Below are positions 1 through 64,000 of a stretch of DNA of 64,000 nucleotides, in pieces. The DNA is from Thermoplasmatota archaeon. GTDB taxonomy: Archaea; Thermoplasmatota; Penumbrarchaeia; Penumbrarchaeales; Penumbrarchaeaceae. The notes under the pieces were generated by a model. The model was not told where the DNA came from and searched no databases. It was given only the letters and a program-made list of their open reading frames with translations. Where the stretch lies: the NCBI GenBank assembly GCA_965234725.1, contig CBDDUX010000038.1:8257-72256 (forward strand), written 5' to 3'. How positions within the stretch are numbered: position 1 is the first letter of the stretch; each line of letters begins with the position of its first letter. The position numbers were made by a program, and so were the translations under genes.

Positions 1-42
1 AAAGGATCGGGAAGGACCGCAGATCCATTTCTTTGAGACAAG

Positions 43-2178
43 GTGAAGGTCATGGGAAGGGTTCGGAGGTCCACCTACAGACAGCCTGTAACGCCAAAAG
101 GCCTTGAATCCATTGAGAAGGGGACAGTGGAATGGTTCGATACAGAGATGTACTCCAATCTCAACACGGAGGTACTAGAAGAATATCTGGACCACAAGAA
201 CAGGAATGAGAGCTTCGATCGGTCCGAATTCTCCTGGGGCAAACTCCTTTTTGTCCTTCTTGTGGTGGGTCTTCCTTTTACGGTAATCTCACAATACATT
301 GCCCTTAAGATCGGACTTGTTACAGGAGGTGCATTTTATGTTTCATACCTCGTTGGTATGGCAAAGAAATGGAAACCCACACAGGTCAATATCGCATCGG
401 GATCTGCCACAGCGGTCGACAGGACAGTAACCGGATTCGTTTTCACATTTCCTGCAATATACCTACTGGCTTACTCATCACAATATGTAATGTCCAGTGG
501 CGAACCGCTCATCCCGCCTTCACTTATAGAGGGCACCAGCATAGTGCCTCTTGCCATTATTGCATCATTCTTTGCATCTCTTATGGGTTTGATGTACTTC
601 ATAATCTTCCGCAGGTTATGGCAGGTGGAGGATCCTCTCCCGGCACCGGGTTTCCAGGCATTTGTAAAACTCCTTGACATCTCCAATAACCTTTCAGAGG
701 GCGGTGTGAAACATGCATTCAGGTCCATAAAGCTCGTTTTCTATTCTTTCCTTGGAATGTTCGCCTTCGCATTTATCAGGGATTTTCCGTTCGGTCCCAA
801 GAAACTGCCGATACTGACCTATCTGATGCAGGGCATCGGTCTGGGTGATTGGTTCAGCCATGGAAGGATACACATTCCATATTCCATGTCCAAGTGGACA
901 CATATCTCCTATGAGTTCACAGGTATCGGTTTTGCCATAGGGTGGTTCCTGAAGTTCAGATCGGCATTCATTGTGGCGGCGGGATCGTTCGTAACCTGGT
1001 TTTTTATCGTCCCCATGGCGGTATGGCTGGATGTTCCCATTTACATACCTGTCCTTGAAAAGTATGCCGGAACCGGATACCTTTCAACACATGCACTCCC
1101 CATTCCTGCAAGTGACCTTTCAAAATATATTCCCTATGCATCCCCTGCCTTCGGAGCAGCCCAGGGGATCGCGAAGATAATTGCGATCGGAGCCATCCTG
1201 GGGGGAGGATCAACGGCACTGATCAAGATGATACCCATATTCAAAACGGTCCTGACAGATATCACCAAGACAACAGGCGGGGAAAAACGGGAATGGGTCC
1301 CGGGAAAAGGCTGGTACGAATGGCCTACCCAGCATATCGGGATCGTTGCTGGGACCGCATTCATCGTCATATTCTTAGCCTTCTGGCTCTTCGGAGGTTT
1401 TCCCTGGCTTGCATCACTTGCTTTCTCAGCTCTTCTCGTGGTATTAACTTTCCTCTTAGGAGCGATCGCCGTGAAGATCTCTGGGGAGGTGGGAACTACA
1501 CCGGTATCCGGAACCTCATTTCTGACACTTCTTCTCCTTTTCGGAGTTTTCACCCTCACCAATGCCGTTGTGAAGTTCGACAGCGAGGCCCAGATCATAC
1601 TAATGGCCCTTGTTGGAACCACTGTCTTCGGATCGGCAATCTCACTTTCATCGGAGATCATGTGGGATTTCAAGGCCGGTCTTTATGCAGGCACCCGACC
1701 AATGCACCTGATCAAGGGTGAGAGCGTTGCGATCATCATAGGAACCCCGGCAGCTGCTCTGGCTGCGGTATTCTTTTCAACAAGGCTCGCCACAGGGGAT
1801 CTTATCCTTGAGGCCCCCCAGGCACATGCATTCGCAGTATTCGTTCAGATCCTCGCCGGGGGGAAGGTCATGTTCTCACTCTTCTTCCTGGGGATGGGCA
1901 TCGGTGTATTGGTAGAACTTCTGACCGGGATGGGAACTGCATTCGGATTGGGTATGTACCTTCCTCTCCAGTACACCCTTATGATGATCACAGGGGGGGG
2001 AGCAAGAGAGATCTGGGAAAGAAAATGGCTTAACAAGAAGGCCAAAGCCGAGGGATGGGAGGAGAACCAGAAGACCTTCAAACTGTTGGATTCCTATATG
2101 ATAATGACAGGGCTCTACATAGCGGAAGCCATAATTGGAACCCTCCTTGCAATTTGGCTCGTTTCACCCTTCTCCTGA
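43..2178 (+). CDS. OPT-family oligopeptide transporter (polytopic membrane protein, 711 aa)
   Basis: Long ORF with about 16 hydrophobic helices. Size and topology typical of OPT superfamily (COG1297). GGTGA-like RBS 7 nt upstream of ATG at 43. Family assignment is from recall, not search. Confidence 0.55.
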   Translation: MKVMGRVRRSTYRQPVTPKGLESIEKGTVEWFDTEMYSNLNTEVLEEYLDHKNRNESFDRSEFSWGKLLFVLLVVGLPFTVISQYIALKIGLVTGGAFYVSYLVGMAKKWKPTQVNIASGSATAVDRTVTGFVFTFPAIYLLAYSSQYVMSSGEPLIPPSLIEGTSIVPLAIIASFFASLMGLMYFIIFRRLWQVEDPLPAPGFQAFVKLLDISNNLSEGGVKHAFRSIKLVFYSFLGMFAFAFIRDFPFGPKKLPILTYLMQGIGLGDWFSHGRIHIPYSMSKWTHISYEFTGIGFAIGWFLKFRSAFIVAAGSFVTWFFIVPMAVWLDVPIYIPVLEKYAGTGYLSTHALPIPASDLSKYIPYASPAFGAAQGIAKIIAIGAILGGGSTALIKMIPIFKTVLTDITKTTGGEKREWVPGKGWYEWPTQHIGIVAGTAFIVIFLAFWLFGGFPWLASLAFSALLVVLTFLLGAIAVKISGEVGTTPVSGTSFLTLLLLFGVFTLTNAVVKFDSEAQIILMALVGTTVFGSAISLSSEIMWDFKAGLYAGTRPMHLIKGESVAIIIGTPAAALAAVFFSTRLATGDLILEAPQAHAFAVFVQILAGGKVMFSLFFLGMGIGVLVELLTGMGTAFGLGMYLPLQYTLMMITGGGAREIWERKWLNKKAKAEGWEENQKTFKLLDSYMIMTGLYIAEAIIGTLLAIWLVSPFS

Positions 2179-2214
2179 TATCCCATTATATATGAAAAAG
2201 CAATATTAGGTCAG

Positions 2215-3267
2215 ATGAAGGGAAGAAACATTAAGAAGCGCAACCTAACATGGCTAGCCCTTGCTATCCTCTTCATTGTTATCATTGCCTTGTTCATCAA
2301 CTTCGGCGGAGAGATCCTTGATGAACTGGTTGGTCTCGATCCAGTATACTTATTATTTGCCCTGGCATGCTACTCAGGTGTTCAGCTGGCCTGGGCGATC
2401 AAATGGTACCTTCTCGTGAAAAGAAGGGTGAAGAATGCCTGGTTCCCTTATGTTGCCCTTGCCAACATGTATGGAAATTTCGTTAATGTTACCACTCCAT
2501 CAGGACGAATGGCCGGAGAACCCCTCAGGTCAAGGGCCGTTGCAAAAAAATACAGGGCAAGGTTCTCCACAGTATTTGCCGCAGCTATGGTGGACAAGAT
2601 GACATTGACCATAGCCATGATCATTCTTCTCATCCCACTCACGATCTACATGACCTTCACCTTTTCCATGCCCAGGATACTTGAGTATTTCATGGGGGCC
2701 TTTGTTCTTTTCTGGATCGGTGTGGCTACCATCTCCTATTTTCTCTTCAAAGGGATGGGAGAAGGGAGGTCCCGAAAGGTAGGTGACTTCATATACCGGA
2801 TCGCCAGGGTGATACTGAAGGGAAAATATAGCGACAGGGGATTCTTTGTAAACAAGGTCAAGGACGGGATCCTGGAATTCAAGAGATCGTTCAAGATCCT
2901 CTCCAAGGATCCATTCCTGCTTGCTATCGACCTTGCACTCGGAATCACGATCTATCTGTTCAGATTCGCAGCGGCCTATATGTTCTTCCTAGCTATTGGC
3001 CATTCGGAGCCCTTCCTCACTGTCTCCACGGTTGTAATGATAGCATTCATCATCGGTCTGATATCACAGCTACCCGGTATGGTGGGGGTCGGAGAATCAT
3101 CCATGACCGGTCTTTATCTGGCAACCGGTGTCAGGGTTTCGACTGCCATAACAGTATCCATCCTAACTCAGCTCAATGTTTACATCTTCGAGATAGGGCT
3201 TGGGTATCTCTCCATGATAGCCCTCAATCTGTGGAAGAGCAGGGATTCATCCTCTAAGCTCCCTTGA
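2215..3267 (+). CDS. UPF0104 / lysylphosphatidylglycerol-synthase-TM-like (flippase-like) membrane protein
   Basis: Basic N-terminus (MKGRNIKKRNLTW) followed by about 8 TM helices, 350 aa. Architecture typical of COG0392. Confidence 0.45.
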   Translation: MKGRNIKKRNLTWLALAILFIVIIALFINFGGEILDELVGLDPVYLLFALACYSGVQLAWAIKWYLLVKRRVKNAWFPYVALANMYGNFVNVTTPSGRMAGEPLRSRAVAKKYRARFSTVFAAAMVDKMTLTIAMIILLIPLTIYMTFTFSMPRILEYFMGAFVLFWIGVATISYFLFKGMGEGRSRKVGDFIYRIARVILKGKYSDRGFFVNKVKDGILEFKRSFKILSKDPFLLAIDLALGITIYLFRFAAAYMFFLAIGHSEPFLTVSTVVMIAFIIGLISQLPGMVGVGESSMTGLYLATGVRVSTAITVSILTQLNVYIFEIGLGYLSMIALNLWKSRDSSSKLP

Positions 3268-3624
3268 GGTCCTCTCCACAACGGACTTCACATTGGTGTA
3301 CCATTCCTCAATGGTCTCAATGAGCAATTCCTGAACCTTCTCGGGCTCCATAGCTTCGTATACATGGAAGATCCCCCCTCCCTCCCTGTTCCTTATCTTC
3401 TTGAAGACCAGACGATTGTCCACCAGCTTGCTAACAGATCGATAGGCAGTGGAGCGGTCCCTGCCGATCCTGTTTCCGATCTCAATTGCCGTACCTGGTC
3501 CGTTCTCTAGAAGTTCCCGGTACACCTTGAGGTCCTGGGTCGATAGATCGAAAAAGCATCGAATAGCATTCTCACAATTGGAACTCATTCTCCTGGGGAA
3601 CAGTTTCACATCCATCCGGACCAC
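3247..3624 (-). CDS. Small winged-helix transcription regulator (TrmB/MarR-like HTH)
   Basis: Motif LKVYRELLENGPGTAIEIGNRIGRDRSTAYRSVSKLVDNRLV matches the TrmB-type wHTH. Likely true start is the internal MSSNCEN (about 3585). Convergently overlaps the upstream gene end. Confidence 0.6.
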   Translation of the reverse strand: MVRMDVKLFPRRMSSNCENAIRCFFDLSTQDLKVYRELLENGPGTAIEIGNRIGRDRSTAYRSVSKLVDNRLVFKKIRNREGGGIFHVYEAMEPEKVQELLIETIEEWYTNVKSVVERTSRELRG

Positions 3625-3690
3625 CCGACTTCACATGTAAGGGGTCAATTCGATTAGACCCTATCAACTCAGTTGTTCGGCATAAGCGCA

Positions 3691-3708
3691 CAACTTTTAT
3701 ATATATAG
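3691..3708 (+). promoter_or_regulatory. BRE/TATA box (aaCTTTTATATATATAg) for thioredoxin gene
   Basis: Archaeal-type TATA about 25-30 nt upstream of the TTG start at 3728, in a divergent intergenic region. Confidence 0.4.
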
Positions 3709-3727
3709 CTAAAGGGGGTCTTTAAGT

Positions 3728-4060
3728 TTGAACCATAAAAATGAAGGGATCGAGGAACTGAGTGATGACATATTCGATACATACATTTCTCAGAACAGGG
3801 TCGTTCTGGTGGACTTCTGGGCACCATGGTGTATGCCATGTCAGCTCCAGGGCAGAATGCTGAAATCCAATATCGATGATCTCCCTCAGGGAGCCAAATT
3901 GGCGAAGATCAATGTTGACAACAATCCCTTGACCTCGCGTAAGTTCCATGTGAGAGGAATTCCCCAGATGCATCTTTTTGTGGATGGCAAGCTTACCAAA
4001 GGATGGACCGGGGTCACTCCAGCTAAGGTCCTTCTTAAAGAAATGAAGAGGTTCACCTAG
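3728..4060 (+). CDS. trxA: Thioredoxin
   Basis: Motif FWAPWCMPCQ (CxxC active site in thioredoxin context), about 110 aa. TTG start. Confidence 0.8.
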   Translation: MNHKNEGIEELSDDIFDTYISQNRVVLVDFWAPWCMPCQLQGRMLKSNIDDLPQGAKLAKINVDNNPLTSRKFHVRGIPQMHLFVDGKLTKGWTGVTPAKVLLKEMKRFT

Positions 4061-5226
4061 ATAAGTGGAAGTATTGCACAGTCTCTCAAATATTCTGAAT
4101 TGAGGTTGGTCATTTCACCGGATGTCCTCCCCGGAATGGGGAGCAGGCGGGCGGAAAGGGGTTTGTCCCATTTAATTGAAAGATAGGCCACATCCCTAAG
4201 AACAGATGCGATCCGATCTACTGGAGCATCCCCCGGAATAGGAACCGTATCCAGTCCTGTTCCGCATACAGCCGAATATAGGAGCAGTTTCTGAATATCC
4301 AGAGAACCAAGGTCAGCAGACCTTGCCAGACCCTTATCCTCCATGACAGGAAGCATCAGACCACTGTATCCGCATCTTTTCACTGTTACATTGGTCAGGG
4401 ATCGTGTTATCGAGGCTGTAGCTGATAAGGTTCCGCTTGAGCCGAATGGCGATCCCGTGATCTTCTCTATTGCTGAGGCAATTGAACAACCCTCATCCAG
4501 TCCGGGTGCGAAGGATAGATCGATCCCACGGTAATCGTACGAGGACCTGGAAGATATCTCAAAGCAGATCTTTTCCACCTTCTTAAGTTCCTGATCGTAA
4601 AGGTGACATAGGAACCTCTCGAACTCCTTCAGATGGGAGGTCCTCTCTGCAGCTATTTTTACCATATCACCGGATTCCATACCCAAGGTGAAAGAGGAGG
4701 CACCTCCTCCGTGATATGCGGCAGGAAAGAAAGGGATGTCCGGAGGACAGGATGCAGTGGATGAGAACATGAAGTTCCTTGACCCATCCGGTGAGATCAC
4801 GGAGACCTCCTTTATCGCTCGGGAAGCTGCCTGGATATTGTCCTCCAGAGGGCCTGTAATCCTATCACCTAGAAAAGCAGACGTGCAAACATAGGTGGTC
4901 TCCTCAAGCATCTTTGGAACCTGCTCGATAAAAGCGGATGTGATCGAAGGCCCCACTGAGATAAAGTCGATACCGTTCCTTCTTGCAGATGCTTCTATCT
5001 CCTTCACTTCGGAAAGGAGGCCCTCTCGAGACCTGTTGATAAGGAAAGTGGTCCAAGGCTGTGTGGAGAGCCGGACAGTCTGGACCTCGATCCCTGAATC
5101 GTTGAAGAGGTCCTTTGCACTTTTGAGGAAACTACCAGCTTCCTCCATCTGCTGGTCCAGATCGGAGAAGTGAATGTGGATACCAGCTGTTACGGTCCTG
5201 ACCTTCATTGAGGAGGATAGGTCCAT
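4057..5226 (-). CDS. UPF0210 (DUF711) family protein
   Basis: 389 aa. N-terminus MKVRTVTAGIHI typical of UPF0210 family. Real start probably the second Met (about 5208). Confidence 0.45.
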   Translation of the reverse strand: MDLSSSMKVRTVTAGIHIHFSDLDQQMEEAGSFLKSAKDLFNDSGIEVQTVRLSTQPWTTFLINRSREGLLSEVKEIEASARRNGIDFISVGPSITSAFIEQVPKMLEETTYVCTSAFLGDRITGPLEDNIQAASRAIKEVSVISPDGSRNFMFSSTASCPPDIPFFPAAYHGGGASSFTLGMESGDMVKIAAERTSHLKEFERFLCHLYDQELKKVEKICFEISSRSSYDYRGIDLSFAPGLDEGCSIASAIEKITGSPFGSSGTLSATASITRSLTNVTVKRCGYSGLMLPVMEDKGLARSADLGSLDIQKLLLYSAVCGTGLDTVPIPGDAPVDRIASVLRDVAYLSIKWDKPLSARLLPIPGRTSGEMTNLNSEYLRDCAILPLI

Positions 5227-5323
5227 TCATGTCAAAAAGGGTTTTGATGGGATTGAAAGAATGAACCATAAAACATCAGTTTAAAATACGATTCCATCCA
5301 ATTATTGGCCGAGTGATTGAAGC

Positions 5324-6211
5324 ATGAGACGGATCCTTGCACTGCAGATTTTTCTTGTCTTGATCCTGTCCACGGTAATATTCATCAATGAAGGGTCTGA
5401 AGCTGAAGATTCAGTAGAAGGACCGGTATTCACAGTTGTAATGGATGAGTATGTGAAGACCGCCATTGTTGCTCCCGGAACCAACGGGATCGTTACATTC
5501 TACGGAAATGTATCCTGTGTTTTCCCTGGCAATGCTACTGATGAGACCTACTACCTTATCTCTTTCAGAACTTCCTGCAGCGGTTGGCCAGTATCCTCCC
5601 TTCCTACGTTGATCGTTTCCAGAGAAAAGAACACTGTTGCCTTCCCTGTAACGGTCCAGGTCCCGTTGGAAACCTCATCCAGCAAGATGGGGAACCTTAC
5701 AATAGAACTTTTTTGGAGTGATGGTAATCCCTACAATGAGACCCGAACCATTCCTACGGTATATTGTAAGGTTGAAGTGGAACCTTATATCAGTATCGAG
5801 CTCCATGGGATCACTTACAAGGAATCGAAGAAGAGGGAATGGAAGGAATATGATATCATCATACTCAATTTCGGGAATTCACCTGTGAATATCACATTGG
5901 AGATCGAAAATCCTGGAAATCATCCACTGAACGTGGACCCAATGTATACCACTGTCACTATCCCGGAAGGCAATGAAACCATTGTCACCTTCCGGGTAAG
6001 ACAGGAAGGAGGAGGTGCCGGGTCCCATTACGTACTGCTCAAAGCGATCTCGGAGGATGGTGAAGAACTCTCGGAGATAAGTATATACTACAGGGGAGGG
6101 GTCGAAATAGATCCTGTTGTGATCTTTATCCTATCCTCCCTTGTTATCCTTGGGTTCATTGCTGTTATCTTTTCAATAAGGAAACTTCGAAAAAGAAGTA
6201 AAACTGTCTGA
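5324..6211 (+). CDS. Secreted, C-terminally membrane-anchored glycoprotein (hypothetical)
   Basis: N-terminal signal peptide, many N-x-S/T sequons, C-terminal TM helix plus basic tail (RKLRKRSKTV). TATA-like gtttaaaata about 36 nt upstream. Confidence 0.5.
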   Translation: MRRILALQIFLVLILSTVIFINEGSEAEDSVEGPVFTVVMDEYVKTAIVAPGTNGIVTFYGNVSCVFPGNATDETYYLISFRTSCSGWPVSSLPTLIVSREKNTVAFPVTVQVPLETSSSKMGNLTIELFWSDGNPYNETRTIPTVYCKVEVEPYISIELHGITYKESKKREWKEYDIIILNFGNSPVNITLEIENPGNHPLNVDPMYTTVTIPEGNETIVTFRVRQEGGGAGSHYVLLKAISEDGEELSEISIYYRGGVEIDPVVIFILSSLVILGFIAVIFSIRKLRKRSKTV

Positions 6212-6546
6212 GTCAATAATGGACCATTAAGTGAAAAGCTTTATTTTCTCTACAATATCCCTACGATCCGATGAAGAGAGGTCACATAATAATCATGTCA
6301 AGATTTCTGTTTATAATCATTCTATGTATGAGAAAGTCAAACAACCAATGGATATCCTGAGTGAATTCTCATGGAAGATCGAAGATGGGAGCAGTTGTGA
6401 TCTAAGAGAATTCCATATTATCTATTATATCAATGAGGGGATGGAAAAGGGTTTCCTGAGGATAAGGTTCATTTCACGAACCTTCAGAGATAGAATATCA
6501 TTTCCAGCATATGGAATGATATCCATATTGGAATTTACTACCCGAT

Positions 6547-9228
6547 TTGTCAATAAGGATCCAACAAAGGATTTATCTCGGTACAATCACATTGCCCGGA
6601 TGGTCCAAAGGTGAAAGTGAGCTTATGTCCAGAGAAAGTCCGAAAAGGATCACACGAAGGAAGCTGACGGCGATCGGGACGGTATCATTATTGGTGATAT
6701 CCGCTATTGTAATTTTCCTTTACATTGATCTGAAAGAGGATGGAGCATTGCCCTTGGCAACGATGGATGATCTACTGAATTCAAGATCCGAGAGGAGCGG
6801 AAACGATCCCGATGTGATCATCGTCGATAAAGATCTACCGTACATGGTACTGGCAGCAACATCAATTGCAGTCTATTACCAAGATAATGAAAGGATCTCC
6901 TCACCGCTCCTGTGTACCGGGGACAACCCGGACACACCCGATGAGGGGAGTTCAAAATCAACAGAGAGCTTCCTGGACGCTTACCCTCATTCCAATGTAC
7001 TAAACATCGATTCACACTCGGCCATGGAAGAAACGATAAAGCTCGCAAAAACCTACTGGAAATCCTCTGATGGTGCAGTGCTCGTGAAAATGGATACTGA
7101 CGGTTATGAGATGGCCATAAGCGCGGTCGTAATAGCCAGCTACCTGAATATTCCCGTATTGATAATGGAGGACCAGAGTTCGGAAGTGGATCAAACGCTA
7201 TCTCTTCTGGACGTAAAATACACGATCCTATGTGGAGACCTTAGAGGATACGGTAAGATCTGGCCACTTCACTCGAATGAGGAGATCAATTCGATCCTGG
7301 CCACAGGTCATCCGGACTCGAAAAGTGAGATGAGATCCATCTTGAAGGACCGGCTTGGAATGGATGCAAATTATATCGTTTTGGCAAATCCGAACGATAT
7401 TCGGGTGCCTGGTGTCATCGATTCCTTCACCAAGGAATTCACCGGGATCGTGAAACATTCGGATACGGGATCAACCTCTTTCCCGACCTCATCTGGGGAT
7501 GCACCCACTTTTTACATGAACATTCCTGAAGATTACCAATATACCAGGGTCACGGTGGATTCCTCAATGGACTGCATTGATCCAAGGAATTTCGGAACGG
7601 CAGAAACGCATGGAGAGCGGTCCTATGTCTATTTCGGTATCGATGAAGATAAGGACGGACAGATGGTCCATGACGGTGACTCCGAACCAGATACGCTGCA
7701 TTTCATGTCCCCTTCCCTTGCATATTCATATTCCGGGTCCGGATCCAGTGTTCAGGCGGTCTGTCATACCGATTATCCGATCTTCAATTCCACCGGTGAG
7801 AAATGCATCCAGATCAAAGCCTCTCTCGATTACAAGGTGACACAGGATTCCCATCTTCCCGGCCCTGGTATTACCAAGGATATGTTTGGGTCCGAAACAA
7901 CATTCACGATCACCGTCACGGTTGAGAAACTGGATTCTTACATCTATCCCAGGCTCGTGGGCGGCTCTTCCCTTGCCTCCTATCTTGCAGCGTTCAGGGG
8001 TGGGATCGTCCTCGCCGATCCCGGTTATTCTGTCCATGACGAGGAGATGGTTGCAAATGCCAACTGTGGAGATCCAACTGCAAACGAGGAACTCTATGAG
8101 AATATCAATACACGTACAATGAAGGTGAAAAACGACCTGAACGACCTGCTTGGAGACCTGGCAGATGTTGACGGGAATGATTGGGGCAGTGTAGCAGAGG
8201 TCTATGGTTCCAGAGACCTATCCGACCCGATGTATGTCGGGATCTTGGCTGACCCATTCATGATCCCTCAGTTATACTACACGAACACACAGGGAGATTA
8301 CGGTGAGTCAGAAGGTTTCGGAACCCCTTCGGACAATGGATACGGCAACATAGATGCTGATCTTGAGAATCTGCCATTCAATGTAGATGGAAGCGCCCCC
8401 ACACTGGAATTGGCTGTGGGAAGAATGACCGGCTGGGATATTCAGGACACATCCTCGCTCCTTGCCAGGACCTTCTTCTACGATGATATCATAGATTCAT
8501 ATCCAGGTCATTCAGGATCGTTCAAGGACAGCGCACTGAGTACACATGGGACCGTAGTGCCTGTTGGAGCGGCAGAGACCGTCGTGAAGAAACTGGAAGC
8601 TGCATATGAACAGGCCGGTTTCACTGTGGATGCATACCACAATTTCGCCCTGTCGGATTCAAAGTATTCAGCAGAATATTACGAGACCTCCAATTTCATA
8701 TTCGAATGCGCTCATGGACATTATTACTGGTTCGTCCCTCCGGGTTACAAGGACACCAGTGCGGGGGGAGGTTTCACGGTTGCTAACGTGCAGGATATGG
8801 ATTTCGGTCCTGGAGTGATATTCGCCTCATCGTGCGTTACAGGAAAAGTGGACGGGATACCTCTATACAATGGTCTCTCTCAGACTTTCATCCATTCAGG
8901 AATGAATGCATATGTCGGAGCATCCCGATTATCATGGGGGTCGCTCATACCCAGTCCCATGGCATCTCCATCCGGGGAGGCTCTGGGAGGTTATGTTGGA
9001 CTCCTCTTCTACGGTTATCTAACTGGTTTTATATATGACAGGGATGGAGGGCTGAGATCGGAGGGTGTAGGGGACCTTTCCGTAGGAGCGGCTTTGATGC
9101 ATGCAAAGAACGATTTCACACTGGAAGAAGGGTCGGATGGAGGGGGACCGATCGACGATACGGTGGAAGAGTTCAATCTACATGGAGACCCTGCGTTCAA
9201 CCCTTATGAACCAATATTCGACAGTTGA
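6547..9228 (+). CDS. Membrane-anchored clan-CD cysteine peptidase (gingipain/C25-like)
   Basis: N-terminal TM anchor (TAIGTVSLLVISAIVIFLY). Catalytic His-Gly...Cys dyad FIFECAHGHYYWF ... VIFASSCVTG with about 40-aa spacing, as in C25/C11 peptidases. Alternative start about 6627 (MSRESPKR). Confidence 0.6.
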   Translation: MSIRIQQRIYLGTITLPGWSKGESELMSRESPKRITRRKLTAIGTVSLLVISAIVIFLYIDLKEDGALPLATMDDLLNSRSERSGNDPDVIIVDKDLPYMVLAATSIAVYYQDNERISSPLLCTGDNPDTPDEGSSKSTESFLDAYPHSNVLNIDSHSAMEETIKLAKTYWKSSDGAVLVKMDTDGYEMAISAVVIASYLNIPVLIMEDQSSEVDQTLSLLDVKYTILCGDLRGYGKIWPLHSNEEINSILATGHPDSKSEMRSILKDRLGMDANYIVLANPNDIRVPGVIDSFTKEFTGIVKHSDTGSTSFPTSSGDAPTFYMNIPEDYQYTRVTVDSSMDCIDPRNFGTAETHGERSYVYFGIDEDKDGQMVHDGDSEPDTLHFMSPSLAYSYSGSGSSVQAVCHTDYPIFNSTGEKCIQIKASLDYKVTQDSHLPGPGITKDMFGSETTFTITVTVEKLDSYIYPRLVGGSSLASYLAAFRGGIVLADPGYSVHDEEMVANANCGDPTANEELYENINTRTMKVKNDLNDLLGDLADVDGNDWGSVAEVYGSRDLSDPMYVGILADPFMIPQLYYTNTQGDYGESEGFGTPSDNGYGNIDADLENLPFNVDGSAPTLELAVGRMTGWDIQDTSSLLARTFFYDDIIDSYPGHSGSFKDSALSTHGTVVPVGAAETVVKKLEAAYEQAGFTVDAYHNFALSDSKYSAEYYETSNFIFECAHGHYYWFVPPGYKDTSAGGGFTVANVQDMDFGPGVIFASSCVTGKVDGIPLYNGLSQTFIHSGMNAYVGASRLSWGSLIPSPMASPSGEALGGYVGLLFYGYLTGFIYDRDGGLRSEGVGDLSVGAALMHAKNDFTLEEGSDGGGPIDDTVEEFNLHGDPAFNPYEPIFDS

Positions 9229-9302
9229 TCACTTGAATCTACAATACGATCCTATACAAATAATTCGATGAAGCATTTTTCATAGTGAAGGGATAGATCG
9301 TT

Positions 9303-9752
9303 TCAGGCATCTATCTCAACCTGGATTCCTGGTCCTAAACCATATTCCTCTGAAAGGCCCTGATTCACTTCTACAACATAGAGACAAGGTCCTCCGCTGG
9401 AAAAGCGGTCTACTTCATTGTCCTTCTTACCTGCACCGGAATTCGCCTCTGATATCTTGAGGACATGCAGGTCCTCTGAAATGAAGATGATATCCAGGTC
9501 CAGATAGGTATCCTTCATCCAGAAGGTTACATTCCTGGGAGTATCGTAGACAAAGACCATTCCTTCCTTTTCTCCAAGGGAGGTCCTCAGCATCAGGCCC
9601 TTGGTCCTCTCGAAATCATCATCTGCTATCTCACATCGGACCACAAGGTCCTTCCCCTCGAGATCGAACCTGACAATGGCCAAAGATCCCTGATCCTTCT
9701 CTTCCGGTCCATCCCTTATAGGCATGATACCTGCTAGAAATAGGGAGATCAA
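9303..9752 (-). CDS. DUF192 (UPF0127) family protein with N-terminal signal/TM
   Basis: Motif GLMLR...GMVFVYD...FWMKDTYLDLDIIFI matches DUF192 consensus. Start appears to be TTG. Confidence 0.7.
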   Translation of the reverse strand: MISLFLAGIMPIRDGPEEKDQGSLAIVRFDLEGKDLVVRCEIADDDFERTKGLMLRTSLGEKEGMVFVYDTPRNVTFWMKDTYLDLDIIFISEDLHVLKISEANSGAGKKDNEVDRFSSGGPCLYVVEVNQGLSEEYGLGPGIQVEIDA

Positions 9753-9825
9753 GATCAGTGTGAATATCAGGATAGTTCGGTCGATTTGGATTCCCCGGGT
9801 GGTGTAAGAGTTTCAGAGGTTAAAA

Positions 9826-11049
9826 TCATTCATTTTCGCAAGACATTTCCTTCACTGCTGATGCGACGTTCTTTGCAAGCTCGACGAGTCTGTCCAGGTC
9901 CTCCGAGGTTGGCGCCCCCATTGCTTCAACAACGGGTGTGACGAATTTACAGGTCGATGCCTTTCCGAATTCCTCCAACGCTTTCACTCCGCCTCCACCC
10001 CATCCGCAGGAACCGAATACACCCAGAACGTGATTCTTTATCCTGGATTTCTCAAGAAAATGGACCAATTCATCTATGGGTGGAAACATACCTGTGTTGT
10101 AAGTGGGTGTCCCGATGATTATTCCGGCGTTTGTCCATGCATCGTTCACAAGATAGGAAAGATGTGATTTGGATGCATCATGGACCCTTATCTTCTCTAT
10201 GCCTTCTTCCGCAAGGGTCCTTGCAACGACCTCTGCCATCTTTTTGGTATTCCCATACATTGAGCCGTAGATCACCACGACCCCCGTTTCGGTCTCCATT
10301 GAAGAGAGCCTGTCATAGTAATCAATGATATATTTCGGATCTTCTCTCCATATCGGCCCATGTGTGGAGCATATGGCCTTCACCTCCAGACCGGATAGCT
10401 TCTTCAATGCTGCCTGGACCATCTGACTGTATTTTGCAACGATATTGGTATAATACCTGGAGATCTCGGCCTCGTAATATCTCTTGATATCGATCTCATC
10501 ATCAAATATCCCGCCATCCAAGGCCCCGAATCCTCCAAAAGCGTCTCCGGAGAAGAGAATATGGTCCTTCTCATCATAGGTCATCATGGTCTCTGGCCAA
10601 TGCACCATCGGGGTCATGTAGAATTTGAGCTTCCTCCCCCCGAGATCGATCCCATCCCCTTCGCCAACAAGGTGAATATTCTCGGTGATACCGTAGAAGT
10701 TCTCCAGGAACTTGGCTGTTTTCTTGTTCCCTACAAGCTTAATATCCGGATACTTGGAGATAATAGCCTTGATGGAACCGGAATGGTCGGGTTCCATGTG
10801 GTTTATAACGAGATAATCTATCTTCTTTCCATTACCCATCAATTCCTGGATCTTGTCCAGATATGGGGATGTAACTGTGAATTTTACGGTGTCTATCAAG
10901 GCGACCTTCTCATCCATGATGAGGTAAGAATTATAGGAAACACCCTTGGGCAGAGGCCATAGGGATTCGAATAGGTGTGTTTCCCTGTCGTTGACTCCGA
11001 TCCAGTATACTCCATCTACGATTCGTACAGGGTCTTCCATTAAGTCCAT
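9826..11049 (-). CDS. fprA: Flavodiiron protein (FprA; O2/NO reductase, metallo-beta-lactamase + flavodoxin domains)
   Basis: Di-iron motif HMEPDHSG, C-terminal flavodoxin-like VVIYGSMYGNTKKMAEVVA, 407 aa. Confidence 0.85.
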   Translation of the reverse strand: MDLMEDPVRIVDGVYWIGVNDRETHLFESLWPLPKGVSYNSYLIMDEKVALIDTVKFTVTSPYLDKIQELMGNGKKIDYLVINHMEPDHSGSIKAIISKYPDIKLVGNKKTAKFLENFYGITENIHLVGEGDGIDLGGRKLKFYMTPMVHWPETMMTYDEKDHILFSGDAFGGFGALDGGIFDDEIDIKRYYEAEISRYYTNIVAKYSQMVQAALKKLSGLEVKAICSTHGPIWREDPKYIIDYYDRLSSMETETGVVVIYGSMYGNTKKMAEVVARTLAEEGIEKIRVHDASKSHLSYLVNDAWTNAGIIIGTPTYNTGMFPPIDELVHFLEKSRIKNHVLGVFGSCGWGGGGVKALEEFGKASTCKFVTPVVEAMGAPTSEDLDRLVELAKNVASAVKEMSCENE

Positions 11050-11174
11050 CTCCTGGATGAATTTTGGAACGACGTTTGATACTTAAACATTTCACATTGA
11101 TTGTACTGATAATGTCTTTTCACAACTTTTAAGAACAAGAACTCTATTGGCCGCTGAACAGGAGGACCTTTTAA

Positions 11175-11342
11175 ATGTCTGTTGAAGAAAAATGCTCATC
11201 CTGCGGCATTCCGTTGAAGAGAGAAAAGTCGGTTGGCTTCAAATGCCCGTCATGCGGTGTAGGATTCATCGGTCGATGCTCTAACTGTAGAGACCAGTCA
11301 GCCATATATGTGTGCAAGAACTGTGGTTTCGAGGGTCCTTGA
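11175..11342 (+). CDS. Zn-ribbon protein (4x CxxC; COG2888-like, translation-associated)
   Basis: 55 aa with CSSC, CPSC, CSNC, CKNC. GGAGG RBS 9 nt upstream. Not in ORF track (<60 aa). Conserved position upstream of aEF-1beta in archaea. Confidence 0.75.
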   Translation: MSVEEKCSSCGIPLKREKSVGFKCPSCGVGFIGRCSNCRDQSAIYVCKNCGFEGP

Positions 11343-11354
11343 GGAGTGATTTCC

Positions 11355-11621
11355 ATGGGAGACGTTCTTATCAGGTACAAGGTCATGCCCGAGGGACCGG
11401 AAGTTGACCTTGAGGAGATAGCCAGGAAATTCAAGGAATATGTTCCGGACCATGGCAGGATATCCTCTTCTGAAGTGAAACCCGCTTTTTTCGGTATGAA
11501 TATGTTGGAATGGGCAGTGGTCCTCGATGACAAGATCGGCGGGGGAGAAGAACTCGAAGAGAAGATGAGGGGTACAGAGGGAGTCAGTTCCCTTGAGATC
11601 CTGGAAATGGGGCTCCTTTGA
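11355..11621 (+). CDS. ef1b: Translation elongation factor aEF-1beta
   Basis: MGDVLIRYKVMPEGPEVDLEEI... classic aEF-1beta. RBS gaggagtga upstream. Track start 11346 (GTG) is likely an N-terminal overextension. Confidence 0.85.
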   Translation: MGDVLIRYKVMPEGPEVDLEEIARKFKEYVPDHGRISSSEVKPAFFGMNMLEWAVVLDDKIGGGEELEEKMRGTEGVSSLEILEMGLL

Positions 11622-11989
11622 TCATGATCCTTATCGAGGGAAGGGTTGCGATCCATCCAACTGAGGATCCGGATAGGGTCAGATCCTCCGTTTTGAATAT
11701 CTTTCCTGATTCAAGCATTCGGGAGATCGATGATCATCTACTGTTCACATCAAAAGAAATCGATACTTTCGCTGAGATAATCAGGGACCATTCCATCAGG
11801 GATACTGCATCGATGGTCTTGGAGAGAGCCAGGATCGAGGATGCCACATCTTTTTACCTCAACAAGCAGGCCGCATTCATGGGTGTTGTTAATTTCACTG
11901 AAGGTGAATCCACTTTGGGTGATATTGAGGTTCAGGTGAAGGAAGGGGCCAGAGAGTTCATAGAGTCAATAAGACCCGGTCTAATTTAG
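11618..11989 (+). CDS. UPF0201-like small protein (putative RNA-binding), translationally coupled to ef1b
   Basis: ATGA overlap with ef1b. 123 aa. Family assignment by recall only. Confidence 0.4.
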   Translation: MIMILIEGRVAIHPTEDPDRVRSSVLNIFPDSSIREIDDHLLFTSKEIDTFAEIIRDHSIRDTASMVLERARIEDATSFYLNKQAAFMGVVNFTEGESTLGDIEVQVKEGAREFIESIRPGLI

Positions 11990-12039
11990 GACATGTCAGT
12001 TCAACACCACTTATATACTCTCCAGGACAATCGACCATT

Positions 12040-13740
12040 ATGGCAGCCAAGATTACGATCATTACTGCTGCAGTTCTTATCTTGTCTTTATCATTGCTAC
12101 TATTCTCACAAAAGGAATCCTTTACAGCCTCTGCCATACCACAGATAGTGGATATTGAACAGGAACTCGCATTCATTTCGGTTTCGGAAGATGAGACCGG
12201 GTCGCTGGAATTGAACGTAACCATACGATCCCCATCCAACCAGAATATCATACTAAACATCGCATCGGAATTGAAGGGGGCTCCTTTCTGGACCGTCGAG
12301 CATATAAAAAGCATCTATCTTGAACCATTCGAGGAATGGAAATTCAAGGTCACTGTCACTGCTCCTGCCGGTGAAAGGGCAGACAAAGAGGTTGACCTAA
12401 TGATGTCAGTTTCCTCAGACAGCGGTCTTGTAACTGGTGAGGATTCCTGCAGATTGAAAGTGCTTCCGTTCCTTTCTACAGAGGTCTCCTCCCAGGTCGA
12501 CTATCTCCTGGAAAGACCACTCAGCGGTTCATTCCCACTCATCATCAAGAACAATGGAAATACAGTATCTCCTGTGGGACTGACCTGGGATGGTGAGATC
12601 GAACTGACCTCCGGTGGAAGCATCATGCTCGACCCGGGTGAAAAGACCACCCTGAACATCGATTACGACATACCAGACGATCTATCGGATACAACGATCT
12701 CCATCACTTCGTTTTCGGGAACGACATCGGGAAACGGAATGGATGTAAGTTTCATTTTGGAAAGGCCATTTGTCCATATCCTATTCAAAAAAGGACCTTT
12801 CCTTGTCCTCCTTCCTGGTATCCTGGAAAAGGATTCCGTCAAGGTACTCTGCATCGGGGGAGAACTGACCAATGTCGGGATAGAAGTGGTGGATCCTGAT
12901 CCGGACCATAGTGTGGTAACCGAGAAGGGAGTGAACCTCGATCATCTCGAAAGAGAGGACCTCACACTCTCTGGGAAAGACTATTCCGGGACCAAACTCT
13001 TAACGGTAGAAGCTTACGGGTTCTGGGGGGAACAGAGGATAACCTCCAATATCCTCAAGGTACCTGTCACGGGTGAGGATGATAGAAGGGATGGCATTCC
13101 TACAGCGATGATATTGTATGCCGGCGGAGGAACCGCGGCGATCGGTGCCACACTTGCCGGGACCATTGCCTATCTGTATACGGCTTCCGAGATCTTCAGG
13201 TACAGATGGCTCCTGATAGCTTTCATACCCCTTTATTCAACGATTCATGGGGAGAAGGTCCTTGACCATTTCTTCCGCGGCAGGTTGTTCGAGTTCATCA
13301 AAGAGCATCCTGGTGTAACCTTCACTGCTCTGAAGGACCATTTCGAGGTGAACAATGGAACCCTGACCTATCACCTCCACAAGCTGGAAAGGGAAGAGCT
13401 TATTGTCTACAGGAACTATGGAAAATACAAGCTCTTCTATGCTGACGGGGTGAGGATCAAAGGGGTGGAAGCCGTGATCTCCCCTATTGACAAGGAGATA
13501 TTCGACCTTGTTACTGACAACCCGGGGATCTCATCCGGAGCGATCATCAGCAATCTAACATCCGAGAGATCTGCAAGAACGATCTCCAGGCATCTCAAAC
13601 AGCTGGAAAGAAAAGGATTCGTCACATCGGAGAGAAGGGATGGGAGGAGGGTTTTCTTCATTTCTTCTGACCTTGAACGGGTCCTGATGCCCGGAAGAGG
13701 AGTCATCGAGGTGTCAGAAATAGCAGGTCTGGACATATGA
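12040..13740 (+). CDS. Membrane-anchored transcription regulator: signal peptide + extracellular Ig/CARDB-like domain + TM + two cytoplasmic wHTH domains
   Basis: N-terminal hydrophobic leader, internal TM (AMILYAGGGTAAIGATLAGTIAYLY), then ArsR-like HTH (TFTALKDHFEVNNGTLTYHLHKLEREELI) and second wHTH (ISSGAIISNLTSERSARTISRHLKQLERKGFV). Confidence 0.6.
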   Translation: MAAKITIITAAVLILSLSLLLFSQKESFTASAIPQIVDIEQELAFISVSEDETGSLELNVTIRSPSNQNIILNIASELKGAPFWTVEHIKSIYLEPFEEWKFKVTVTAPAGERADKEVDLMMSVSSDSGLVTGEDSCRLKVLPFLSTEVSSQVDYLLERPLSGSFPLIIKNNGNTVSPVGLTWDGEIELTSGGSIMLDPGEKTTLNIDYDIPDDLSDTTISITSFSGTTSGNGMDVSFILERPFVHILFKKGPFLVLLPGILEKDSVKVLCIGGELTNVGIEVVDPDPDHSVVTEKGVNLDHLEREDLTLSGKDYSGTKLLTVEAYGFWGEQRITSNILKVPVTGEDDRRDGIPTAMILYAGGGTAAIGATLAGTIAYLYTASEIFRYRWLLIAFIPLYSTIHGEKVLDHFFRGRLFEFIKEHPGVTFTALKDHFEVNNGTLTYHLHKLEREELIVYRNYGKYKLFYADGVRIKGVEAVISPIDKEIFDLVTDNPGISSGAIISNLTSERSARTISRHLKQLERKGFVTSERRDGRRVFFISSDLERVLMPGRGVIEVSEIAGLDI

Positions 13741-13762
13741 AACTTTACGGTCTTTGACCATA

Positions 13763-13776
13763 GACAATTTAAAATA
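13763..13776 (+). promoter_or_regulatory. BRE/TATA (gacaaTTTAAAATA) upstream of tRNA-Asn
   Basis: Archaeal TATA consensus about 32-36 nt upstream of tRNA 5' end. Confidence 0.4.
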
Positions 13777-13807
13777 AGAAGTCATTATTCATCGCAACCT
13801 ACCCTGT

Positions 13808-13881
13808 GCCGCAGTAGCTTAGCAGGTTAGAGCGTACGGCTGTTAACCGTAAGGTCGTCGGTTCGAATCCGCCCTGCGGCG
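13808..13881 (+). tRNA. tRNA-Asn (anticodon GTT)
   Basis: Manually folded cloverleaf: acceptor GCCGCAG/CTGCGGC, D-stem GCTT/GAGC, anticodon stem TACGG/CCGTA with loop cTGTTaa, T-loop TTCGAAT, discriminator G, no encoded CCA. One T-stem mismatch in my fold. Confidence 0.85.
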
Positions 13882-13928
13882 CTTTTTACATCAACATATT
13901 ATTTGAACAATGAAGTTGGGACAATAAT

Positions 13929-15758
13929 TCATCTATTCCAATTGACGGGTTTTTTGGGGATCCTCATCAGGAATATTGTTCCATGTGATACATCATCCTT
14001 GATCCACACATCCCCGCCATATCTCTCAACTACCTTTTTCACGATATACAATCCTAATCCGGTTCCCCTGTTCTCACCGAAAGAGAAGCTCTCTTCGAAA
14101 ACCATATCCCTGATGTCCTCTGGAATCCCTTTCCCATTATCTGCGAAGGATATCAGGACATTCCCATCCTCCTCGACTATCTCCACATTCATTCTGTCCG
14201 CACCACCATGGAACATTGCATTTCCGATGATATTTTCCACAACAGAATCGAAGGCTGAATCAACCAGGACCGATGAATCTCCCTCGATACTGTACTTCAA
14301 AGGAAAATCAGCGAGGATCTCTTCGATGGTATCCCTGAGGGAGATCTCTTTCTTTTCTTGACCCGAAACCATCAGGTTCTCCAGCTGGTTCATACGCTTT
14401 GTGATATCGATCGATTTCCTCACGGATTTGAAGGCCTCCTCGATAAGGATAGGATCCAATGTCGATCCCTGCCTCAACATATCAAGGATCCCGAATGCTA
14501 TTGTCAAACGATTCCTGATATCGTGACGGGTTATCCTTGCTATCAATCTTAAAATCTCATTCAGATCGATGAGTTCTTCTTGTGCTCTCTTCAAAGTAGA
14601 AACATCCCACGATACAACACTGATAACATTCCTTTCATTGTATTCGATGAGACTTGCGGAAACCTCCACATCAATTGTCTTTCCTTCCTTTGTTCTGTAT
14701 ATTCTTGGTCCTACAAATCCATACTGCCTGGATGGAAGTTCTTCTATCTTGATATTGACATCATCCTTCGAATGGTCAATGAAATCATAGGGTGTCATCC
14801 CCTTCAGTTCCTCACCGGAATATCCCAGGAGGTCCTGCAATGTGGTATTGCTCTCTATTATCCTCATGGTCTCCTGATCCACAAGGTAGATATTATTGGG
14901 ACTGTGCTCCAAGACCGCCATATATTTCTGTTCACTACCCTTTAAGTTCAAAAGTGCCCGATTTTTCTCCGTAACATCCATATGGATCCCGGAGATGTAA
15001 AGGGGCTTTCCATTCTCATCCCATTCCTGTATCTGTCCCAGATCCAGAAACCATTTCCATGAACCATCCTTACATCTCAACCTGTATTCAACTGTGAAAT
15101 TCTCCGACCTCCCCTCAAGATGATCGGATTTCCTCCTGTTGAATTCCTCGACATCATCGGGGTGAATGCTATCTTTCCAGGTTTCAGAGGTAAATTCTCT
15201 CTCACCTGGTTCGTAACCAAGAAGTGTTGACCATTTCTCATCGAATTCTATTCTCATATTCACGAGGTCCCATTCCCAGATCGCAATGTTCGCACCTCTG
15301 TAGGCCAGGTCCAGTTTCTTTTCGCTCAGGGATAGGTTTTCCTGGATTCTTTTCATCTCGGATATATCAAGTGCGGTGATCAGCAGATATTGAATCCCTT
15401 CCAAGTTTACAAGGTCGGCATCGATCCTTAGTATCCTTGTTTCTCCATCCTTTCTGAATACCGGGATCTCTATCGGTTGTTCGGTATCGGGATCCTTCAA
15501 TAATCTTGCTGCAGCCTCCAGGACCTCTTCCATATGCTCTTCATCGGTGAGTTCCCAGAAATCCATACCTCTGAGTTCTTCAAGAGAAAAACCGGTATAT
15601 TCAAGGACTTTGGGATTGGCATAGATGATCTTTGTATCCTTGACAATTGCCATCCCGTGTCTGGTCTTGTCAAGAAATAACCTGATCACTTCCGAAATTT
15701 CGGCCTCGGTATCAGACATCCCATCAAGAGAATTATCATTCTCTAACCTTGAAGGCAT
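13929..15758 (-). CDS. Multi-PAS sensor histidine kinase
   Basis: Several PAS/PAC-like repeats. H-box ITRHDIRNRLT. C-terminal HATPase_c motifs (NAMFHGG, DNGKGIPE, GTGLGLYIVKK). Confidence 0.8.
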   Translation of the reverse strand: MPSRLENDNSLDGMSDTEAEISEVIRLFLDKTRHGMAIVKDTKIIYANPKVLEYTGFSLEELRGMDFWELTDEEHMEEVLEAAARLLKDPDTEQPIEIPVFRKDGETRILRIDADLVNLEGIQYLLITALDISEMKRIQENLSLSEKKLDLAYRGANIAIWEWDLVNMRIEFDEKWSTLLGYEPGEREFTSETWKDSIHPDDVEEFNRRKSDHLEGRSENFTVEYRLRCKDGSWKWFLDLGQIQEWDENGKPLYISGIHMDVTEKNRALLNLKGSEQKYMAVLEHSPNNIYLVDQETMRIIESNTTLQDLLGYSGEELKGMTPYDFIDHSKDDVNIKIEELPSRQYGFVGPRIYRTKEGKTIDVEVSASLIEYNERNVISVVSWDVSTLKRAQEELIDLNEILRLIARITRHDIRNRLTIAFGILDMLRQGSTLDPILIEEAFKSVRKSIDITKRMNQLENLMVSGQEKKEISLRDTIEEILADFPLKYSIEGDSSVLVDSAFDSVVENIIGNAMFHGGADRMNVEIVEEDGNVLISFADNGKGIPEDIRDMVFEESFSFGENRGTGLGLYIVKKVVERYGGDVWIKDDVSHGTIFLMRIPKKPVNWNR

Positions 15759-15877
15759 CGAAGGTGACCCCTATTCGTATCATGAAAAACCATTGGATCT
15801 CCTTAATATGTTTTCCACCATGGTATCAAATCAGGTTACCCAGTCTCCGGGTTTCCTTCTGAAGGATATCGAAATAC

Positions 15878-16528
15878 TCATACCTTCTTGATAAGGTCAA
15901 GGATCATCTTCTCGGGGGCGGCCCCTTCCTGATGATGAGCCTCATTTATTACCGTTCGAGGAACGCCCATTACCTTGTATTTTTGTGAAAGGTCCGGGAA
16001 TTCCTGTGCTTCCACCATATCAGCTGTGATCCTGTCATTTAAAATTGCCATGTGATGAGCAAGAACAACTGCCCGAGGACAGTATGGACATGTCGGTGTT
16101 ACGAAAACCTGTAAATGAATATCCTTTTCCAGATTCTTGAGGTATTCCTGTCCTTCCTCGGAGATACCAACGATACCTCTTGAGATTGTCAAGATCGAAT
16201 CCAGTAGAGATGTGAACTCGTATCCAGCCGGAATTCCAAAGAACCTGATACCAAGATATTTTCCATTCCTATCCGATCCTTTAAGAGGAACGATCGCCGG
16301 GACCTTGTCAACTCCATAGGTTTCCGATGTCACAGGATCCTCATCAGTATCTATCTCCTCGAAGGTTATCCCATCGCTCAGACCTGATAACTCCTCCACT
16401 ATCATCCTTGTATCATTGCACATGGAACAGTCTGTCTTTTTAGTGAATACCAAAATGTGGACTGGTTCATCCATCTCCAACAAAGATTCTCTCACCTTCT
16501 CAGCTGTCTCTTCGTCCATTAACGACAT
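15878..16528 (-). CDS. Protein-disulfide oxidoreductase (glutaredoxin-like, two thioredoxin-fold units)
   Basis: Two CxxC sites (CSMC and CPYC) in a about 216-aa protein, as in Pyrococcus-type PDO. Confidence 0.7.
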   Translation of the reverse strand: MSLMDEETAEKVRESLLEMDEPVHILVFTKKTDCSMCNDTRMIVEELSGLSDGITFEEIDTDEDPVTSETYGVDKVPAIVPLKGSDRNGKYLGIRFFGIPAGYEFTSLLDSILTISRGIVGISEEGQEYLKNLEKDIHLQVFVTPTCPYCPRAVVLAHHMAILNDRITADMVEAQEFPDLSQKYKVMGVPRTVINEAHHQEGAAPEKMILDLIKKV

Positions 16529-16613
16529 ATATAGATCTCCTTGTTTCGACTAGGACTATTAAAAGGTGTTTAATAACGTTTGTGCATAAAATTCACATAA
16601 CCGATCGGTACGA

Positions 16614-17069
16614 TCAAGACCGTGACCACATATCGTCCGGGAGGTCCTCATATATCTCCTCCCCTCCGAGTCCCATATCCCCTTCCTGGCAGGTAAGATC
16701 TCCCGAGGTCAGGTCAGCGATATACTTCTTCTTCAGGGTCCAGTAATTTATCCTCCACTCCCTGCCATCATAAAGGGTCGTCTCTTCCCTCTCCGTCTTG
16801 AGGATCCCAAGGTCCTCAAGCATGTAGAATATATCCCTGTCATCGGTCTTTAGCATGTTGTCTATGATCCTTTCCCCGAATCCAAAAAAGTTGAGTACAT
16901 GCTCGGCCATTTCCTCAGCCACATCGCATTCTATCTTCTCTTCCTCGTTCTTCCTGCTGAATGAGGACTGAATAGCCCTTGACAGGACCAACCTTGAAAT
17001 TACATCATCCCTTCCACCTGGAAAGTAAGGTTTGCTTCCCTGGAGGGGTACATCATATATTATAGGCAT
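16614..17069 (-). CDS. Hypothetical acidic protein (151 aa)
   Basis: ORF with coding-like composition. No recognisable motif. Confidence 0.35.
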   Translation of the reverse strand: MPIIYDVPLQGSKPYFPGGRDDVISRLVLSRAIQSSFSRKNEEEKIECDVAEEMAEHVLNFFGFGERIIDNMLKTDDRDIFYMLEDLGILKTEREETTLYDGREWRINYWTLKKKYIADLTSGDLTCQEGDMGLGGEEIYEDLPDDMWSRS

Positions 17070-17202
17070 TTAAGATCAGACCTGTAGAAACACAACTCCT
17101 ACCTTAAGTGTATTGTTTTGTTCCATATTTAATGTTCTCCTAATTCCATGTTGAAATTGTCTTTTTGTTACAATGTAACGGAAAAAGCTTTTACCATCAT
17201 CC

Positions 17203-18423
17203 ATGGATGGTTTCCCGAGGATGAGTGCAATGTCTGGTATTTCTGTATCAGAGCGTACTGTAAAGATAATTGTGATAACACTATCCATTGCGGGAGTGCT
17301 CGGTCTGGTAGTGCTTGCTCAATGGTCTGAAACTCCGCAGGTGAATATTTCTGAACTCCAGGACCATGAAGGAGAAACCGTCAGGTCATATGGATTGGTT
17401 ATAGGACAGGATCTTCTTTCTTCCGGAGCTTCCAGACTTCTGTTGGTGGATGGGAATGAGACAGCAGAAATATACATTGAAAGATCCTCCAATGAATATC
17501 CTTCGGGAACAAACATAAAGGTAAAAGGTGAGGTCTTCAGTTCTGATGGGAGCTTCTCGATAACAGTACAATCCGACAGTGGGATCCAGAAAATAGGTGA
17601 AATGGAGGAAATCGCATTTGGGAGGGATTCCATCACGGGCTCGATAGTCACTTTCCAGGGAAACCTTGTCAGCAAGGATTCAGGAGGGTGGAATGATGAG
17701 GAATGTATCATTATGGTGGAGGGAGATGATGGCCCGCTCTTTGTTGATGTTACCATATCCAGAGTAGATGAGGAATTCCACAACGGAGACCTCATTTCAT
17801 TTTCTGGATATCTTTGGGAGGGGGGAGATGTACTTTGTTACGGCGACTCATCCGCTGAGCTCATATACAGACCTGAATCGGCTACCAGTTCTCTGGTCGC
17901 TTTGATAGATAGACTGAAAGATGATCAAAATGACATACCCGCAGGAAAGATGAATATCCTCTCATATGTGAAGTATGAGCCTGTTTCAAAGAGTCTTTAT
18001 GTAAGTGACGAGGTGGAAGGATCCGCGATCTCCGTGAAGGTCATTCTTCCGGATCCGGATCCTCTGATCCATAAGGGAGATCTTATCGAGCTCATCAATA
18101 CTACAATACTTTGGGATCCTCAATCACTGAGATACGAATTCCATGCCGAGTGGGCTTCGGTAATAATGCCGTACGGTCCCTGGAGACTCGGACTGGATAA
18201 TCTGGACTTCGGGGTCTCATCCTATGAAAACACCGAAGTGATCCTGACAGGGGAGCCGGTATTGACAGGTGATGAACAATTTCTCTATAACGGTAATTCC
18301 AGGATCGAACTGAGATCCATTGATACCATCCCAATGGGAAGGGACATTGAACTGAGAGGATACATACGTTTTGACCCTCTGACCAATTCATTTTACCTGG
18401 AGGTTATGGAGGTCAATGGATGA
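17203..18423 (+). CDS. Membrane-anchored extracellular protein with OB-fold-like N-terminal domain
   Basis: N-terminal TM (IIVITLSIAGVLGLVVLAQW). 406 aa. ATGA overlap with downstream TctA-like gene. Confidence 0.45.
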   Translation: MDGFPRMSAMSGISVSERTVKIIVITLSIAGVLGLVVLAQWSETPQVNISELQDHEGETVRSYGLVIGQDLLSSGASRLLLVDGNETAEIYIERSSNEYPSGTNIKVKGEVFSSDGSFSITVQSDSGIQKIGEMEEIAFGRDSITGSIVTFQGNLVSKDSGGWNDEECIIMVEGDDGPLFVDVTISRVDEEFHNGDLISFSGYLWEGGDVLCYGDSSAELIYRPESATSSLVALIDRLKDDQNDIPAGKMNILSYVKYEPVSKSLYVSDEVEGSAISVKVILPDPDPLIHKGDLIELINTTILWDPQSLRYEFHAEWASVIMPYGPWRLGLDNLDFGVSSYENTEVILTGEPVLTGDEQFLYNGNSRIELRSIDTIPMGRDIELRGYIRFDPLTNSFYLEVMEVNG

Positions 18424-19778
18424 TAGAGACCATTCTATTGATCTCGATAACTGCTCTCCTTGGTACTTGCTTAGGTGTCCTGACCGGACTTATACCCGGT
18501 CTGCATGTGAACAATGTGGCGATCATTCTGCTTTCCATATCACCTCTGGCTGCTGAAGGATTGATGGACCTTCTCGGACTCGATCAGTATACGGTCCTTC
18601 TCATGGTATCTGCAGCGATCGTAGCAACCTCCATGGCCCATACATTCCTTGATTTCATACCTTCGACCTTCCTGGGCGCACCGGAACCGGAAACCGCTCT
18701 TTCGGTACTACCGGCACATGGAATGCTGATGGAGGGAAATGGGTTCAGGGCCGTATTCCTTTCAGCAGTTGGTAGTTTCGGAGCTGTTGTAGTCGGATGC
18801 CTTCTTCTGATACCTTACAGGCTCATGGTCAATGAACCGGTGAACGGTTATGCTGCCCTGAAGGAATACATGGTATGGGTCCTGATAGGTGTTGTTATCC
18901 TGATGCTTGTCACCGAAACATCGAAGATTCCCTATATTAGAAAAAAGGAGGAAGGAGGAGAGGTCAAATGGTCAGAAGGGAGATTCTCAAGGACTTTGGG
19001 CGTAGTACTTGCAATGTTCCTATTTCTGCTTTCAGGGATCCTTGGACTTGCTGCACTGGACCTGAAGGTCACATCTCCTTTCGGCCTTCCGGCAACAGTC
19101 CTGTTTCCACTATTATCCGGTCTTTTTGGAACTTCCACACTTATAGAGAGTCTCAGAGGAGGAGCGGAGGTGCCTGACCAGATCACAGAACAAGGGGAGG
19201 TCGATCTGACCGAGGCCGCTGGTTCTGTAACTTCCGGAGGGATAGCGGGTTCCGTAGTTGGATTCCTTCCGGGAATGAGCGGGGGAGTTGCCACGATAAT
19301 TGCAATGTTGTTCAGGAAGGACCCGTCACCTTCTTCGGTCATTTTGACGCTTTCAGCCATCAATACGGCCAATTCTTTCTTTGTTCTGTCCGCATTATTT
19401 CTCATTCTCAGACCGAGGTCCGGAGCTGCGATAGTGGTGAATGAACTGATCGATGCTACGGAATGGACCTCTCTTTCACCACCTATAGACCTGACACTCC
19501 TCATGATCTCGGCATTGATAGCTTCCACGCTTGGGTTCTTCCTAACCATCTTCCTCGGACGCAAACTGGCCAATCTTCTACCCAAGGTGCCTTATCATTT
19601 ACTTGTGAAGAGTATAATCGGTTTCATAATTACCATGGTCTTTGTCTTCACAGGACCTATCGGTTTATTTGCCCTTCTTGTGGCAACCGCGGTAGGAATG
19701 ATAGCCCCTTTGATCGGAATAAGGAGGTCGCATGCCATGGGAGTCCTTCTGCTGCCAGTTATCGTGATGCTCTGGTGA
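18420..19778 (+). CDS. TctA-family (DUF112) membrane transporter
   Basis: Duplicated G-x3-G-x2-PG motifs (LGVLTGLIPGL and AGSVVGFLPGMSGG), about 12 TM, 452 aa. Confidence 0.65.
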   Translation: MIETILLISITALLGTCLGVLTGLIPGLHVNNVAIILLSISPLAAEGLMDLLGLDQYTVLLMVSAAIVATSMAHTFLDFIPSTFLGAPEPETALSVLPAHGMLMEGNGFRAVFLSAVGSFGAVVVGCLLLIPYRLMVNEPVNGYAALKEYMVWVLIGVVILMLVTETSKIPYIRKKEEGGEVKWSEGRFSRTLGVVLAMFLFLLSGILGLAALDLKVTSPFGLPATVLFPLLSGLFGTSTLIESLRGGAEVPDQITEQGEVDLTEAAGSVTSGGIAGSVVGFLPGMSGGVATIIAMLFRKDPSPSSVILTLSAINTANSFFVLSALFLILRPRSGAAIVVNELIDATEWTSLSPPIDLTLLMISALIASTLGFFLTIFLGRKLANLLPKVPYHLLVKSIIGFIITMVFVFTGPIGLFALLVATAVGMIAPLIGIRRSHAMGVLLLPVIVMLW

Positions 19779-20585
19779 TCAGGAACTGCCAGGAGGTCTA
19801 ACATGACCTATCTTCCTTGCTGGCACTCCCGTCCATATCTCATAGGGTCCTATCCTCGTATTCTTTGTCACGATGGAGTATGCTCCTACGATGCACCCCT
19901 TTCCAAGATGAGAACCAGGAAGGATCAGTGAAGATTGACCGATATCAACATCATCCTCTATGACAACCTTCCTGAGGATCAGAACACCTCTCTCACCCAC
20001 GTGCCCCAGGACCATTACATCACCTCCGAAGGTTACATTCCTTCCAACCGTTATGAGGTCCGGGTCATGGAGATAGGTCGTATTGATGATGGTACCCTTT
20101 CCGATCTTCATCCCCATCAATCTGTAGAACATCACTATAAGGACCGTGGTCCTCGTAAGTTCAAGGAATAGATGCCTGTTGAAGAGGATAATGCCGTTGA
20201 CCACCGACCAGTATCCTGCAACGGGAGATATGTAGGGATACTCGCCCTCCCTTTGATGCGAGAATAGACCCAATCCCCACTTCAAGGCAGGTCCGAATAT
20301 CAGAAGTCCGATCCCGAAAATGAGATAAGAAGCTCCGAAGGAAGCCCCAAGGACCATTACATCCAGCAGAGGAAATGGTGTGGACCCCATGTAATTTTCC
20401 AGAGCGAACCGTAACAGATAAATGGGCGCCACAAGTGAAGAGGTGATCAGGACCAAAGCTATAAGGAAAAGTGGTATCCAGGTGAACGAGGTGGCAATAC
20501 GAAATATTAATGGTACCTTCCACCCTCGTTGGTGATATATCTCCTCTCGGGATGGAACGGAATGGTCAATGTACTTTCCTGCCAA
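19779..20585 (-). CDS. Hexapeptide-repeat (left-handed beta-helix) acyltransferase fused to N-terminal membrane domain
   Basis: C-terminal imperfect [LIV]-G-x4 repeats (GRNVTFGGDVMVLGHVGERGVLILRKVVIEDDVDIG...). N-terminal 4 TM helices. Confidence 0.55.
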   Translation of the reverse strand: MAGKYIDHSVPSREEIYHQRGWKVPLIFRIATSFTWIPLFLIALVLITSSLVAPIYLLRFALENYMGSTPFPLLDVMVLGASFGASYLIFGIGLLIFGPALKWGLGLFSHQREGEYPYISPVAGYWSVVNGIILFNRHLFLELTRTTVLIVMFYRLMGMKIGKGTIINTTYLHDPDLITVGRNVTFGGDVMVLGHVGERGVLILRKVVIEDDVDIGQSSLILPGSHLGKGCIVGAYSIVTKNTRIGPYEIWTGVPARKIGHVRPPGSS

Positions 20586-20657
20586 GAGAAAACACCCTGA
20601 TATTGGAACGATACATGTTCAAATTGCTATTAACACTTTTCACCTGGACTAAGATCA

Positions 20658-23600
20658 TCAGTCCGTTACACGGCTGAGACAGGTCGCAGCGATCCTGTAA
20701 GCTTTAAGATATTCCTTCTTTATTACAAGGTTCTGGATGGTCTCGATATCCCTCTTGATCTCTCCAGTAGCTTTTCCCTGTGTATGCCTGATCTTCATTT
20801 CCTGACGTATCTCGGCTATCAGGGAGAATAGTTTGGTCTTGGCTTCCTCTGGATCTAGCTCTATCTCATCCATCGCTATGTCACCTGGAACAGGATCAGG
20901 ATCCATACCACCTGGACCGCTGATCCCAGAAGTTGAAAGCGTGGAGATCTTCTTCACAAGGGATGACATCTCGGATCTAGCCTTTTCAACATCAGCAGCT
21001 TCTATTAGATCCCTGATTCGAGCCATTGATTCCCTAAGGCCTTCAACCGGCACCCCTGCATCGACAAGCTTCTTTATCTTCCCCTCTTGTCCAATAAGAC
21101 CTCCCCTGAGCTCATCCAGCTGTGATTGCAGTTCCACTCTATTTTCTATTCTATCCTTCAAGGTCAGTATCTGTTTATCGACCAGTTCTATAACGGAATC
21201 AACATCACCAGCATCCATAAGGACCTTGGCTTTTGTGTGAGCCGCTTTAAAGGTGGCTACCTTCAAACCAACAGATCTGGCATTCTTGATAAAGGTTCCA
21301 AGTTCCTCAAGAATAATGGATGCCCTGGCCGTTTTAACCTCCTGACTCAGCTTCTCCCTCATACCATAAAGATGCTCCATGGCATCCTTGAACCTACCAT
21401 CATCGGCCATATTATAAGAATGCTGGATCTCCGGTTCAAGATCTCCGAGAGTCAGTCCATATCTTTCAGAATCGCTCCAAAGGTCCCGGATCTCCTTCTC
21501 TATGATAGAGAAGGTCCGTTTGGTCATCCTTTCATCCAATTCCACCTGGGCCCTTGTCATGAGGTCAAGTGATTCTTCAACATCACCTGATCTCATTTTC
21601 TCCCTTGCCATGTCCATTATCCTCTTGGAAGCTTCAGTATCGACTAGGAGTCCTTCGGCTTCTTTCAGGGTGGCCATTGCATTATCGAGCCTGTCCCCGA
21701 TCACAAGAGAGAGCTTCTTCTTCCGGAGCTCCTTTAATAGTGACCTCTCCCTTTCCACACTTGATTTATCCTTCCTTTCGAGATATAGGTCCTTTACCTC
21801 TTCAAGACCTTTCTCGAAGTGGTCAACATCCACTCCCTGTTGCCTCAGGCCTTTCATCTCGTTCATTATCATTATCATTAATTTCTGATACTCGACCCTC
21901 AATTCATCACGTCTCATATAGTTGAGCCTTTCATTGAGTATATCCATCTGAGCGTCGAAGTCCTCCATCTTACCATTGGAAAGTGCTTTGGTCGCCAATT
22001 CCAATGGCTCGTCCAGAGGTGAAACGTCTATGGATAGACCTAAAAGCTCGTTCCGTGTCGAAAGGACCTCGTTCAGGCTTCTCTCGGCCTGTTTCCTGAT
22101 ACTGATGGTCACTATCTTCTTGAAGGTTGTTTCAGCCTTTGTTAGAAGTTCCTGGGCCACTTCCAGATCATTATCCTCAAGGGCCTTCTCTGATTTCTCG
22201 AGTATCACTTCCACAGGCTTGGCGTCCATGGATTGATGGAGGGACTCAAGTTTCTCCTTTAGAACATTGATGCCTTTTTCCAGGGTTTGTGTTCTGCTCT
22301 CTTCAAGATCGGCCAATGTATGCGCCGCATCATCAAGAAGCTTCTCCATCCCCTCAAGTGCGCCTTGAATATCAGATGAGAATCTTGACAGGAGGTGGTC
22401 CTTCTCCCTCACCATCCTGATATGATCTTCTGATGCTTCACCCAGTATGTAGGATATCCTCTGTATCATGGGTTCAACGGACTGGAGTATCATTTCGAAC
22501 TTCCGTTTCTCTGCTATTGCAGCTTCTCCCGTGACCTCTTGATAGAGTTTCCTGAAATTCATGTAAACGGTTACTGTGTCATTTTCCGAACCTTCAGGGA
22601 ACCGTTCTATCTTCTGGCTGAACGCAGTTCTTTTCTCCTCATCCACAACCCTGCTGAGAAGCGACTTCATTTCCTTTGTCTTATCTTTCATTTCCTTCTG
22701 GAGGTCTGAGAAAAGCATCTGATTATCTTTTTCAATGAGTTCAAGGGAGGTCCTCAATTCCTTCAAGGAAGTGATGAGGTGTTCCACATCACCGGAGTTG
22801 ACACCTTTCATTATCGTGGTAATGTTTGGGACCTTACCATCCAATCTCACCTGTTTCCCTATATCAAGGTACTGAGATTCCACAGCCCGGATGTTGGCTA
22901 TCATGTTGTTGATCGCATTTGGAGCAAGGGATACCAGGTACTGTGATAGCCAGTCGTATGATATCTTCCAGTATTGATCCAACATTCCCATATCTTTACG
23001 CTGGAAGGCCTCCTTCATAGCCTTGAGATGGGGTTGAATGCCACTTGTATCTCCTCCGATCATTCTGGCTTCCCGGTCAAGGTCTTCCACCAATCGAACC
23101 TTCTCCAAGGAGGGGTCCGTTACCTCAGCATTATCCTCCTTCAATTCAATATGATCAGGCTTGAGAGAAGGAGCTTGAGGCGCTTCCTCCATCTCATCAG
23201 GTATCTCAACGTCTTCTGTTTTTCCATGTGAACTATCATCTTTTGAGAGGTCCTTCTTCTCAAGGACCTCCACTTCAATATTTGAAGTGGGCTGAGGGAC
23301 CTGATCTTCTTTTCCAATGGATCTTGATCCTTCTTTTTTATCAGGATGAGCACTGTCCTTTTGTTTTTTGGATGTTGATGAGGAGGGAGGTTTGTCATCA
23401 ACCGATCCACTTTCCTGGATGTCTGAACCTTCTGGTTTATTTTGAGTGGGTGCACCATCTGCTGATATCCCAAGCTGGGAGGATACTTTTTCAAGATAGA
23501 CCTCGAATTTCGAAAGGGCCCGAAGAAGTTCCTTTTCAGGAGCTGCTTTGGCCACTTTTTCTATCTTATTCAGGCTATCTCTAAGCTTTCCTATATCCTG

Positions 23601-23681
23601 CCCCTTCTCTTCGATCTGTTTAAGGATACTCCAGCTCTTACTGATCCTTGCCTGAACAGAGCTATCCCCTTTCTGGACCAT
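20658..23681 (-). CDS. Giant coiled-coil protein (1007 aa) with acidic Ser/Lys/Asp-rich low-complexity N-region
   Basis: Heptad-like K/E/L-rich sequence throughout. No Walker motifs, so not SMC/Rad50. Confidence 0.55.
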   Translation of the reverse strand: MVQKGDSSVQARISKSWSILKQIEEKGQDIGKLRDSLNKIEKVAKAAPEKELLRALSKFEVYLEKVSSQLGISADGAPTQNKPEGSDIQESGSVDDKPPSSSTSKKQKDSAHPDKKEGSRSIGKEDQVPQPTSNIEVEVLEKKDLSKDDSSHGKTEDVEIPDEMEEAPQAPSLKPDHIELKEDNAEVTDPSLEKVRLVEDLDREARMIGGDTSGIQPHLKAMKEAFQRKDMGMLDQYWKISYDWLSQYLVSLAPNAINNMIANIRAVESQYLDIGKQVRLDGKVPNITTIMKGVNSGDVEHLITSLKELRTSLELIEKDNQMLFSDLQKEMKDKTKEMKSLLSRVVDEEKRTAFSQKIERFPEGSENDTVTVYMNFRKLYQEVTGEAAIAEKRKFEMILQSVEPMIQRISYILGEASEDHIRMVREKDHLLSRFSSDIQGALEGMEKLLDDAAHTLADLEESRTQTLEKGINVLKEKLESLHQSMDAKPVEVILEKSEKALEDNDLEVAQELLTKAETTFKKIVTISIRKQAERSLNEVLSTRNELLGLSIDVSPLDEPLELATKALSNGKMEDFDAQMDILNERLNYMRRDELRVEYQKLMIMIMNEMKGLRQQGVDVDHFEKGLEEVKDLYLERKDKSSVERERSLLKELRKKKLSLVIGDRLDNAMATLKEAEGLLVDTEASKRIMDMAREKMRSGDVEESLDLMTRAQVELDERMTKRTFSIIEKEIRDLWSDSERYGLTLGDLEPEIQHSYNMADDGRFKDAMEHLYGMREKLSQEVKTARASIILEELGTFIKNARSVGLKVATFKAAHTKAKVLMDAGDVDSVIELVDKQILTLKDRIENRVELQSQLDELRGGLIGQEGKIKKLVDAGVPVEGLRESMARIRDLIEAADVEKARSEMSSLVKKISTLSTSGISGPGGMDPDPVPGDIAMDEIELDPEEAKTKLFSLIAEIRQEMKIRHTQGKATGEIKRDIETIQNLVIKKEYLKAYRIAATCLSRVTD

Positions 23682-23775
23682 TTTCCCAGCACCTCCCGAA
23701 CATCCAAAATGCCGGGTTTATTAAAATGTACGTACGTTAATAAGGTTTCTTATCTAATTCACTAATGCTGAAAAA

Positions 23776-26535
23776 CTACCGGTTGGATGTGTCATCTCCA
23801 GTGATCTTCAGTTCCTCCACATGGGAAACGTTTTCAACCGGACCACCAAGACCTGGACCTGGTAAAGAGGTCAAAGGTGCAGAAACTCCTTTTTCATTAT
23901 AGCCTTCCGGTTTCGGACCTCCGTAGAGTTCCTCGTATGATACCTTGGGAGATGCTTCCTCCTCTTCAAGATCCTTCCCGAACGGGTCCTTTCCCTGCTT
24001 CTTCATCGTTTCGATATGATCCAGGAATTCCCTTTCTCGCTCCTTTTTCTCTTTCCTCTGTTTCTGCACAAGGATGAATCCTGTTATTCCGAAGATGACC
24101 AGTACCAAAATAATGCCAACAATGACCAGTATATTGGTGGGTTTTGCAAAATCACCAAAACTTGATGAGGAACTCCCCGAAGCATTTCCCAGTGGTTCTA
24201 TTGTTGCCACAGATAATGCACCCTCCCCTGCAGTATCAGTAATGATATACCTCTCCGCCAACCCTTTAATCTCTGCATAATCCAGGTGGTGAATGGATAC
24301 ACAGAATATTTCAAAGTCCTCCGGGTCTATCGGATATGATAATCCTCCCTCGGCCATTTCGGAAAAGGGAATATCCCAGACCAGGGTCGCCTTGTTAAGG
24401 ATCCTCCCGGTTGAATTCACATAGATGGAGGGATCACCAATGTAGCTTCTATTGGCTATCATCATATCATTTTCAGGCAATCTATAAGGGATCTCATCCC
24501 AACTTGAGATATTCTTGAAATCAATAAATGGTTCCTGATACCCGCTCTTCATAATATAGAGATGATATTGGAAGGATCCGTCGATCTGTATTGTATCCTT
24601 GATCTCAAGTAGGACCTGGATCGCATTCCCTCTTCTCTGCGTCTTTATCGAGAGGATATCCAGACCTGACTGTGCCACTGTAGAAACCGTAAAAACCCGA
24701 TCCCCGGAACCTTTCAGCTTCCATTCCTCCTGGGTCTTAACAGAATCTGATACTGGATCCCTTATATCCCTGAGAAGTTCTCCGATAGCAATATCTTCAG
24801 GAGCTTCAACAAGGATCGTAATATTCTTTTTGACCGATAGTTTTCCATCACTTACGGTTAGAACAATAGTGGTATTACCGGAATGAGATGTAGCGTAGAC
24901 ATGGGATGCCACCATCCCTTTGGAGGTCTTCCCGTCCCCCCAATCCCATTCATAGGATAGTGGGTCCAGATCAATATCCGTGAACCCGGAAGCTTGTAAG
25001 GTTATTTCTTCGGAAGGGAACAATGTCAGGTTCCCTTTCACAATTTCTATAATTCCAGCCTCCGGCTGATCGTTCACGGGTTCTATCGACAGGGCTATTT
25101 TGACTATCTCGAACCCTCCCCTACCATCACTGAGTGAAACATTGAAGAAATAACTTCCAACATCATCTTGAACAGGACTGAGGACCATTGTACCATTTTG
25201 GAACAGTTCGAAAAATGGCATCAATGCTTGAGATGCATTTGTTGCAAAGGAGAGGCTTTCATACGGATCATCATCATCACCATATATCATCTTGTAGACC
25301 TTGACGGTATCCTCATCGGCATACATGTTGAATATCTCACCATTGTATTCGGAATTTCCTATCTTTGTAATAAATGGTAGATCGTCGACCTCTTTTACGG
25401 ATATTCTGATCGAATCGGAAACGGAACCATCCAGATCCGATGCCTTGAAAGATACGATCTCCTCACCGTACCAATTTTCGGAAGGTATGATCCTTGCATG
25501 GGTGAACTGGACCTTCTTTGTCCCCTTACCAATGCTGAAATTGACGAATTTTACATCTACGTTGACATTCTTTGATGTGATCTGGAACTCTACTTTATCT
25601 CCGCCTTCCTCTATGAAGTGACTTGATAGATTGAGAGGGGGCTGAAGTTCCTCATCCTCATTAATGATTATAGTCTCGGCCCAGGGAGCCGAGATGTTCT
25701 CTATCGGGATGGTAGTTTGGGACCATTCGGTCACGTTCAGAGTATAAGAGGGACTGTTGCTGGACAGGTATTGCGCTCCTCCCTGCAGAGGGAAATAGAT
25801 CCTGAAGAATATCCGTATCTCCTGGCCCCCGTCATTTCTCAGTTCAAATACGTCCCCTTCTCCATAAGTTCCGATCAGGTCCTGTGTTGTGTTAAGGACC
25901 TCGAAGGTGGAAGGATTTGTGGTTATGAGGTAGGCTCTAACGGCTCTGAAGGGTTGTACGTCAAACTGATAATAATCAACCGGATCGTGTATGGGATTGA
26001 GATTGGTTCCCAGGGCCAGTGAACCGGAGATCCCAGCTGAACCGGGCCAGTTGATCCCATCATTCTTACTGTTGACGATATCCTTTTCTCCTCCCATCTG
26101 AAATGTATAGCCAGATGAGCTTCCCACGGGATCTGTTGATATCTCCATGAAATAGTCCCCATCATATGGGACAAAGAACTCGACATCAGACCATCCTCCA
26201 TCGGAGTAAAGTGTTGCGATCGGTCTTCCGTTGGGTTCGTAGAATACACCCTTTACATTTGCACCGGAATCCCTTTTTAATGAGAGTGCCAACCTCTGTG
26301 ACTTTTCATATTTGATATCGTCCCCTTGAAGATCCTTTATCCTGAACACATCTCTAGTATTAACTGGATCAAGATCACCGGCTCTTGCATCGGTATCAAA
26401 GAAAATATCAACAGCTTCATCGAACAGGTACTTGTTCGAATAACCATTTACATCTGGGGCTTGTATCATGAATGGTGTGAATAGGGACAGTACCATTATC
26501 GATGCTATAAAGAATCTATTGTAGGTTGAAAACAT
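23776..26535 (-). CDS. Cell-surface protein with PKD domain, C-terminal TM anchor and cytoplasmic tail
   Basis: Signal peptide starting MFSTYNRFFIASIMVLSL (ATG 26535; track start 26676 is probably over-extended). PKD signature YEWDWGDGKTSKG. C-terminal TM ILVIVGIILVLVIFGITGFILV plus KE-rich tail. Confidence 0.6.
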   Translation of the reverse strand: MFSTYNRFFIASIMVLSLFTPFMIQAPDVNGYSNKYLFDEAVDIFFDTDARAGDLDPVNTRDVFRIKDLQGDDIKYEKSQRLALSLKRDSGANVKGVFYEPNGRPIATLYSDGGWSDVEFFVPYDGDYFMEISTDPVGSSSGYTFQMGGEKDIVNSKNDGINWPGSAGISGSLALGTNLNPIHDPVDYYQFDVQPFRAVRAYLITTNPSTFEVLNTTQDLIGTYGEGDVFELRNDGGQEIRIFFRIYFPLQGGAQYLSSNSPSYTLNVTEWSQTTIPIENISAPWAETIIINEDEELQPPLNLSSHFIEEGGDKVEFQITSKNVNVDVKFVNFSIGKGTKKVQFTHARIIPSENWYGEEIVSFKASDLDGSVSDSIRISVKEVDDLPFITKIGNSEYNGEIFNMYADEDTVKVYKMIYGDDDDPYESLSFATNASQALMPFFELFQNGTMVLSPVQDDVGSYFFNVSLSDGRGGFEIVKIALSIEPVNDQPEAGIIEIVKGNLTLFPSEEITLQASGFTDIDLDPLSYEWDWGDGKTSKGMVASHVYATSHSGNTTIVLTVSDGKLSVKKNITILVEAPEDIAIGELLRDIRDPVSDSVKTQEEWKLKGSGDRVFTVSTVAQSGLDILSIKTQRRGNAIQVLLEIKDTIQIDGSFQYHLYIMKSGYQEPFIDFKNISSWDEIPYRLPENDMMIANRSYIGDPSIYVNSTGRILNKATLVWDIPFSEMAEGGLSYPIDPEDFEIFCVSIHHLDYAEIKGLAERYIITDTAGEGALSVATIEPLGNASGSSSSSFGDFAKPTNILVIVGIILVLVIFGITGFILVQKQRKEKKEREREFLDHIETMKKQGKDPFGKDLEEEEASPKVSYEELYGGPKPEGYNEKGVSAPLTSLPGPGLGGPVENVSHVEELKITGDDTSNR

Positions 26536-26631
26536 CCTATCACCCTGGACGTTCTGTAAAGCCTCCACTGGTATATTGAGGTTACCTGGATGGATATTGG
26601 AATTGGACCCATATCTACCAAGAAAATGTAC

Positions 26632-26663
26632 AAAAAAAAAGCGCCCCCGTTTAACGGGAGCGC
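26632..26663 (-). terminator. Hairpin + U9 intrinsic-like terminator downstream of 26684..28762
   Basis: On - strand GCGCUCCCG-UUAAA-CGGGGGCGC followed by UUUUUUUUU, 20 nt after the stop codon. Confidence 0.45.
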
Positions 26664-26683
26664 TTGGTTGATTCAACCCTCAC

Positions 26684-28762
26684 TCACTGTGGGGGCATTG
26701 GAGGCTCTGGCTGTGGAGGGATCGGAGGCTGCTCGGGAACTTCCGGTGCTACTGGCTCTTCCGGAGCGGGTGGCATGGATTCGTCCACAAGAGGTTCCTC
26801 GACAGGTTCTTCGACAGGTGCCTCGACTGGTGCCTCGGCTGGTGGTTGCTCATAGCTTTCTTCCATAGGCTGCTCATAGCCCTCTTCCACGGGCTGCTCG
26901 TAACCTTCTTCCATGGGCATTTCACCGGTCTCAATACCCATATCCTCCTCACCCATAGGTTCGGATTCCTCAGGTATCTCCTCTTCCTTCTTCTTGCCCT
27001 TCATCACAATAAGGATGATGACCAGAAGGATGACCAAAAGGATCACAACAACGATGATGATTATGACCATTGTATTGTCATCAGTATCTTCGTCTTTCTC
27101 GGCGATGGTCACAGAGAATGTCTGGGTTGCGGTTCCGTCATATGGGTCAACCACTGTTGCAGTAAAGGTGTATGTCCCGGGTTCCAGATCGGTTATTGTG
27201 ATAGGGTTTCCGGTCTTCTCCCAGGTGTCATCTCCGGTCCTGGTCCAGGTAACGGTAAGTGTATCCTGATCGTCTGTCACATTGGCCTCCAAGGTGAAGG
27301 ATTCTCCTTCCTTCACTTCCTCGGTCGGTCCCTCGATGGCATTTATTATTGGAGCTGTGTTGGAAATGGTCACGTTAACATGGAAGTAACCGATCTCAAC
27401 GGTCTCGATCCCGTCTGATACATAAGCGGATACGTTGTAGATCTTGGCAGTGGACCAGTTGTAAAGGAAGTAATCCATGTTCCACCCGGTGACAACGGTT
27501 CCGTCGATCTTCCAGCTGACAGTGAGGTCGTCGCCGTCCACATCCATGAGGTTGTCAACAGAGACGTTCACCTCTTCTCCGGTCTTCTTGTCGATCATCT
27601 CCGCATACCCGGTTCCCCACTCTCCAGTGGGTGCATCGTTGACAGCTTCCACGGTGAAAAGGATCCAGACGTAGGCTTCAAGGTCACCCTGGTCCATAAT
27701 CGAGTAGTTCACTAGGAAATGACCGTTGAGGTTCTCGTCAACAGTGACATTGTACTGGTGCATTCCGGAATCCCACATGACCTCTATTCCATCCATGATA
27801 TCATCGGTGATATCAACGGAGATATTCATGTGATCCGATTCTAAATCGGTGAAGTTTACTGTGAAGTTCACTCCCATCTGGTCTTCCACTAGATCGAGTT
27901 CCACAAGCCAGGAGAAGTTTCCATCCACTCCGGTCACATTGAGCAATTCGGTCACATTGACCCACATCGGCGGGTAGCTCATCTCTTCAAAGATCACCTC
28001 ATGTATAACTGGGGGATCGTTGACCGGTGCCACGTTCAGGTCAAACATCTCATATGCTGAATTACCATTGGTATCGGCTGCAGTCACATTGACCTGGGCC
28101 ATTCCCGTGAAGTTGGCGGGAGGTGTGACTTCCCACCAGGGATATCCATCCGCATCGGTGATGGGTGTGAAGGTCCAATCGTCAGGGAATCCCTCTGGCC
28201 CAACACCGAAGGTTAGGAAGGCATCTGCTTGGTCCATGACTGGGAGGAAGGCTTTGGTGAGATTCCATGCCCACATGGTGTCCTCGGTCAGTGAGGGCAT
28301 TGTAAATCCAGCGTCTAATATTACTGGATGCCAAATTGTAATCATTCCGGTTGCATTGACAGCCAGAGTGTCATTTTCAATCTCTACCATCCAGTCATGA
28401 TCACCCACATAATCAGGTGAGTCTGGGGCAAATTCATATACCCATCCTCCCCTGGTTGCGTTCCAATCATTAACATCAAGGGTCACGGGGTCAAGAGGTC
28501 CAATGGTCAACTCCAGAGTGATATTGGAATTGTTCACTGGCGCTGCCAATCCCTCGATGAACCATTCAAACGTATCCAGGATAGTGTATGCATTTCCATC
28601 GTCAGCAGGCGCAAATGTATCCGTAACAGTGACATTAATGGTTGTTGGAAGAGGCTCATCTGCCTGTACCTGAATACCAAGGAATGCCACCATAATCATA
28701 GCCATCGTAATTGATATGGCCATGGCTCTTTTTCTTAACAAGTTCTCCATACTCATCACCAC
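26684..28762 (-). CDS. Cell-surface protein (Ig/PKD-like repeats) with C-terminal TM and repetitive acidic/Pro-rich cytoplasmic tail
   Basis: Signal peptide (AMAISITMAMIMVAFLGIQVQA), beta-rich repeats, TM IIIIVVVILLVILLVIILIV, tail with EEGYEQP and PVEAPVEEP repeats and PPxP run. Confidence 0.6.
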   Translation of the reverse strand: MVMSMENLLRKRAMAISITMAMIMVAFLGIQVQADEPLPTTINVTVTDTFAPADDGNAYTILDTFEWFIEGLAAPVNNSNITLELTIGPLDPVTLDVNDWNATRGGWVYEFAPDSPDYVGDHDWMVEIENDTLAVNATGMITIWHPVILDAGFTMPSLTEDTMWAWNLTKAFLPVMDQADAFLTFGVGPEGFPDDWTFTPITDADGYPWWEVTPPANFTGMAQVNVTAADTNGNSAYEMFDLNVAPVNDPPVIHEVIFEEMSYPPMWVNVTELLNVTGVDGNFSWLVELDLVEDQMGVNFTVNFTDLESDHMNISVDITDDIMDGIEVMWDSGMHQYNVTVDENLNGHFLVNYSIMDQGDLEAYVWILFTVEAVNDAPTGEWGTGYAEMIDKKTGEEVNVSVDNLMDVDGDDLTVSWKIDGTVVTGWNMDYFLYNWSTAKIYNVSAYVSDGIETVEIGYFHVNVTISNTAPIINAIEGPTEEVKEGESFTLEANVTDDQDTLTVTWTRTGDDTWEKTGNPITITDLEPGTYTFTATVVDPYDGTATQTFSVTIAEKDEDTDDNTMVIIIIVVVILLVILLVIILIVMKGKKKEEEIPEESEPMGEEDMGIETGEMPMEEGYEQPVEEGYEQPMEESYEQPPAEAPVEAPVEEPVEEPLVDESMPPAPEEPVAPEVPEQPPIPPQPEPPMPPQ
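26790..26925. repeat. Short tandem nucleotide repeats within the tail-coding 3' end of 26684..28762
   Basis: Reiterated units ggttc(c/t)tcgacagg / ggtgcctcg(a/g)ctgg and ctcatagc(t/c)ttcttccat(a/g)ggc(t)gct visible on + strand. Confidence 0.5.
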
Positions 28763-29129
28763 CTAGTTTTCACATAGAAACTATGCTGTGTTATCCCAGG
28801 TGAGTCTATGTCCCCTTTGAAGCTCACCCTAGCGATGAAAAACAACTAATCATTATATAAGGATTTCCAGGAATTGTTTACTCATTGTCGAAGTATTTTT
28901 AGAATTCGTTACAACGATGCGTATTTATTGTGATTTCCGAAAATATGGAAAAAAACTGTTTTTTATCAAGGCCAGGTTTTGCATCCAACCAAGTTAAGGA
29001 CCATTGATCCCAACATGAGAAATGAATAAGACAAAAAATTGTTCTTGAAAAAACCTGTAAAAGGAAAAAAAAAATGACATTCAACAGCCTTAAGTTATAA
29101 ACAACAGGGGCACCCATAAATATCAGTAC

Positions 29130-30545
29130 TTGATTCAGCGCCATGCCCCTGATGACATCAAATGTTATTGGGAGGTAATGAAGGGGTCGGGTCCAATGGA
29201 AGACGAGACCATCTGGAAAAGGACGAAATTCGCTGCAGAGATTGGTGAAGAGGATTACAATACAGAGATCACTCTCTGCGGTTGGGTCCAGTATACACGT
29301 AATCTTGGAAAAATGGCCTTCGTCCATCTAAGGGATCGGACAGGGGTCTCCCAATTGACCGCTCTATCCAAGACCATGGACAAGGAGCTTTTCAACCTGA
29401 TAGTTAACGTTCCCAGGGAATCCGCTATAAGTGTTAGAGGTATCGTGAAGCAGTCAACGCAAGCCAAGGCCGGCTGGGAGATCATACCATACAAGGTCAG
29501 GGTGATGGGAGAGGCGATGACCCCACTACCCCTAGGAGTTGTGGACAAGGTTGACGCTGACATGGAGACAAGGTTGGATAACAGGTTCCTCGATCTGAGA
29601 AAACCAGAGGTCCAGGCCATCTTCATGATCAGATCGACATTGTTGAATGCTGTCAGGGAGGTCTTCCTAGAAGAAGGTTTCATAGAGATACATACTCCCA
29701 AGATAGTCGCTACCGCAACTGAAGGAGGGACAGCTCTCTTTGAGATGAAATATTTCAATAGGAAGGCATATCTGAACCAGTCCCCCCAATTGTTCAAACA
29801 GACCATGATGGCAACCGGACTTGACCGGGTCTTCGAGATAGGACCGGCATTTAGAGCCGAAGAGCACGATACCGTAAGGCATCTCAACGAGTACACCTCA
29901 ATAGACTGTGAGATGGCATGGGGGACCTTTGATGACTCATTGGAGATACTCGAAAAGGTCATTCAGAGGGTCTATTCCAATGTTCTGAACAACAACTACA
30001 TGGGCCTGGAAATGCTTGGACAGACCCTTGTATCACCAGAGAGACCGTTTCCCAGGTTGGATTATAAATGTATCATAGACAAACTCTCGGCAAGAGGACT
30101 TGAGATCCATGATGAAAAATCAGGGAAGAAGAGGGTGATCGAATGGGGAGATGACATCCCCATGGAGGGATTCAAAGAGATAGCCAAAGATAGGCCTTCC
30201 CTCTATTTCGTTATGAACTGGCCCATGAAATTGAAACCCTTCTACATTCAGCCCAATCCAGATGATCCGGAGATTTCCATGGGTTTCGACCTGAATTTCG
30301 GTGAGAAGGAGCTGGTCTCCGGAGGACAGAGGGTCCACGATCCTGAACAATTGAAGAAATTGATCAGGGAGAGAAAACTTGACCCTGCGAATTTCGATTT
30401 TTACCTCAAATCCTTTGATTACGGAATGCCTCCTCATTCCGGTTGGGGTCTTGGAGCAGAAAGGCTCACAATGATCATAACCGGACGGACCAACGTTAGG
30501 GAAACGGTGCTTTTCCCCAGGGACAAGAACAGACTCATCCCATGA
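29130..30545 (+). CDS. aspS: Aspartyl-tRNA synthetase, archaeal type
   Basis: Class II motifs FRAEEHDTVRHLNEYTSIDCEMAW and GGQRVHD. OB anticodon-binding N-domain. Likely true start at internal MEDETIWKR (about 29196). Confidence 0.85.
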   Translation: MIQRHAPDDIKCYWEVMKGSGPMEDETIWKRTKFAAEIGEEDYNTEITLCGWVQYTRNLGKMAFVHLRDRTGVSQLTALSKTMDKELFNLIVNVPRESAISVRGIVKQSTQAKAGWEIIPYKVRVMGEAMTPLPLGVVDKVDADMETRLDNRFLDLRKPEVQAIFMIRSTLLNAVREVFLEEGFIEIHTPKIVATATEGGTALFEMKYFNRKAYLNQSPQLFKQTMMATGLDRVFEIGPAFRAEEHDTVRHLNEYTSIDCEMAWGTFDDSLEILEKVIQRVYSNVLNNNYMGLEMLGQTLVSPERPFPRLDYKCIIDKLSARGLEIHDEKSGKKRVIEWGDDIPMEGFKEIAKDRPSLYFVMNWPMKLKPFYIQPNPDDPEISMGFDLNFGEKELVSGGQRVHDPEQLKKLIRERKLDPANFDFYLKSFDYGMPPHSGWGLGAERLTMIITGRTNVRETVLFPRDKNRLIP

Positions 30546-30626
30546 ACTCGGATCTTTGCAAACTGCAAAATCTAGATATATCCAGATAATCGATGGATGT
30601 AGGCCTTGTTCAGGTAGGGGAAGAAG

Positions 30627-32159
30627 ATGGATATCCAAGAGGAAGAGGGAAGGATGCCATCCATTGTCATTGTTGGAATTGGCGGTGGTGGGTCCAGGAT
30701 ACTATCAGATGGAATGGAAAAGGTCATCAAATACATCAATGTGGATAGATACAACTGCCTGGCGAGAGCTGTAAGGGCAAACACCGAAAGGCCTCTCACT
30801 TTCATCGTGGATACCTCTTCGGATCCCACCCGAAAGGGATTCTTCGAGAACATTCCGGATGACCAGAAGATATCACTTTCAGAATCTGCTCGTGGTATGT
30901 CCAGAGGTGCGGGAGGGAGACCGGGTCGGGCAGCAAAGGCAGTTCTTAATGATGAAGTCGTCAAGAACCTTGCATTCAATCTCTATAAACCGATCTCAGA
31001 AGCAGAACCTGCCATTGTTGTGATCATCCATACAGCAGACGGAGGAACCGGAGGAGGTCTGACTCCCGAGGTAATCCATCATCTTGGTTACTGCTTGCCC
31101 ATGTCCACAATATTCTGGATCTTCACCGTACTTCCGAAAAGAACAGCACTCTCTCTCCTGGGTCCAAGGACCGTGGCTCCCACAATGGGGAAACTCTTGA
31201 AGGTAGCAAGAAGGGTCACACGGAGGGATTTTACAAATATTCCATTCCGCTGCAGAGAGGTTATAAATTCAGCCATAAAACTGAAAAAGCTGGACCAGTC
31301 ATATGAGTTCCAGCATTCTCGTATCGCAATTTTTCCACTCTCCAATCACCATTTCGCCCAGTGCATGGAAGGTTTCGGCGGGAAACAGATAAGGGAAGAG
31401 GTTCTAAATCCATTCCCGATAGAACTCCTTTCCCAGGCTCTTTATCCTTATCTGAAATATAATGTCGCAACTTATGATGAACAGGTCTGGATGCAGGAGA
31501 ACTGGCCTCTCGGTCCGATAGACATCCCGGACATCATGGCGGGTCTCACATCTGAAAGGCCCTTTGTGATCCCTCACCTTTTTGTGGATCCTGATATAGA
31601 TGATCAGGATAGTATTGAGAGTGTGGTTAAGGACCTGGAGGAGGGGAGGATAAGATTGGAAGTTCAGAATGGGGAAAAAGGGAGTGAGGATCTGGGCCTC
31701 TTCACTTTCACAGGTTCCTCATCAGCTCTCTTCGAGTTCAGAGCAACATCACTCTACTGCATCCCCATATACCCGGAGGGCAGTTCATATTTCGACAGTT
31801 TTGGAGATTTCGTGTCTGATATCTGGTTTCCATCACTCTCAGGGAAATTAAAATTCATCACAGGGAAACAGGGATTGAAACTAGGGGTCATCAGCCATGC
31901 AGCCAATCTCAAACCCCAACCGATCCCAAGACCTCCAGGAGATATCGACCTGGGTTTCAAAAATGGACTTTTAGTCACACTTCTGTTTGGCGCGGTTCCC
32001 AAGGACCTACCTATCTGGCTTGAGGCGACAAGAGATATCATAGAAGGATACAAGACAGAGGATTTCTGGGAAGTATCCGGATATGATGCAAGGGATTGGT
32101 TGAACGAGATCTCAGCTTATGTTGGATGGCCTGATTGGCCTTACAAGAAATATAATTAG
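30627..32159 (+). CDS. Divergent FtsZ/tubulin-superfamily GTPase (510 aa) with long non-canonical C-terminal region
   Basis: T1 loop IVIVGIGGGGSRI. T3-like SRGAGGRPGRAAKAVLNDEVV (compare FtsZ GLGAGGNPKIGEEAA). T4 tubulin signature TADGGTGGGLTP. Putative T7 RRDFTN in place of NxDFAD. Confidence 0.55.
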   Translation: MDIQEEEGRMPSIVIVGIGGGGSRILSDGMEKVIKYINVDRYNCLARAVRANTERPLTFIVDTSSDPTRKGFFENIPDDQKISLSESARGMSRGAGGRPGRAAKAVLNDEVVKNLAFNLYKPISEAEPAIVVIIHTADGGTGGGLTPEVIHHLGYCLPMSTIFWIFTVLPKRTALSLLGPRTVAPTMGKLLKVARRVTRRDFTNIPFRCREVINSAIKLKKLDQSYEFQHSRIAIFPLSNHHFAQCMEGFGGKQIREEVLNPFPIELLSQALYPYLKYNVATYDEQVWMQENWPLGPIDIPDIMAGLTSERPFVIPHLFVDPDIDDQDSIESVVKDLEEGRIRLEVQNGEKGSEDLGLFTFTGSSSALFEFRATSLYCIPIYPEGSSYFDSFGDFVSDIWFPSLSGKLKFITGKQGLKLGVISHAANLKPQPIPRPPGDIDLGFKNGLLVTLLFGAVPKDLPIWLEATRDIIEGYKTEDFWEVSGYDARDWLNEISAYVGWPDWPYKKYN

Positions 32160-32165
32160 AATATA

Positions 32166-32213
32166 TCTGGAAATTCTTAGGTAATTACTAATTGATCAAC
32201 AATTTCCAGATTT
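32166..32213. repeat. 48-bp self-palindromic element, copy 1 (tctggaaattcttaggtaattactaattgatcaacaatttccagattt)
   Basis: Exact direct repeat of copy 2. Contains 9-bp inverted repeat ctggaaatt/aatttccag plus internal palindromes gtaattac and ttgatcaa. Followed by T-rich run. Confidence 0.8.
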
Positions 32214-32372
32214 TATTTATCTGGCAACTCACTTGCGTCACTGATATAGAAAAACGTGAATTCGAGACCATTGTAAAAAACAGGCTTCGCCTTAGGTTTT
32301 TTACTGTCCTTCGCATCACAGATACGAAGGCCCAGCAACAGTAGATCGTCAATTTCAAGAACTACTGTGCGG

Positions 32373-32420
32373 GTCTGGAAATTCTTAGGTAATTACTAAT
32401 TGATCAACAATTTCCAGATT
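32373..32420. repeat. 48-bp self-palindromic element, copy 2
   Basis: Identical 48-mer 159 bp downstream of copy 1. Confidence 0.8.
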
Positions 32421-32423
32421 TAA

Positions 32424-32460
32424 ATAAAAAAAAAGGGGAAGGTCAACAAAGACCTCCCCC
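32424..32460 (-). terminator. Hairpin + U10 terminator downstream of giant surface-protein gene
   Basis: On - strand GGGGGAGGUC-uuuguu-GACCUUCCCC followed by 10 U, about 25 nt after the stop at 32487. Confidence 0.4.
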
Positions 32461-32486
32461 ATCAGGTTCTTCTCTCAAACCGGTTC

Positions 32487-35400
32487 TCAGATCCTCTTGG
32501 TGGTCTTCAGCAAGAGCGCAGCTCCGACGAGTGCGACAATGGCCAGCAGGATGATGAGCATGGTGGAGATTATCGGGTTGTTGTTCACCAGCTCCTTCAC
32601 AACAAAGCTGCCCTGGACCTTGACGGTCCTGCTAACTGAGTTGCTGTCTCCTTCTCCTCCGGGTGCTTCAACAACGGTGTTCTCAGGATCGAGAATTACC
32701 TCGACCTTGTGATCACCTGCTTCTGCGACCCAGGAGAAGATGACCGTCTTCTCATCGGTCTCATTGTCTCCGTTCCTTACTGACCTCAGGGTCGAGACCT
32801 TCTTCTCCTCACCATCGATCTTCAGCTGGACATCCACGTTCTCTGCGGGGATATCACCGACGTTCTTGATCTTCACTATAATAGTGAGGACATCACCGAC
32901 GGTGGCATGATAACCGCTGTCTGCGTTACCACCCGAGAATTCCACTGCCCTGCCCTTATCGTCCTTCACGAAGACGAGATCGGGGAACAGGACCTCGAGC
33001 TTGATGATGGTCTCATTCCAATCGTTCGGACCACCCTCTCCGCGACCTGCGACAGAGATGTCTGTGGTCGCTGAGGACTGGACCTCGAACCTCGGAGCCT
33101 TCAAAGTCAGATGGACCCATGCGGTCTGACCCTTATCCAGGACAAGGGTTATGTCGCGGATCTCGTTCAGGTTGGATCCAGAAACCGCTGCTGCGGTGAA
33201 GTTCGGTGTGTAGTAAACATCCGCCACCAGATTCGAGATCGGGATCTCGTTGGTGAAGTCGAAGGGTCTTATGTTGGTCGTGAAGTCAGGTGTGTTGGCG
33301 ATTGCAACAAACTTACCTTCCCAACCATCATAGAGGACCTCCATCTGGTCCCTGACCGGATCATACTGCTTTCCAAGCCTCAGGGTTACCCTCTCGAGGC
33401 CGTTTCCGTAGTTGCCGACCCGGAGGACGAATGGTTTCTCCTGGTCAGGCTGGATCTGGGCGGTCATGACATTGGTATCGTCCAGGGTTTCGACCTGTAG
33501 ATCGTATGTCTGATTCACATAGACCTTAACGTATACGACCTTGGATGAGCCTTCACCTGTCAGATTCACTCCAACAACATACCAACCGGTCCTTGTGTTT
33601 TCCGGGACCTTGATACGGCCGTTGATGAAGATATTGCTCTTCCAGTCCATGGTGAACTCATACTTCTGGTAACCTTCCAGATTGTAGAAGGTCAGATTCC
33701 AATCAAGGAGGATCTCGTAGGCATTGGGCATGATCATGTCCTCGCCGTTCCCAAGGTTGGATACCTGCATCCTGAACCATACGTTGTTGCCGGGATCCAC
33801 CCTTACACTGTCCTTTTCAATTACCACCGCATCGAACTCATAGACATGGTTGACTATGACCGTCAGCGGAGCAGAAGCACGGATATTGGTGGCATCTTTG
33901 ACCACACCTATCACATTCAGGACCAGCTTCTGATTTGCTCCAACGTATCCGGGGGCAGTTACTCTGATGGTAACAGGTCTTGTCTGTCCCTGGTATACCG
34001 CCTGGGGTTCCTCGGGATATCTAACTGTCCAGCCAGGCTGCTTACCTTCTATTGAGAGTACAACATAGATAATATCCTTGTTACCAAGGTTGGTTATCTC
34101 AAGTGTGTATTCCACAGTTCCGTTCGGATCAACATATTTGGTGGAATCCTCGATCCTGAGCTGAAGTTCGTTCACCTCACCGACTATCATGATCAGTTTG
34201 TCGACCTTGATGATATCCTCGATAACTGCTTCCTTGGACCTTCCGGAAACACCGGTCAATATGATGGGGATCTGTGTATCCTTGGTAGCATCGATGGGAC
34301 ATTTCACCTTTACGGTGAATGAAGTTCCGGTGATCCCACCGAACTGTTCGGCAAGAGGCGGCGCAGTAAGGGATATGTTCGCTGTAATATCTCCGGTCTC
34401 AACGAAATACCAATCCCAACCAGCATCCAGTGGAGGCGGGCTGAGTGTAAGCTCGTAGGTATCATTGAGGTTGCCCTTGTTCAGTACGGATATCGTGTAT
34501 ATACCTTCAGCTCCCGGATTGATCTTGTCCCATTTCTCGCCAACAAGCGGATCAAGGGGATCGGTGGAAGGTTGTTTCAGGTAGTTCAACTCGAAATCCA
34601 CGAACAGGTCCAGGATCGTCAGGGTGGTTATCGAATCCGAAGCGAACTGGTCCTGTGAAGAGTTGGCAGATACATTGATCCTTGCCATCTCTCCGATGTC
34701 ACCTTCCCACGGAGCATAGACCGTCAACTGAAGGAAAGCAACCTCTTGTGAAGCGAGTCTCACATAGCTCGGATTATCGTTTCCTCTGTCTGGGGGTGTG
34801 TCCAGGAAGACAGACCAGCCCTGGGGGATGGAATCCTGCTCGACTTCAACATAGATAACGTCCTTGTTGACCTCTGAGATGCCCTTTCCGGTGTTCTCAA
34901 CGGTCAGGTTGTATGTGACATATGATCCGGGCTGGGCGGACTTCACAACGGTGTCCAGGGGTTGTCCGGTCTCTATGTCCTTCCTGGGATAGATATCCAC
35001 ACCGAAGGAGGTCTGGGGGTTGTAGAATCCGGTCCTGTTGAGATCATAGTGGAACTCGGCCCAATCGGCCTGGCCCTTTACGGACCTTCCACCAGCGGAG
35101 ATGCAGTAGACATGGCCTTCCTGGTCTCCAATGACGACCTCAAGCATACCATCCAGATCTATGTCACCAACCACTGGTGATGAGATCCCTATGGGGACTG
35201 TGGTGTCGTAAACCCAGAGAACATCCTGGGTAGGACCGTCTCCCGGATATGGTACTCCTTCATCTATACCATCGGACGGATCTCCATCGAAACAGAAGAC
35301 CTTGCCCGAATCAGAACCTATAACGATCTCCAATTCATCATCATTGTTGATATTACATATCGCGGGAGAAGACATACATCTTCCACCCGTATCGAAAGAC

Positions 35401-36725
35401 CATAGAAGGTTATGATATTCAGTGTTCATCACATACATCATACCATTATCGGATCCGAAGACCACCTCATAGTCGAGATGCTTCTCTTCGGGATCGTCCT
35501 TTGCCACCTGAAGATCGGCAACTGCCGGTGATGAGAAAATGGAGGCACGGGAACTGCCGGTCTGGTAGTCCCAGAGCTTCTTTCCGGAAGGAGTATAGAC
35601 ATAGAGCTTTCCGCCCCATCCGGTCCAGGTCCTCGGATATCCTTCGGAACATCCGATGAAGATCTCACACTCTGGGGAACCTGTGACGTTTGCAACAGCG
35701 GATGTTGCATAGGTCTGGTGACCTCCCAGATATCCGCTTGTGCTCTCGTCATAGTTGGGTTTCCCCTCAGCGTTCTCTCCCTGCCTTTCCCAGATCCTCA
35801 GACCCCTATCGTGGTTTCCTATGATGAGCTCGGTGTCCCTTTCCTTGGATGGATCAGGATTGATCAGCTCTGGACCATCCCAGAAATCACCATCAAGGTC
35901 GTGGGCGACGACAGAGCATCCGATAAGACCTCCCTCACCGCCGGTCGGAGCTTCTTCTCTGAAGATCGCACCACCGTCGACCTCGAAGGCCTCCATCCAA
36001 CCCTTCCTTCCTTCATCATCGGAAGCAAGGACGATCTCAAGGTCCTCCTTGTCACCAGTCCAATCTCCTTCAAGATCGGTGATACAGGCTGTGGAGAAGT
36101 AATATCCAGTTGTCAATCCCTTCTTCCACTGCTTCTCTCCATCCGATCCGATACAAAGGGCTCCGTCCTTCACACCAATGATGATCTCGGGAGTATCACC
36201 AAGGTTCACATCAGCCGCAATGACCGATGCAAAGATGTGCGGAGGATCGAAATCGAGACCGGACGTACCAGCCGTCTGTCCGAGATAATCTATGACATCA
36301 TCACCATACGGATTGGGCCAAAAATAGCCCCCGTCAGGTCGTAATGCATAGATGTAATCACCAGCAGAGGCGATGACGACCTCAAGATCGTTGTCATTGT
36401 CCAGATCGACAATGGCAGGGGAAGAGAGATATTCTCCCTCAGCCTCGAACAAGGTGGTCTGCCATTCCAGCTGACCTCCGCCAGACCTGGTGATGTAGTC
36501 ATTCACAAGCGGGTTTCCAGTATCATCTACGGGTGCCTTGATCTGACCAAATTTCTCGAAGAGATCCCTCTTCGAATTGAGCCAGGTATCGAAAACAAGG
36601 TTGTCGACATCAACTGTATCGACATATTTGTAAAGCACATATCCCCCAATGGCCGAAGCCGTGAGGAGCATCAGGATGCCCCCCATGAGCAGTAGTCCCT
36701 TGGGGTGGAATCTTTCTGTAATCAT
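32487..36725 (-). CDS. Giant cell-surface protein (1412 aa): signal anchor, FG-GAP/PQQ-like beta-propeller repeats, multiple CARDB/Ig-like domains, C-terminal TM
   Basis: Repeated VIGSD.G.VY motifs (propeller blades). Repeated ...Y.L.V.N.GN... Ig-like units. C-terminal TM IISTMLIILLAIVALVGAALLL + KTTKRI. Confidence 0.65.
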   Translation of the reverse strand: MITERFHPKGLLLMGGILMLLTASAIGGYVLYKYVDTVDVDNLVFDTWLNSKRDLFEKFGQIKAPVDDTGNPLVNDYITRSGGGQLEWQTTLFEAEGEYLSSPAIVDLDNDNDLEVVIASAGDYIYALRPDGGYFWPNPYGDDVIDYLGQTAGTSGLDFDPPHIFASVIAADVNLGDTPEIIIGVKDGALCIGSDGEKQWKKGLTTGYYFSTACITDLEGDWTGDKEDLEIVLASDDEGRKGWMEAFEVDGGAIFREEAPTGGEGGLIGCSVVAHDLDGDFWDGPELINPDPSKERDTELIIGNHDRGLRIWERQGENAEGKPNYDESTSGYLGGHQTYATSAVANVTGSPECEIFIGCSEGYPRTWTGWGGKLYVYTPSGKKLWDYQTGSSRASIFSSPAVADLQVAKDDPEEKHLDYEVVFGSDNGMMYVMNTEYHNLLWSFDTGGRCMSSPAICNINNDDELEIVIGSDSGKVFCFDGDPSDGIDEGVPYPGDGPTQDVLWVYDTTVPIGISSPVVGDIDLDGMLEVVIGDQEGHVYCISAGGRSVKGQADWAEFHYDLNRTGFYNPQTSFGVDIYPRKDIETGQPLDTVVKSAQPGSYVTYNLTVENTGKGISEVNKDVIYVEVEQDSIPQGWSVFLDTPPDRGNDNPSYVRLASQEVAFLQLTVYAPWEGDIGEMARINVSANSSQDQFASDSITTLTILDLFVDFELNYLKQPSTDPLDPLVGEKWDKINPGAEGIYTISVLNKGNLNDTYELTLSPPPLDAGWDWYFVETGDITANISLTAPPLAEQFGGITGTSFTVKVKCPIDATKDTQIPIILTGVSGRSKEAVIEDIIKVDKLIMIVGEVNELQLRIEDSTKYVDPNGTVEYTLEITNLGNKDIIYVVLSIEGKQPGWTVRYPEEPQAVYQGQTRPVTIRVTAPGYVGANQKLVLNVIGVVKDATNIRASAPLTVIVNHVYEFDAVVIEKDSVRVDPGNNVWFRMQVSNLGNGEDMIMPNAYEILLDWNLTFYNLEGYQKYEFTMDWKSNIFINGRIKVPENTRTGWYVVGVNLTGEGSSKVVYVKVYVNQTYDLQVETLDDTNVMTAQIQPDQEKPFVLRVGNYGNGLERVTLRLGKQYDPVRDQMEVLYDGWEGKFVAIANTPDFTTNIRPFDFTNEIPISNLVADVYYTPNFTAAAVSGSNLNEIRDITLVLDKGQTAWVHLTLKAPRFEVQSSATTDISVAGRGEGGPNDWNETIIKLEVLFPDLVFVKDDKGRAVEFSGGNADSGYHATVGDVLTIIVKIKNVGDIPAENVDVQLKIDGEEKKVSTLRSVRNGDNETDEKTVIFSWVAEAGDHKVEVILDPENTVVEAPGGEGDSNSVSRTVKVQGSFVVKELVNNNPIISTMLIILLAIVALVGAALLLKTTKRI

Positions 36726-36892
36726 TTTTCCATACCTCCTTTCTAAGAACCGGTCATACGTTTCCTACAACCAAATTATCCCTGGCGATGATATTAATAC
36801 ATTCCTGTACACGACTTGTATCGATCACCTGGACTTATTAGCGGGTTGGGGTTCAAAGTCTTTGTCTTATAAAAGAATAATGGGATTTACCA

Positions 36893-37462
36893 TTAGTATG
36901 CGTCCAGGTTTGGTTTGTTAACAAGCTCTTCCTTTATGAGAGGAATGATCTTGTAAGGGAGGATGTTCTTGTTTATAGGAGTGACCTCCAAAATTCGGAC
37001 ATCATCCCTCCTTCGGATATCCTGTAATAGTGGATTCCTGGATTTCTTGTGAAGTGTGAGGAGAAGTGGTTTATCAGCCTCCAGAGCCTCTTTAACAGCC
37101 TCCACGAACTGTTTTGATTCCACCTCCAGCTTCCCAACCTCATCAATGACTATGACATCAGCCTCATAAGTGGACCTTCTAATTGCAGCGACCCCGATAC
37201 CATCGAGGGCGTCCATATCTATCCCGTAATCAAGGAACCGGATCTCAGAGACCATGTCGGTCCGGGCCAATACTCCCTCTTCCTTTGTAAGTAGGTCCTG
37301 GACCATGAAACCGACCTTAACTCCCCGTTCTATGATACCGTCGGTTATCATGCCGCCTACCTTTATCCCCTCTGCCTCAAGCATCTCGACGACCTTTCTA
37401 AGGGCATGGGTCTTTCCAGCTCCAGGTAATCCGGTGATACCTATCTTTATCTTCTTAGACAC
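36893..37462 (-). CDS. Nucleoside-triphosphatase THEP1 family (COG1618)
   Basis: P-loop GITGLPGAGKTH at N-terminus, 189 aa, Walker B VIVIDEVG. Typical archaeal THEP1. Confidence 0.7.
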   Translation of the reverse strand: MSKKIKIGITGLPGAGKTHALRKVVEMLEAEGIKVGGMITDGIIERGVKVGFMVQDLLTKEEGVLARTDMVSEIRFLDYGIDMDALDGIGVAAIRRSTYEADVIVIDEVGKLEVESKQFVEAVKEALEADKPLLLTLHKKSRNPLLQDIRRRDDVRILEVTPINKNILPYKIIPLIKEELVNKPNLDAY

Positions 37463-37670
37463 TTATTCTCACCAACCCCTGTTCAGATTCGCCCCACAGG
37501 TCTTTTTACCGTAATATCAACGACCCTAATTAATCTATGGATTTCAATTCTATCCGAACTACCTGGAATATCTTAAGAAGGATAAAAAAAGTAAATTTCC
37601 TTTATGCTATCAGACCAATACGAAAAGTATTTAGGGGTTTTTAGGATATGGTATATGGAGGTGAAAATGG

Positions 37671-37907
37671 ATGGTGATAGGATTCATTCTTATAAGTACG
37701 GCGCCGGCTAAGGAACATGACGTTTTCAAATCACTGATGAACGTCCCGGAGATAGTTGAACTTCACCCCCTGTTTGGAGAGTACGATCTGATCGCCAAGA
37801 TCGAGGCAAGGGATTTCAATACATTGGGCCAGATCGTGGTCGAAAAAGTGAGGTCAATACCCGGGGTCATCGATACAAAGACCCTGACCGGGATTAAGTT
37901 CACTTGA
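37671..37907 (+). CDS. Stand-alone Lrp/AsnC C-terminal (RAM) ligand-binding domain protein
   Basis: 78 aa. IVELHPLFGEYDLIAKIEARDFNTLGQIV...IPGVIDTKTL matches AsnC_trans_reg domain. Confidence 0.6.
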   Translation: MVIGFILISTAPAKEHDVFKSLMNVPEIVELHPLFGEYDLIAKIEARDFNTLGQIVVEKVRSIPGVIDTKTLTGIKFT

Positions 37908-37931
37908 GGCAAAACCTTCCGGTCGATCCAC

Positions 37932-38414
37932 ATGCTTGATCAGTTAGTAGTGAAACATAGAGTACCGTCCAAGGGCATGCCAAGGACGGTCCTTCTTTTT
38001 CTTATCATCTGCACCCTCATAACTCTATCATTTATCTCCATCCCGGCAAATGGTGCTGAGGAAGATGACAGCTCGGAACATGAATACCATAATAACGAGT
38101 TGACCTTTCTTTTGATCTCCTTTGTAATGACATACGGAGCCACTGCTGTTCTAGTTAGTATTTTCACATTCAAATATGGCCAGGGAAAAGCAAAGATCAT
38201 TGCGATCCCCATGCTTATTTCAGGTCTGTTGATCTGGTTTACCTGGATCTATTTCAAGTTCATTATCAAAGCCGCCTTCCCGGATGATACCATATTGAAT
38301 ATCATTCATTGGTCCGCAGCACCCATCCTGAAACCATTACTTGCCGTGGTAGGGGTTTTCCTTGGCGGGGGGCTTTCTTTGTTCATATTCCTCACCATGG
38401 TTGTTAGATCATGA
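37932..38414 (+). CDS. Small membrane protein (4 TM), hypothetical
   Basis: Hydrophobic helices throughout. Signal-like N-terminus. Confidence 0.45.
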   Translation: MLDQLVVKHRVPSKGMPRTVLLFLIICTLITLSFISIPANGAEEDDSSEHEYHNNELTFLLISFVMTYGATAVLVSIFTFKYGQGKAKIIAIPMLISGLLIWFTWIYFKFIIKAAFPDDTILNIIHWSAAPILKPLLAVVGVFLGGGLSLFIFLTMVVRS

Positions 38415-38618
38415 ACACTCGATCAAGATCGCAGACAATTGACCACATGTTTTATAAAAAAATCCCAAGATAACAAATAATTATCATTCAATATATCACA
38501 TATTTATAAAATATAAATATGATAAAAGAATAAAATAAGCAAAAATGGAAACGATCCCGATCACCCATACCAATCGACCGGGATAGTTTCAGATCTGCGA
38601 TCCAATAATTACGTTGTT

Positions 38619-39089
38619 CTATTCCAGGCCAAACTCAATGTGTTTTATACCTTCATCTGATATCTTGAATCTTCCCTGTTTCCGGCCCTGATTGAGAAGA
38701 CCATCTCCCATGAGCTTCCTGAAATAATAGGTCATATTTCCAGGGACCTCGATCATGTTCTTTTTCATGAAACCGATCATTTCCTTGGAGCGGAACTCCC
38801 TTTTCCTTAGTTTCTTGTTGATGCAGAATGCAGAAACGAGCACTTTCATATCATTGTTCTTACCATCAAGTTTCGGAAGAAGGTCACCGATCTCCAATGC
38901 TTTGACATCGATAGATGGCTTCGGTTTTGGCTTTGGACCCCTTTTCGCAGGTGCACCCTTGGATCTCTGTTTGGGAAAGATGACCTTGATCTCCTTGAAA
39001 ACACCGTCAACGAATTCCTTATCTCCCTCGATCTCAATAAGATTCCTTCCATTCCTTACCTTTATCTTGTATAATTCCTTGGATTCCAT
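38619..39089 (-). CDS. Basic DNA-binding protein: N-domain + KP-rich linker + C-terminal winged helix
   Basis: KRGPKPKPKPS linker. C-terminal LVSAFCINKKLRKREFRSKEMIGFMKKNMIEVPGNMTYYFRKLMGDGLL wH-like. Embedded in AT-rich flanks. Confidence 0.45.
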   Translation of the reverse strand: MESKELYKIKVRNGRNLIEIEGDKEFVDGVFKEIKVIFPKQRSKGAPAKRGPKPKPKPSIDVKALEIGDLLPKLDGKNNDMKVLVSAFCINKKLRKREFRSKEMIGFMKKNMIEVPGNMTYYFRKLMGDGLLNQGRKQGRFKISDEGIKHIEFGLE

Positions 39090-39396
39090 GTGATGGGATT
39101 ATCTATTTCATATATAATATTATAGAATAAAATTTTAATAGAGATTGGAATGATTTGTTTTAATAATTTTTTAATCACTCTTAATTTATATCATTGATAT
39201 TCCTTTGGACCGTAAAGAAAATTAATGGAAATTTTTCCCCATAAGAATTATCCAATAGATAGCCAGTATACTTGAAAATGATCCGATAAGAATAACATCC
39301 GAACGGTAGGTTCAAGACCAAAACACACCAGATCGGATATTCCATTCCATTTGACTTTCAAAGGTGGAGGTCCGAGAGAAAAAATAGCGCAATATT

Positions 39397-41334
39397 TCAG
39401 ACCCCACCTAATACATCTGTCCCATCATCATAGGTCCCAAGGACCCTGCTTGCAAGCTCATTCGGATCAGCAACGATAACCCTTCCCTCACCTTCCTTTG
39501 CGATCCTCCTTGCAGCATTTACGAATGTCTCATCCTCAGGTTCCAATAGGAAGATATTGAATGTAAGGTCCCTATAGCGAAGTAGTCTGGAAGCCTGGAT
39601 CAGGGCGAGTTCCATCGATCTTTCCAGATCTCCAGCAACAACCGTACCTTTTTCATCGGTATAAGCTTCTGGAAGGCCATCTGTTATCAGGAAGAGGAGG
39701 AGCCTATCTGCCCTGGTATTATCGAGAATGTTGGTGGCAAGTACAAGGGCTTCATGATGGTTCGTGAAGCCTCTTGGTTCCAGTACCATCACTTCTTTCA
39801 ATGAGATAGGAATTGCCCGGGTGGACATTGATATCAGGTCCACACGGTTCCTTGGATTCTCCCTCTTGATGGCCTGGGTCAAGGCCAGGACTGACCTTTT
39901 GGCGGCTTCCAATCGGGAATTCTCCTCCATGGATCCAGATGTGTCAACAATTATTACACCATGGACCTCTGTCGTTGTAACTTCCCTCAGGACCACCATA
40001 TCATTCGAATCGATCACCTTGTCCCTTGGATGGTTCGTCCTTGCATTAACAATGGTCTGTAGAAGGTCCATCCTTGCCTCTTCCCCAAGCATCCTCAACT
40101 TTGCCTTCTCGTAGACACCGGCATCCGAGATGTGTGAACCCCTGCGGTCCCTTGCTCCTTGTCTTCCTTCCATTATCTCTGCATAGATCAATTCTGAGAA
40201 TTTCTCCACCAGGGCTTCCGTTATCTCCCATTCCGACTCGATCCTGTCAAGGTTATCCTGGACTTCGGTCCTTGATAGATATCCCATACGGGATAATACT
40301 GACACCAGTTCTTCCTTGACCTCTTTTTTGGATAGTTCCATTATGGACCTTTCCCTATCCTTCATTTCAGATTCAAAGTTCCTTTCCATTTTCATGATCT
40401 TCTCTCTTATCATTCGTTCTTTGTCCTTGCTCTTCTTTCTTGTCTTGAGGTGTTCGGATCTCCTATCATCCAGCTCATCTTTCTTCAAGCGTGCTGACCT
40501 CTCCACCTCCAACCTAAGGACCTTTCTGGCCTCTTCACTATACCATTTGGGATCGAAGGACCTTCTAAGCTGGATCTCGCCACTTGTATACCCATACTCA
40601 TCCGACAACCTTTTATTGACCGCCCTTTGAAGATGTTCGTTTCCATCAAGATCCTTTTCCATCCTCCTCTCCCATTCATCCAGATCACGGGAAAGGGAAG
40701 GGAAAGGTAGTGATATGGCCCCCTTTGAATGTGTTTTCTTCCGCTCTTGCGATCCTTCCTTTCTTTCTCCCCTTCTGAACCATCTCCTTATCCATCCGAG
40801 AAAGGATAGGCATTTCGATGCGATCCAAATGAAGAATGTCCTTATCCGTCTCCATAATGACCTTAAGAATCCTTCCTTCTCTTGTCGATCAATGATCCTG
40901 ACCCTTCCCTCAAGAGCACCTATCAATTCAGAAGCGAGTATTTCTCCTCTGATCTCCTCCGAGGAATATCTTCTGAAGGCGGAATCATCCCTTAAAGATC
41001 CATCATTTGACTCCCGTAGTCCGATTCCCTCTGACTCTCTCAACCCTCTTACCTGATCATTTAGAGAGGTCCTTCTCAGGGCTTTTACACGTTCCAGTTC
41101 CTTCTCCATTCTTTTACGTAATTCATCCAATCGGTCATTTATCGTACCTTCGGTCCTTTTCTCTTCCAGAAAATCGTCGATCCCCCTCATTCCTTTCTCG
41201 GCCAATTTCTTGACGAGGTCCCTCTTCTCCCTTGAGGTCAGCCTGAAGGGGGTGTAAACACCCTTTGAACAATCCGGAATGACCACACCGGCCCCTTTTA
41301 TATGGGGGTAAGATATGGTTCCTTTTTCAGGCAA
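39397..41334 (-). CDS. von Willebrand factor A (vWA) domain protein with long charged coiled N-region
   Basis: MIDAS motif VIIVDTSGSM, downstream ThrAsp (LITDGLPEA) typical vWA. N-terminal 400 aa K/E/R-rich. Confidence 0.7.
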   Translation of the reverse strand: MPEKGTISYPHIKGAGVVIPDCSKGVYTPFRLTSREKRDLVKKLAEKGMRGIDDFLEEKRTEGTINDRLDELRKRMEKELERVKALRRTSLNDQVRGLRESEGIGLRESNDGSLRDDSAFRRYSSEEIRGEILASELIGALEGRVRIIDRQEKEGFLRSLWRRIRTFFIWIASKCLSFLGWIRRWFRRGERKEGSQERKKTHSKGAISLPFPSLSRDLDEWERRMEKDLDGNEHLQRAVNKRLSDEYGYTSGEIQLRRSFDPKWYSEEARKVLRLEVERSARLKKDELDDRRSEHLKTRKKSKDKERMIREKIMKMERNFESEMKDRERSIMELSKKEVKEELVSVLSRMGYLSRTEVQDNLDRIESEWEITEALVEKFSELIYAEIMEGRQGARDRRGSHISDAGVYEKAKLRMLGEEARMDLLQTIVNARTNHPRDKVIDSNDMVVLREVTTTEVHGVIIVDTSGSMEENSRLEAAKRSVLALTQAIKRENPRNRVDLISMSTRAIPISLKEVMVLEPRGFTNHHEALVLATNILDNTRADRLLLFLITDGLPEAYTDEKGTVVAGDLERSMELALIQASRLLRYRDLTFNIFLLEPEDETFVNAARRIAKEGEGRVIVADPNELASRVLGTYDDGTDVLGGV

Positions 41335-41350
41335 ATCCGATCACCCTGGA

Positions 41351-42799
41351 TCACTGACCCTTACAGCCAAAATCGTCCATTGAGTTCAATATCTGCACGA
41401 TATGGGATATGAGCTCTCCGGTTTCAATATCCGCTTTGTTCCGTTCGCTCTTAAAAATAAAACTCCTCAATAGGTCCCCATCTCCACCAGAGGGAATTGA
41501 ACCAGAACCCAGGGCCTTGGCCAATTTCTCCGCTCTAGCCAGGGAAGAGGATAGTTCCCGTTGGAAGAATGTGCACCAGTATACCCTGAAAGCTCTCTCC
41601 AGTGCTAGGGGCATATTACCTTCGAGGAACTCCTTCAGCACCTCTTCGTTCCGCAGGAATGAATCACCACCCCTGGCCCTAATCCTTCCGAAAAGTGCAT
41701 CCCTCACTCCCTTTTCGAAACTCTCCCTTGAAACATATGATTCTTCATTAAGGTCCGAAAAGGCAACCGATCTCGTTACAGTATCCAAAATGGTCCTATT
41801 TGATCCGACCTCTGATAGCTCCGGGATATCCACTGATAGGTCTCTCCATGCTTCCACAACGAAGACTGCACTGTGGAGATATATCTCGGGGAAGAACTTC
41901 TTTACTGGAACCCCTCCCCTTGCTACATCGATCATGGTCCTGTTCTTGAGGTGGTCCCGAATATAATCCACATATATGTTGGACAATCTATCGTTCAATG
42001 GTTCATTGATCGCATCAAGGTCCCTCAAATTGGATGTGCTAACGGCAACAAAGGAGGCGGGAAATGTCTCTCTGGATTTTGCCGGTGTAACAATTCCTTC
42101 CTGCAATGCTTGAAGAAGGACGTTCTGTGTCCCGAGTGGAAGTTTGCCTACTTCATCTACCATCAACAGTCCTCTGTTGGCCTGAAGGAGCTTCCCAGGC
42201 TCGAGCACAAGAGGACTTGTGGGATCACCGATCTCCTCAAGTTTATGGAGATTGAACACTCCGGTTAGATTATCAGGAAAGACCTCCGATGATCCCTGGA
42301 CCCTTGCCAGGCCATATCCCTCTTTGAGGTGCATGACCTTGACCGGGACATTTGAGGGTTCTACTTGCTCTGGATGGAAATCTTCACCATCCATGCCGAA
42401 CCTGGATTGACAAGATGGACAGCATCTGACCTTGGCAAAATATGCAGGGTCGATCACTGACATGGGATCATCCTGCACCGGACAGCCATCCACTGCATAG
42501 ACCTCTTTTGGAAAAAGGTTCCATATCTCCTTTGCGAGACTTGTCTTCCCGGTTCCGGAAGGGCCGAAAAGGAGAATATGCGATCCACCCATTAATGCGG
42601 CAATGAGGCTCTCGAGTACATTATTGTCCATTACTGTGCCCGGGAAAAGCAGGGCCATTGCCTCATCTCTGGAATAACCTTTCCCTCTATACTCCTTCAA
42701 CCTCCTCCCGATCTCAGTAGCCAGAGACTTCTGCGCTGTAAGGGGGACGTATCCGGAACTTTTTAGTTCAAATGCGTTCGGATATGGTGTTAGGGCCAT
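41351..42799 (-). CDS. AAA+ ATPase, Mg-chelatase ChlI/BchI-like, with Zn-ribbon insertion
   Basis: Walker A LLFGPSGTGKTS, Walker B LLMVDEVGKL, sensor VAVSTSNLRDL...NDRLS. CCPSCQ cysteine cluster between Walker A and B. 17-bp gap to vWA gene (same strand). Confidence 0.7.
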   Translation of the reverse strand: MALTPYPNAFELKSSGYVPLTAQKSLATEIGRRLKEYRGKGYSRDEAMALLFPGTVMDNNVLESLIAALMGGSHILLFGPSGTGKTSLAKEIWNLFPKEVYAVDGCPVQDDPMSVIDPAYFAKVRCCPSCQSRFGMDGEDFHPEQVEPSNVPVKVMHLKEGYGLARVQGSSEVFPDNLTGVFNLHKLEEIGDPTSPLVLEPGKLLQANRGLLMVDEVGKLPLGTQNVLLQALQEGIVTPAKSRETFPASFVAVSTSNLRDLDAINEPLNDRLSNIYVDYIRDHLKNRTMIDVARGGVPVKKFFPEIYLHSAVFVVEAWRDLSVDIPELSEVGSNRTILDTVTRSVAFSDLNEESYVSRESFEKGVRDALFGRIRARGGDSFLRNEEVLKEFLEGNMPLALERAFRVYWCTFFQRELSSSLARAEKLAKALGSGSIPSGGDGDLLRSFIFKSERNKADIETGELISHIVQILNSMDDFGCKGQ

Positions 42800-42947
42800 C
42801 GTTGCTCCTCCATTGACCGATCAGTTCTTCCTCGGGTCGGGACCTCCCGAACGCAGTATGGTGTATAATTATCCTACTTCCAATAGGATCAACTGGGGAT
42901 GGGTTTAACTAATACCACACTTTTTGGTTCAACAAGGATGGCTGGAA

Positions 42948-43934
42948 ATGAACCGAATGAAAGACCTCCCCGAGGTCCTGGTAACCAGAAAGCTCCCAGA
43001 AGTGGCCATTCGGACCCTGGAAGGAAAGGTCTCCCTTGAACTCTGGGAGGATGAAGGACCGATGCCTCGAGATCAACTTCTTGAGGGACTGCAAGGGAAA
43101 GATGGTGTGATATGTCTTCTGAGCGATAAGATGGACCGGGAAGCGATAGATTCTGGCAGGGACCTGAGGGTTATTGCCAACTATGCCGTAGGGTATGACA
43201 ATATCGATCATAATTATGCCACCACCAAGAATATAGCTGTCCTGAACACCCCTGGTGTCCTCACGGATGCAACAGCAGACCTTGCCTTCTCACTTCTCCT
43301 TGCATCAGGGCGGAGGATCGGAGAGAGTGATAGATATGTCAGGAAAGGAAATTTCAAATCCTGGGGTCCAAAATTGATGCTTGGAAAGGATGTCTGGAAA
43401 GCCACATTGGGAGTTGTGGGGGCCGGAAAGATAGGAGAAGCGGTCCTTAAAAGAGGAAAAGGATTCGAGATGGAACTATTGTACCATTCCAGAACCCCGA
43501 AACCAAAGATCGAGAAGGAACTCGGAGCAACATATCTTCCTTTGGAAGACCTCCTGAAGAGGTCAGATTTCATATCTCTAAATTGTCCCCTGACACCCGA
43601 AACGAGGCATATGATAGGGAATAAGGAATTTCGGTCAATGAAAGAAGATGCCATCCTTATCAATACCTCAAGAGGTCCTGTTGTGGATGAAGAAGCTCTA
43701 GTGGAAGCATTGAGCAACGGATGGATCGGAGGTGCGGGTCTGGATGTATATGAAAGGGAACCCAAGGTCCATCCTGACCTCCTTGAGATGGAGAATGTTG
43801 TCCTGGTACCACATATAGGGTCTGCAACCCATACTACAAGGAACAAGATGGCTTTGATGGTGTCCGAAGGGACCCTCAAGGTCCTTTCCGGTGGCAGACC
43901 GGAGAATATCGTGAACCCTGAGGTCCTGGAGTAG
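42948..43934 (+). CDS. gyaR: Glyoxylate reductase / D-2-hydroxyacid dehydrogenase
   Basis: NAD-binding GVVGAGKIGEAV. Catalytic-domain pattern of D-isomer 2-hydroxyacid DH family. Start chosen at MNRMKDLPEVLVTRK (track TTG 42924 possible). Confidence 0.75.
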   Translation: MNRMKDLPEVLVTRKLPEVAIRTLEGKVSLELWEDEGPMPRDQLLEGLQGKDGVICLLSDKMDREAIDSGRDLRVIANYAVGYDNIDHNYATTKNIAVLNTPGVLTDATADLAFSLLLASGRRIGESDRYVRKGNFKSWGPKLMLGKDVWKATLGVVGAGKIGEAVLKRGKGFEMELLYHSRTPKPKIEKELGATYLPLEDLLKRSDFISLNCPLTPETRHMIGNKEFRSMKEDAILINTSRGPVVDEEALVEALSNGWIGGAGLDVYEREPKVHPDLLEMENVVLVPHIGSATHTTRNKMALMVSEGTLKVLSGGRPENIVNPEVLE

Positions 43935-43941
43935 GAGAAAG

Positions 43942-45990
43942 ATGGCAGAAGAAAAGGACCTCAGATCGACCTTCGAGATCGAACAATGCGACCTTATGGG
44001 CAGAAGGGGATCATTCAAGGTCAATGGTAGAAAGGTACGGACACCTGAACTGATGCCGGTAGTAAATCCGAACAAGATCGATATCCCTGGAGCGGTCACA
44101 CCCCGGGAATTGAAGGAACGGTTCAGGTTCAATATGATCATTACAAATTCATACATCATCAACAGAGGAGAGGATCTGAAGAAAAGGGCCATTGAAGAAG
44201 GACTCCACAGGATGCTTTCCTTCGATGGGGTTATCATGACAGATTCAGGGACATTTCAGAGTTATATGTATGGTGGAGGAAAGAAAGAGGTAAATGTGGA
44301 TCCACTGGAGATCGTCAGATTCCAGATAGAGATGGGAGCAGATGTGGGCACGATTCTAGACAGGTTCACTGTTCCAGGATCATCATGGGAGGAGGCCAGG
44401 TCTGACCTTGATGTAACTCTTGAACGAGCAAAGGCGTCTCTCTCTCTCCAGGGAAATATGGAAGTTGCCGTTCCCATTCAGGGTGGAAGACATACCGATC
44501 TCAGGATGGAATCTGGGAAGGAAGTGGCAGACATGGGAGCGCGGTACGCTCCGATCGGAGGTGTCGTTCCTATTATGGAATCTTATGATTACCCTCTCTT
44601 GGTGGATGTAATTGCCAATTCAAAGGAAGGGCTCGGACCTTCGATACCTGTGCACCTTTTCGGAGCAGGTCATCCCATGTTATTACCACTTGCAACAGCT
44701 CTGGGATGTGATCTGTTCGATTCCGCATCCTACATCAAGTTCGCTCAGGATAACCGATATATGACAAGGGACAGGACCTATCACCTGGGCGAAATGGAGG
44801 TATTTCCATGCTCCTGTCCGGTTTGCTCAACAAAGGATCCGTCGGACATGATGTCGATGCCACCGCAGGACAGGACCCACATGATCGCAAGGCATAACCT
44901 CTGGGTGCTAAGGACTGTTCTGGATGATGTTCGATCATCAATAGAAGAGGGGACCCTGTGGGAGCTTGTGGAAAGGTCCGCGATGTCAAATCCGAGCCTG
45001 TTCGCTGCTGTTAAGAGGGTCGGAAAATATCGTGACCTGCTTGAGGAAAACTCACCAAGGTCGACCAGACGGTTCTTGTGCTGTAGCGGTCTTTCCCTGG
45101 CAAGACCTGAATTTACCAGATTTCAAAGGCAAATGGAAGATATGGAGAGCGAACATAGGACCAAGACCCTGCTGCTCAAGGATTGGACCAAATCCCATAA
45201 CAGGAATGTAACGGAATATATGTGCAGGAGACCTTCCGGGTGGTCGATGATGATAGATACACCCCTGGGTCCTGTGCCCTATGAGATACTCGATATGTAC
45301 CCTATAGGCCAGTCGATCTTCCCACCACCAGGTGGACTAGACATGGACCTTTCTGACCACATGGACCGGAAGAGGGATCTTGTTGATCTTGGAGAGGTAT
45401 GTGAATGGGATGGTTCCGGGAAACCTGATATTCAGGAAGAAAGGATTACCATGGAGGCTTCGGATATAGGCAAGGTCCTTCATCTTATCAGGTTCCAATT
45501 CGGATCCAAAGATGGGATCGATCCTGCAAAGATATTATTCGGAGATTTCAATTCTGAAATAGAACTTCTTGGCAGATTGATCCTGACAAAATCGAGGAAC
45601 ACTGGACGGATAAGGAACATATCAATTCAGGATGGTAACACCAGAAAGCATCTTCTATCCATCAGGGCGGAGGATGGGATGTTGACAATAAAGATCGAAG
45701 GGGCCAAGAAACTGCAGGAAGGAACCAGACCTCCCTGGAGAAGGGTAATGGTCGACAAGGAGACCGGTGAGTTCAACTCAAAGGGTCTAAATGCATTTTG
45801 CAAGTTTGTCAAGGATGCTGATCCGAACATAAGGGCAGGAGACGATGTCATGGTCGTTGATGAGGATGATCACCTCCTTGCCGTAGGTAGGAGCCAGGCA
45901 TCCAGGCGACATCTGATCACGTCTAGATCAGGTATCGCTGTAAAAGTTCGTGTTGGGGTACTTTCAAAAAAGGACAAGGATAATAATTAA
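43942..45990 (+). CDS. tgtA: Archaeosine tRNA-guanine transglycosylase (ArcTGT) with C-terminal PUA-like region
   Basis: N-terminal TIM-barrel TGT motifs (VRTPELMPVVNP, ITNSY, zinc site CSCPVCS), 682 aa. Confidence 0.85.
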   Translation: MAEEKDLRSTFEIEQCDLMGRRGSFKVNGRKVRTPELMPVVNPNKIDIPGAVTPRELKERFRFNMIITNSYIINRGEDLKKRAIEEGLHRMLSFDGVIMTDSGTFQSYMYGGGKKEVNVDPLEIVRFQIEMGADVGTILDRFTVPGSSWEEARSDLDVTLERAKASLSLQGNMEVAVPIQGGRHTDLRMESGKEVADMGARYAPIGGVVPIMESYDYPLLVDVIANSKEGLGPSIPVHLFGAGHPMLLPLATALGCDLFDSASYIKFAQDNRYMTRDRTYHLGEMEVFPCSCPVCSTKDPSDMMSMPPQDRTHMIARHNLWVLRTVLDDVRSSIEEGTLWELVERSAMSNPSLFAAVKRVGKYRDLLEENSPRSTRRFLCCSGLSLARPEFTRFQRQMEDMESEHRTKTLLLKDWTKSHNRNVTEYMCRRPSGWSMMIDTPLGPVPYEILDMYPIGQSIFPPPGGLDMDLSDHMDRKRDLVDLGEVCEWDGSGKPDIQEERITMEASDIGKVLHLIRFQFGSKDGIDPAKILFGDFNSEIELLGRLILTKSRNTGRIRNISIQDGNTRKHLLSIRAEDGMLTIKIEGAKKLQEGTRPPWRRVMVDKETGEFNSKGLNAFCKFVKDADPNIRAGDDVMVVDEDDHLLAVGRSQASRRHLITSRSGIAVKVRVGVLSKKDKDNN

Positions 45991-46032
45991 CAATAGATCA
46001 TGATTATGAGGTAATGTCGGGAGTGTGATCCC

Positions 46033-46719
46033 ATGACGGATGAAAAAGACCAGATGGATTCAGGGGCAAGACAGGAATTCGGAATAAGGAAGATGGAACT
46101 TGTCAGGATAATCGAAGGCAAGGAGGGAGGTCAGGGAAAGGGGACTTCATCTGTTACCCTTGTTAAGACTCCGACATCAACAGTTGTGGTTGACTCTGGG
46201 GCAAGGCATGTCAGAGAGAGACTTGTTAGCTTCATGAGGGAGAACGAAGCAAAGGTGGAAAAGGTCAACGTACTGCTAACAACATCCGTTGACGATCTAC
46301 ATGCCGGCAATGATGACCTTTTCGTTCATTGCCTTCAACATATCCTTGATTCGGATTGGGGGAAAACACCGGTCAAATCCCAGAGGAAGGTCGCAATAAC
46401 CACTCCTGTGCATTGGATCGATAAATATCTGAAGATCGTCAAACTGCCCTTCCCAGGGGATGGGTCCCTGGCCCTTCTTGCACATTTTCCAGATAGGGAG
46501 GAACTTCTGGAGCCGTCCACAATACCTTTCAAAGGCCAAGTGGTGGGGATAATGGGGGCCTCTGTCCCATCCATGGATCACCCTGAGGTTAGGACCGCAT
46601 TGAAGAAGGCATTGAAAACGGAAAAAAGGACCGGAAGTATCGATACATTGGAGGACCTTATAGGTTATTGTGACCATATCATCCCATCCTATGGAGCTAT
46701 GTTCAAGGTCAGGGGATGA
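46033..46719 (+). CDS. Hypothetical protein, possibly degenerate metallo-beta-lactamase fold; first gene of e2b2-deoA operon
   Basis: VVVDSGARH resembles MBL strand motif, but HxHxDH is replaced by SVDDLHAGN. ATGA overlap with downstream gene. Confidence 0.35.
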   Translation: MTDEKDQMDSGARQEFGIRKMELVRIIEGKEGGQGKGTSSVTLVKTPTSTVVVDSGARHVRERLVSFMRENEAKVEKVNVLLTTSVDDLHAGNDDLFVHCLQHILDSDWGKTPVKSQRKVAITTPVHWIDKYLKIVKLPFPGDGSLALLAHFPDREELLEPSTIPFKGQVVGIMGASVPSMDHPEVRTALKKALKTEKRTGSIDTLEDLIGYCDHIIPSYGAMFKVRG

Positions 46720-47702
46720 AAATCTTGAATGAAGAGGCTTGGAAGAGACTTGCGGAAACCACCGATGGCATCAGGGACATGTCCATCAGAGGAGCCGGAA
46801 AAATTGCTCGAGCCGCATCTGCTGCATTATCCGATCTAGCCTCATCTTGGGAGGGGGCTTCAAGGGAAGAGCTACTTGGAGACCTGAAAAGAGCGGCTAA
46901 TGAACTAATTTCCACCAGACCATCCGCAGTTTCCCTGAGGAACGGTATCCTTCTTACACTCACAGATGTAGACAAGGAGAAGGACCTCAGATCAATGAAG
47001 GATCTGGTGATCTCCAGGTCCTCTCAATTCGTAAGCTCCTCCCACATGGCCATGGATAGGATCGCCGAGATAGGAAAGAAGAGGGTCCCTTCGGGTTCGA
47101 CCGTAATGACACATTGTAATTCAAGCGCGGCACTGGGAGTGATATACTCAGCATTCAAGGATGGCAGGGTCAAAGAGGTGTTCTCAACAGAATCCAGACC
47201 ATGGAGGCAGGGGCATCTAACGGTCAAATGGCTTGCAGAGAGAAAAGTGCCTGTAACGATGATAGTTGATTCGGCTGTAAGATATTTCATGAACGAGATC
47301 GATATCGTATGTGTGGGTGCGGATACCGTAACTGCAAATGGAGCTGTGATCAATAAAATAGGCACCTCACAGATCGCACTTGCAGCACACGAGGCAAGGA
47401 CCCCGTTCATGGTATGTGCGGAAACATATAAGTTCTCGGGAGAGACGCTGATGGGTTCCCTGGTGGAAATAGAGGACAGAGGTCCTGATGAAGTGGCAGA
47501 CCCACTTCGACCAGAGGACCTGCCTGGAGTGAAGTTCAGGAATCCAGTGTTCGATGCCACCCCTCCTGAATACATTGACTCAATAGCGACAGAGATCGGT
47601 ATCATTTCCCCTTACATGGCCACCGAGGTCATCAGGGAAATGTTCAAGTCATCAGGACCGATCTCCTCTGATAGGTCCCGATCGGAATTCAATTGGTTTT
47701 AG
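46716..47702 (+). CDS. e2b2: eIF-2B alpha/beta/delta-family protein, likely ribose-1,5-bisphosphate isomerase
   Basis: Family motifs (VLTHCNS..., GADTVTANGAVINKIGT). Stop codon abuts ATG of AMP phosphorylase. Confidence 0.7.
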   Translation: MKILNEEAWKRLAETTDGIRDMSIRGAGKIARAASAALSDLASSWEGASREELLGDLKRAANELISTRPSAVSLRNGILLTLTDVDKEKDLRSMKDLVISRSSQFVSSSHMAMDRIAEIGKKRVPSGSTVMTHCNSSAALGVIYSAFKDGRVKEVFSTESRPWRQGHLTVKWLAERKVPVTMIVDSAVRYFMNEIDIVCVGADTVTANGAVINKIGTSQIALAAHEARTPFMVCAETYKFSGETLMGSLVEIEDRGPDEVADPLRPEDLPGVKFRNPVFDATPPEYIDSIATEIGIISPYMATEVIREMFKSSGPISSDRSRSEFNWF

Positions 47703-49286
47703 ATGGTGATCGATATGAACGAGAGTTTGAATGGAGAGGAGATGACCGGCGTTCCCACCACATTCGAGATCATTGCAATTGACCTGGAAACTGGTGAGTA
47801 TACAGCCATTCTGAACAGAAAGGATGCGGACATCCTAGGATTGAGATCACTCGATAGGGTCAAGGTCTCAAACGATAAGGAAAACATGACGGCAATAGTG
47901 GAACTCACAGATTCTGTGGTTCAACCCGGGCAGGTGGGATTACTTAAAAAGGGTCGGAAGAGATTGAAAGCAGAGCACGGCGACCATGTAAGGGTCGTCC
48001 CTGTGTCAAGACCAAGATCAATCGAGCTGATCAAGAAAAGACTCAATAACAGGGAATTGACCACAGATGAGATCAATACATTAACAGAGGAGATCACGAA
48101 CCACCGACTTTCCGATGTTGAACTTTCCGCCTTCGTCTGCTCCACATATATGAACCCTCTTAACAACAGAGAGATTACGGATCTGACCCTTGCAATGGTG
48201 AACACGGGTGAACTGATTGAGATGGATATTGGACCTATCTTCGATTTCCATTCGATAGGAGGGGTCCCTGGAAACAAAGTGACACTTATTGTCGTCCCGA
48301 TCGTGGCTGCGGCAGGTCTAAGCATTCCAAAGACATGCTCAAGGGCAATATCATCTGCTGGTGGAACTGCCGATATCCTGGAGACCATAGCTAACGTGAC
48401 ACTTCCGGGATGGAAGATCAAGGAGATAACAGAGAAGGTGGGGGGTACTATCGCATGGGGAGGTGGTGTCAATATCGCCCCGGCAGATGACATCATTATT
48501 AGGGTAGAGTATCCCCTCTCCATCGATCCATACTCACAGGTGATCGCATCCGTTCTTGCCAAGAAGAAAGCCGTTGGGGCAGACCATCTCCTGATGGACA
48601 TTCCCGTGGGCCCGCATACCAAGGTAGAGCCCATGGAACTTGCCAGAAGATATGCAAGGGACTTTATGGATATTGGCCAGAAGATCGGAATTAACGTACA
48701 GTGTGCAATTACTTACGGAGGACAACCTGTTGGAAGGAGCATTGGACCAGCTTTGGAGGTAAAGGAGGCATTGATGGTACTGGAGAACGATCCGCCCTCC
48801 TCCTCAACGGTTGAGAAGGCCACATCCTTGGCTGGGATCATCCTGGAGATGGGGGGGTTTTCCGGGAATGGAAAGGTCGAAGCCATGAGGATACTAAAGT
48901 CAGGTGAAGCGCTTAACAAGTTCCGGGAGATAATTCGGGCACAGGGGACGGATAATCCTGAAATAGGATCACAGGAGGTCCCAATGGGTGAGTTTACAGC
49001 GTCGGTACTCTCACCAGGTGATGGGTATGTATCATCCATCAACAACAAGGACATTGTAAGAATTGCAAGGGCCGCAGGATGCCCTCACGACAAATTCGGT
49101 GGGATCGCCCTGAAAAAGAAGATCGGACATCAAGTGGAAAAGGGTGAGGTGCTCTTCGAGATATATTCCTCCAACGACCAGAGGCTGAAAGTAGCAATAC
49201 AGACGGCCAAGAAGATGATGCCCTTCCTGATCGAGGGAATGGTCCTTGAAAGGGTTCCGGGCGAGAGGATCATCCATTCCATCTGA
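47703..49286 (+). CDS. deoA: AMP phosphorylase (thymidine-phosphorylase family)
   Basis: Near-identity of core motif FHSIGGVPGNKVTLIVVPIVAAAGLSIPKTCSRAISSAGGTADILE to T. kodakarensis AMPpase. N-terminal extension typical of AMPpase. Start may be internal Met (47715 or 47742). Confidence 0.85.
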   Translation: MVIDMNESLNGEEMTGVPTTFEIIAIDLETGEYTAILNRKDADILGLRSLDRVKVSNDKENMTAIVELTDSVVQPGQVGLLKKGRKRLKAEHGDHVRVVPVSRPRSIELIKKRLNNRELTTDEINTLTEEITNHRLSDVELSAFVCSTYMNPLNNREITDLTLAMVNTGELIEMDIGPIFDFHSIGGVPGNKVTLIVVPIVAAAGLSIPKTCSRAISSAGGTADILETIANVTLPGWKIKEITEKVGGTIAWGGGVNIAPADDIIIRVEYPLSIDPYSQVIASVLAKKKAVGADHLLMDIPVGPHTKVEPMELARRYARDFMDIGQKIGINVQCAITYGGQPVGRSIGPALEVKEALMVLENDPPSSSTVEKATSLAGIILEMGGFSGNGKVEAMRILKSGEALNKFREIIRAQGTDNPEIGSQEVPMGEFTASVLSPGDGYVSSINNKDIVRIARAAGCPHDKFGGIALKKKIGHQVEKGEVLFEIYSSNDQRLKVAIQTAKKMMPFLIEGMVLERVPGERIIHSI

Positions 49287-49339
49287 AGATGATCTAATTA
49301 CTTTCGGTCCGGGAACCGAAATGGATTTATGACCATCCT

Positions 49340-50467
49340 GTGGCTATAATTGGTGAGAAGGAGCCCCTCAACATGAATGGCAAGGGAAGAAGTCCAATTG
49401 GAGGTCTCCTCAGGGGTTTTAGGAAGAGACCCAACAGGTTCACCCAGGTACAGAAGTCGTTGAGAAGAAAGGGTGAAGGGAGGCTACCTTTATCATTCTA
49501 TGGAACCTCTGACATTCTAACAAAGGAACAATGGAAGAAGACCATTGAGAGATACAACCCAAGGGAAATGCTGGAGAATCTGGATAAGATAGAGGAGAAA
49601 GCCCTCCTTTCAGGAGCTGGGATCTCCGTTCCTGAGACCTATCTGTTGCTAGAAACCATGGATGACATGGAGAAGCTAAGGGAGTGGTTGAAGGATTGGA
49701 ATGATGGATTTGCTATCAAACCAGCTTCAGGGCACGGTGGGGCTGGGATAAAGGTGATCAACAGGAGGACCGCCGGGAGGTTCATCACGATATCGGGCAA
49801 GGGTATAGGATCCGATGATATCATGGTCCATGCTGAAAGGATCTTGAGAGGTTCCTACACAAGGGGAGAACCGGACCGGGTGATCGTGGAAAGAAGACTC
49901 ATCCTTGACCGATCGCTCAGAGAACTAATGACGCCGGGACTTCTGGATATAAGGGTGGTTTCATTGCACGGTTTCCCCTTGATGGCAATGACCAGGCTCC
50001 CCACCAGAAGGTCCAGAGGAAAGGCTAACATCCATCAGGGTGCAATAGGAGCCGGGATCTCATTATGTGACGGAAGGATCACATCAGCAACCTTGCTTCG
50101 AAGGAATGTCAAAAGGCATCCCACATCTGGCAGACAGATCCTTGGATTCAAGTTCAATATGTGGGAGGATATCCTCGAGGTCGCATCTTTGGCCTCGGAT
50201 GTTTCCGGATTGGGATTCGTCGGAGTTGACCTTACAGTAGATCTCAAAACCAAAGTAACCGTCCTTGAGGTGAACAAGAGGCCTGGGTTAGAGATCCAGA
50301 ATGCTAATAAGGCAGGTTTGAAAAGGCGGATACGCTGGGTGGAATCGATGGTTAAAAAGAGCGGGGATGACATCAAGGCCCTAGGTCCCGGTATCAAAGT
50401 CGAACTCTCAAGAAAATGGGATCAGAACGAATGGAGAAAACCATTGGAGAAGATGGAAGAGGAATGA
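49340..50467 (+). CDS. RimK-family ATP-grasp ligase (alpha-L-glutamate-ligase-like) with basic N-terminal extension
   Basis: FAIKPASGHGGAGIKVI, DIRVVSLHG...ANIHQGA ATP-grasp motifs. Confidence 0.6.
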   Translation: MAIIGEKEPLNMNGKGRSPIGGLLRGFRKRPNRFTQVQKSLRRKGEGRLPLSFYGTSDILTKEQWKKTIERYNPREMLENLDKIEEKALLSGAGISVPETYLLLETMDDMEKLREWLKDWNDGFAIKPASGHGGAGIKVINRRTAGRFITISGKGIGSDDIMVHAERILRGSYTRGEPDRVIVERRLILDRSLRELMTPGLLDIRVVSLHGFPLMAMTRLPTRRSRGKANIHQGAIGAGISLCDGRITSATLLRRNVKRHPTSGRQILGFKFNMWEDILEVASLASDVSGLGFVGVDLTVDLKTKVTVLEVNKRPGLEIQNANKAGLKRRIRWVESMVKKSGDDIKALGPGIKVELSRKWDQNEWRKPLEKMEEE

Positions 50468-51832
50468 TCAGGAGTGATCCTCCGGAGAGCTGTCCACAAT
50501 GAGTCTGATTACCGATCCCCCTTTTAAAAAGAGTATATATCCATATCTATTAAGGCGTTCAAGCGACCTTTCGAGGTCAAATTGAGGTGTTTTCAGATCG
50601 AGATCTTCCCTTTTCAGATCGAAGTTACCTGACTCTTCAGCCTTGGTCCTTAACTGAAAGAATATCTCTCTGTCGATCGGCTTCAACCTGTCCCTCCAAG
50701 GGTGGGATCCCATGGAGGATGTCACCTTCTCCTTCCTCATCCTTCTCTCGATCTCCTCCAGACCCCGTTTCATGAGCTCGCTGAAGAGTTCCTTCCCCTT
50801 TTCAAGTCCCGTGGGTTTTCGTGAAAAACCAGAGCCGTCGAAATGTTTTCCAATGCTCAACCTTGTCAGTGACATGCCAATTCTCAGGGCTGAAAGGGGA
50901 TCTACCGATGTTGCAGAGAAACCATCCCAGATCGCTTCCCTGTGGGCAGCTTTGCTCAGATCTTCTGCCATCTCCGAGATCGCTTTCTCTGTTGGTGGAG
51001 GAGTGTACAATGCAGTAAGTTGATACTCCAGGACATCCAGGTCTACAGATTCCTTCTTGGTCATCATTTCAGCGCTGTTCAGAACAAAAGGCAAATGGAT
51101 CGGGACCTGGACCTTCCTCAAGGTTTTGAGATATTTCACTTTTCTTATGACCGAATATGCGTTCTCGGTTGATCTTTCCTTCTTGAAATCCTTGTAACCG
51201 CTGAGTGAATCGAATATTGAATATCTGTACTGTCCGGAACCCTTCAACCTGAATTCGAGTGGAAGCTGAGAAAGTATGGTATTTGATACATCCATGGGGG
51301 TTCCGGAACCTCCGATCCTCATGGTCTCAAGCCCTTCCGAACCAAGACCACCCTCCCCATATACAGAAGGAGGAGCAGAGACGAAAAGAAGTGAGATAAC
51401 CCTATCAAGAAGGTCCTCATCAGCATATTTCCAGTTGGAAGAGGTCCGATATACAAACTCATCCGCAGGAAGGTTTGGTGGAGGGAGTGGGATCCTAGCT
51501 TCACGGACATCCTGGGCCTCCACTACGGTACGATATTGGGTTTCCATGGATCCATCCTTTCCGGATCCAAAAGGTAGAACTGCCTTCTCCGTCTTGCCGG
51601 GAACTATCTCAACGAACTGCCCCTCCTCTATCTTCCCTGCGATATCCTTCGGAAGAAGATAGACACGACCTCTGTCAATATCTGTGAAGCGGGAGCCTTG
51701 AAGCTTGATCGTGCCTGAATTGATGAAATGAACAAAACCGAAATCCACATGATCCCTGTCAAAGAGCAACATCTTCTCCAGTTTACAGAACTGGGAACCA
51801 AACTCCCTTTCAGATAATCTGAAGGAGGACAT
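50468..51832 (-). CDS. Hypothetical protein (454 aa), possible N-terminal OB-like and C-terminal wH-like regions
   Basis: No catalytic motif recognised. Abuts upstream gene with no gap. Confidence 0.4.
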   Translation of the reverse strand: MSSFRLSEREFGSQFCKLEKMLLFDRDHVDFGFVHFINSGTIKLQGSRFTDIDRGRVYLLPKDIAGKIEEGQFVEIVPGKTEKAVLPFGSGKDGSMETQYRTVVEAQDVREARIPLPPPNLPADEFVYRTSSNWKYADEDLLDRVISLLFVSAPPSVYGEGGLGSEGLETMRIGGSGTPMDVSNTILSQLPLEFRLKGSGQYRYSIFDSLSGYKDFKKERSTENAYSVIRKVKYLKTLRKVQVPIHLPFVLNSAEMMTKKESVDLDVLEYQLTALYTPPPTEKAISEMAEDLSKAAHREAIWDGFSATSVDPLSALRIGMSLTRLSIGKHFDGSGFSRKPTGLEKGKELFSELMKRGLEEIERRMRKEKVTSSMGSHPWRDRLKPIDREIFFQLRTKAEESGNFDLKREDLDLKTPQFDLERSLERLNRYGYILFLKGGSVIRLIVDSSPEDHS

Positions 51833-53065
51833 TCAGATCTTCCCTCCCTGGGACCTTCTCGCACTCCTCCTTTCTGCTCTCTTCATCTTCAGATAATCCT
51901 TAAGGTCGGTCTCAAGGTCGTTGGTTGTCCTCAACCTGTGGAAGTATAGAGCGGAAAGACGTCTAAGGTCAGAATATGAGTCCAGATCAAGTGTCAGATC
52001 CGCTGAGACCGGAGCGACTTTCAGGTCTACCCCGGTGGCTCTCAAGAAGCATTTTTCTGCTTCGGTAATTGCCATATTCCATCTCATTGCCCTTATTAAC
52101 GGACGTCCGAACTTATAGATAAGATATGGATATGTCAATGGGTTTGCACCCATCTTCCTGAGGGAATAGAACCGGTTAATGAACTTCCTGTTGACCCTGT
52201 CGAACCTAGTAATGAACATATTACCCATCATTAGATGTTTTCTTGAATCCCTTTCACCGAAGATCCCAAGATCATCCTTAATAGGGATGCCGAACTTATT
52301 CAGATTTCCGGAACGGGGATGGTTAGGGCCGACAGCCCCCATTGACGTCAGATCGTTCCTCTCGATGAAGACCTTGAGTTCCTGACGGGTTCCCATGCCG
52401 AACCTGATATCCGGGTCTCCAGGCCTTTCAAAGGCCCTTTCCAGGAACAATGAAAGGTTCATGCCGGTCAATAATGGGAGATCCCCACCTATAACAAGCA
52501 TATATTTTCCTTTGTAACCAAGGTCCTTAAGGACCTTCTTTCCGATCAGTATGTTCTCCCCAATGGACTCCCTCTGGTCCTCCACATGGAAACCGGATAT
52601 TTCTGATCTGTCAAGTTCTCGCTGGATCTGTCGCCTGGGGCCGATTATCACAGTCCTGTCTTTATCAAGATATCTACATTTCTGGACACCAAGGAGAACC
52701 TTGGAGATAGGTGCTTCTCCTTTCCTGGAAAGGTATTCCAGCAGGTCCTTCTTATTTCGTTTGTATATCCTGTCCCCGGTCTTCCCTGCGAAGTATAATA
52801 CCCTCTTCAGGAAATTGATATTCTGCTGGGATATCAGGTCCGGGTGGAGATATAAAAGGGTCTTGTTCTCTCCCACAATGTAATCATCCCTGTTGATCCG
52901 GGAAGCAAGACTGGCCTCAAGCTTCTTTTTATCAACATTCCAAAGGCTTGGATGGGAAATGCGAAAGAATACTCCTCTTCTTCTTCTCCTTCTAAGCTGC
53001 CGCTTGATCTTTGCATTTCCCGCCAATACGACTGTGGCGATACCTTCTATTTCACTTACGTCCAT
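51833..53065 (-). CDS. Hypothetical protein (410 aa) with hexa-Arg tract; weak nucleotidyltransferase-fold resemblance
   Basis: VVLAGNAK...RRRRRRG and VIGGDLPLL loosely resemble MobA/CofC-like NTP-transferase motifs. Low confidence. Confidence 0.4.
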   Translation of the reverse strand: MDVSEIEGIATVVLAGNAKIKRQLRRRRRRGVFFRISHPSLWNVDKKKLEASLASRINRDDYIVGENKTLLYLHPDLISQQNINFLKRVLYFAGKTGDRIYKRNKKDLLEYLSRKGEAPISKVLLGVQKCRYLDKDRTVIIGPRRQIQRELDRSEISGFHVEDQRESIGENILIGKKVLKDLGYKGKYMLVIGGDLPLLTGMNLSLFLERAFERPGDPDIRFGMGTRQELKVFIERNDLTSMGAVGPNHPRSGNLNKFGIPIKDDLGIFGERDSRKHLMMGNMFITRFDRVNRKFINRFYSLRKMGANPLTYPYLIYKFGRPLIRAMRWNMAITEAEKCFLRATGVDLKVAPVSADLTLDLDSYSDLRRLSALYFHRLRTTNDLETDLKDYLKMKRAERRSARRSQGGKI

Positions 53066-53203
53066 TCCACATGCTCCGGATCGAAACTATGGACTGGTAT
53101 CGATAATTGATGATATACAATTTGTCTGGGAAATGGGCATATGTGGTCCTGAGACCGTAAATTATTAACCAAGGTATGGAGCTGTTGATGTAGGAGCGGT
53201 GTC

Positions 53204-56200
53204 ATGAAGTATCCCAGGGCTGGTAGATCCTCCATATGGAAGGTGATCGCAGCTTTTTTCCTATTGATCGTCCTTTCGATCCAGTCTATCCCATCTGTTG
53301 GATCAGACATTACCCATATCAGCAGCCCATCAATGAATATCAATGGGAAGACCTCAGAGACCTCAAGAGGATTATCTGACGCGGTAGGTCTGGAATATAT
53401 CGCAATTGGAGAATCAAGGTTCCGGGATGAAATGGAACCTCTTATAGAATGGAAGACCCAGAAGGGCGTGAAGGCAGGATTCTTCCCAATGGATGGGGAG
53501 GGAGGCATTCTCGAAACGTATTCAGGCCGTGATATTCAGGAGAAGATCCGTAATTTCATTATCGATATCTGGACCACAGGTGGAGAAAGCGAAGGTCCCC
53601 TCAAATGGGTCCTGCTTGTAGGTGATGGAGAGATCATTCCCCCACGAAGGACCTTCGTGAACGGAAGTTCCGAATTCGGATCCGAAAATGATGAAAATTA
53701 TGTTCTTTCGGACCTCTATTACGCCGGTCTTACCGGTTCCTGGGATGAGGATTCAGATAATATCTTTGGGGAAGAGGATAGTTTAGTCCAGGAAATGGAT
53801 GCAATAGCAGAGGTCAACGTTGGAAGGTTCCCAGCATCCACTGAAAAGGAGCTTAGGACAATGGTCAAAAGGCAGCTTTCCTACGAGAGGGACCCTGCAC
53901 CGGGATCATGGACAGGATCAATGCTCCTTGCCGGTTCGTTGATGGATGCCCCAAATAACCAGGCATTGTTCGACCCATACAAGGATAACGCTTTCGAACT
54001 GATCACCAAGATCGAGGAAATGCTCCCTGATGACATATCACCATACCCCCTGCTGGACTACCCGAGGCTTGAGTGGGGAGGATATAACAGGATGTTCGAC
54101 ACGCTGAACGAAACATCCTTTACCAAGCATTTTGAAGCAGGATTCTCAACTGTTCTTCTCGCCTGCCATGGAGATATCGATGGGAACTGCACTCACTATC
54201 AGGGGAACAGTGGCGGTAGCTACCCCTACTGGGCAGATTATGGAGTATATTTCAATTATACAACCGCTGAGACGATCAAGAACGGGGAAAGGACTCCTTT
54301 CGTATACATCTCCAATTGTGATTCATTGAACTTCACCGAACCTGATGATTCCAATATGGAACGGTTGATGACAAACCAAAACGGGGGGGCTATTGGTGTC
54401 ATTGGGGCTTCAGTTACAACCTACAGGGGAGAGTATTTCGATGATACCTCATGGGGGAACTGGTGGCTTGCTGAAGAGTTCTTTGAGATATTAAATTACA
54501 ACACCTCAAGACCAGGGGAAGCTTTGTACAAGCTCAAAGAGGATTATGTCAATCATGTGAACATCAAGGACCTGGTACCTGCCGAGATAAGGATGTTCAA
54601 CATTGACAACCTGGCCTACAATCTTCTGGGGGATCCAGAAGTTCCCCTTTGGTTAAGATCCCCTAAGAAATTAAACATAGAATATCCTGAGGAATTTTAC
54701 CAGGGTAATACTTCCATTGAGATCAGGGTGAGGGATGAGGAAACAGGGGCTTTTGTGGATCGAGCAACCGTTTGCCTGATGGACCCAGATAATGGTTCCA
54801 TATACAAGGTCTATAGGTCTAATAACTATGGCGAGGTCCAGATCCCACTTGTAATGGATGACCTTGGTGAACTCCTTCTCACGGTCACAAAGGAAGGATA
54901 TCTCCCCTCTGAGAAGATCATAGATGTGGTTTCTCTAAGGAATGTAAGGATCACGGGAGAACCAACCCTTGACCCATCCATTCCGATATATGGAAGACCA
55001 TTCAGTGTCACTGTCACTGTTGGAAACACGGGCAACTCGATCCTTGAGGGGGTTACACTTTACGTTGAACTCCTGTCCCCCGATACGTCCCAGCGGATCC
55101 AAATACCAGAGGAAGGCATGGGAACCGCATTCCGATTATTATCAGGAGAGATCATCAACAAGACCATCACATTTGACTCGCCATTCCATAGTCTCAATGG
55201 ATCCAGTACAAACAAGCTGACGGCATGGGTGGAGGTCCCCCCTGGGCCTCTGGAGAATGATATTTCGGACAACAGTATCTCAATCCAATTCAGAGCCAAT
55301 GAAGAGCCTTCCCTTATCGGTCTGCCATCAGGCTTCCGGATCCCGGAGGATTCCAGTCTATCTGGGATCAATAAGACCTTGGACCTTTCAGGCCTGGTCA
55401 TCGACGATGATTTTCCCGAGGAGTTGACATTCTGGACATCTGTGATCTCAGGTAATATGACAACGGAGATATCAAAGGAAGACCGTCTGGATGTCATACC
55501 TGAAAATGATTGGAACGGAGATGGGCAGATACGGGTCTTCGCTTCCGATGGTTCTGTGACAGTCAGCAGAATGTTGGGTGTGATCGTTGAACCAGTCCCT
55601 GACCCACCTGTTTTCCGATCATGGCCAGATACCGTGGAAGGACTTGAAGATGAACCAGTAACCTTCCTGATCGAACTGATCGATGTGGATACCAATGATG
55701 GAGATCTGAACTTAACCGCCCCAGGATGGGAGAACATCAGTTTCAAGAGGTTGGAGAACCGGACCTCATTTGTATTCGAGGTTAACCTGACACCAAGAGA
55801 GGAGGACCTGGGTCCGTCGGTCCTATTAATTATTGCAAGGGATGAGAGCAATCTCACTGCTGAGGTCAAGATCAGTCTGGACATCGATACAACGAACGAT
55901 CCTCCTGAAGCAGAGTTCGATCCAAAGATCAGGGTTGAAAAAGGGAAGAGGATCAAGATCCCGATGATGATCACGGATCGTGATAACGATCTGGAGATCC
56001 GTGTAGGAGTTTTGGGACTCATTGTTGCGGGTTACACGTATGAGAACGGATTACTTACGATAACACCTGTTGACGGATTGGAGACAGGGACATATCAGGT
56101 GGACATCTGGATCGATGATACTGGTACAAGGGGTAACAGAACATACAGGGCCGAGATCGAAGTGGTGGATAAGGAGAATAGTCCCATCATCTTGACATTC

Positions 56201-56557
56201 ATCTTGTTGGTCCTTGTAATAATAATTGTCCTGGTAGGTTATGGTGTATTCGTAAGGTCACAGGAGAACAAGCAGAAGAAAATGCTCGACCGTGTTGGGG
56301 ATGAGGTATTACTTTCAAAAATAAAAAGAAAGAAGAAGAGGGGAAAGGAACCGCAAAGAAGTTCCCGAAAAGGTTCCATCGAGGCTCCCCCTGTCCCGAA
56401 TGAACTGGAGGGTGTGCTCGCTAGGAAAGGTATCGAGGAGATCGAATCCGAGGATTGGAATGTTACAGAATATGATGAGGTCACGGCATTCAAGGACCTG
56501 GAATCGGAACTTGAAGAAGTAATAGATGAACTCTATCCCGGTTCGGATGACAGATAA
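53204..56557 (+). CDS. Secreted clan-CD cysteine peptidase (gingipain/C25-like), 1117 aa, with Ig-like repeats, C-terminal TM and KE-rich tail
   Basis: Signal peptide. Catalytic LLACHGDIDGNCTHYQ ... FVYISNCDSLNF His/Cys dyad. C-terminal TM IILTFILLVLVIIIVLVGYGVFV. Confidence 0.65.
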   Translation: MKYPRAGRSSIWKVIAAFFLLIVLSIQSIPSVGSDITHISSPSMNINGKTSETSRGLSDAVGLEYIAIGESRFRDEMEPLIEWKTQKGVKAGFFPMDGEGGILETYSGRDIQEKIRNFIIDIWTTGGESEGPLKWVLLVGDGEIIPPRRTFVNGSSEFGSENDENYVLSDLYYAGLTGSWDEDSDNIFGEEDSLVQEMDAIAEVNVGRFPASTEKELRTMVKRQLSYERDPAPGSWTGSMLLAGSLMDAPNNQALFDPYKDNAFELITKIEEMLPDDISPYPLLDYPRLEWGGYNRMFDTLNETSFTKHFEAGFSTVLLACHGDIDGNCTHYQGNSGGSYPYWADYGVYFNYTTAETIKNGERTPFVYISNCDSLNFTEPDDSNMERLMTNQNGGAIGVIGASVTTYRGEYFDDTSWGNWWLAEEFFEILNYNTSRPGEALYKLKEDYVNHVNIKDLVPAEIRMFNIDNLAYNLLGDPEVPLWLRSPKKLNIEYPEEFYQGNTSIEIRVRDEETGAFVDRATVCLMDPDNGSIYKVYRSNNYGEVQIPLVMDDLGELLLTVTKEGYLPSEKIIDVVSLRNVRITGEPTLDPSIPIYGRPFSVTVTVGNTGNSILEGVTLYVELLSPDTSQRIQIPEEGMGTAFRLLSGEIINKTITFDSPFHSLNGSSTNKLTAWVEVPPGPLENDISDNSISIQFRANEEPSLIGLPSGFRIPEDSSLSGINKTLDLSGLVIDDDFPEELTFWTSVISGNMTTEISKEDRLDVIPENDWNGDGQIRVFASDGSVTVSRMLGVIVEPVPDPPVFRSWPDTVEGLEDEPVTFLIELIDVDTNDGDLNLTAPGWENISFKRLENRTSFVFEVNLTPREEDLGPSVLLIIARDESNLTAEVKISLDIDTTNDPPEAEFDPKIRVEKGKRIKIPMMITDRDNDLEIRVGVLGLIVAGYTYENGLLTITPVDGLETGTYQVDIWIDDTGTRGNRTYRAEIEVVDKENSPIILTFILLVLVIIIVLVGYGVFVRSQENKQKKMLDRVGDEVLLSKIKRKKKRGKEPQRSSRKGSIEAPPVPNELEGVLARKGIEEIESEDWNVTEYDEVTAFKDLESELEEVIDELYPGSDDR

Positions 56558-56603
56558 TCCTTAAATATCAAACCTGCTTGTAGTGACCCCTCGAGGCGCT
56601 ATC

Positions 56604-56822
56604 ATGCCAATAAGACCACTGAACTTGCTCAAAGAATCCCTCTCGAACAGGGTCATCGTTGAACTTAAGGGAGGAAGGGAGTTCAGGGGTACACTCGATG
56701 GATACGACGTCCACATGAACCTTGTCCTGATGGAGGCCGAGGAGATCATGGATGGCGAGGTGGTCAAGAAATCCAGAACCACCATCGTCCGAGGGGACAA
56801 CGTGATCTACATCTCACCATAA
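56604..56822 (+). CDS. Sm-like archaeal protein (SmAP/LSm)
   Basis: [31 protein letters not shown] Sm1/Sm2 motifs, about 72 aa. Track start 56583 (GTG) is likely an extension. Confidence 0.85.
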
Positions 56823-56834
56823 GGAGGAGCTAAA

Positions 56835-57005
56835 ATGTCAAAGGGAACTCCGGCACAGGGAAAGAGGCAGAAAAGCCTCCATATCAGATGCAGAAGGTGC
56901 GGCAGGCACTCATATCATATGAGACAGAAGGCTTGCTCATCATGCGGATTCGGTAACACCGCAAAGATCAGGTCCTATGCATGGGCAAAGACCCATCGAC
57001 CATGA
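56835..57005 (+). CDS. rpl37e: Ribosomal protein L37e
   Basis: MSKGTPAQGKRQKSLHIRCRRCGRHSYHMRQKACSSCGF C4 zinc ribbon. GGAGG RBS upstream. Not in ORF track (<60 aa). Confidence 0.85.
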   Translation: MSKGTPAQGKRQKSLHIRCRRCGRHSYHMRQKACSSCGFGNTAKIRSYAWAKTHRP

Positions 57006-57022
57006 TCGTTACGTCATACCTT

Positions 57023-58513
57023 TCAATCCCTGAACCCTACTCCTGAAGAAGATAGTACGGTTTCCTTCCATCTTTTATCCAGTGCATTTGATAGAATGAT
57101 TATTGCAACCACTCCAAGAATGATCATGGAAGTAATTCCAAAAAGGGATACGATGGGAAGGTCCACCATAAGGAATGATAACATGGTTGAGAACATCAAA
57201 GGAAGGACCGTGAACACCATATATCTCAAGAATACAGAAGAATCGAAGATCAGTGAATTGGTCCATAATCCTGTCAGATATGCTGTGACGAAACCCATGT
57301 AGGGAACTGCCACGAGGATCAGTGGTACCCCGTACAAAAGTCCCTGAAGATCACCCGTAATGATCGACATTGCAACAAGGAATACCAGGGAAATGGGTAG
57401 GGAGATGACAAGGTATACCCTTAGTTTTACTCTGATGAGTTGGGGTGTATCTATTGGGATCGTCTGATCGAACTCAAGGAAATCGATATTGGTAAGATGG
57501 GTATAGATCGAGATGGTAAAAAATGAGACCATTACCGCAAAGAACGTGAGATTGAAAGATACTGGAATACTCTCCAATCCGGACAGGATACCAATCATCC
57601 CTGACATCACAATAAGTGGAAAAAGTAATGAAAAACCGATCCTAATGTAGGCTTTCCCCCTTATCAATCCCAGAAGCTCCCGTGAGAACAATGAGCGGGA
57701 AACTACATCACGAGGGTATAGAACACGGGACAAGGACATCACATTGTTATAGGACCCGGGTGAGTTGGTCCTGGAACTTCTTTCCCCACCATCGAATACC
57801 AAAGTTCCGATGGTAATATAGATCGATACAAGAAGGATCGTGATCAATATGAAGGTCCATGAGTCATATTCGACAGCTAGCAATCCCGGAACGAATCCTC
57901 TTACATCATATGTTATGATCTGGATAATGATCAGAGGGAGGATGGATAGAGGTACGAAAAGAAGCATTCTTCTTTTTGTGTTGTTTAATGCTGAGGACAC
58001 AAGCATGCTCAGGGAAAGACCAAGGAGGAATGTGGACCATTGCGCAAATGTGATGAGCAGAACCCTGTCGATTGGGATGGGTCTGATGATCAACCCCAGC
58101 AATAATCCTGATGTCATCGGCATCAGAACGAGGAATATATAGAACACAAGGTCATGGAAGAAATAGGCAAGATACATCTTTCTCTCCCCCACAGGTTGGT
58201 ACCTTGTCGATGCAGAGAGCATTGTCACCGGACCAAGCGACCTCTCTATGAACTCCTTGCCCAGGAAAGCAATTCCTCCCATGGATACACCGAACATGAA
58301 AAGAGAACCGAGGACCGCAGTGTGTATCTGTTCATAGGTGAAGGATCCCGCAAGATCGGGAAGGAAGATATATCCGCACATAGCACCGATCAGAATGACC
58401 TCGGGGAAGATTATTAGTGAGAGTGAGGATGAGAAGGATCTTCTCAACCTTATCTCCTCTATGAGGAAAAGTCTCACCAGCTTCCACATGGGGGAAAAAT
58501 AACAAAGGTCCAC
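57023..58513 (-). CDS. Polytopic membrane protein (about 12 TM), hypothetical permease
   Basis: Hydrophobic throughout, 496 aa. Confidence 0.45.
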   Translation of the reverse strand: MDLCYFSPMWKLVRLFLIEEIRLRRSFSSSLSLIIFPEVILIGAMCGYIFLPDLAGSFTYEQIHTAVLGSLFMFGVSMGGIAFLGKEFIERSLGPVTMLSASTRYQPVGERKMYLAYFFHDLVFYIFLVLMPMTSGLLLGLIIRPIPIDRVLLITFAQWSTFLLGLSLSMLVSSALNNTKRRMLLFVPLSILPLIIIQIITYDVRGFVPGLLAVEYDSWTFILITILLVSIYITIGTLVFDGGERSSRTNSPGSYNNVMSLSRVLYPRDVVSRSLFSRELLGLIRGKAYIRIGFSLLFPLIVMSGMIGILSGLESIPVSFNLTFFAVMVSFFTISIYTHLTNIDFLEFDQTIPIDTPQLIRVKLRVYLVISLPISLVFLVAMSIITGDLQGLLYGVPLILVAVPYMGFVTAYLTGLWTNSLIFDSSVFLRYMVFTVLPLMFSTMLSFLMVDLPIVSLFGITSMIILGVVAIIILSNALDKRWKETVLSSSGVGFRD

Positions 58514-58521
58514 TTAACGGT

Positions 58522-59310
58522 TTACCCGTTAATATCCGCAAACGAAGGGTCCTTAAGAAGAGGTAGCAGGTCTAAAATATTAGTGATCGTGGGTGTATTG
58601 ATCTCAACTCCTTCCGGAGGTTCACCATCAGTATGGTATTCTCGTGTGTATACGGCCTTCATCCTGACATTCATTGATCCAAGGATATCTGTCCGGTACC
58701 TGTCACCAACATAGACCGTTCTTTCGGGCCGGATATCCATCTCATCAAGGGCCATTTCAAAGATCTCGGGATGGGGTTTGGTCATTCCCACCTCTGATGA
58801 TATGATCAACGGATCGAAATATCTCTGAAGGTCCTCTTTTTCCAGGAAGGATCTTATTGCCGTGCCATCCATGGCATTGGAGATCAGGCCTACCTTGAGT
58901 TCCGAACCATCCAGGGTCCTTGTTGATCTCAGGATATTTAGAACATATCTAGAGGAGGATCTCATGTTCAGGCAAGCTGAAAAACTATCGGAATGAGTGG
59001 AAGAAAGTCGTTCGAAGAGGTCCGAACCATTATTTGTAAGCTTCTTGAGCTCAGTAGCGATCATCTGACTCCTGTATTCCACCGATGATTCCCACAGTGT
59101 CTCGTCAGCTCTTTTCCTTTCCTGCTTTACAACGGATCTGAATAGTTCCAGAAAGGTCCTGAAAGGGACCTCTTCTTCTGTCAGACCGGATGAACTGTAC
59201 CACCTTACAACAAATTCCATGGAATCCCTTGGAGTAAAGGGAATGAGGGTGTTTCCCAGATCGAATAGAACACCTTCAAAAAGGAAAGCCGAATCCATCC
59301 TATCAGCCAT
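58522..59310 (-). CDS. HAD-superfamily hydrolase (subfamily IA-like)
   Basis: Motif I VLFDLGNTL, motif II LISNA, motif IV VGDRYRTDILG. Confidence 0.7.
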   Translation of the reverse strand: MADRMDSAFLFEGVLFDLGNTLIPFTPRDSMEFVVRWYSSSGLTEEEVPFRTFLELFRSVVKQERKRADETLWESSVEYRSQMIATELKKLTNNGSDLFERLSSTHSDSFSACLNMRSSSRYVLNILRSTRTLDGSELKVGLISNAMDGTAIRSFLEKEDLQRYFDPLIISSEVGMTKPHPEIFEMALDEMDIRPERTVYVGDRYRTDILGSMNVRMKAVYTREYHTDGEPPEGVEINTPTITNILDLLPLLKDPSFADING

Positions 59311-59316
59311 CAGTGA

Positions 59317-59664
59317 TTATCGGGCCTTGTTGAAGTAGTTGGCAAGGTAGGTGAAAAGAGCACCACCAATGATGATCGGCCACGCGACCTCGGGTTTTCC
59401 GTTCTGGGCCTCGTATACTCCCCAGAGAATGATTATCATACCGATGGGAGTAACGAAGTGATAAGCCCATCTCATTAAGTAGAATATCCTAGCAGCAGTG
59501 GATACTCTCCTCTTGGGTGTTGGAGGCGCCTTGGGTCCGCTTACCCCTGTATTCCGTGGTGCCGCTCTCCTTACACCTGCACTAACCCTTTGTTGCAAGA
59601 AATCCACTCCTTTTCTCCGGGTCAATGTCTTAAGGGTAGAATAAGGTTGTTGTCCAAGTATCAA
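59317..59664 (-). CDS. Small membrane protein (2 TM) with basic Pro-rich N-terminus
   Basis: ORF only. 4-nt overlap with upstream gene. Confidence 0.35.
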   Translation of the reverse strand: MILGQQPYSTLKTLTRRKGVDFLQQRVSAGVRRAAPRNTGVSGPKAPPTPKRRVSTAARIFYLMRWAYHFVTPIGMIIILWGVYEAQNGKPEVAWPIIIGGALFTYLANYFNKAR

Positions 59665-60416
59665 GTGGGTATGTCCTCTATCTTTGTGACCTCAGGGTGT
59701 GCCTTAGGGATCCATGGAATTCCTACCTTGCCGTTGCTGTAAAGCCACTTTGTGTCATCCTTCAAAGAAGGTTCCTTATCATTAACGGATGCAACAGGTC
59801 CGGTCCTAATCGGAAATCTCTTTCTTCTTTTCTTGTCGAACATCAACTCATTTAATCTCTTACCTGGCTTGATATCCTTGATGGCATGATACCGGTTCAA
59901 TCCTCTGAATCCGTAACAAAGGTCCCAATCACCATGGTAGATGCAGCCTGCGCAGGTCCGGTAAAAATAGTAGAGTCTCAAGGTGCCCATAAAACTGATC
60001 GATACCATGATCAAGAAAATGAAAAGAAGAATGAATTGCCATCCTGCAGGAATTGTGAGTGCCCATACGATCAACCCAGCCAGTGAAAAGCTTAAAGATA
60101 CCTTTGCGGCCAGTCGGGTTATCCTGCCTTCTGATCTCATAAGATATTTCATCATATGAAAAAGGCCGAATAGGACCGATATTCCAATAAGGACCGATTG
60201 ATGGAAGTATGGTTCAGGTATGTGTCTGTAGGATCTTGTGAGGAGTGTAAAAATGATAAGAATGAGAGCAAGGGGATATGAAATGGTGCATCCCATGCAG
60301 AATCTCCTTCCAAGAATAATATAGGTATCATTGTTGTAGAAAGAGCACAAAGGATGATGAGATCTGAGGAAGGGAGCCAGAGCTCTGAACACCGATAGGA
60401 CCTCCCCGAAAACCAT
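59661..60416 (-). CDS. Cys-rich membrane protein (CxxC pairs at both ends), hypothetical
   Basis: RFCMGC near N-terminus and CAGC...C near C-terminus, flanking 4 TM helices. Confidence 0.4.
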   Translation of the reverse strand: MVFGEVLSVFRALAPFLRSHHPLCSFYNNDTYIILGRRFCMGCTISYPLALILIIFTLLTRSYRHIPEPYFHQSVLIGISVLFGLFHMMKYLMRSEGRITRLAAKVSLSFSLAGLIVWALTIPAGWQFILLFIFLIMVSISFMGTLRLYYFYRTCAGCIYHGDWDLCYGFRGLNRYHAIKDIKPGKRLNELMFDKKRRKRFPIRTGPVASVNDKEPSLKDDTKWLYSNGKVGIPWIPKAHPEVTKIEDIPT

Positions 60417-60581
60417 GAAGGAGCAGCCCTATCATCTATTTTGAAATTTTTGCATCCTTTTTACAAGATGTGAGTGAATTGAACTGGACATGATCGATCT
60501 TGAAAATATGTTAATGAAAAATGCGAACAATTTAAATATTGATTTCATCAATCAGCTATTGTCTTGTTCCTATGGACATAG

Positions 60582-60836
60582 ATGATGATCGGGGGACTAA
60601 AAATGGTTGATAAGACTGTATTTGGAATATTGGCAATCTTGCTTGGATGGTTAGGTGTTCATAAATTCGTGGTGGGCCACACAAAATGGGGCGTAGTGTA
60701 CCTGCTCATAACTGTTTGTACTGGTGGAGCCCTGGCCTTCATTCCAGGGATCCTCGGACTCATAGCTGGGATCAAGGTCCTTATCGGAACGGATGAAGAG
60801 TACCAGGAATACATCGATAGCGAAGGATTCCTCTGA
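60582..60836 (+). CDS. TM2-domain protein
   Basis: LGWLGVHKFVVGHTKWGVVYLL matches TM2 motif (G-x-hG-hHrFY-G). 84 aa, 2 TM. Confidence 0.55.
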   Translation: MMIGGLKMVDKTVFGILAILLGWLGVHKFVVGHTKWGVVYLLITVCTGGALAFIPGILGLIAGIKVLIGTDEEYQEYIDSEGFL

Positions 60837-60837
60837 T

Positions 60838-60872
60838 CCAGAACATACGGGGAGCAGACTATACTGCTTCCC
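60838..60872 (+). terminator. Hairpin + T9 terminator after TM2 gene
   Basis: ggggagcag-actatact-gcttccc followed by ttttttttt. Confidence 0.4.
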
Positions 60873-60903
60873 TTTTTTTTATTCAATTCATTCCCTAATG
60901 ACC

Positions 60904-63900
60904 TCATTCCTCAATATCAATTTGGACCTGAGCGGTCACTATCTTTTGTGGAGATGGTTTCTTCTTTCCTTTAAGAATAAGGAAAATGACAACACTGGTG
61001 ATAATAAGCAGTAAAATTGTCATTATGGCAATGAACCAGGATTCCGGCTCACCTTCGTTCACCACAAGGGCCTGATAGAATCCGGAGAAAGCCACCATGA
61101 TGAATGAACCCGCACCTATCCTGCCTGCATATTTATGGATCTTCATGGTCGGCCTTTTATGTTTCATTATCTTGGTGTATTTGAAATATAATCCCAATCC
61201 AAGAGCAGTGAAGGACCCAATTATAGCAATGATACCGAACCAGGAATGCAGCACTCTCAGATGATCCCCGGTTCCGGATTCAACCATGATATAACCCAGG
61301 ATCAAACCGATCGTTCCCATTATCACTGAGGTCGACATCACATAGATATGGAATTTTAAGAAGAATTTCCATTTCTTTCGGTATTGTGAGACCCAGGCAG
61401 CTATCATACCTCCTACACCCAGGGTCATGAATATTGCATGGAACGGCCACAATACAACAGGGTCCTCACTTGAGGTCTCTCCTGATGCGATATCGATAGT
61501 TCCATAACCGACTCTTGTATGCATATTACTGAAGGAATCCGAATCACCGACCCCCCAGATTATCTTGACAGTTCCGTTCCTGGGGATCGGATTATCCTTA
61601 TCATCACCGGTATCCAGTTTTCGGACTATCTCTATGGTGGTAACACCATTTATCTCCCTTCCTCCGAATGAATCGATATCATCTGTTCCTCCCTGTTCAG
61701 TATCAGCGGGATGGGGGCCGGTTGGTCCTGTTGAATATGCATCAATGACCTTGACTGTTCCGTCTCCTTCCACCCATCCGAATATCATGTCGGAATCTGA
61801 CATTGCCGTACTGTAATCGATTCCAATTGAGACCCATCCAGTGGTCTTACCCTGAATGGCCAACCTTATCGAATCACCTTCCACTTTCCAGTATATGGTG
61901 ATGATCCCGTCTCCAAATGTACCGTTGAAATCATACTCATCTTCTGATATCATTCCATCCAGATCGGCTGTTACCGGTGGTTCTTTTCCGCCTGGACCAA
62001 TGGTTAAAACGGCAAATCCTCTCTTGGAGTGTGTCTCCCCGAAATCGTCGTGCTCTCCATAGGCCCACATGATGTTCAGGTTGCCTGCAGTGGGAATATC
62101 CTTGTCGTAATCGTCACCAGTGGAGATATTCCTTACGAACTCGATCGTCGTCACACCGTCAATTTCAGTTCCGTTATACTGAAGGATATCCATTGTTCCT
62201 CCAAGATGGGTGTCGGGAGGATGAGGGCCGAATTGACCCGTCGAATACGCATCTATGATATGGACAGCTCCATTTTCGATCCAACCAAGGACCACATCAG
62301 AGTCCATCATGACATCTTCTGGGTCGAACCCTATGGAGATCCATCCAGTGGTCCTGGCTGATATTGCCATGTGAAGGTCCTGGCCCTCGATCGTCCAGTG
62401 TACCTTGAAATTGTCGAAGTCAAAACTGGCAGAATCCTTGTACTCACCAGTTGAGATGATTCCATCCAATCCTCCCACAGGTTGGGGTTCATCCATGTAT
62501 AGTAGTAGTGTTCCGGATCCTCTATCTGAATGACTGCTCTCCGGATCATCCGAAGAACCCAATCCCCAGATGATATTGAGGGATCCGGAAGAGGGGATCT
62601 CTTTGTCGTATACATCCTGGGTATCCAATTCTCTTATGAATTCTATTGTTGTGTTCCCTTCTGTCTGGGTTCCGTTGAATGTGATGATATCATCCGAACC
62701 ACCAAGGTCCGTATCTAACGGGTGAGGTCCCAGGTTTCCCGTAGAATATGTATCCCAGAGACCTGGCCCGTCATCATCCACCCATCCGATGAGTAGATCG
62801 GCATCTTTCATCATGGTGGTTGGTTCGAATCCAATGGATACCCAGCCTTCGGTCTCACCAACCATTGCCATCCATATCCTGGTCCCGTTAATGGACCAGT
62901 GCAAAACAAAAGAACCTCCTCCGAAGGATGCGGAATCATCATATTCGTCCTCTGAAACGATTCCGTCCAGTGTGGTATTCCTCAGAGGTGGAGGGGGGGG
63001 TGGAGGAGTTGTATTGGTCCCGATCTTCCAGGTAGTTGTTCCTCTCCGTGTATGAAGTGAAGTTGGATCGTCCGAATCAGAGACTGCCCAGATGATCGTC
63101 ATAAGACCTGTTTTGTTGATGCTCTTATCATAAAGGTCTGTTGAGGTCATGTTCCTGAGGAACTCTATTGTTGTCCATCCATCCGACTCCGTCACATTGA
63201 AATCCAGGATATCATTTGTCCCACCAAGGGTAGTATCTTCAGGATGCGGTCCTTCAGGTCCTGTTGAAAATTGATCGAAAAGATGGGGATCGCCGTCATG
63301 ATATCCAAGCATCATATCGCCATCTGCCATCCTGTCGGAAGGATCGATGCCGAGAGATATCCACCCAGTTGCCTGGGCCCTGATCCCAATTGATATTGTG
63401 GTTCCATTTAAGTTCCAATGAAGTTCGAACCTATCTGAGTCGAATATCTTCGAGCTGTTATATTCCCCTTCAGAGATCATACCATCGAATTCTGAAAAAT
63501 GTAACGGTGGTGGAGGTGGTGGAGGAGGAACGGTTTCATTGGAGAGGTTCCACATGATCGTCCCTCTCCTTGTATGGGTGGCCATCGGATCGTCTGATTC
63601 AGCAACTGCCCAGATAAGTGGGAAAGCATGATCGGTCCAAATCGTACGATCATTAGAATCGCTGGTGGAAAGGTTCCTTCTGAACTCGAATGTGGTCCAG
63701 CCTCCGGATTCCGTTCCGTTATAGGAGATAATATCGAAAGTTCCACCCAGGTCCTCATCGCGGGAATGAGGACCTGTCGCACCCGTTGCGAAATGGTCCT
63801 CTGACTTTGCGAGGTTTCCTTCAACCCACCCGAAGATAAGATCCGCATCCAACATTCTATCGGTCGGGTCGATCCCGATCGACACATAACCGGAGACCTG

Positions 63901-64000
63901 TGCCCTGATCCCGATATCTATTGATGTTCCGTTCACTTTCCAGTATAGTTCGAACATGTCGCTGTCAGTTTTCGTTACGTTCCCATATTCATCCGGATCT
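60904..64000 (-). CDS. Five tandem DOMON-like domains fused to C-terminal di-heme cytochrome b (b561-like) membrane module; 5' end runs off window
   Basis: Five repeats of F.(L/V)HW...G..I..(A/G)I.(A/G)...GW(V/I)SIG(I/F)(D/E)P...M.D.D...GW. Poly-Pro linkers. C-terminal 5 TM with His in TM1-4. Reading frame open to window edge. Confidence 0.65.
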   Translation of the reverse strand, partial: DPDEYGNVTKTDSDMFELYWKVNGTSIDIGIRAQVSGYVSIGIDPTDRMLDADLIFGWVEGNLAKSEDHFATGATGPHSRDEDLGGTFDIISYNGTESGGWTTFEFRRNLSTSDSNDRTIWTDHAFPLIWAVAESDDPMATHTRRGTIMWNLSNETVPPPPPPPPLHFSEFDGMISEGEYNSSKIFDSDRFELHWNLNGTTISIGIRAQATGWISLGIDPSDRMADGDMMLGYHDGDPHLFDQFSTGPEGPHPEDTTLGGTNDILDFNVTESDGWTTIEFLRNMTSTDLYDKSINKTGLMTIIWAVSDSDDPTSLHTRRGTTTWKIGTNTTPPPPPPPLRNTTLDGIVSEDEYDDSASFGGGSFVLHWSINGTRIWMAMVGETEGWVSIGFEPTTMMKDADLLIGWVDDDGPGLWDTYSTGNLGPHPLDTDLGGSDDIITFNGTQTEGNTTIEFIRELDTQDVYDKEIPSSGSLNIIWGLGSSDDPESSHSDRGSGTLLLYMDEPQPVGGLDGIISTGEYKDSASFDFDNFKVHWTIEGQDLHMAISARTTGWISIGFDPEDVMMDSDVVLGWIENGAVHIIDAYSTGQFGPHPPDTHLGGTMDILQYNGTEIDGVTTIEFVRNISTGDDYDKDIPTAGNLNIMWAYGEHDDFGETHSKRGFAVLTIGPGGKEPPVTADLDGMISEDEYDFNGTFGDGIITIYWKVEGDSIRLAIQGKTTGWVSIGIDYSTAMSDSDMIFGWVEGDGTVKVIDAYSTGPTGPHPADTEQGGTDDIDSFGGREINGVTTIEIVRKLDTGDDKDNPIPRNGTVKIIWGVGDSDSFSNMHTRVGYGTIDIASGETSSEDPVVLWPFHAIFMTLGVGGMIAAWVSQYRKKWKFFLKFHIYVMSTSVIMGTIGLILGYIMVESGTGDHLRVLHSWFGIIAIIGSFTALGLGLYFKYTKIMKHKRPTMKIHKYAGRIGAGSFIMVAFSGFYQALVVNEGEPESWFIAIMTILLLIITSVVIFLILKGKKKPSPQKIVTAQVQIDIEE

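Follow-up and report, generated by a model that had tools for sequence, protein, structure and literature searches.

What kind of GTPase is encoded just downstream of aspS in the 64,000-nucleotide stretch of Thermoplasmatota DNA analysed here (the window)? Proteins of the tubulin/FtsZ superfamily function in division, shape and DNA segregation across all domains of life, and each newly characterised branch (CetZ, TubZ, PhuZ, and the Odin and Asgard tubulins) has given a new filament architecture or function. Thermoplasmatota include wall-less, pleomorphic species. A first-pass annotation assigned the gene to a divergent lineage of this superfamily with an altered, possibly hydrolysis-deficient T7 loop and a unique 280-residue C-terminus. 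The question is whether the product is such an impaired paralog or a complete, GTP-hydrolysing member of the superfamily.

The predicted open reading frame was confirmed as real and encodes 510 residues (Table 1). It is separated from aspS by an 81-bp gap, and this adjacency is restricted to the 4 closest of 38 loci. No conserved neighbour gene or operon was found across the 38 loci compared, and no dcw-like genes surround the GTPase gene, in agreement with the annotation's description of a gene standing alone after aspS. Canonical ftsZ is absent from the window and all fetched flanks (513 kb), a span that at ~13 kb per genome is uninformative on whole genomes. A set of VWA and AAA (MoxR-like) genes at 39397-42799 was considered as an FtsZl1-style partner and rejected: it is encoded on the opposite strand at a distance of 7 kb and is not conserved near the homologues.

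Table 1. Features of the GTPase gene and its upstream neighbour (window coordinates; residue numbers of the 510-aa protein; fractions are counts of family sequences)
Feature	Residues	Coordinates	Strand	Remarks
CDS, 510-aa tubulin/FtsZ-superfamily GTPase		30627..32159	+	ATG start; stop codon included
aspS (archaeal-type AspRS), upstream neighbour		29130..30545	+	Pfam tRNA-synt_2 E=9e-88; context, not a conserved partner
T1 loop GIGGGGS, phosphate binding	17-23	30675..30695	+	G17, G19-G22, S23 identical 74/74
Extended H1-S2 loop with helix	36-57	30732..30797	+	D40, R41, Y42 invariant; helix 40-49 in model
T2-like VDTSS, end of S2	61-65	30807..30821	+	D62, T63 74/74; S64 73/74
T3 loop GAGGRPG, gamma-phosphate sensor	94-100	30906..30926	+	G94, A95, G96, G97, P99, G100 74/74
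T4 tubulin signature ADGGTGGG	137-144	31035..31058	+	D138 to G144 74/74
Family-specific H5-S6 insertion, holds RRDFTN	199-231	31221..31319	+	before S6 (233-239); insertion relative to CetZ (hhalign); variable
S6 end and T6, FPLSNHH	236-242	31332..31352	+	S239, N240 74/74
Core helix H7, LNPFPIELLSQALYPYLKY	260-278	31404..31460	+	model helices 263-271, 273-280; aligned with CetZ H7 'RINTMVAQRLLF'
Predicted T7 loop and H8, WPLGPIDIPDIMAG	293-306	31503..31544	+	last loop-helix before S7 (313-320) in model
C-terminal (activation) alpha/beta domain	307-454	31545..31988	+	S7-H9-S8-H10-S9-S10; extra hairpins ~347-375, ~413-447
Near-invariant low-confidence loop ISHAANLKPQPIP, between S9 and S10	422-434	31890..31928	+	
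C-terminal helical extension, ends GWPDWPYKKYN	461-510	32007..32156	+	helices 461-499, pLDDT 80-91

The motifs of the predicted nucleotide-binding domain are intact. Conservation of its motifs was counted across 74 full-length family sequences, and the T1, T3 and T4 loops picked out by the first-pass annotation stand: the checked Gly, Ser, Asp and Thr core residues are identical in all 74. T1 aligns (hhalign) with its counterparts in FtsZ, CetZ and tubulin, T3 aligns with FtsZ GAGANP and has R or K at position 98 across the family, and in comparisons with TubZ, Asgard tubulin, gamma-tubulin and CetZ the best-aligned stretch is T4. Both sequence marks of the superfamily, the T1 glycine loop (GIGGGGS) and a T4 signature of the GGGTG[ST]G-like type (DGGTGGG), are present. 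The T2-like segment aligns with FtsZ 'VNTD' and tubulin 'VDLEP'. The H1-S2 region aligns with that of CetZ and tubulin and has a loop of the same length, which is absent from E. coli FtsZ, where residues 27-45 face a gap. Extending the CetZ alignment places N240 on the T6 Asn (N176 of CetZ 3zid) and N261 on the H7 Asn, and leaves 199-231 as an insertion. The 'SN' of T6 is common to three distant relatives, P0090, P0091 and P0093; N261 is invariant (74/74) and is likewise common to the distant relatives.

Profile-sequence and profile-profile alignments are unreliable past H7 and were not used for T7. The loop was instead placed at WPLGPIDIPDIMAG because this is the sole loop-helix between H7 and the first strand of the C-terminal domain in the model topology. 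Its equivalence to T7 is most likely, judged by secondary-structure order, spacing, motif pattern and conservation and not by residue-level superposition. The T7-H8 segment GPIDIPDIMAG contains D299 and D302, both invariant (74/74) and predicted to be the synergy/catalytic acid pair. By a placement that draws on topology, spacing and conservation, they would provide the acidic T7 residue that superfamily members carry at the start of H8. The corresponding columns of the distant relatives read LDPSDL, LDPNDI and IDPSEY (D-P-x-[D/E]), and the D-x-x-[D/E] pattern matches FtsZ NVDFAD, alpha-tubulin NVDLTE and CetZ TDLGDF and VDTSEV, the sequences of 3zid and 4b45 having been read through T7 from the PDB alignment. 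The homologous residue is catalytic in alpha-tubulin (E254; PMC13394414), FtsZ1 and FtsZ2 (D250 and D231; 10.1101/2020.06.04.133736), and CetZ1 and CetZ2 (E218 and E212; PMC13644373). The loop departs from the canonical 'NxDxxD/E' in that the leading Asn is replaced by P297. The predicted catalytic acid comes 62 residues after the T6 Asn, a spacing of 44-48 in CetZ, FtsZ and tubulin; an extra helix at 283-291 explains the difference.

Two other routes to T7 were tried and set aside. Alignments to E. coli FtsZ and to textbook FtsZ and tubulin sequences gave conflicting T7 placements and were trusted to T5 only. One hhalign run gave a weak hint for E257/E258 ('IREEV'). These residues follow the T6 Asn by only 18 positions, the strand after them is 55 positions off, and in the CetZ alignment they fall just N-terminal to H7.

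The annotation had read T7 at RRDFTN. This hexapeptide (residues 199-204, nt 31221-31238) sits where H5 ends, in the N-terminal domain; it precedes S6, falls inside the insertion relative to CetZ and varies across the family, with D201 in 65 of the 74 sequences and E, N, D, R or Q at position 199. The suggestion that T7 is altered, and possibly hydrolysis-deficient, arose because the wrong segment was read: the loop at the T7 position keeps the invariant D299 and D302.

The AF2 model (pLDDT 82, pTM 0.89) has the two-domain organisation of the superfamily, with a GTPase domain, H7 and a C-terminal alpha/beta domain. A Foldseek search, which the annotation had proposed as a check, returned beta-tubulins as the best matches (E ~5e-12, TM 0.6-0.66). 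On superposition 308 of 342 CetZ residues and ~360 (356-369) tubulin residues are matched, CetZ being the best fold match of the model. The supposed absence of a C-domain from the last 280 residues holds for the FtsZ_C and Tubulin_C sequence models, which fail, and not for the fold; the 'unique' C-terminus is a canonical C-terminal domain with insertions and, after it, a helical extension. The model has no disordered C-terminal tail, the C-terminus being helical. A proposed match of 'YDARDWLNEISAY' to tubulin H12 'SEAREDMAALEKDY' was discarded: residues 440-510 scored 10.4 against tubulin H11-H12, below the mean of column shuffles (11.7 +/- 2.4) and not significant.

Sequence models place the family in the superfamily at large, and those for FtsZ, FtsZ_C, Tubulin_C and Tubulin_2 fail. 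PF00091 matches all 30 members searched (best E=7e-9), the window protein itself, at 28.2 bits, falling short of the GA of 33; the distant relatives P0090, P0091 and P0093 score 48-55 bits. The FtsZ equivalog TIGR00065 has a cut-off of 295.2 bits, and the window protein scores 11.3 bits with it. FtsZ_C (PF12327) and Tubulin_C (PF03953) match neither the window protein nor the 30 members, and Tubulin_2 (PF13809) has no match in the window protein at E<=1 and weak matches, below GA, in 4 of the 30. These failures, together with a family profile that finds no FtsZ, CetZ or tubulin, bear out the annotation's placement of the gene in a standalone, non-canonical paralog lineage outside FtsZ1 and FtsZ2.

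Identity to tubulins (alpha/beta/gamma, BtubA/B, Odin, Asgard) is 9-14%, and the family protein differs from them in its short S7-H9 'M-loop', the lack of an acidic tail and its encoding by a single gene instead of an A/B pair. Relative to FtsZ it lacks the flexible linker and C-terminal peptide, carries the extra H1-S2 insertion and is not found in an ftsZ-type context. Like the family, FtsZl1 and FtsZl2 are divergent within the superfamily, have large C-terminal regions unlike that of FtsZ and are present alongside other systems. FtsZl1, which the annotation had offered as one option, has no identifiable T6-H7, a coiled coil, a helical C-domain and operons with vWA, GTPase and OmpA genes (PMC2875224). 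It is excluded on that definition: the family has T6, H7, T7 and an alpha/beta C-domain, and has neither a coiled coil nor a vWA operon, nor any conserved operon. FtsZl2 retains all motifs plus a ~300-aa C-terminal alpha/beta region and is confined to Proteobacteria (PMC2875224). Its architecture is superficially like the family's; its host range differs (Proteobacteria versus Thermoplasmatota), and the family profile found no bacterial relative.

The family is small and strongly constrained. Only 15 matches to its profile were found among 1.84 billion (1.84e9) representative proteins, with no FtsZ, CetZ, tubulin or bacterial relative among them; a three-sequence profile of the distant sister lineages recovered only P0091 itself. 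The family occurs at 34 loci in ~32 GTDB genomes/species, all uncultured Thermoplasmatota; the MAG CAWEDU01 (MFD03804.bin.2.29) has a copy of 95% identity. In the 74-sequence alignment 112 of 510 positions are invariant, and dN/dS values of 0.04-0.06 indicate strong purifying selection. Identity tracks that of the adjacent AspRS (94.5, 88.6 and 82.5% for the GTPase versus 96.1, 91.5 and 84.0% for AspRS), the GTPase evolving about as slowly as the synthetase. The family has escaped annotation: its named database members are all labelled 'hypothetical', and the window protein is below the threshold of the Pfam Tubulin model, the model behind published surveys.

The reading best suited to these results, to which a probability of about 0.7 is assigned, is a complete two-domain, GTP-hydrolysing and filament-forming protein that represents a previously undescribed ~510-aa family limited to an uncultured Thermoplasmatota clade. 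The N-terminal Rossmann-like domain would take GTP via the intact T1-T6 loops and H7, and subunits would then stack head to tail into protofilaments. The T7-H8 segment (GPIDIPDIMAG, with D299 and D302) would reach into the nucleotide pocket of the subunit next to it and bring about hydrolysis, so that the filaments would be dynamic like those of FtsZ, CetZ and tubulin. Given the intact catalytic loop, dynamic cytoskeletal filaments are the most likely product, probably homopolymers since no paired paralog is nearby. The protein may serve a core function in the cell, whether in its shape, its division or the organisation of its membranes. If it polymerises, the protein would be a fifth archaeal tubulin-like cytoskeletal system, and since one gene suffices and no partner is needed, it is a tractable target in vitro.

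A bolder form of this reading appears unlikely: a deep independent branch of the superfamily, of the rank of FtsZ, CetZ or tubulin, serving as the principal cytoskeletal or division polymer of one Thermoplasmatota clade and possibly replacing CetZ or one FtsZ paralog. Were it true, the invariant loops (ISHAANLKPQPIP and the H1-S2 DRY helix) would specify a filament of new architecture or its attachment to the membrane.

It is distinctly improbable that the family is a very divergent, insertion-laden CetZ subfamily, a reading that keeps the same mechanism and differs in classification alone. CetZ is the best fold match, and hhalign to CetZ over the GTPase domain gives Prob 95.5% and E=1.5e-8. 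Identity to CetZ (3zid, 4b45) is 13-15%, with no mutual detection by HMMER profiles; profile searches with HMMER detected no CetZ. A 142-aa 3zid fragment used as a query for full-length CetZ returned fragments only, and tblastn against plasmids gave no match. The family protein (510 aa) is about 150 aa longer than CetZ (~350-400 aa), by five insertions or extensions: the H5-S6 insert, the helix before T7, two C-domain hairpins and the C-terminal helical extension. Published CetZ hosts are Halobacteria, Methanomicrobiales, Methanosarcinales, Archaeoglobales and Thermococcales (PMC9856176), which belong to other phylum-level groups than the hosts of the present family, all Thermoplasmatota.

Improbable, too, is a non-polymerising tubulin-fold GTPase that works as an enzyme or switch in the form of a monomer or dimer and whose 'T7' acids serve another role. 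The big family-specific insertions and the structured C-terminal extension could stand in the way of canonical contacts, be they longitudinal or lateral, no partner genes are present, and FtsZl1 offers a precedent in which filament formation has been questioned (PMC2875224). Unlike FtsZl1, however, the family has a complete and invariant longitudinal interface (T3, T5, H7, T7-H8 and C-domain), and conservation over its whole surface, with 112 invariant positions and a dN/dS of ~0.05, is of the kind usual in cytoskeletal proteins that form polymers.

A domesticated segregation tubulin of the TubZ/PhuZ type, derived from a mobile element or virus, is very improbable. Such an origin is hinted at by the distant relative P0091, which sits in an ORFan operon beside an rve integrase and weakly matches the PhuZ PHROG (E=5e-7), and by TubZ as the best raw PDB sequence match of the window protein (E=1.6, or 0.057 with the profile). 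The family itself had no match in viral contigs, PHROGs or PADLOC, and it shows neither a plasmid or phage location nor the TubR/centromere partners or jumbo phage that go with TubZ and PhuZ. A hydrolysis-deficient paralog that has lost its T7 catalytic Asp and forms static filaments, or acts as a cap or regulator, is scarcely credible: RRDFTN does look like NxDFAD with its final Asp swapped and the true T7 is without the leading Asn, but RRDFTN is an unconserved stretch of an insertion ahead of S6, and two invariant Asp in a D-x-x-D arrangement are found in the loop that takes the T7 position.

For the preferred reading, a complete filament-forming GTPase, the family-specific elements (H5-S6 insert, pre-T7 helix, C-domain hairpins including ISHAANLKPQPIP, and C-terminal extension) may mediate lateral or partner contacts, which is speculative. 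The ISHAANLKPQPIP loop is absent from the distant relatives in the alignment and is modelled with pLDDT <50 at 421-427; by inference only, it is a candidate lateral-contact or partner-binding site. Within it H424, A426, N427, L428, K429 and Q431 are each conserved in 73 of 74 sequences, and P430 and P432 in all 74.

The first-pass annotation had read RRDFTN as a defective T7 loop. The string is present, but it does not occupy the T7 position, and this most eye-catching claim is refuted. In the predicted structure RRDFTN lies where H5 ends, ahead of S6, and hence inside the nucleotide-binding domain. It is variable: 65 of the 74 aligned members have D201, and position 199 can be E, N, D, R or Q. 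With T7 defined as the loop joining H7 to H8, immediately ahead of S7, the matching segment is WPLGPIDIPDIMAG, in which none of the 74 sequences departs from W293, P294, G296, P297, D299, D302, I303, M304, A305 and G306. Its D-x-x-D plus hydrophobic residue matches the pattern of several reference sequences: E. coli FtsZ (N207-V-D-F-A-D212), M. thermophila CetZ (T-D217-L-G-D220-F), H. volcanii CetZ2 (V-D-T-S-E-V) and alpha-tubulin (N-V-D251-L-T-E254). The Glu of the CetZ2 motif is the catalytic E212 (PMC13644373), and a role of E254 in alpha-tubulin is documented (PMC13394414).

Profile alignment to real CetZ sequences is significant (Prob 95.5%, E=1.5e-8). When extended, it places N240 on the T6 Asn (N176) and N261 on the H7 Asn (N195) of CetZ, and leaves residues about 199-231, RRDFTN included, as an insertion. 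The T6 Asn is separated from the catalytic acid by 47 residues in FtsZ, 48 in alpha-tubulin, 44 in CetZ and 62 in the 510-aa protein, the last longer because of the extra helix after H7. The evidence for this predicted assignment of T7 is topology, spacing, pattern and conservation, not residue-level superposition. The acidic pair E257/E258 was rejected as T7, being too near T6 and too distant from S7.

The AlphaFold2 model, computed from an alignment of 30 sequences, is confident (mean pLDDT 82, pTM 0.89). It scored highest against CetZ 3zid (27.5; 308/342 residues superposed) and CetZ2 4b45 (27.4; 318), followed by BtubA (25.7; 356), Asgard AtubB2 (25.3; 364), alpha-tubulin (25.2; 363), OdinTubulin (24.4; 360), gamma-tubulin (24.1; 358), FtsZ (23.9; 293), TubZ/RepX (21.7-23.8; 288-333) and PhuZ (about 19; 272-279); folds outside the superfamily scored 9.1 or lower. 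Foldseek independently ranked beta-tubulins and BtubA at the top (E about 5e-12, TM 0.6-0.66). Since about 90% of the CetZ chain superposes, the C-terminal domain must be within the match; the 280 aa thought to be unique are the canonical C-terminal domain with insertions, then a helical extension. In the model the C-terminus is structured, aromatic and basic, and replaces the disordered tail.

Coordinates of the features discussed (structural elements from the AlphaFold2 model; nucleotides in the window unless a locus is named)
Feature	Residues	Nucleotides (strand)
Tubulin-like gene, ATG start	510 aa	30627-32159 (+)
GIGGGGS	17-23	
GAGGRPG	94-100	
ADGGTGGG	137-144	
RRDFTN	199-204	31221-31238
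T7	293-306	
S1	13-18	
T1 + H1	19-35	
Inserted helix after H1	40-49	
S2	58-62	
S3	81-83	
T3 + H3	99-126	
S4	130-136	
T4 + H4	141-156	
S5	162-169	
H5	183-199	
H5-S6 insert, with helix	207-216	
S6	233-239	
Helices between S6 and H7	240-247, 252-260	
H7, two segments	263-271, 273-280	
Extra helix after H7	283-291	
Loop ahead of H8	292-299	
H8	300-303	
S7	313-320	
H9	327-339	
S8 between H9 and H10; H10	392-405	
S9 then S10	S10 448-454	
C-terminal helices	461-499	
Antisense ORFs		30120-30979 (-), 31088-31345 (-), 31754-32053 (-)
P0011 gene		L044 5688-7235
P0091 gene		L040 6632-8143
P0091 operon		L040 2802-14339 / L041 1955-13492
MoxR-VWA pair		39397-42799 (-)
Large surface/secreted-protein regions		20658-28762 (-), 32487-36725 (-), 53204-56557 (+), 60904-63957 (-), 6547-9228 (+)
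ORF of 1007 aa		20658-23681
IF-2B and phosphorylase-like genes		46716-49286 (+)
ORFs of 454, 410 and 496 aa		50468-53065 (-), 57023-58513 (-)
Arg-rich ORF		51833-53065

The three glycine-rich motifs noted from the sequence are all there. The Pfam Tubulin/FtsZ GTPase model covers residues 12-173 (E=2.8e-6) at 28.2 bits, below its curated 33-bit cut-off, and with the FtsZ equivalog TIGR00065 the score is 11 bits, where 295 is required; the C-terminal 330 aa had no match in these scans. All 30 aligned family members match PF00091 and none matches FtsZ_C or Tubulin_C; Tubulin_2 matches four weakly. When 1.84 billion cluster representatives were searched exhaustively with an HMMER profile (E<=1e-3), just 15 proteins were retrieved, namely one full-length cluster, its fragments and three distant proteins, and no FtsZ, CetZ or tubulin. 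CetZ gives the closest fold, and membership of the family in CetZ is unlikely. Tested for membership, the protein falls outside FtsZ, TubZ/PhuZ and also FtsZl1, which had been suggested earlier, and probably outside tubulin proper.

The distant proteins P0090 (about 500 aa, profile E 5e-14), P0091 (503 aa, 2e-12) and P0093 (about 500 aa, 2e-6) are near-singletons. They exceed the Pfam Tubulin threshold (48-55 bits) and share the T6 'SN', the H7 Asn and D-P-x-[D/E] in the T7 columns, thereby bridging the family to the remaining superfamily. P0091 (55 bits) also matches a PhuZ PHROG weakly. Its co-directional operon has overlapping starts and large ORFans (1277, 503, 430, 549, 194 and about 893 aa) with no Pfam match, and an rve integrase lies upstream in L041; the ensemble resembles a mobile-element or virus-like cassette organised around the tubulin-like protein. 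In full-text literature searches, a tubulin-superfamily clade specific to Thermoplasmatota was nowhere described. Published surveys are based on PF00091, COG0206 or COG5023 (PMC9871819, PMC13394414), and published mention is limited to unspecified 'non-canonical TSF proteins' (PMC9856176). We rate the family as new at family level, within a known superfamily.

Among 5.8 billion clustered proteins searched there were 82 relatives (48-99% identity), mostly full length (about 500-545 aa), the named ones all 'hypothetical' and from Thermoplasmatota or Thermoplasmata MAGs. Invariant positions number 112 of 510 in an alignment of 74 full-length sequences and are scattered along the entire length. 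Identities to the three closest genomes are 94.5, 88.6 and 82.5%, those of the adjacent AspRS 96.1, 91.5 and 84.0%, and dN/dS is 0.04-0.06; the gene is thus under purifying selection akin to what an essential housekeeping enzyme experiences. A GTDB scan (one genome per species, 185,579 species) turned up 34 loci, spread over about 32 MAGs with never more than one copy per MAG, all labelled Thermoplasmatota, Thermoplasmata, Thermoplasmatales, Methanomassiliicoccales or 'Methanobacteriota archaeon'. P0011, a 72%-identical member, carries the NCBI label '[Eubacterium] cellulosolvens' (GCA_975970955.1); its 12-kb contig bears an archaeal-type HTH_HVO_0163 regulator and is most likely archaeal, mis-binned into a bacterial assembly.

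The gene follows aspS, as had been noted; this aspS is archaeal-type (tRNA-synt_2, E=9e-88) and ends 81 bp upstream. The gene is convergent with a gene for a 1412-aa surface protein (FG-GAP/beta-propeller/CARDB). Neighbour clustering of 38 loci revealed no conserved partner: the commonest neighbour family occurs in nine, aspS adjoins in just the four closest, and example contexts are housekeeping genes that differ between loci. No relatives were found on IMG/VR viral contigs, and PHROG and PADLOC gave no match. Antisense ORFs of 85-172 aa over aspS and the tubulin-like gene, which face strongly conserved coding sequence, can almost certainly be dismissed as spurious.

The best-supported reading, from sequence and model, is a GTP-dependent, self-activating protofilament former working like FtsZ, CetZ and tubulin, and hence a dynamic cytoskeletal polymer. 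Nucleotide would be bound by T1 to T6 and H7, all intact; the intact T7-H8 and C-domain would form the longitudinal interface and trigger hydrolysis in trans. The polymer is probably a homopolymer; the window showed no second gene of the tubulin superfamily. Constraint and context point to a likely core cell function, for instance in division, cell shape or the organisation of membranes. Family-specific features are candidate sites of lateral or partner contact: the H5-S6 insert, the additional helix ahead of T7, the C-domain hairpins, including the nearly invariant yet flexible ISHAANLKPQPIP loop, and the C-terminus.

Seven kb from the tubulin-like gene and on the opposite strand, an AAA+ ATPase (MoxR, PrkA or Mg-chelatase-like, 482 aa) adjoins a VWA-domain protein (645 aa); the pair superficially resembles the FtsZl1-vWA association, but it is not conserved in the neighbourhood of the tubulin-like gene's homologues. 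Very large proteins predicted to be secreted or at the surface are unusually frequent in the window. Besides the 1412-aa protein, they include PKD/Big_9 proteins whose tails are acidic and Pro-rich, two gingipain-like Peptidase_C25 proteins and, at 1017 aa, a protein carrying five DOMON domains. An IF-2B-family gene (ribose-1,5-bisphosphate isomerase-like) directly precedes an AMP/thymidine-phosphorylase-like gene, a gene order that matches the archaeal AMP salvage pathway supplying type III RuBisCO; RuBisCO itself was not seen in the window. The 1007-aa ORF and three mid-sized ORFs have no Pfam match; of the mid-sized ones, that at 51833-53065 has an Arg-rich N-terminus (RRRRRRG).
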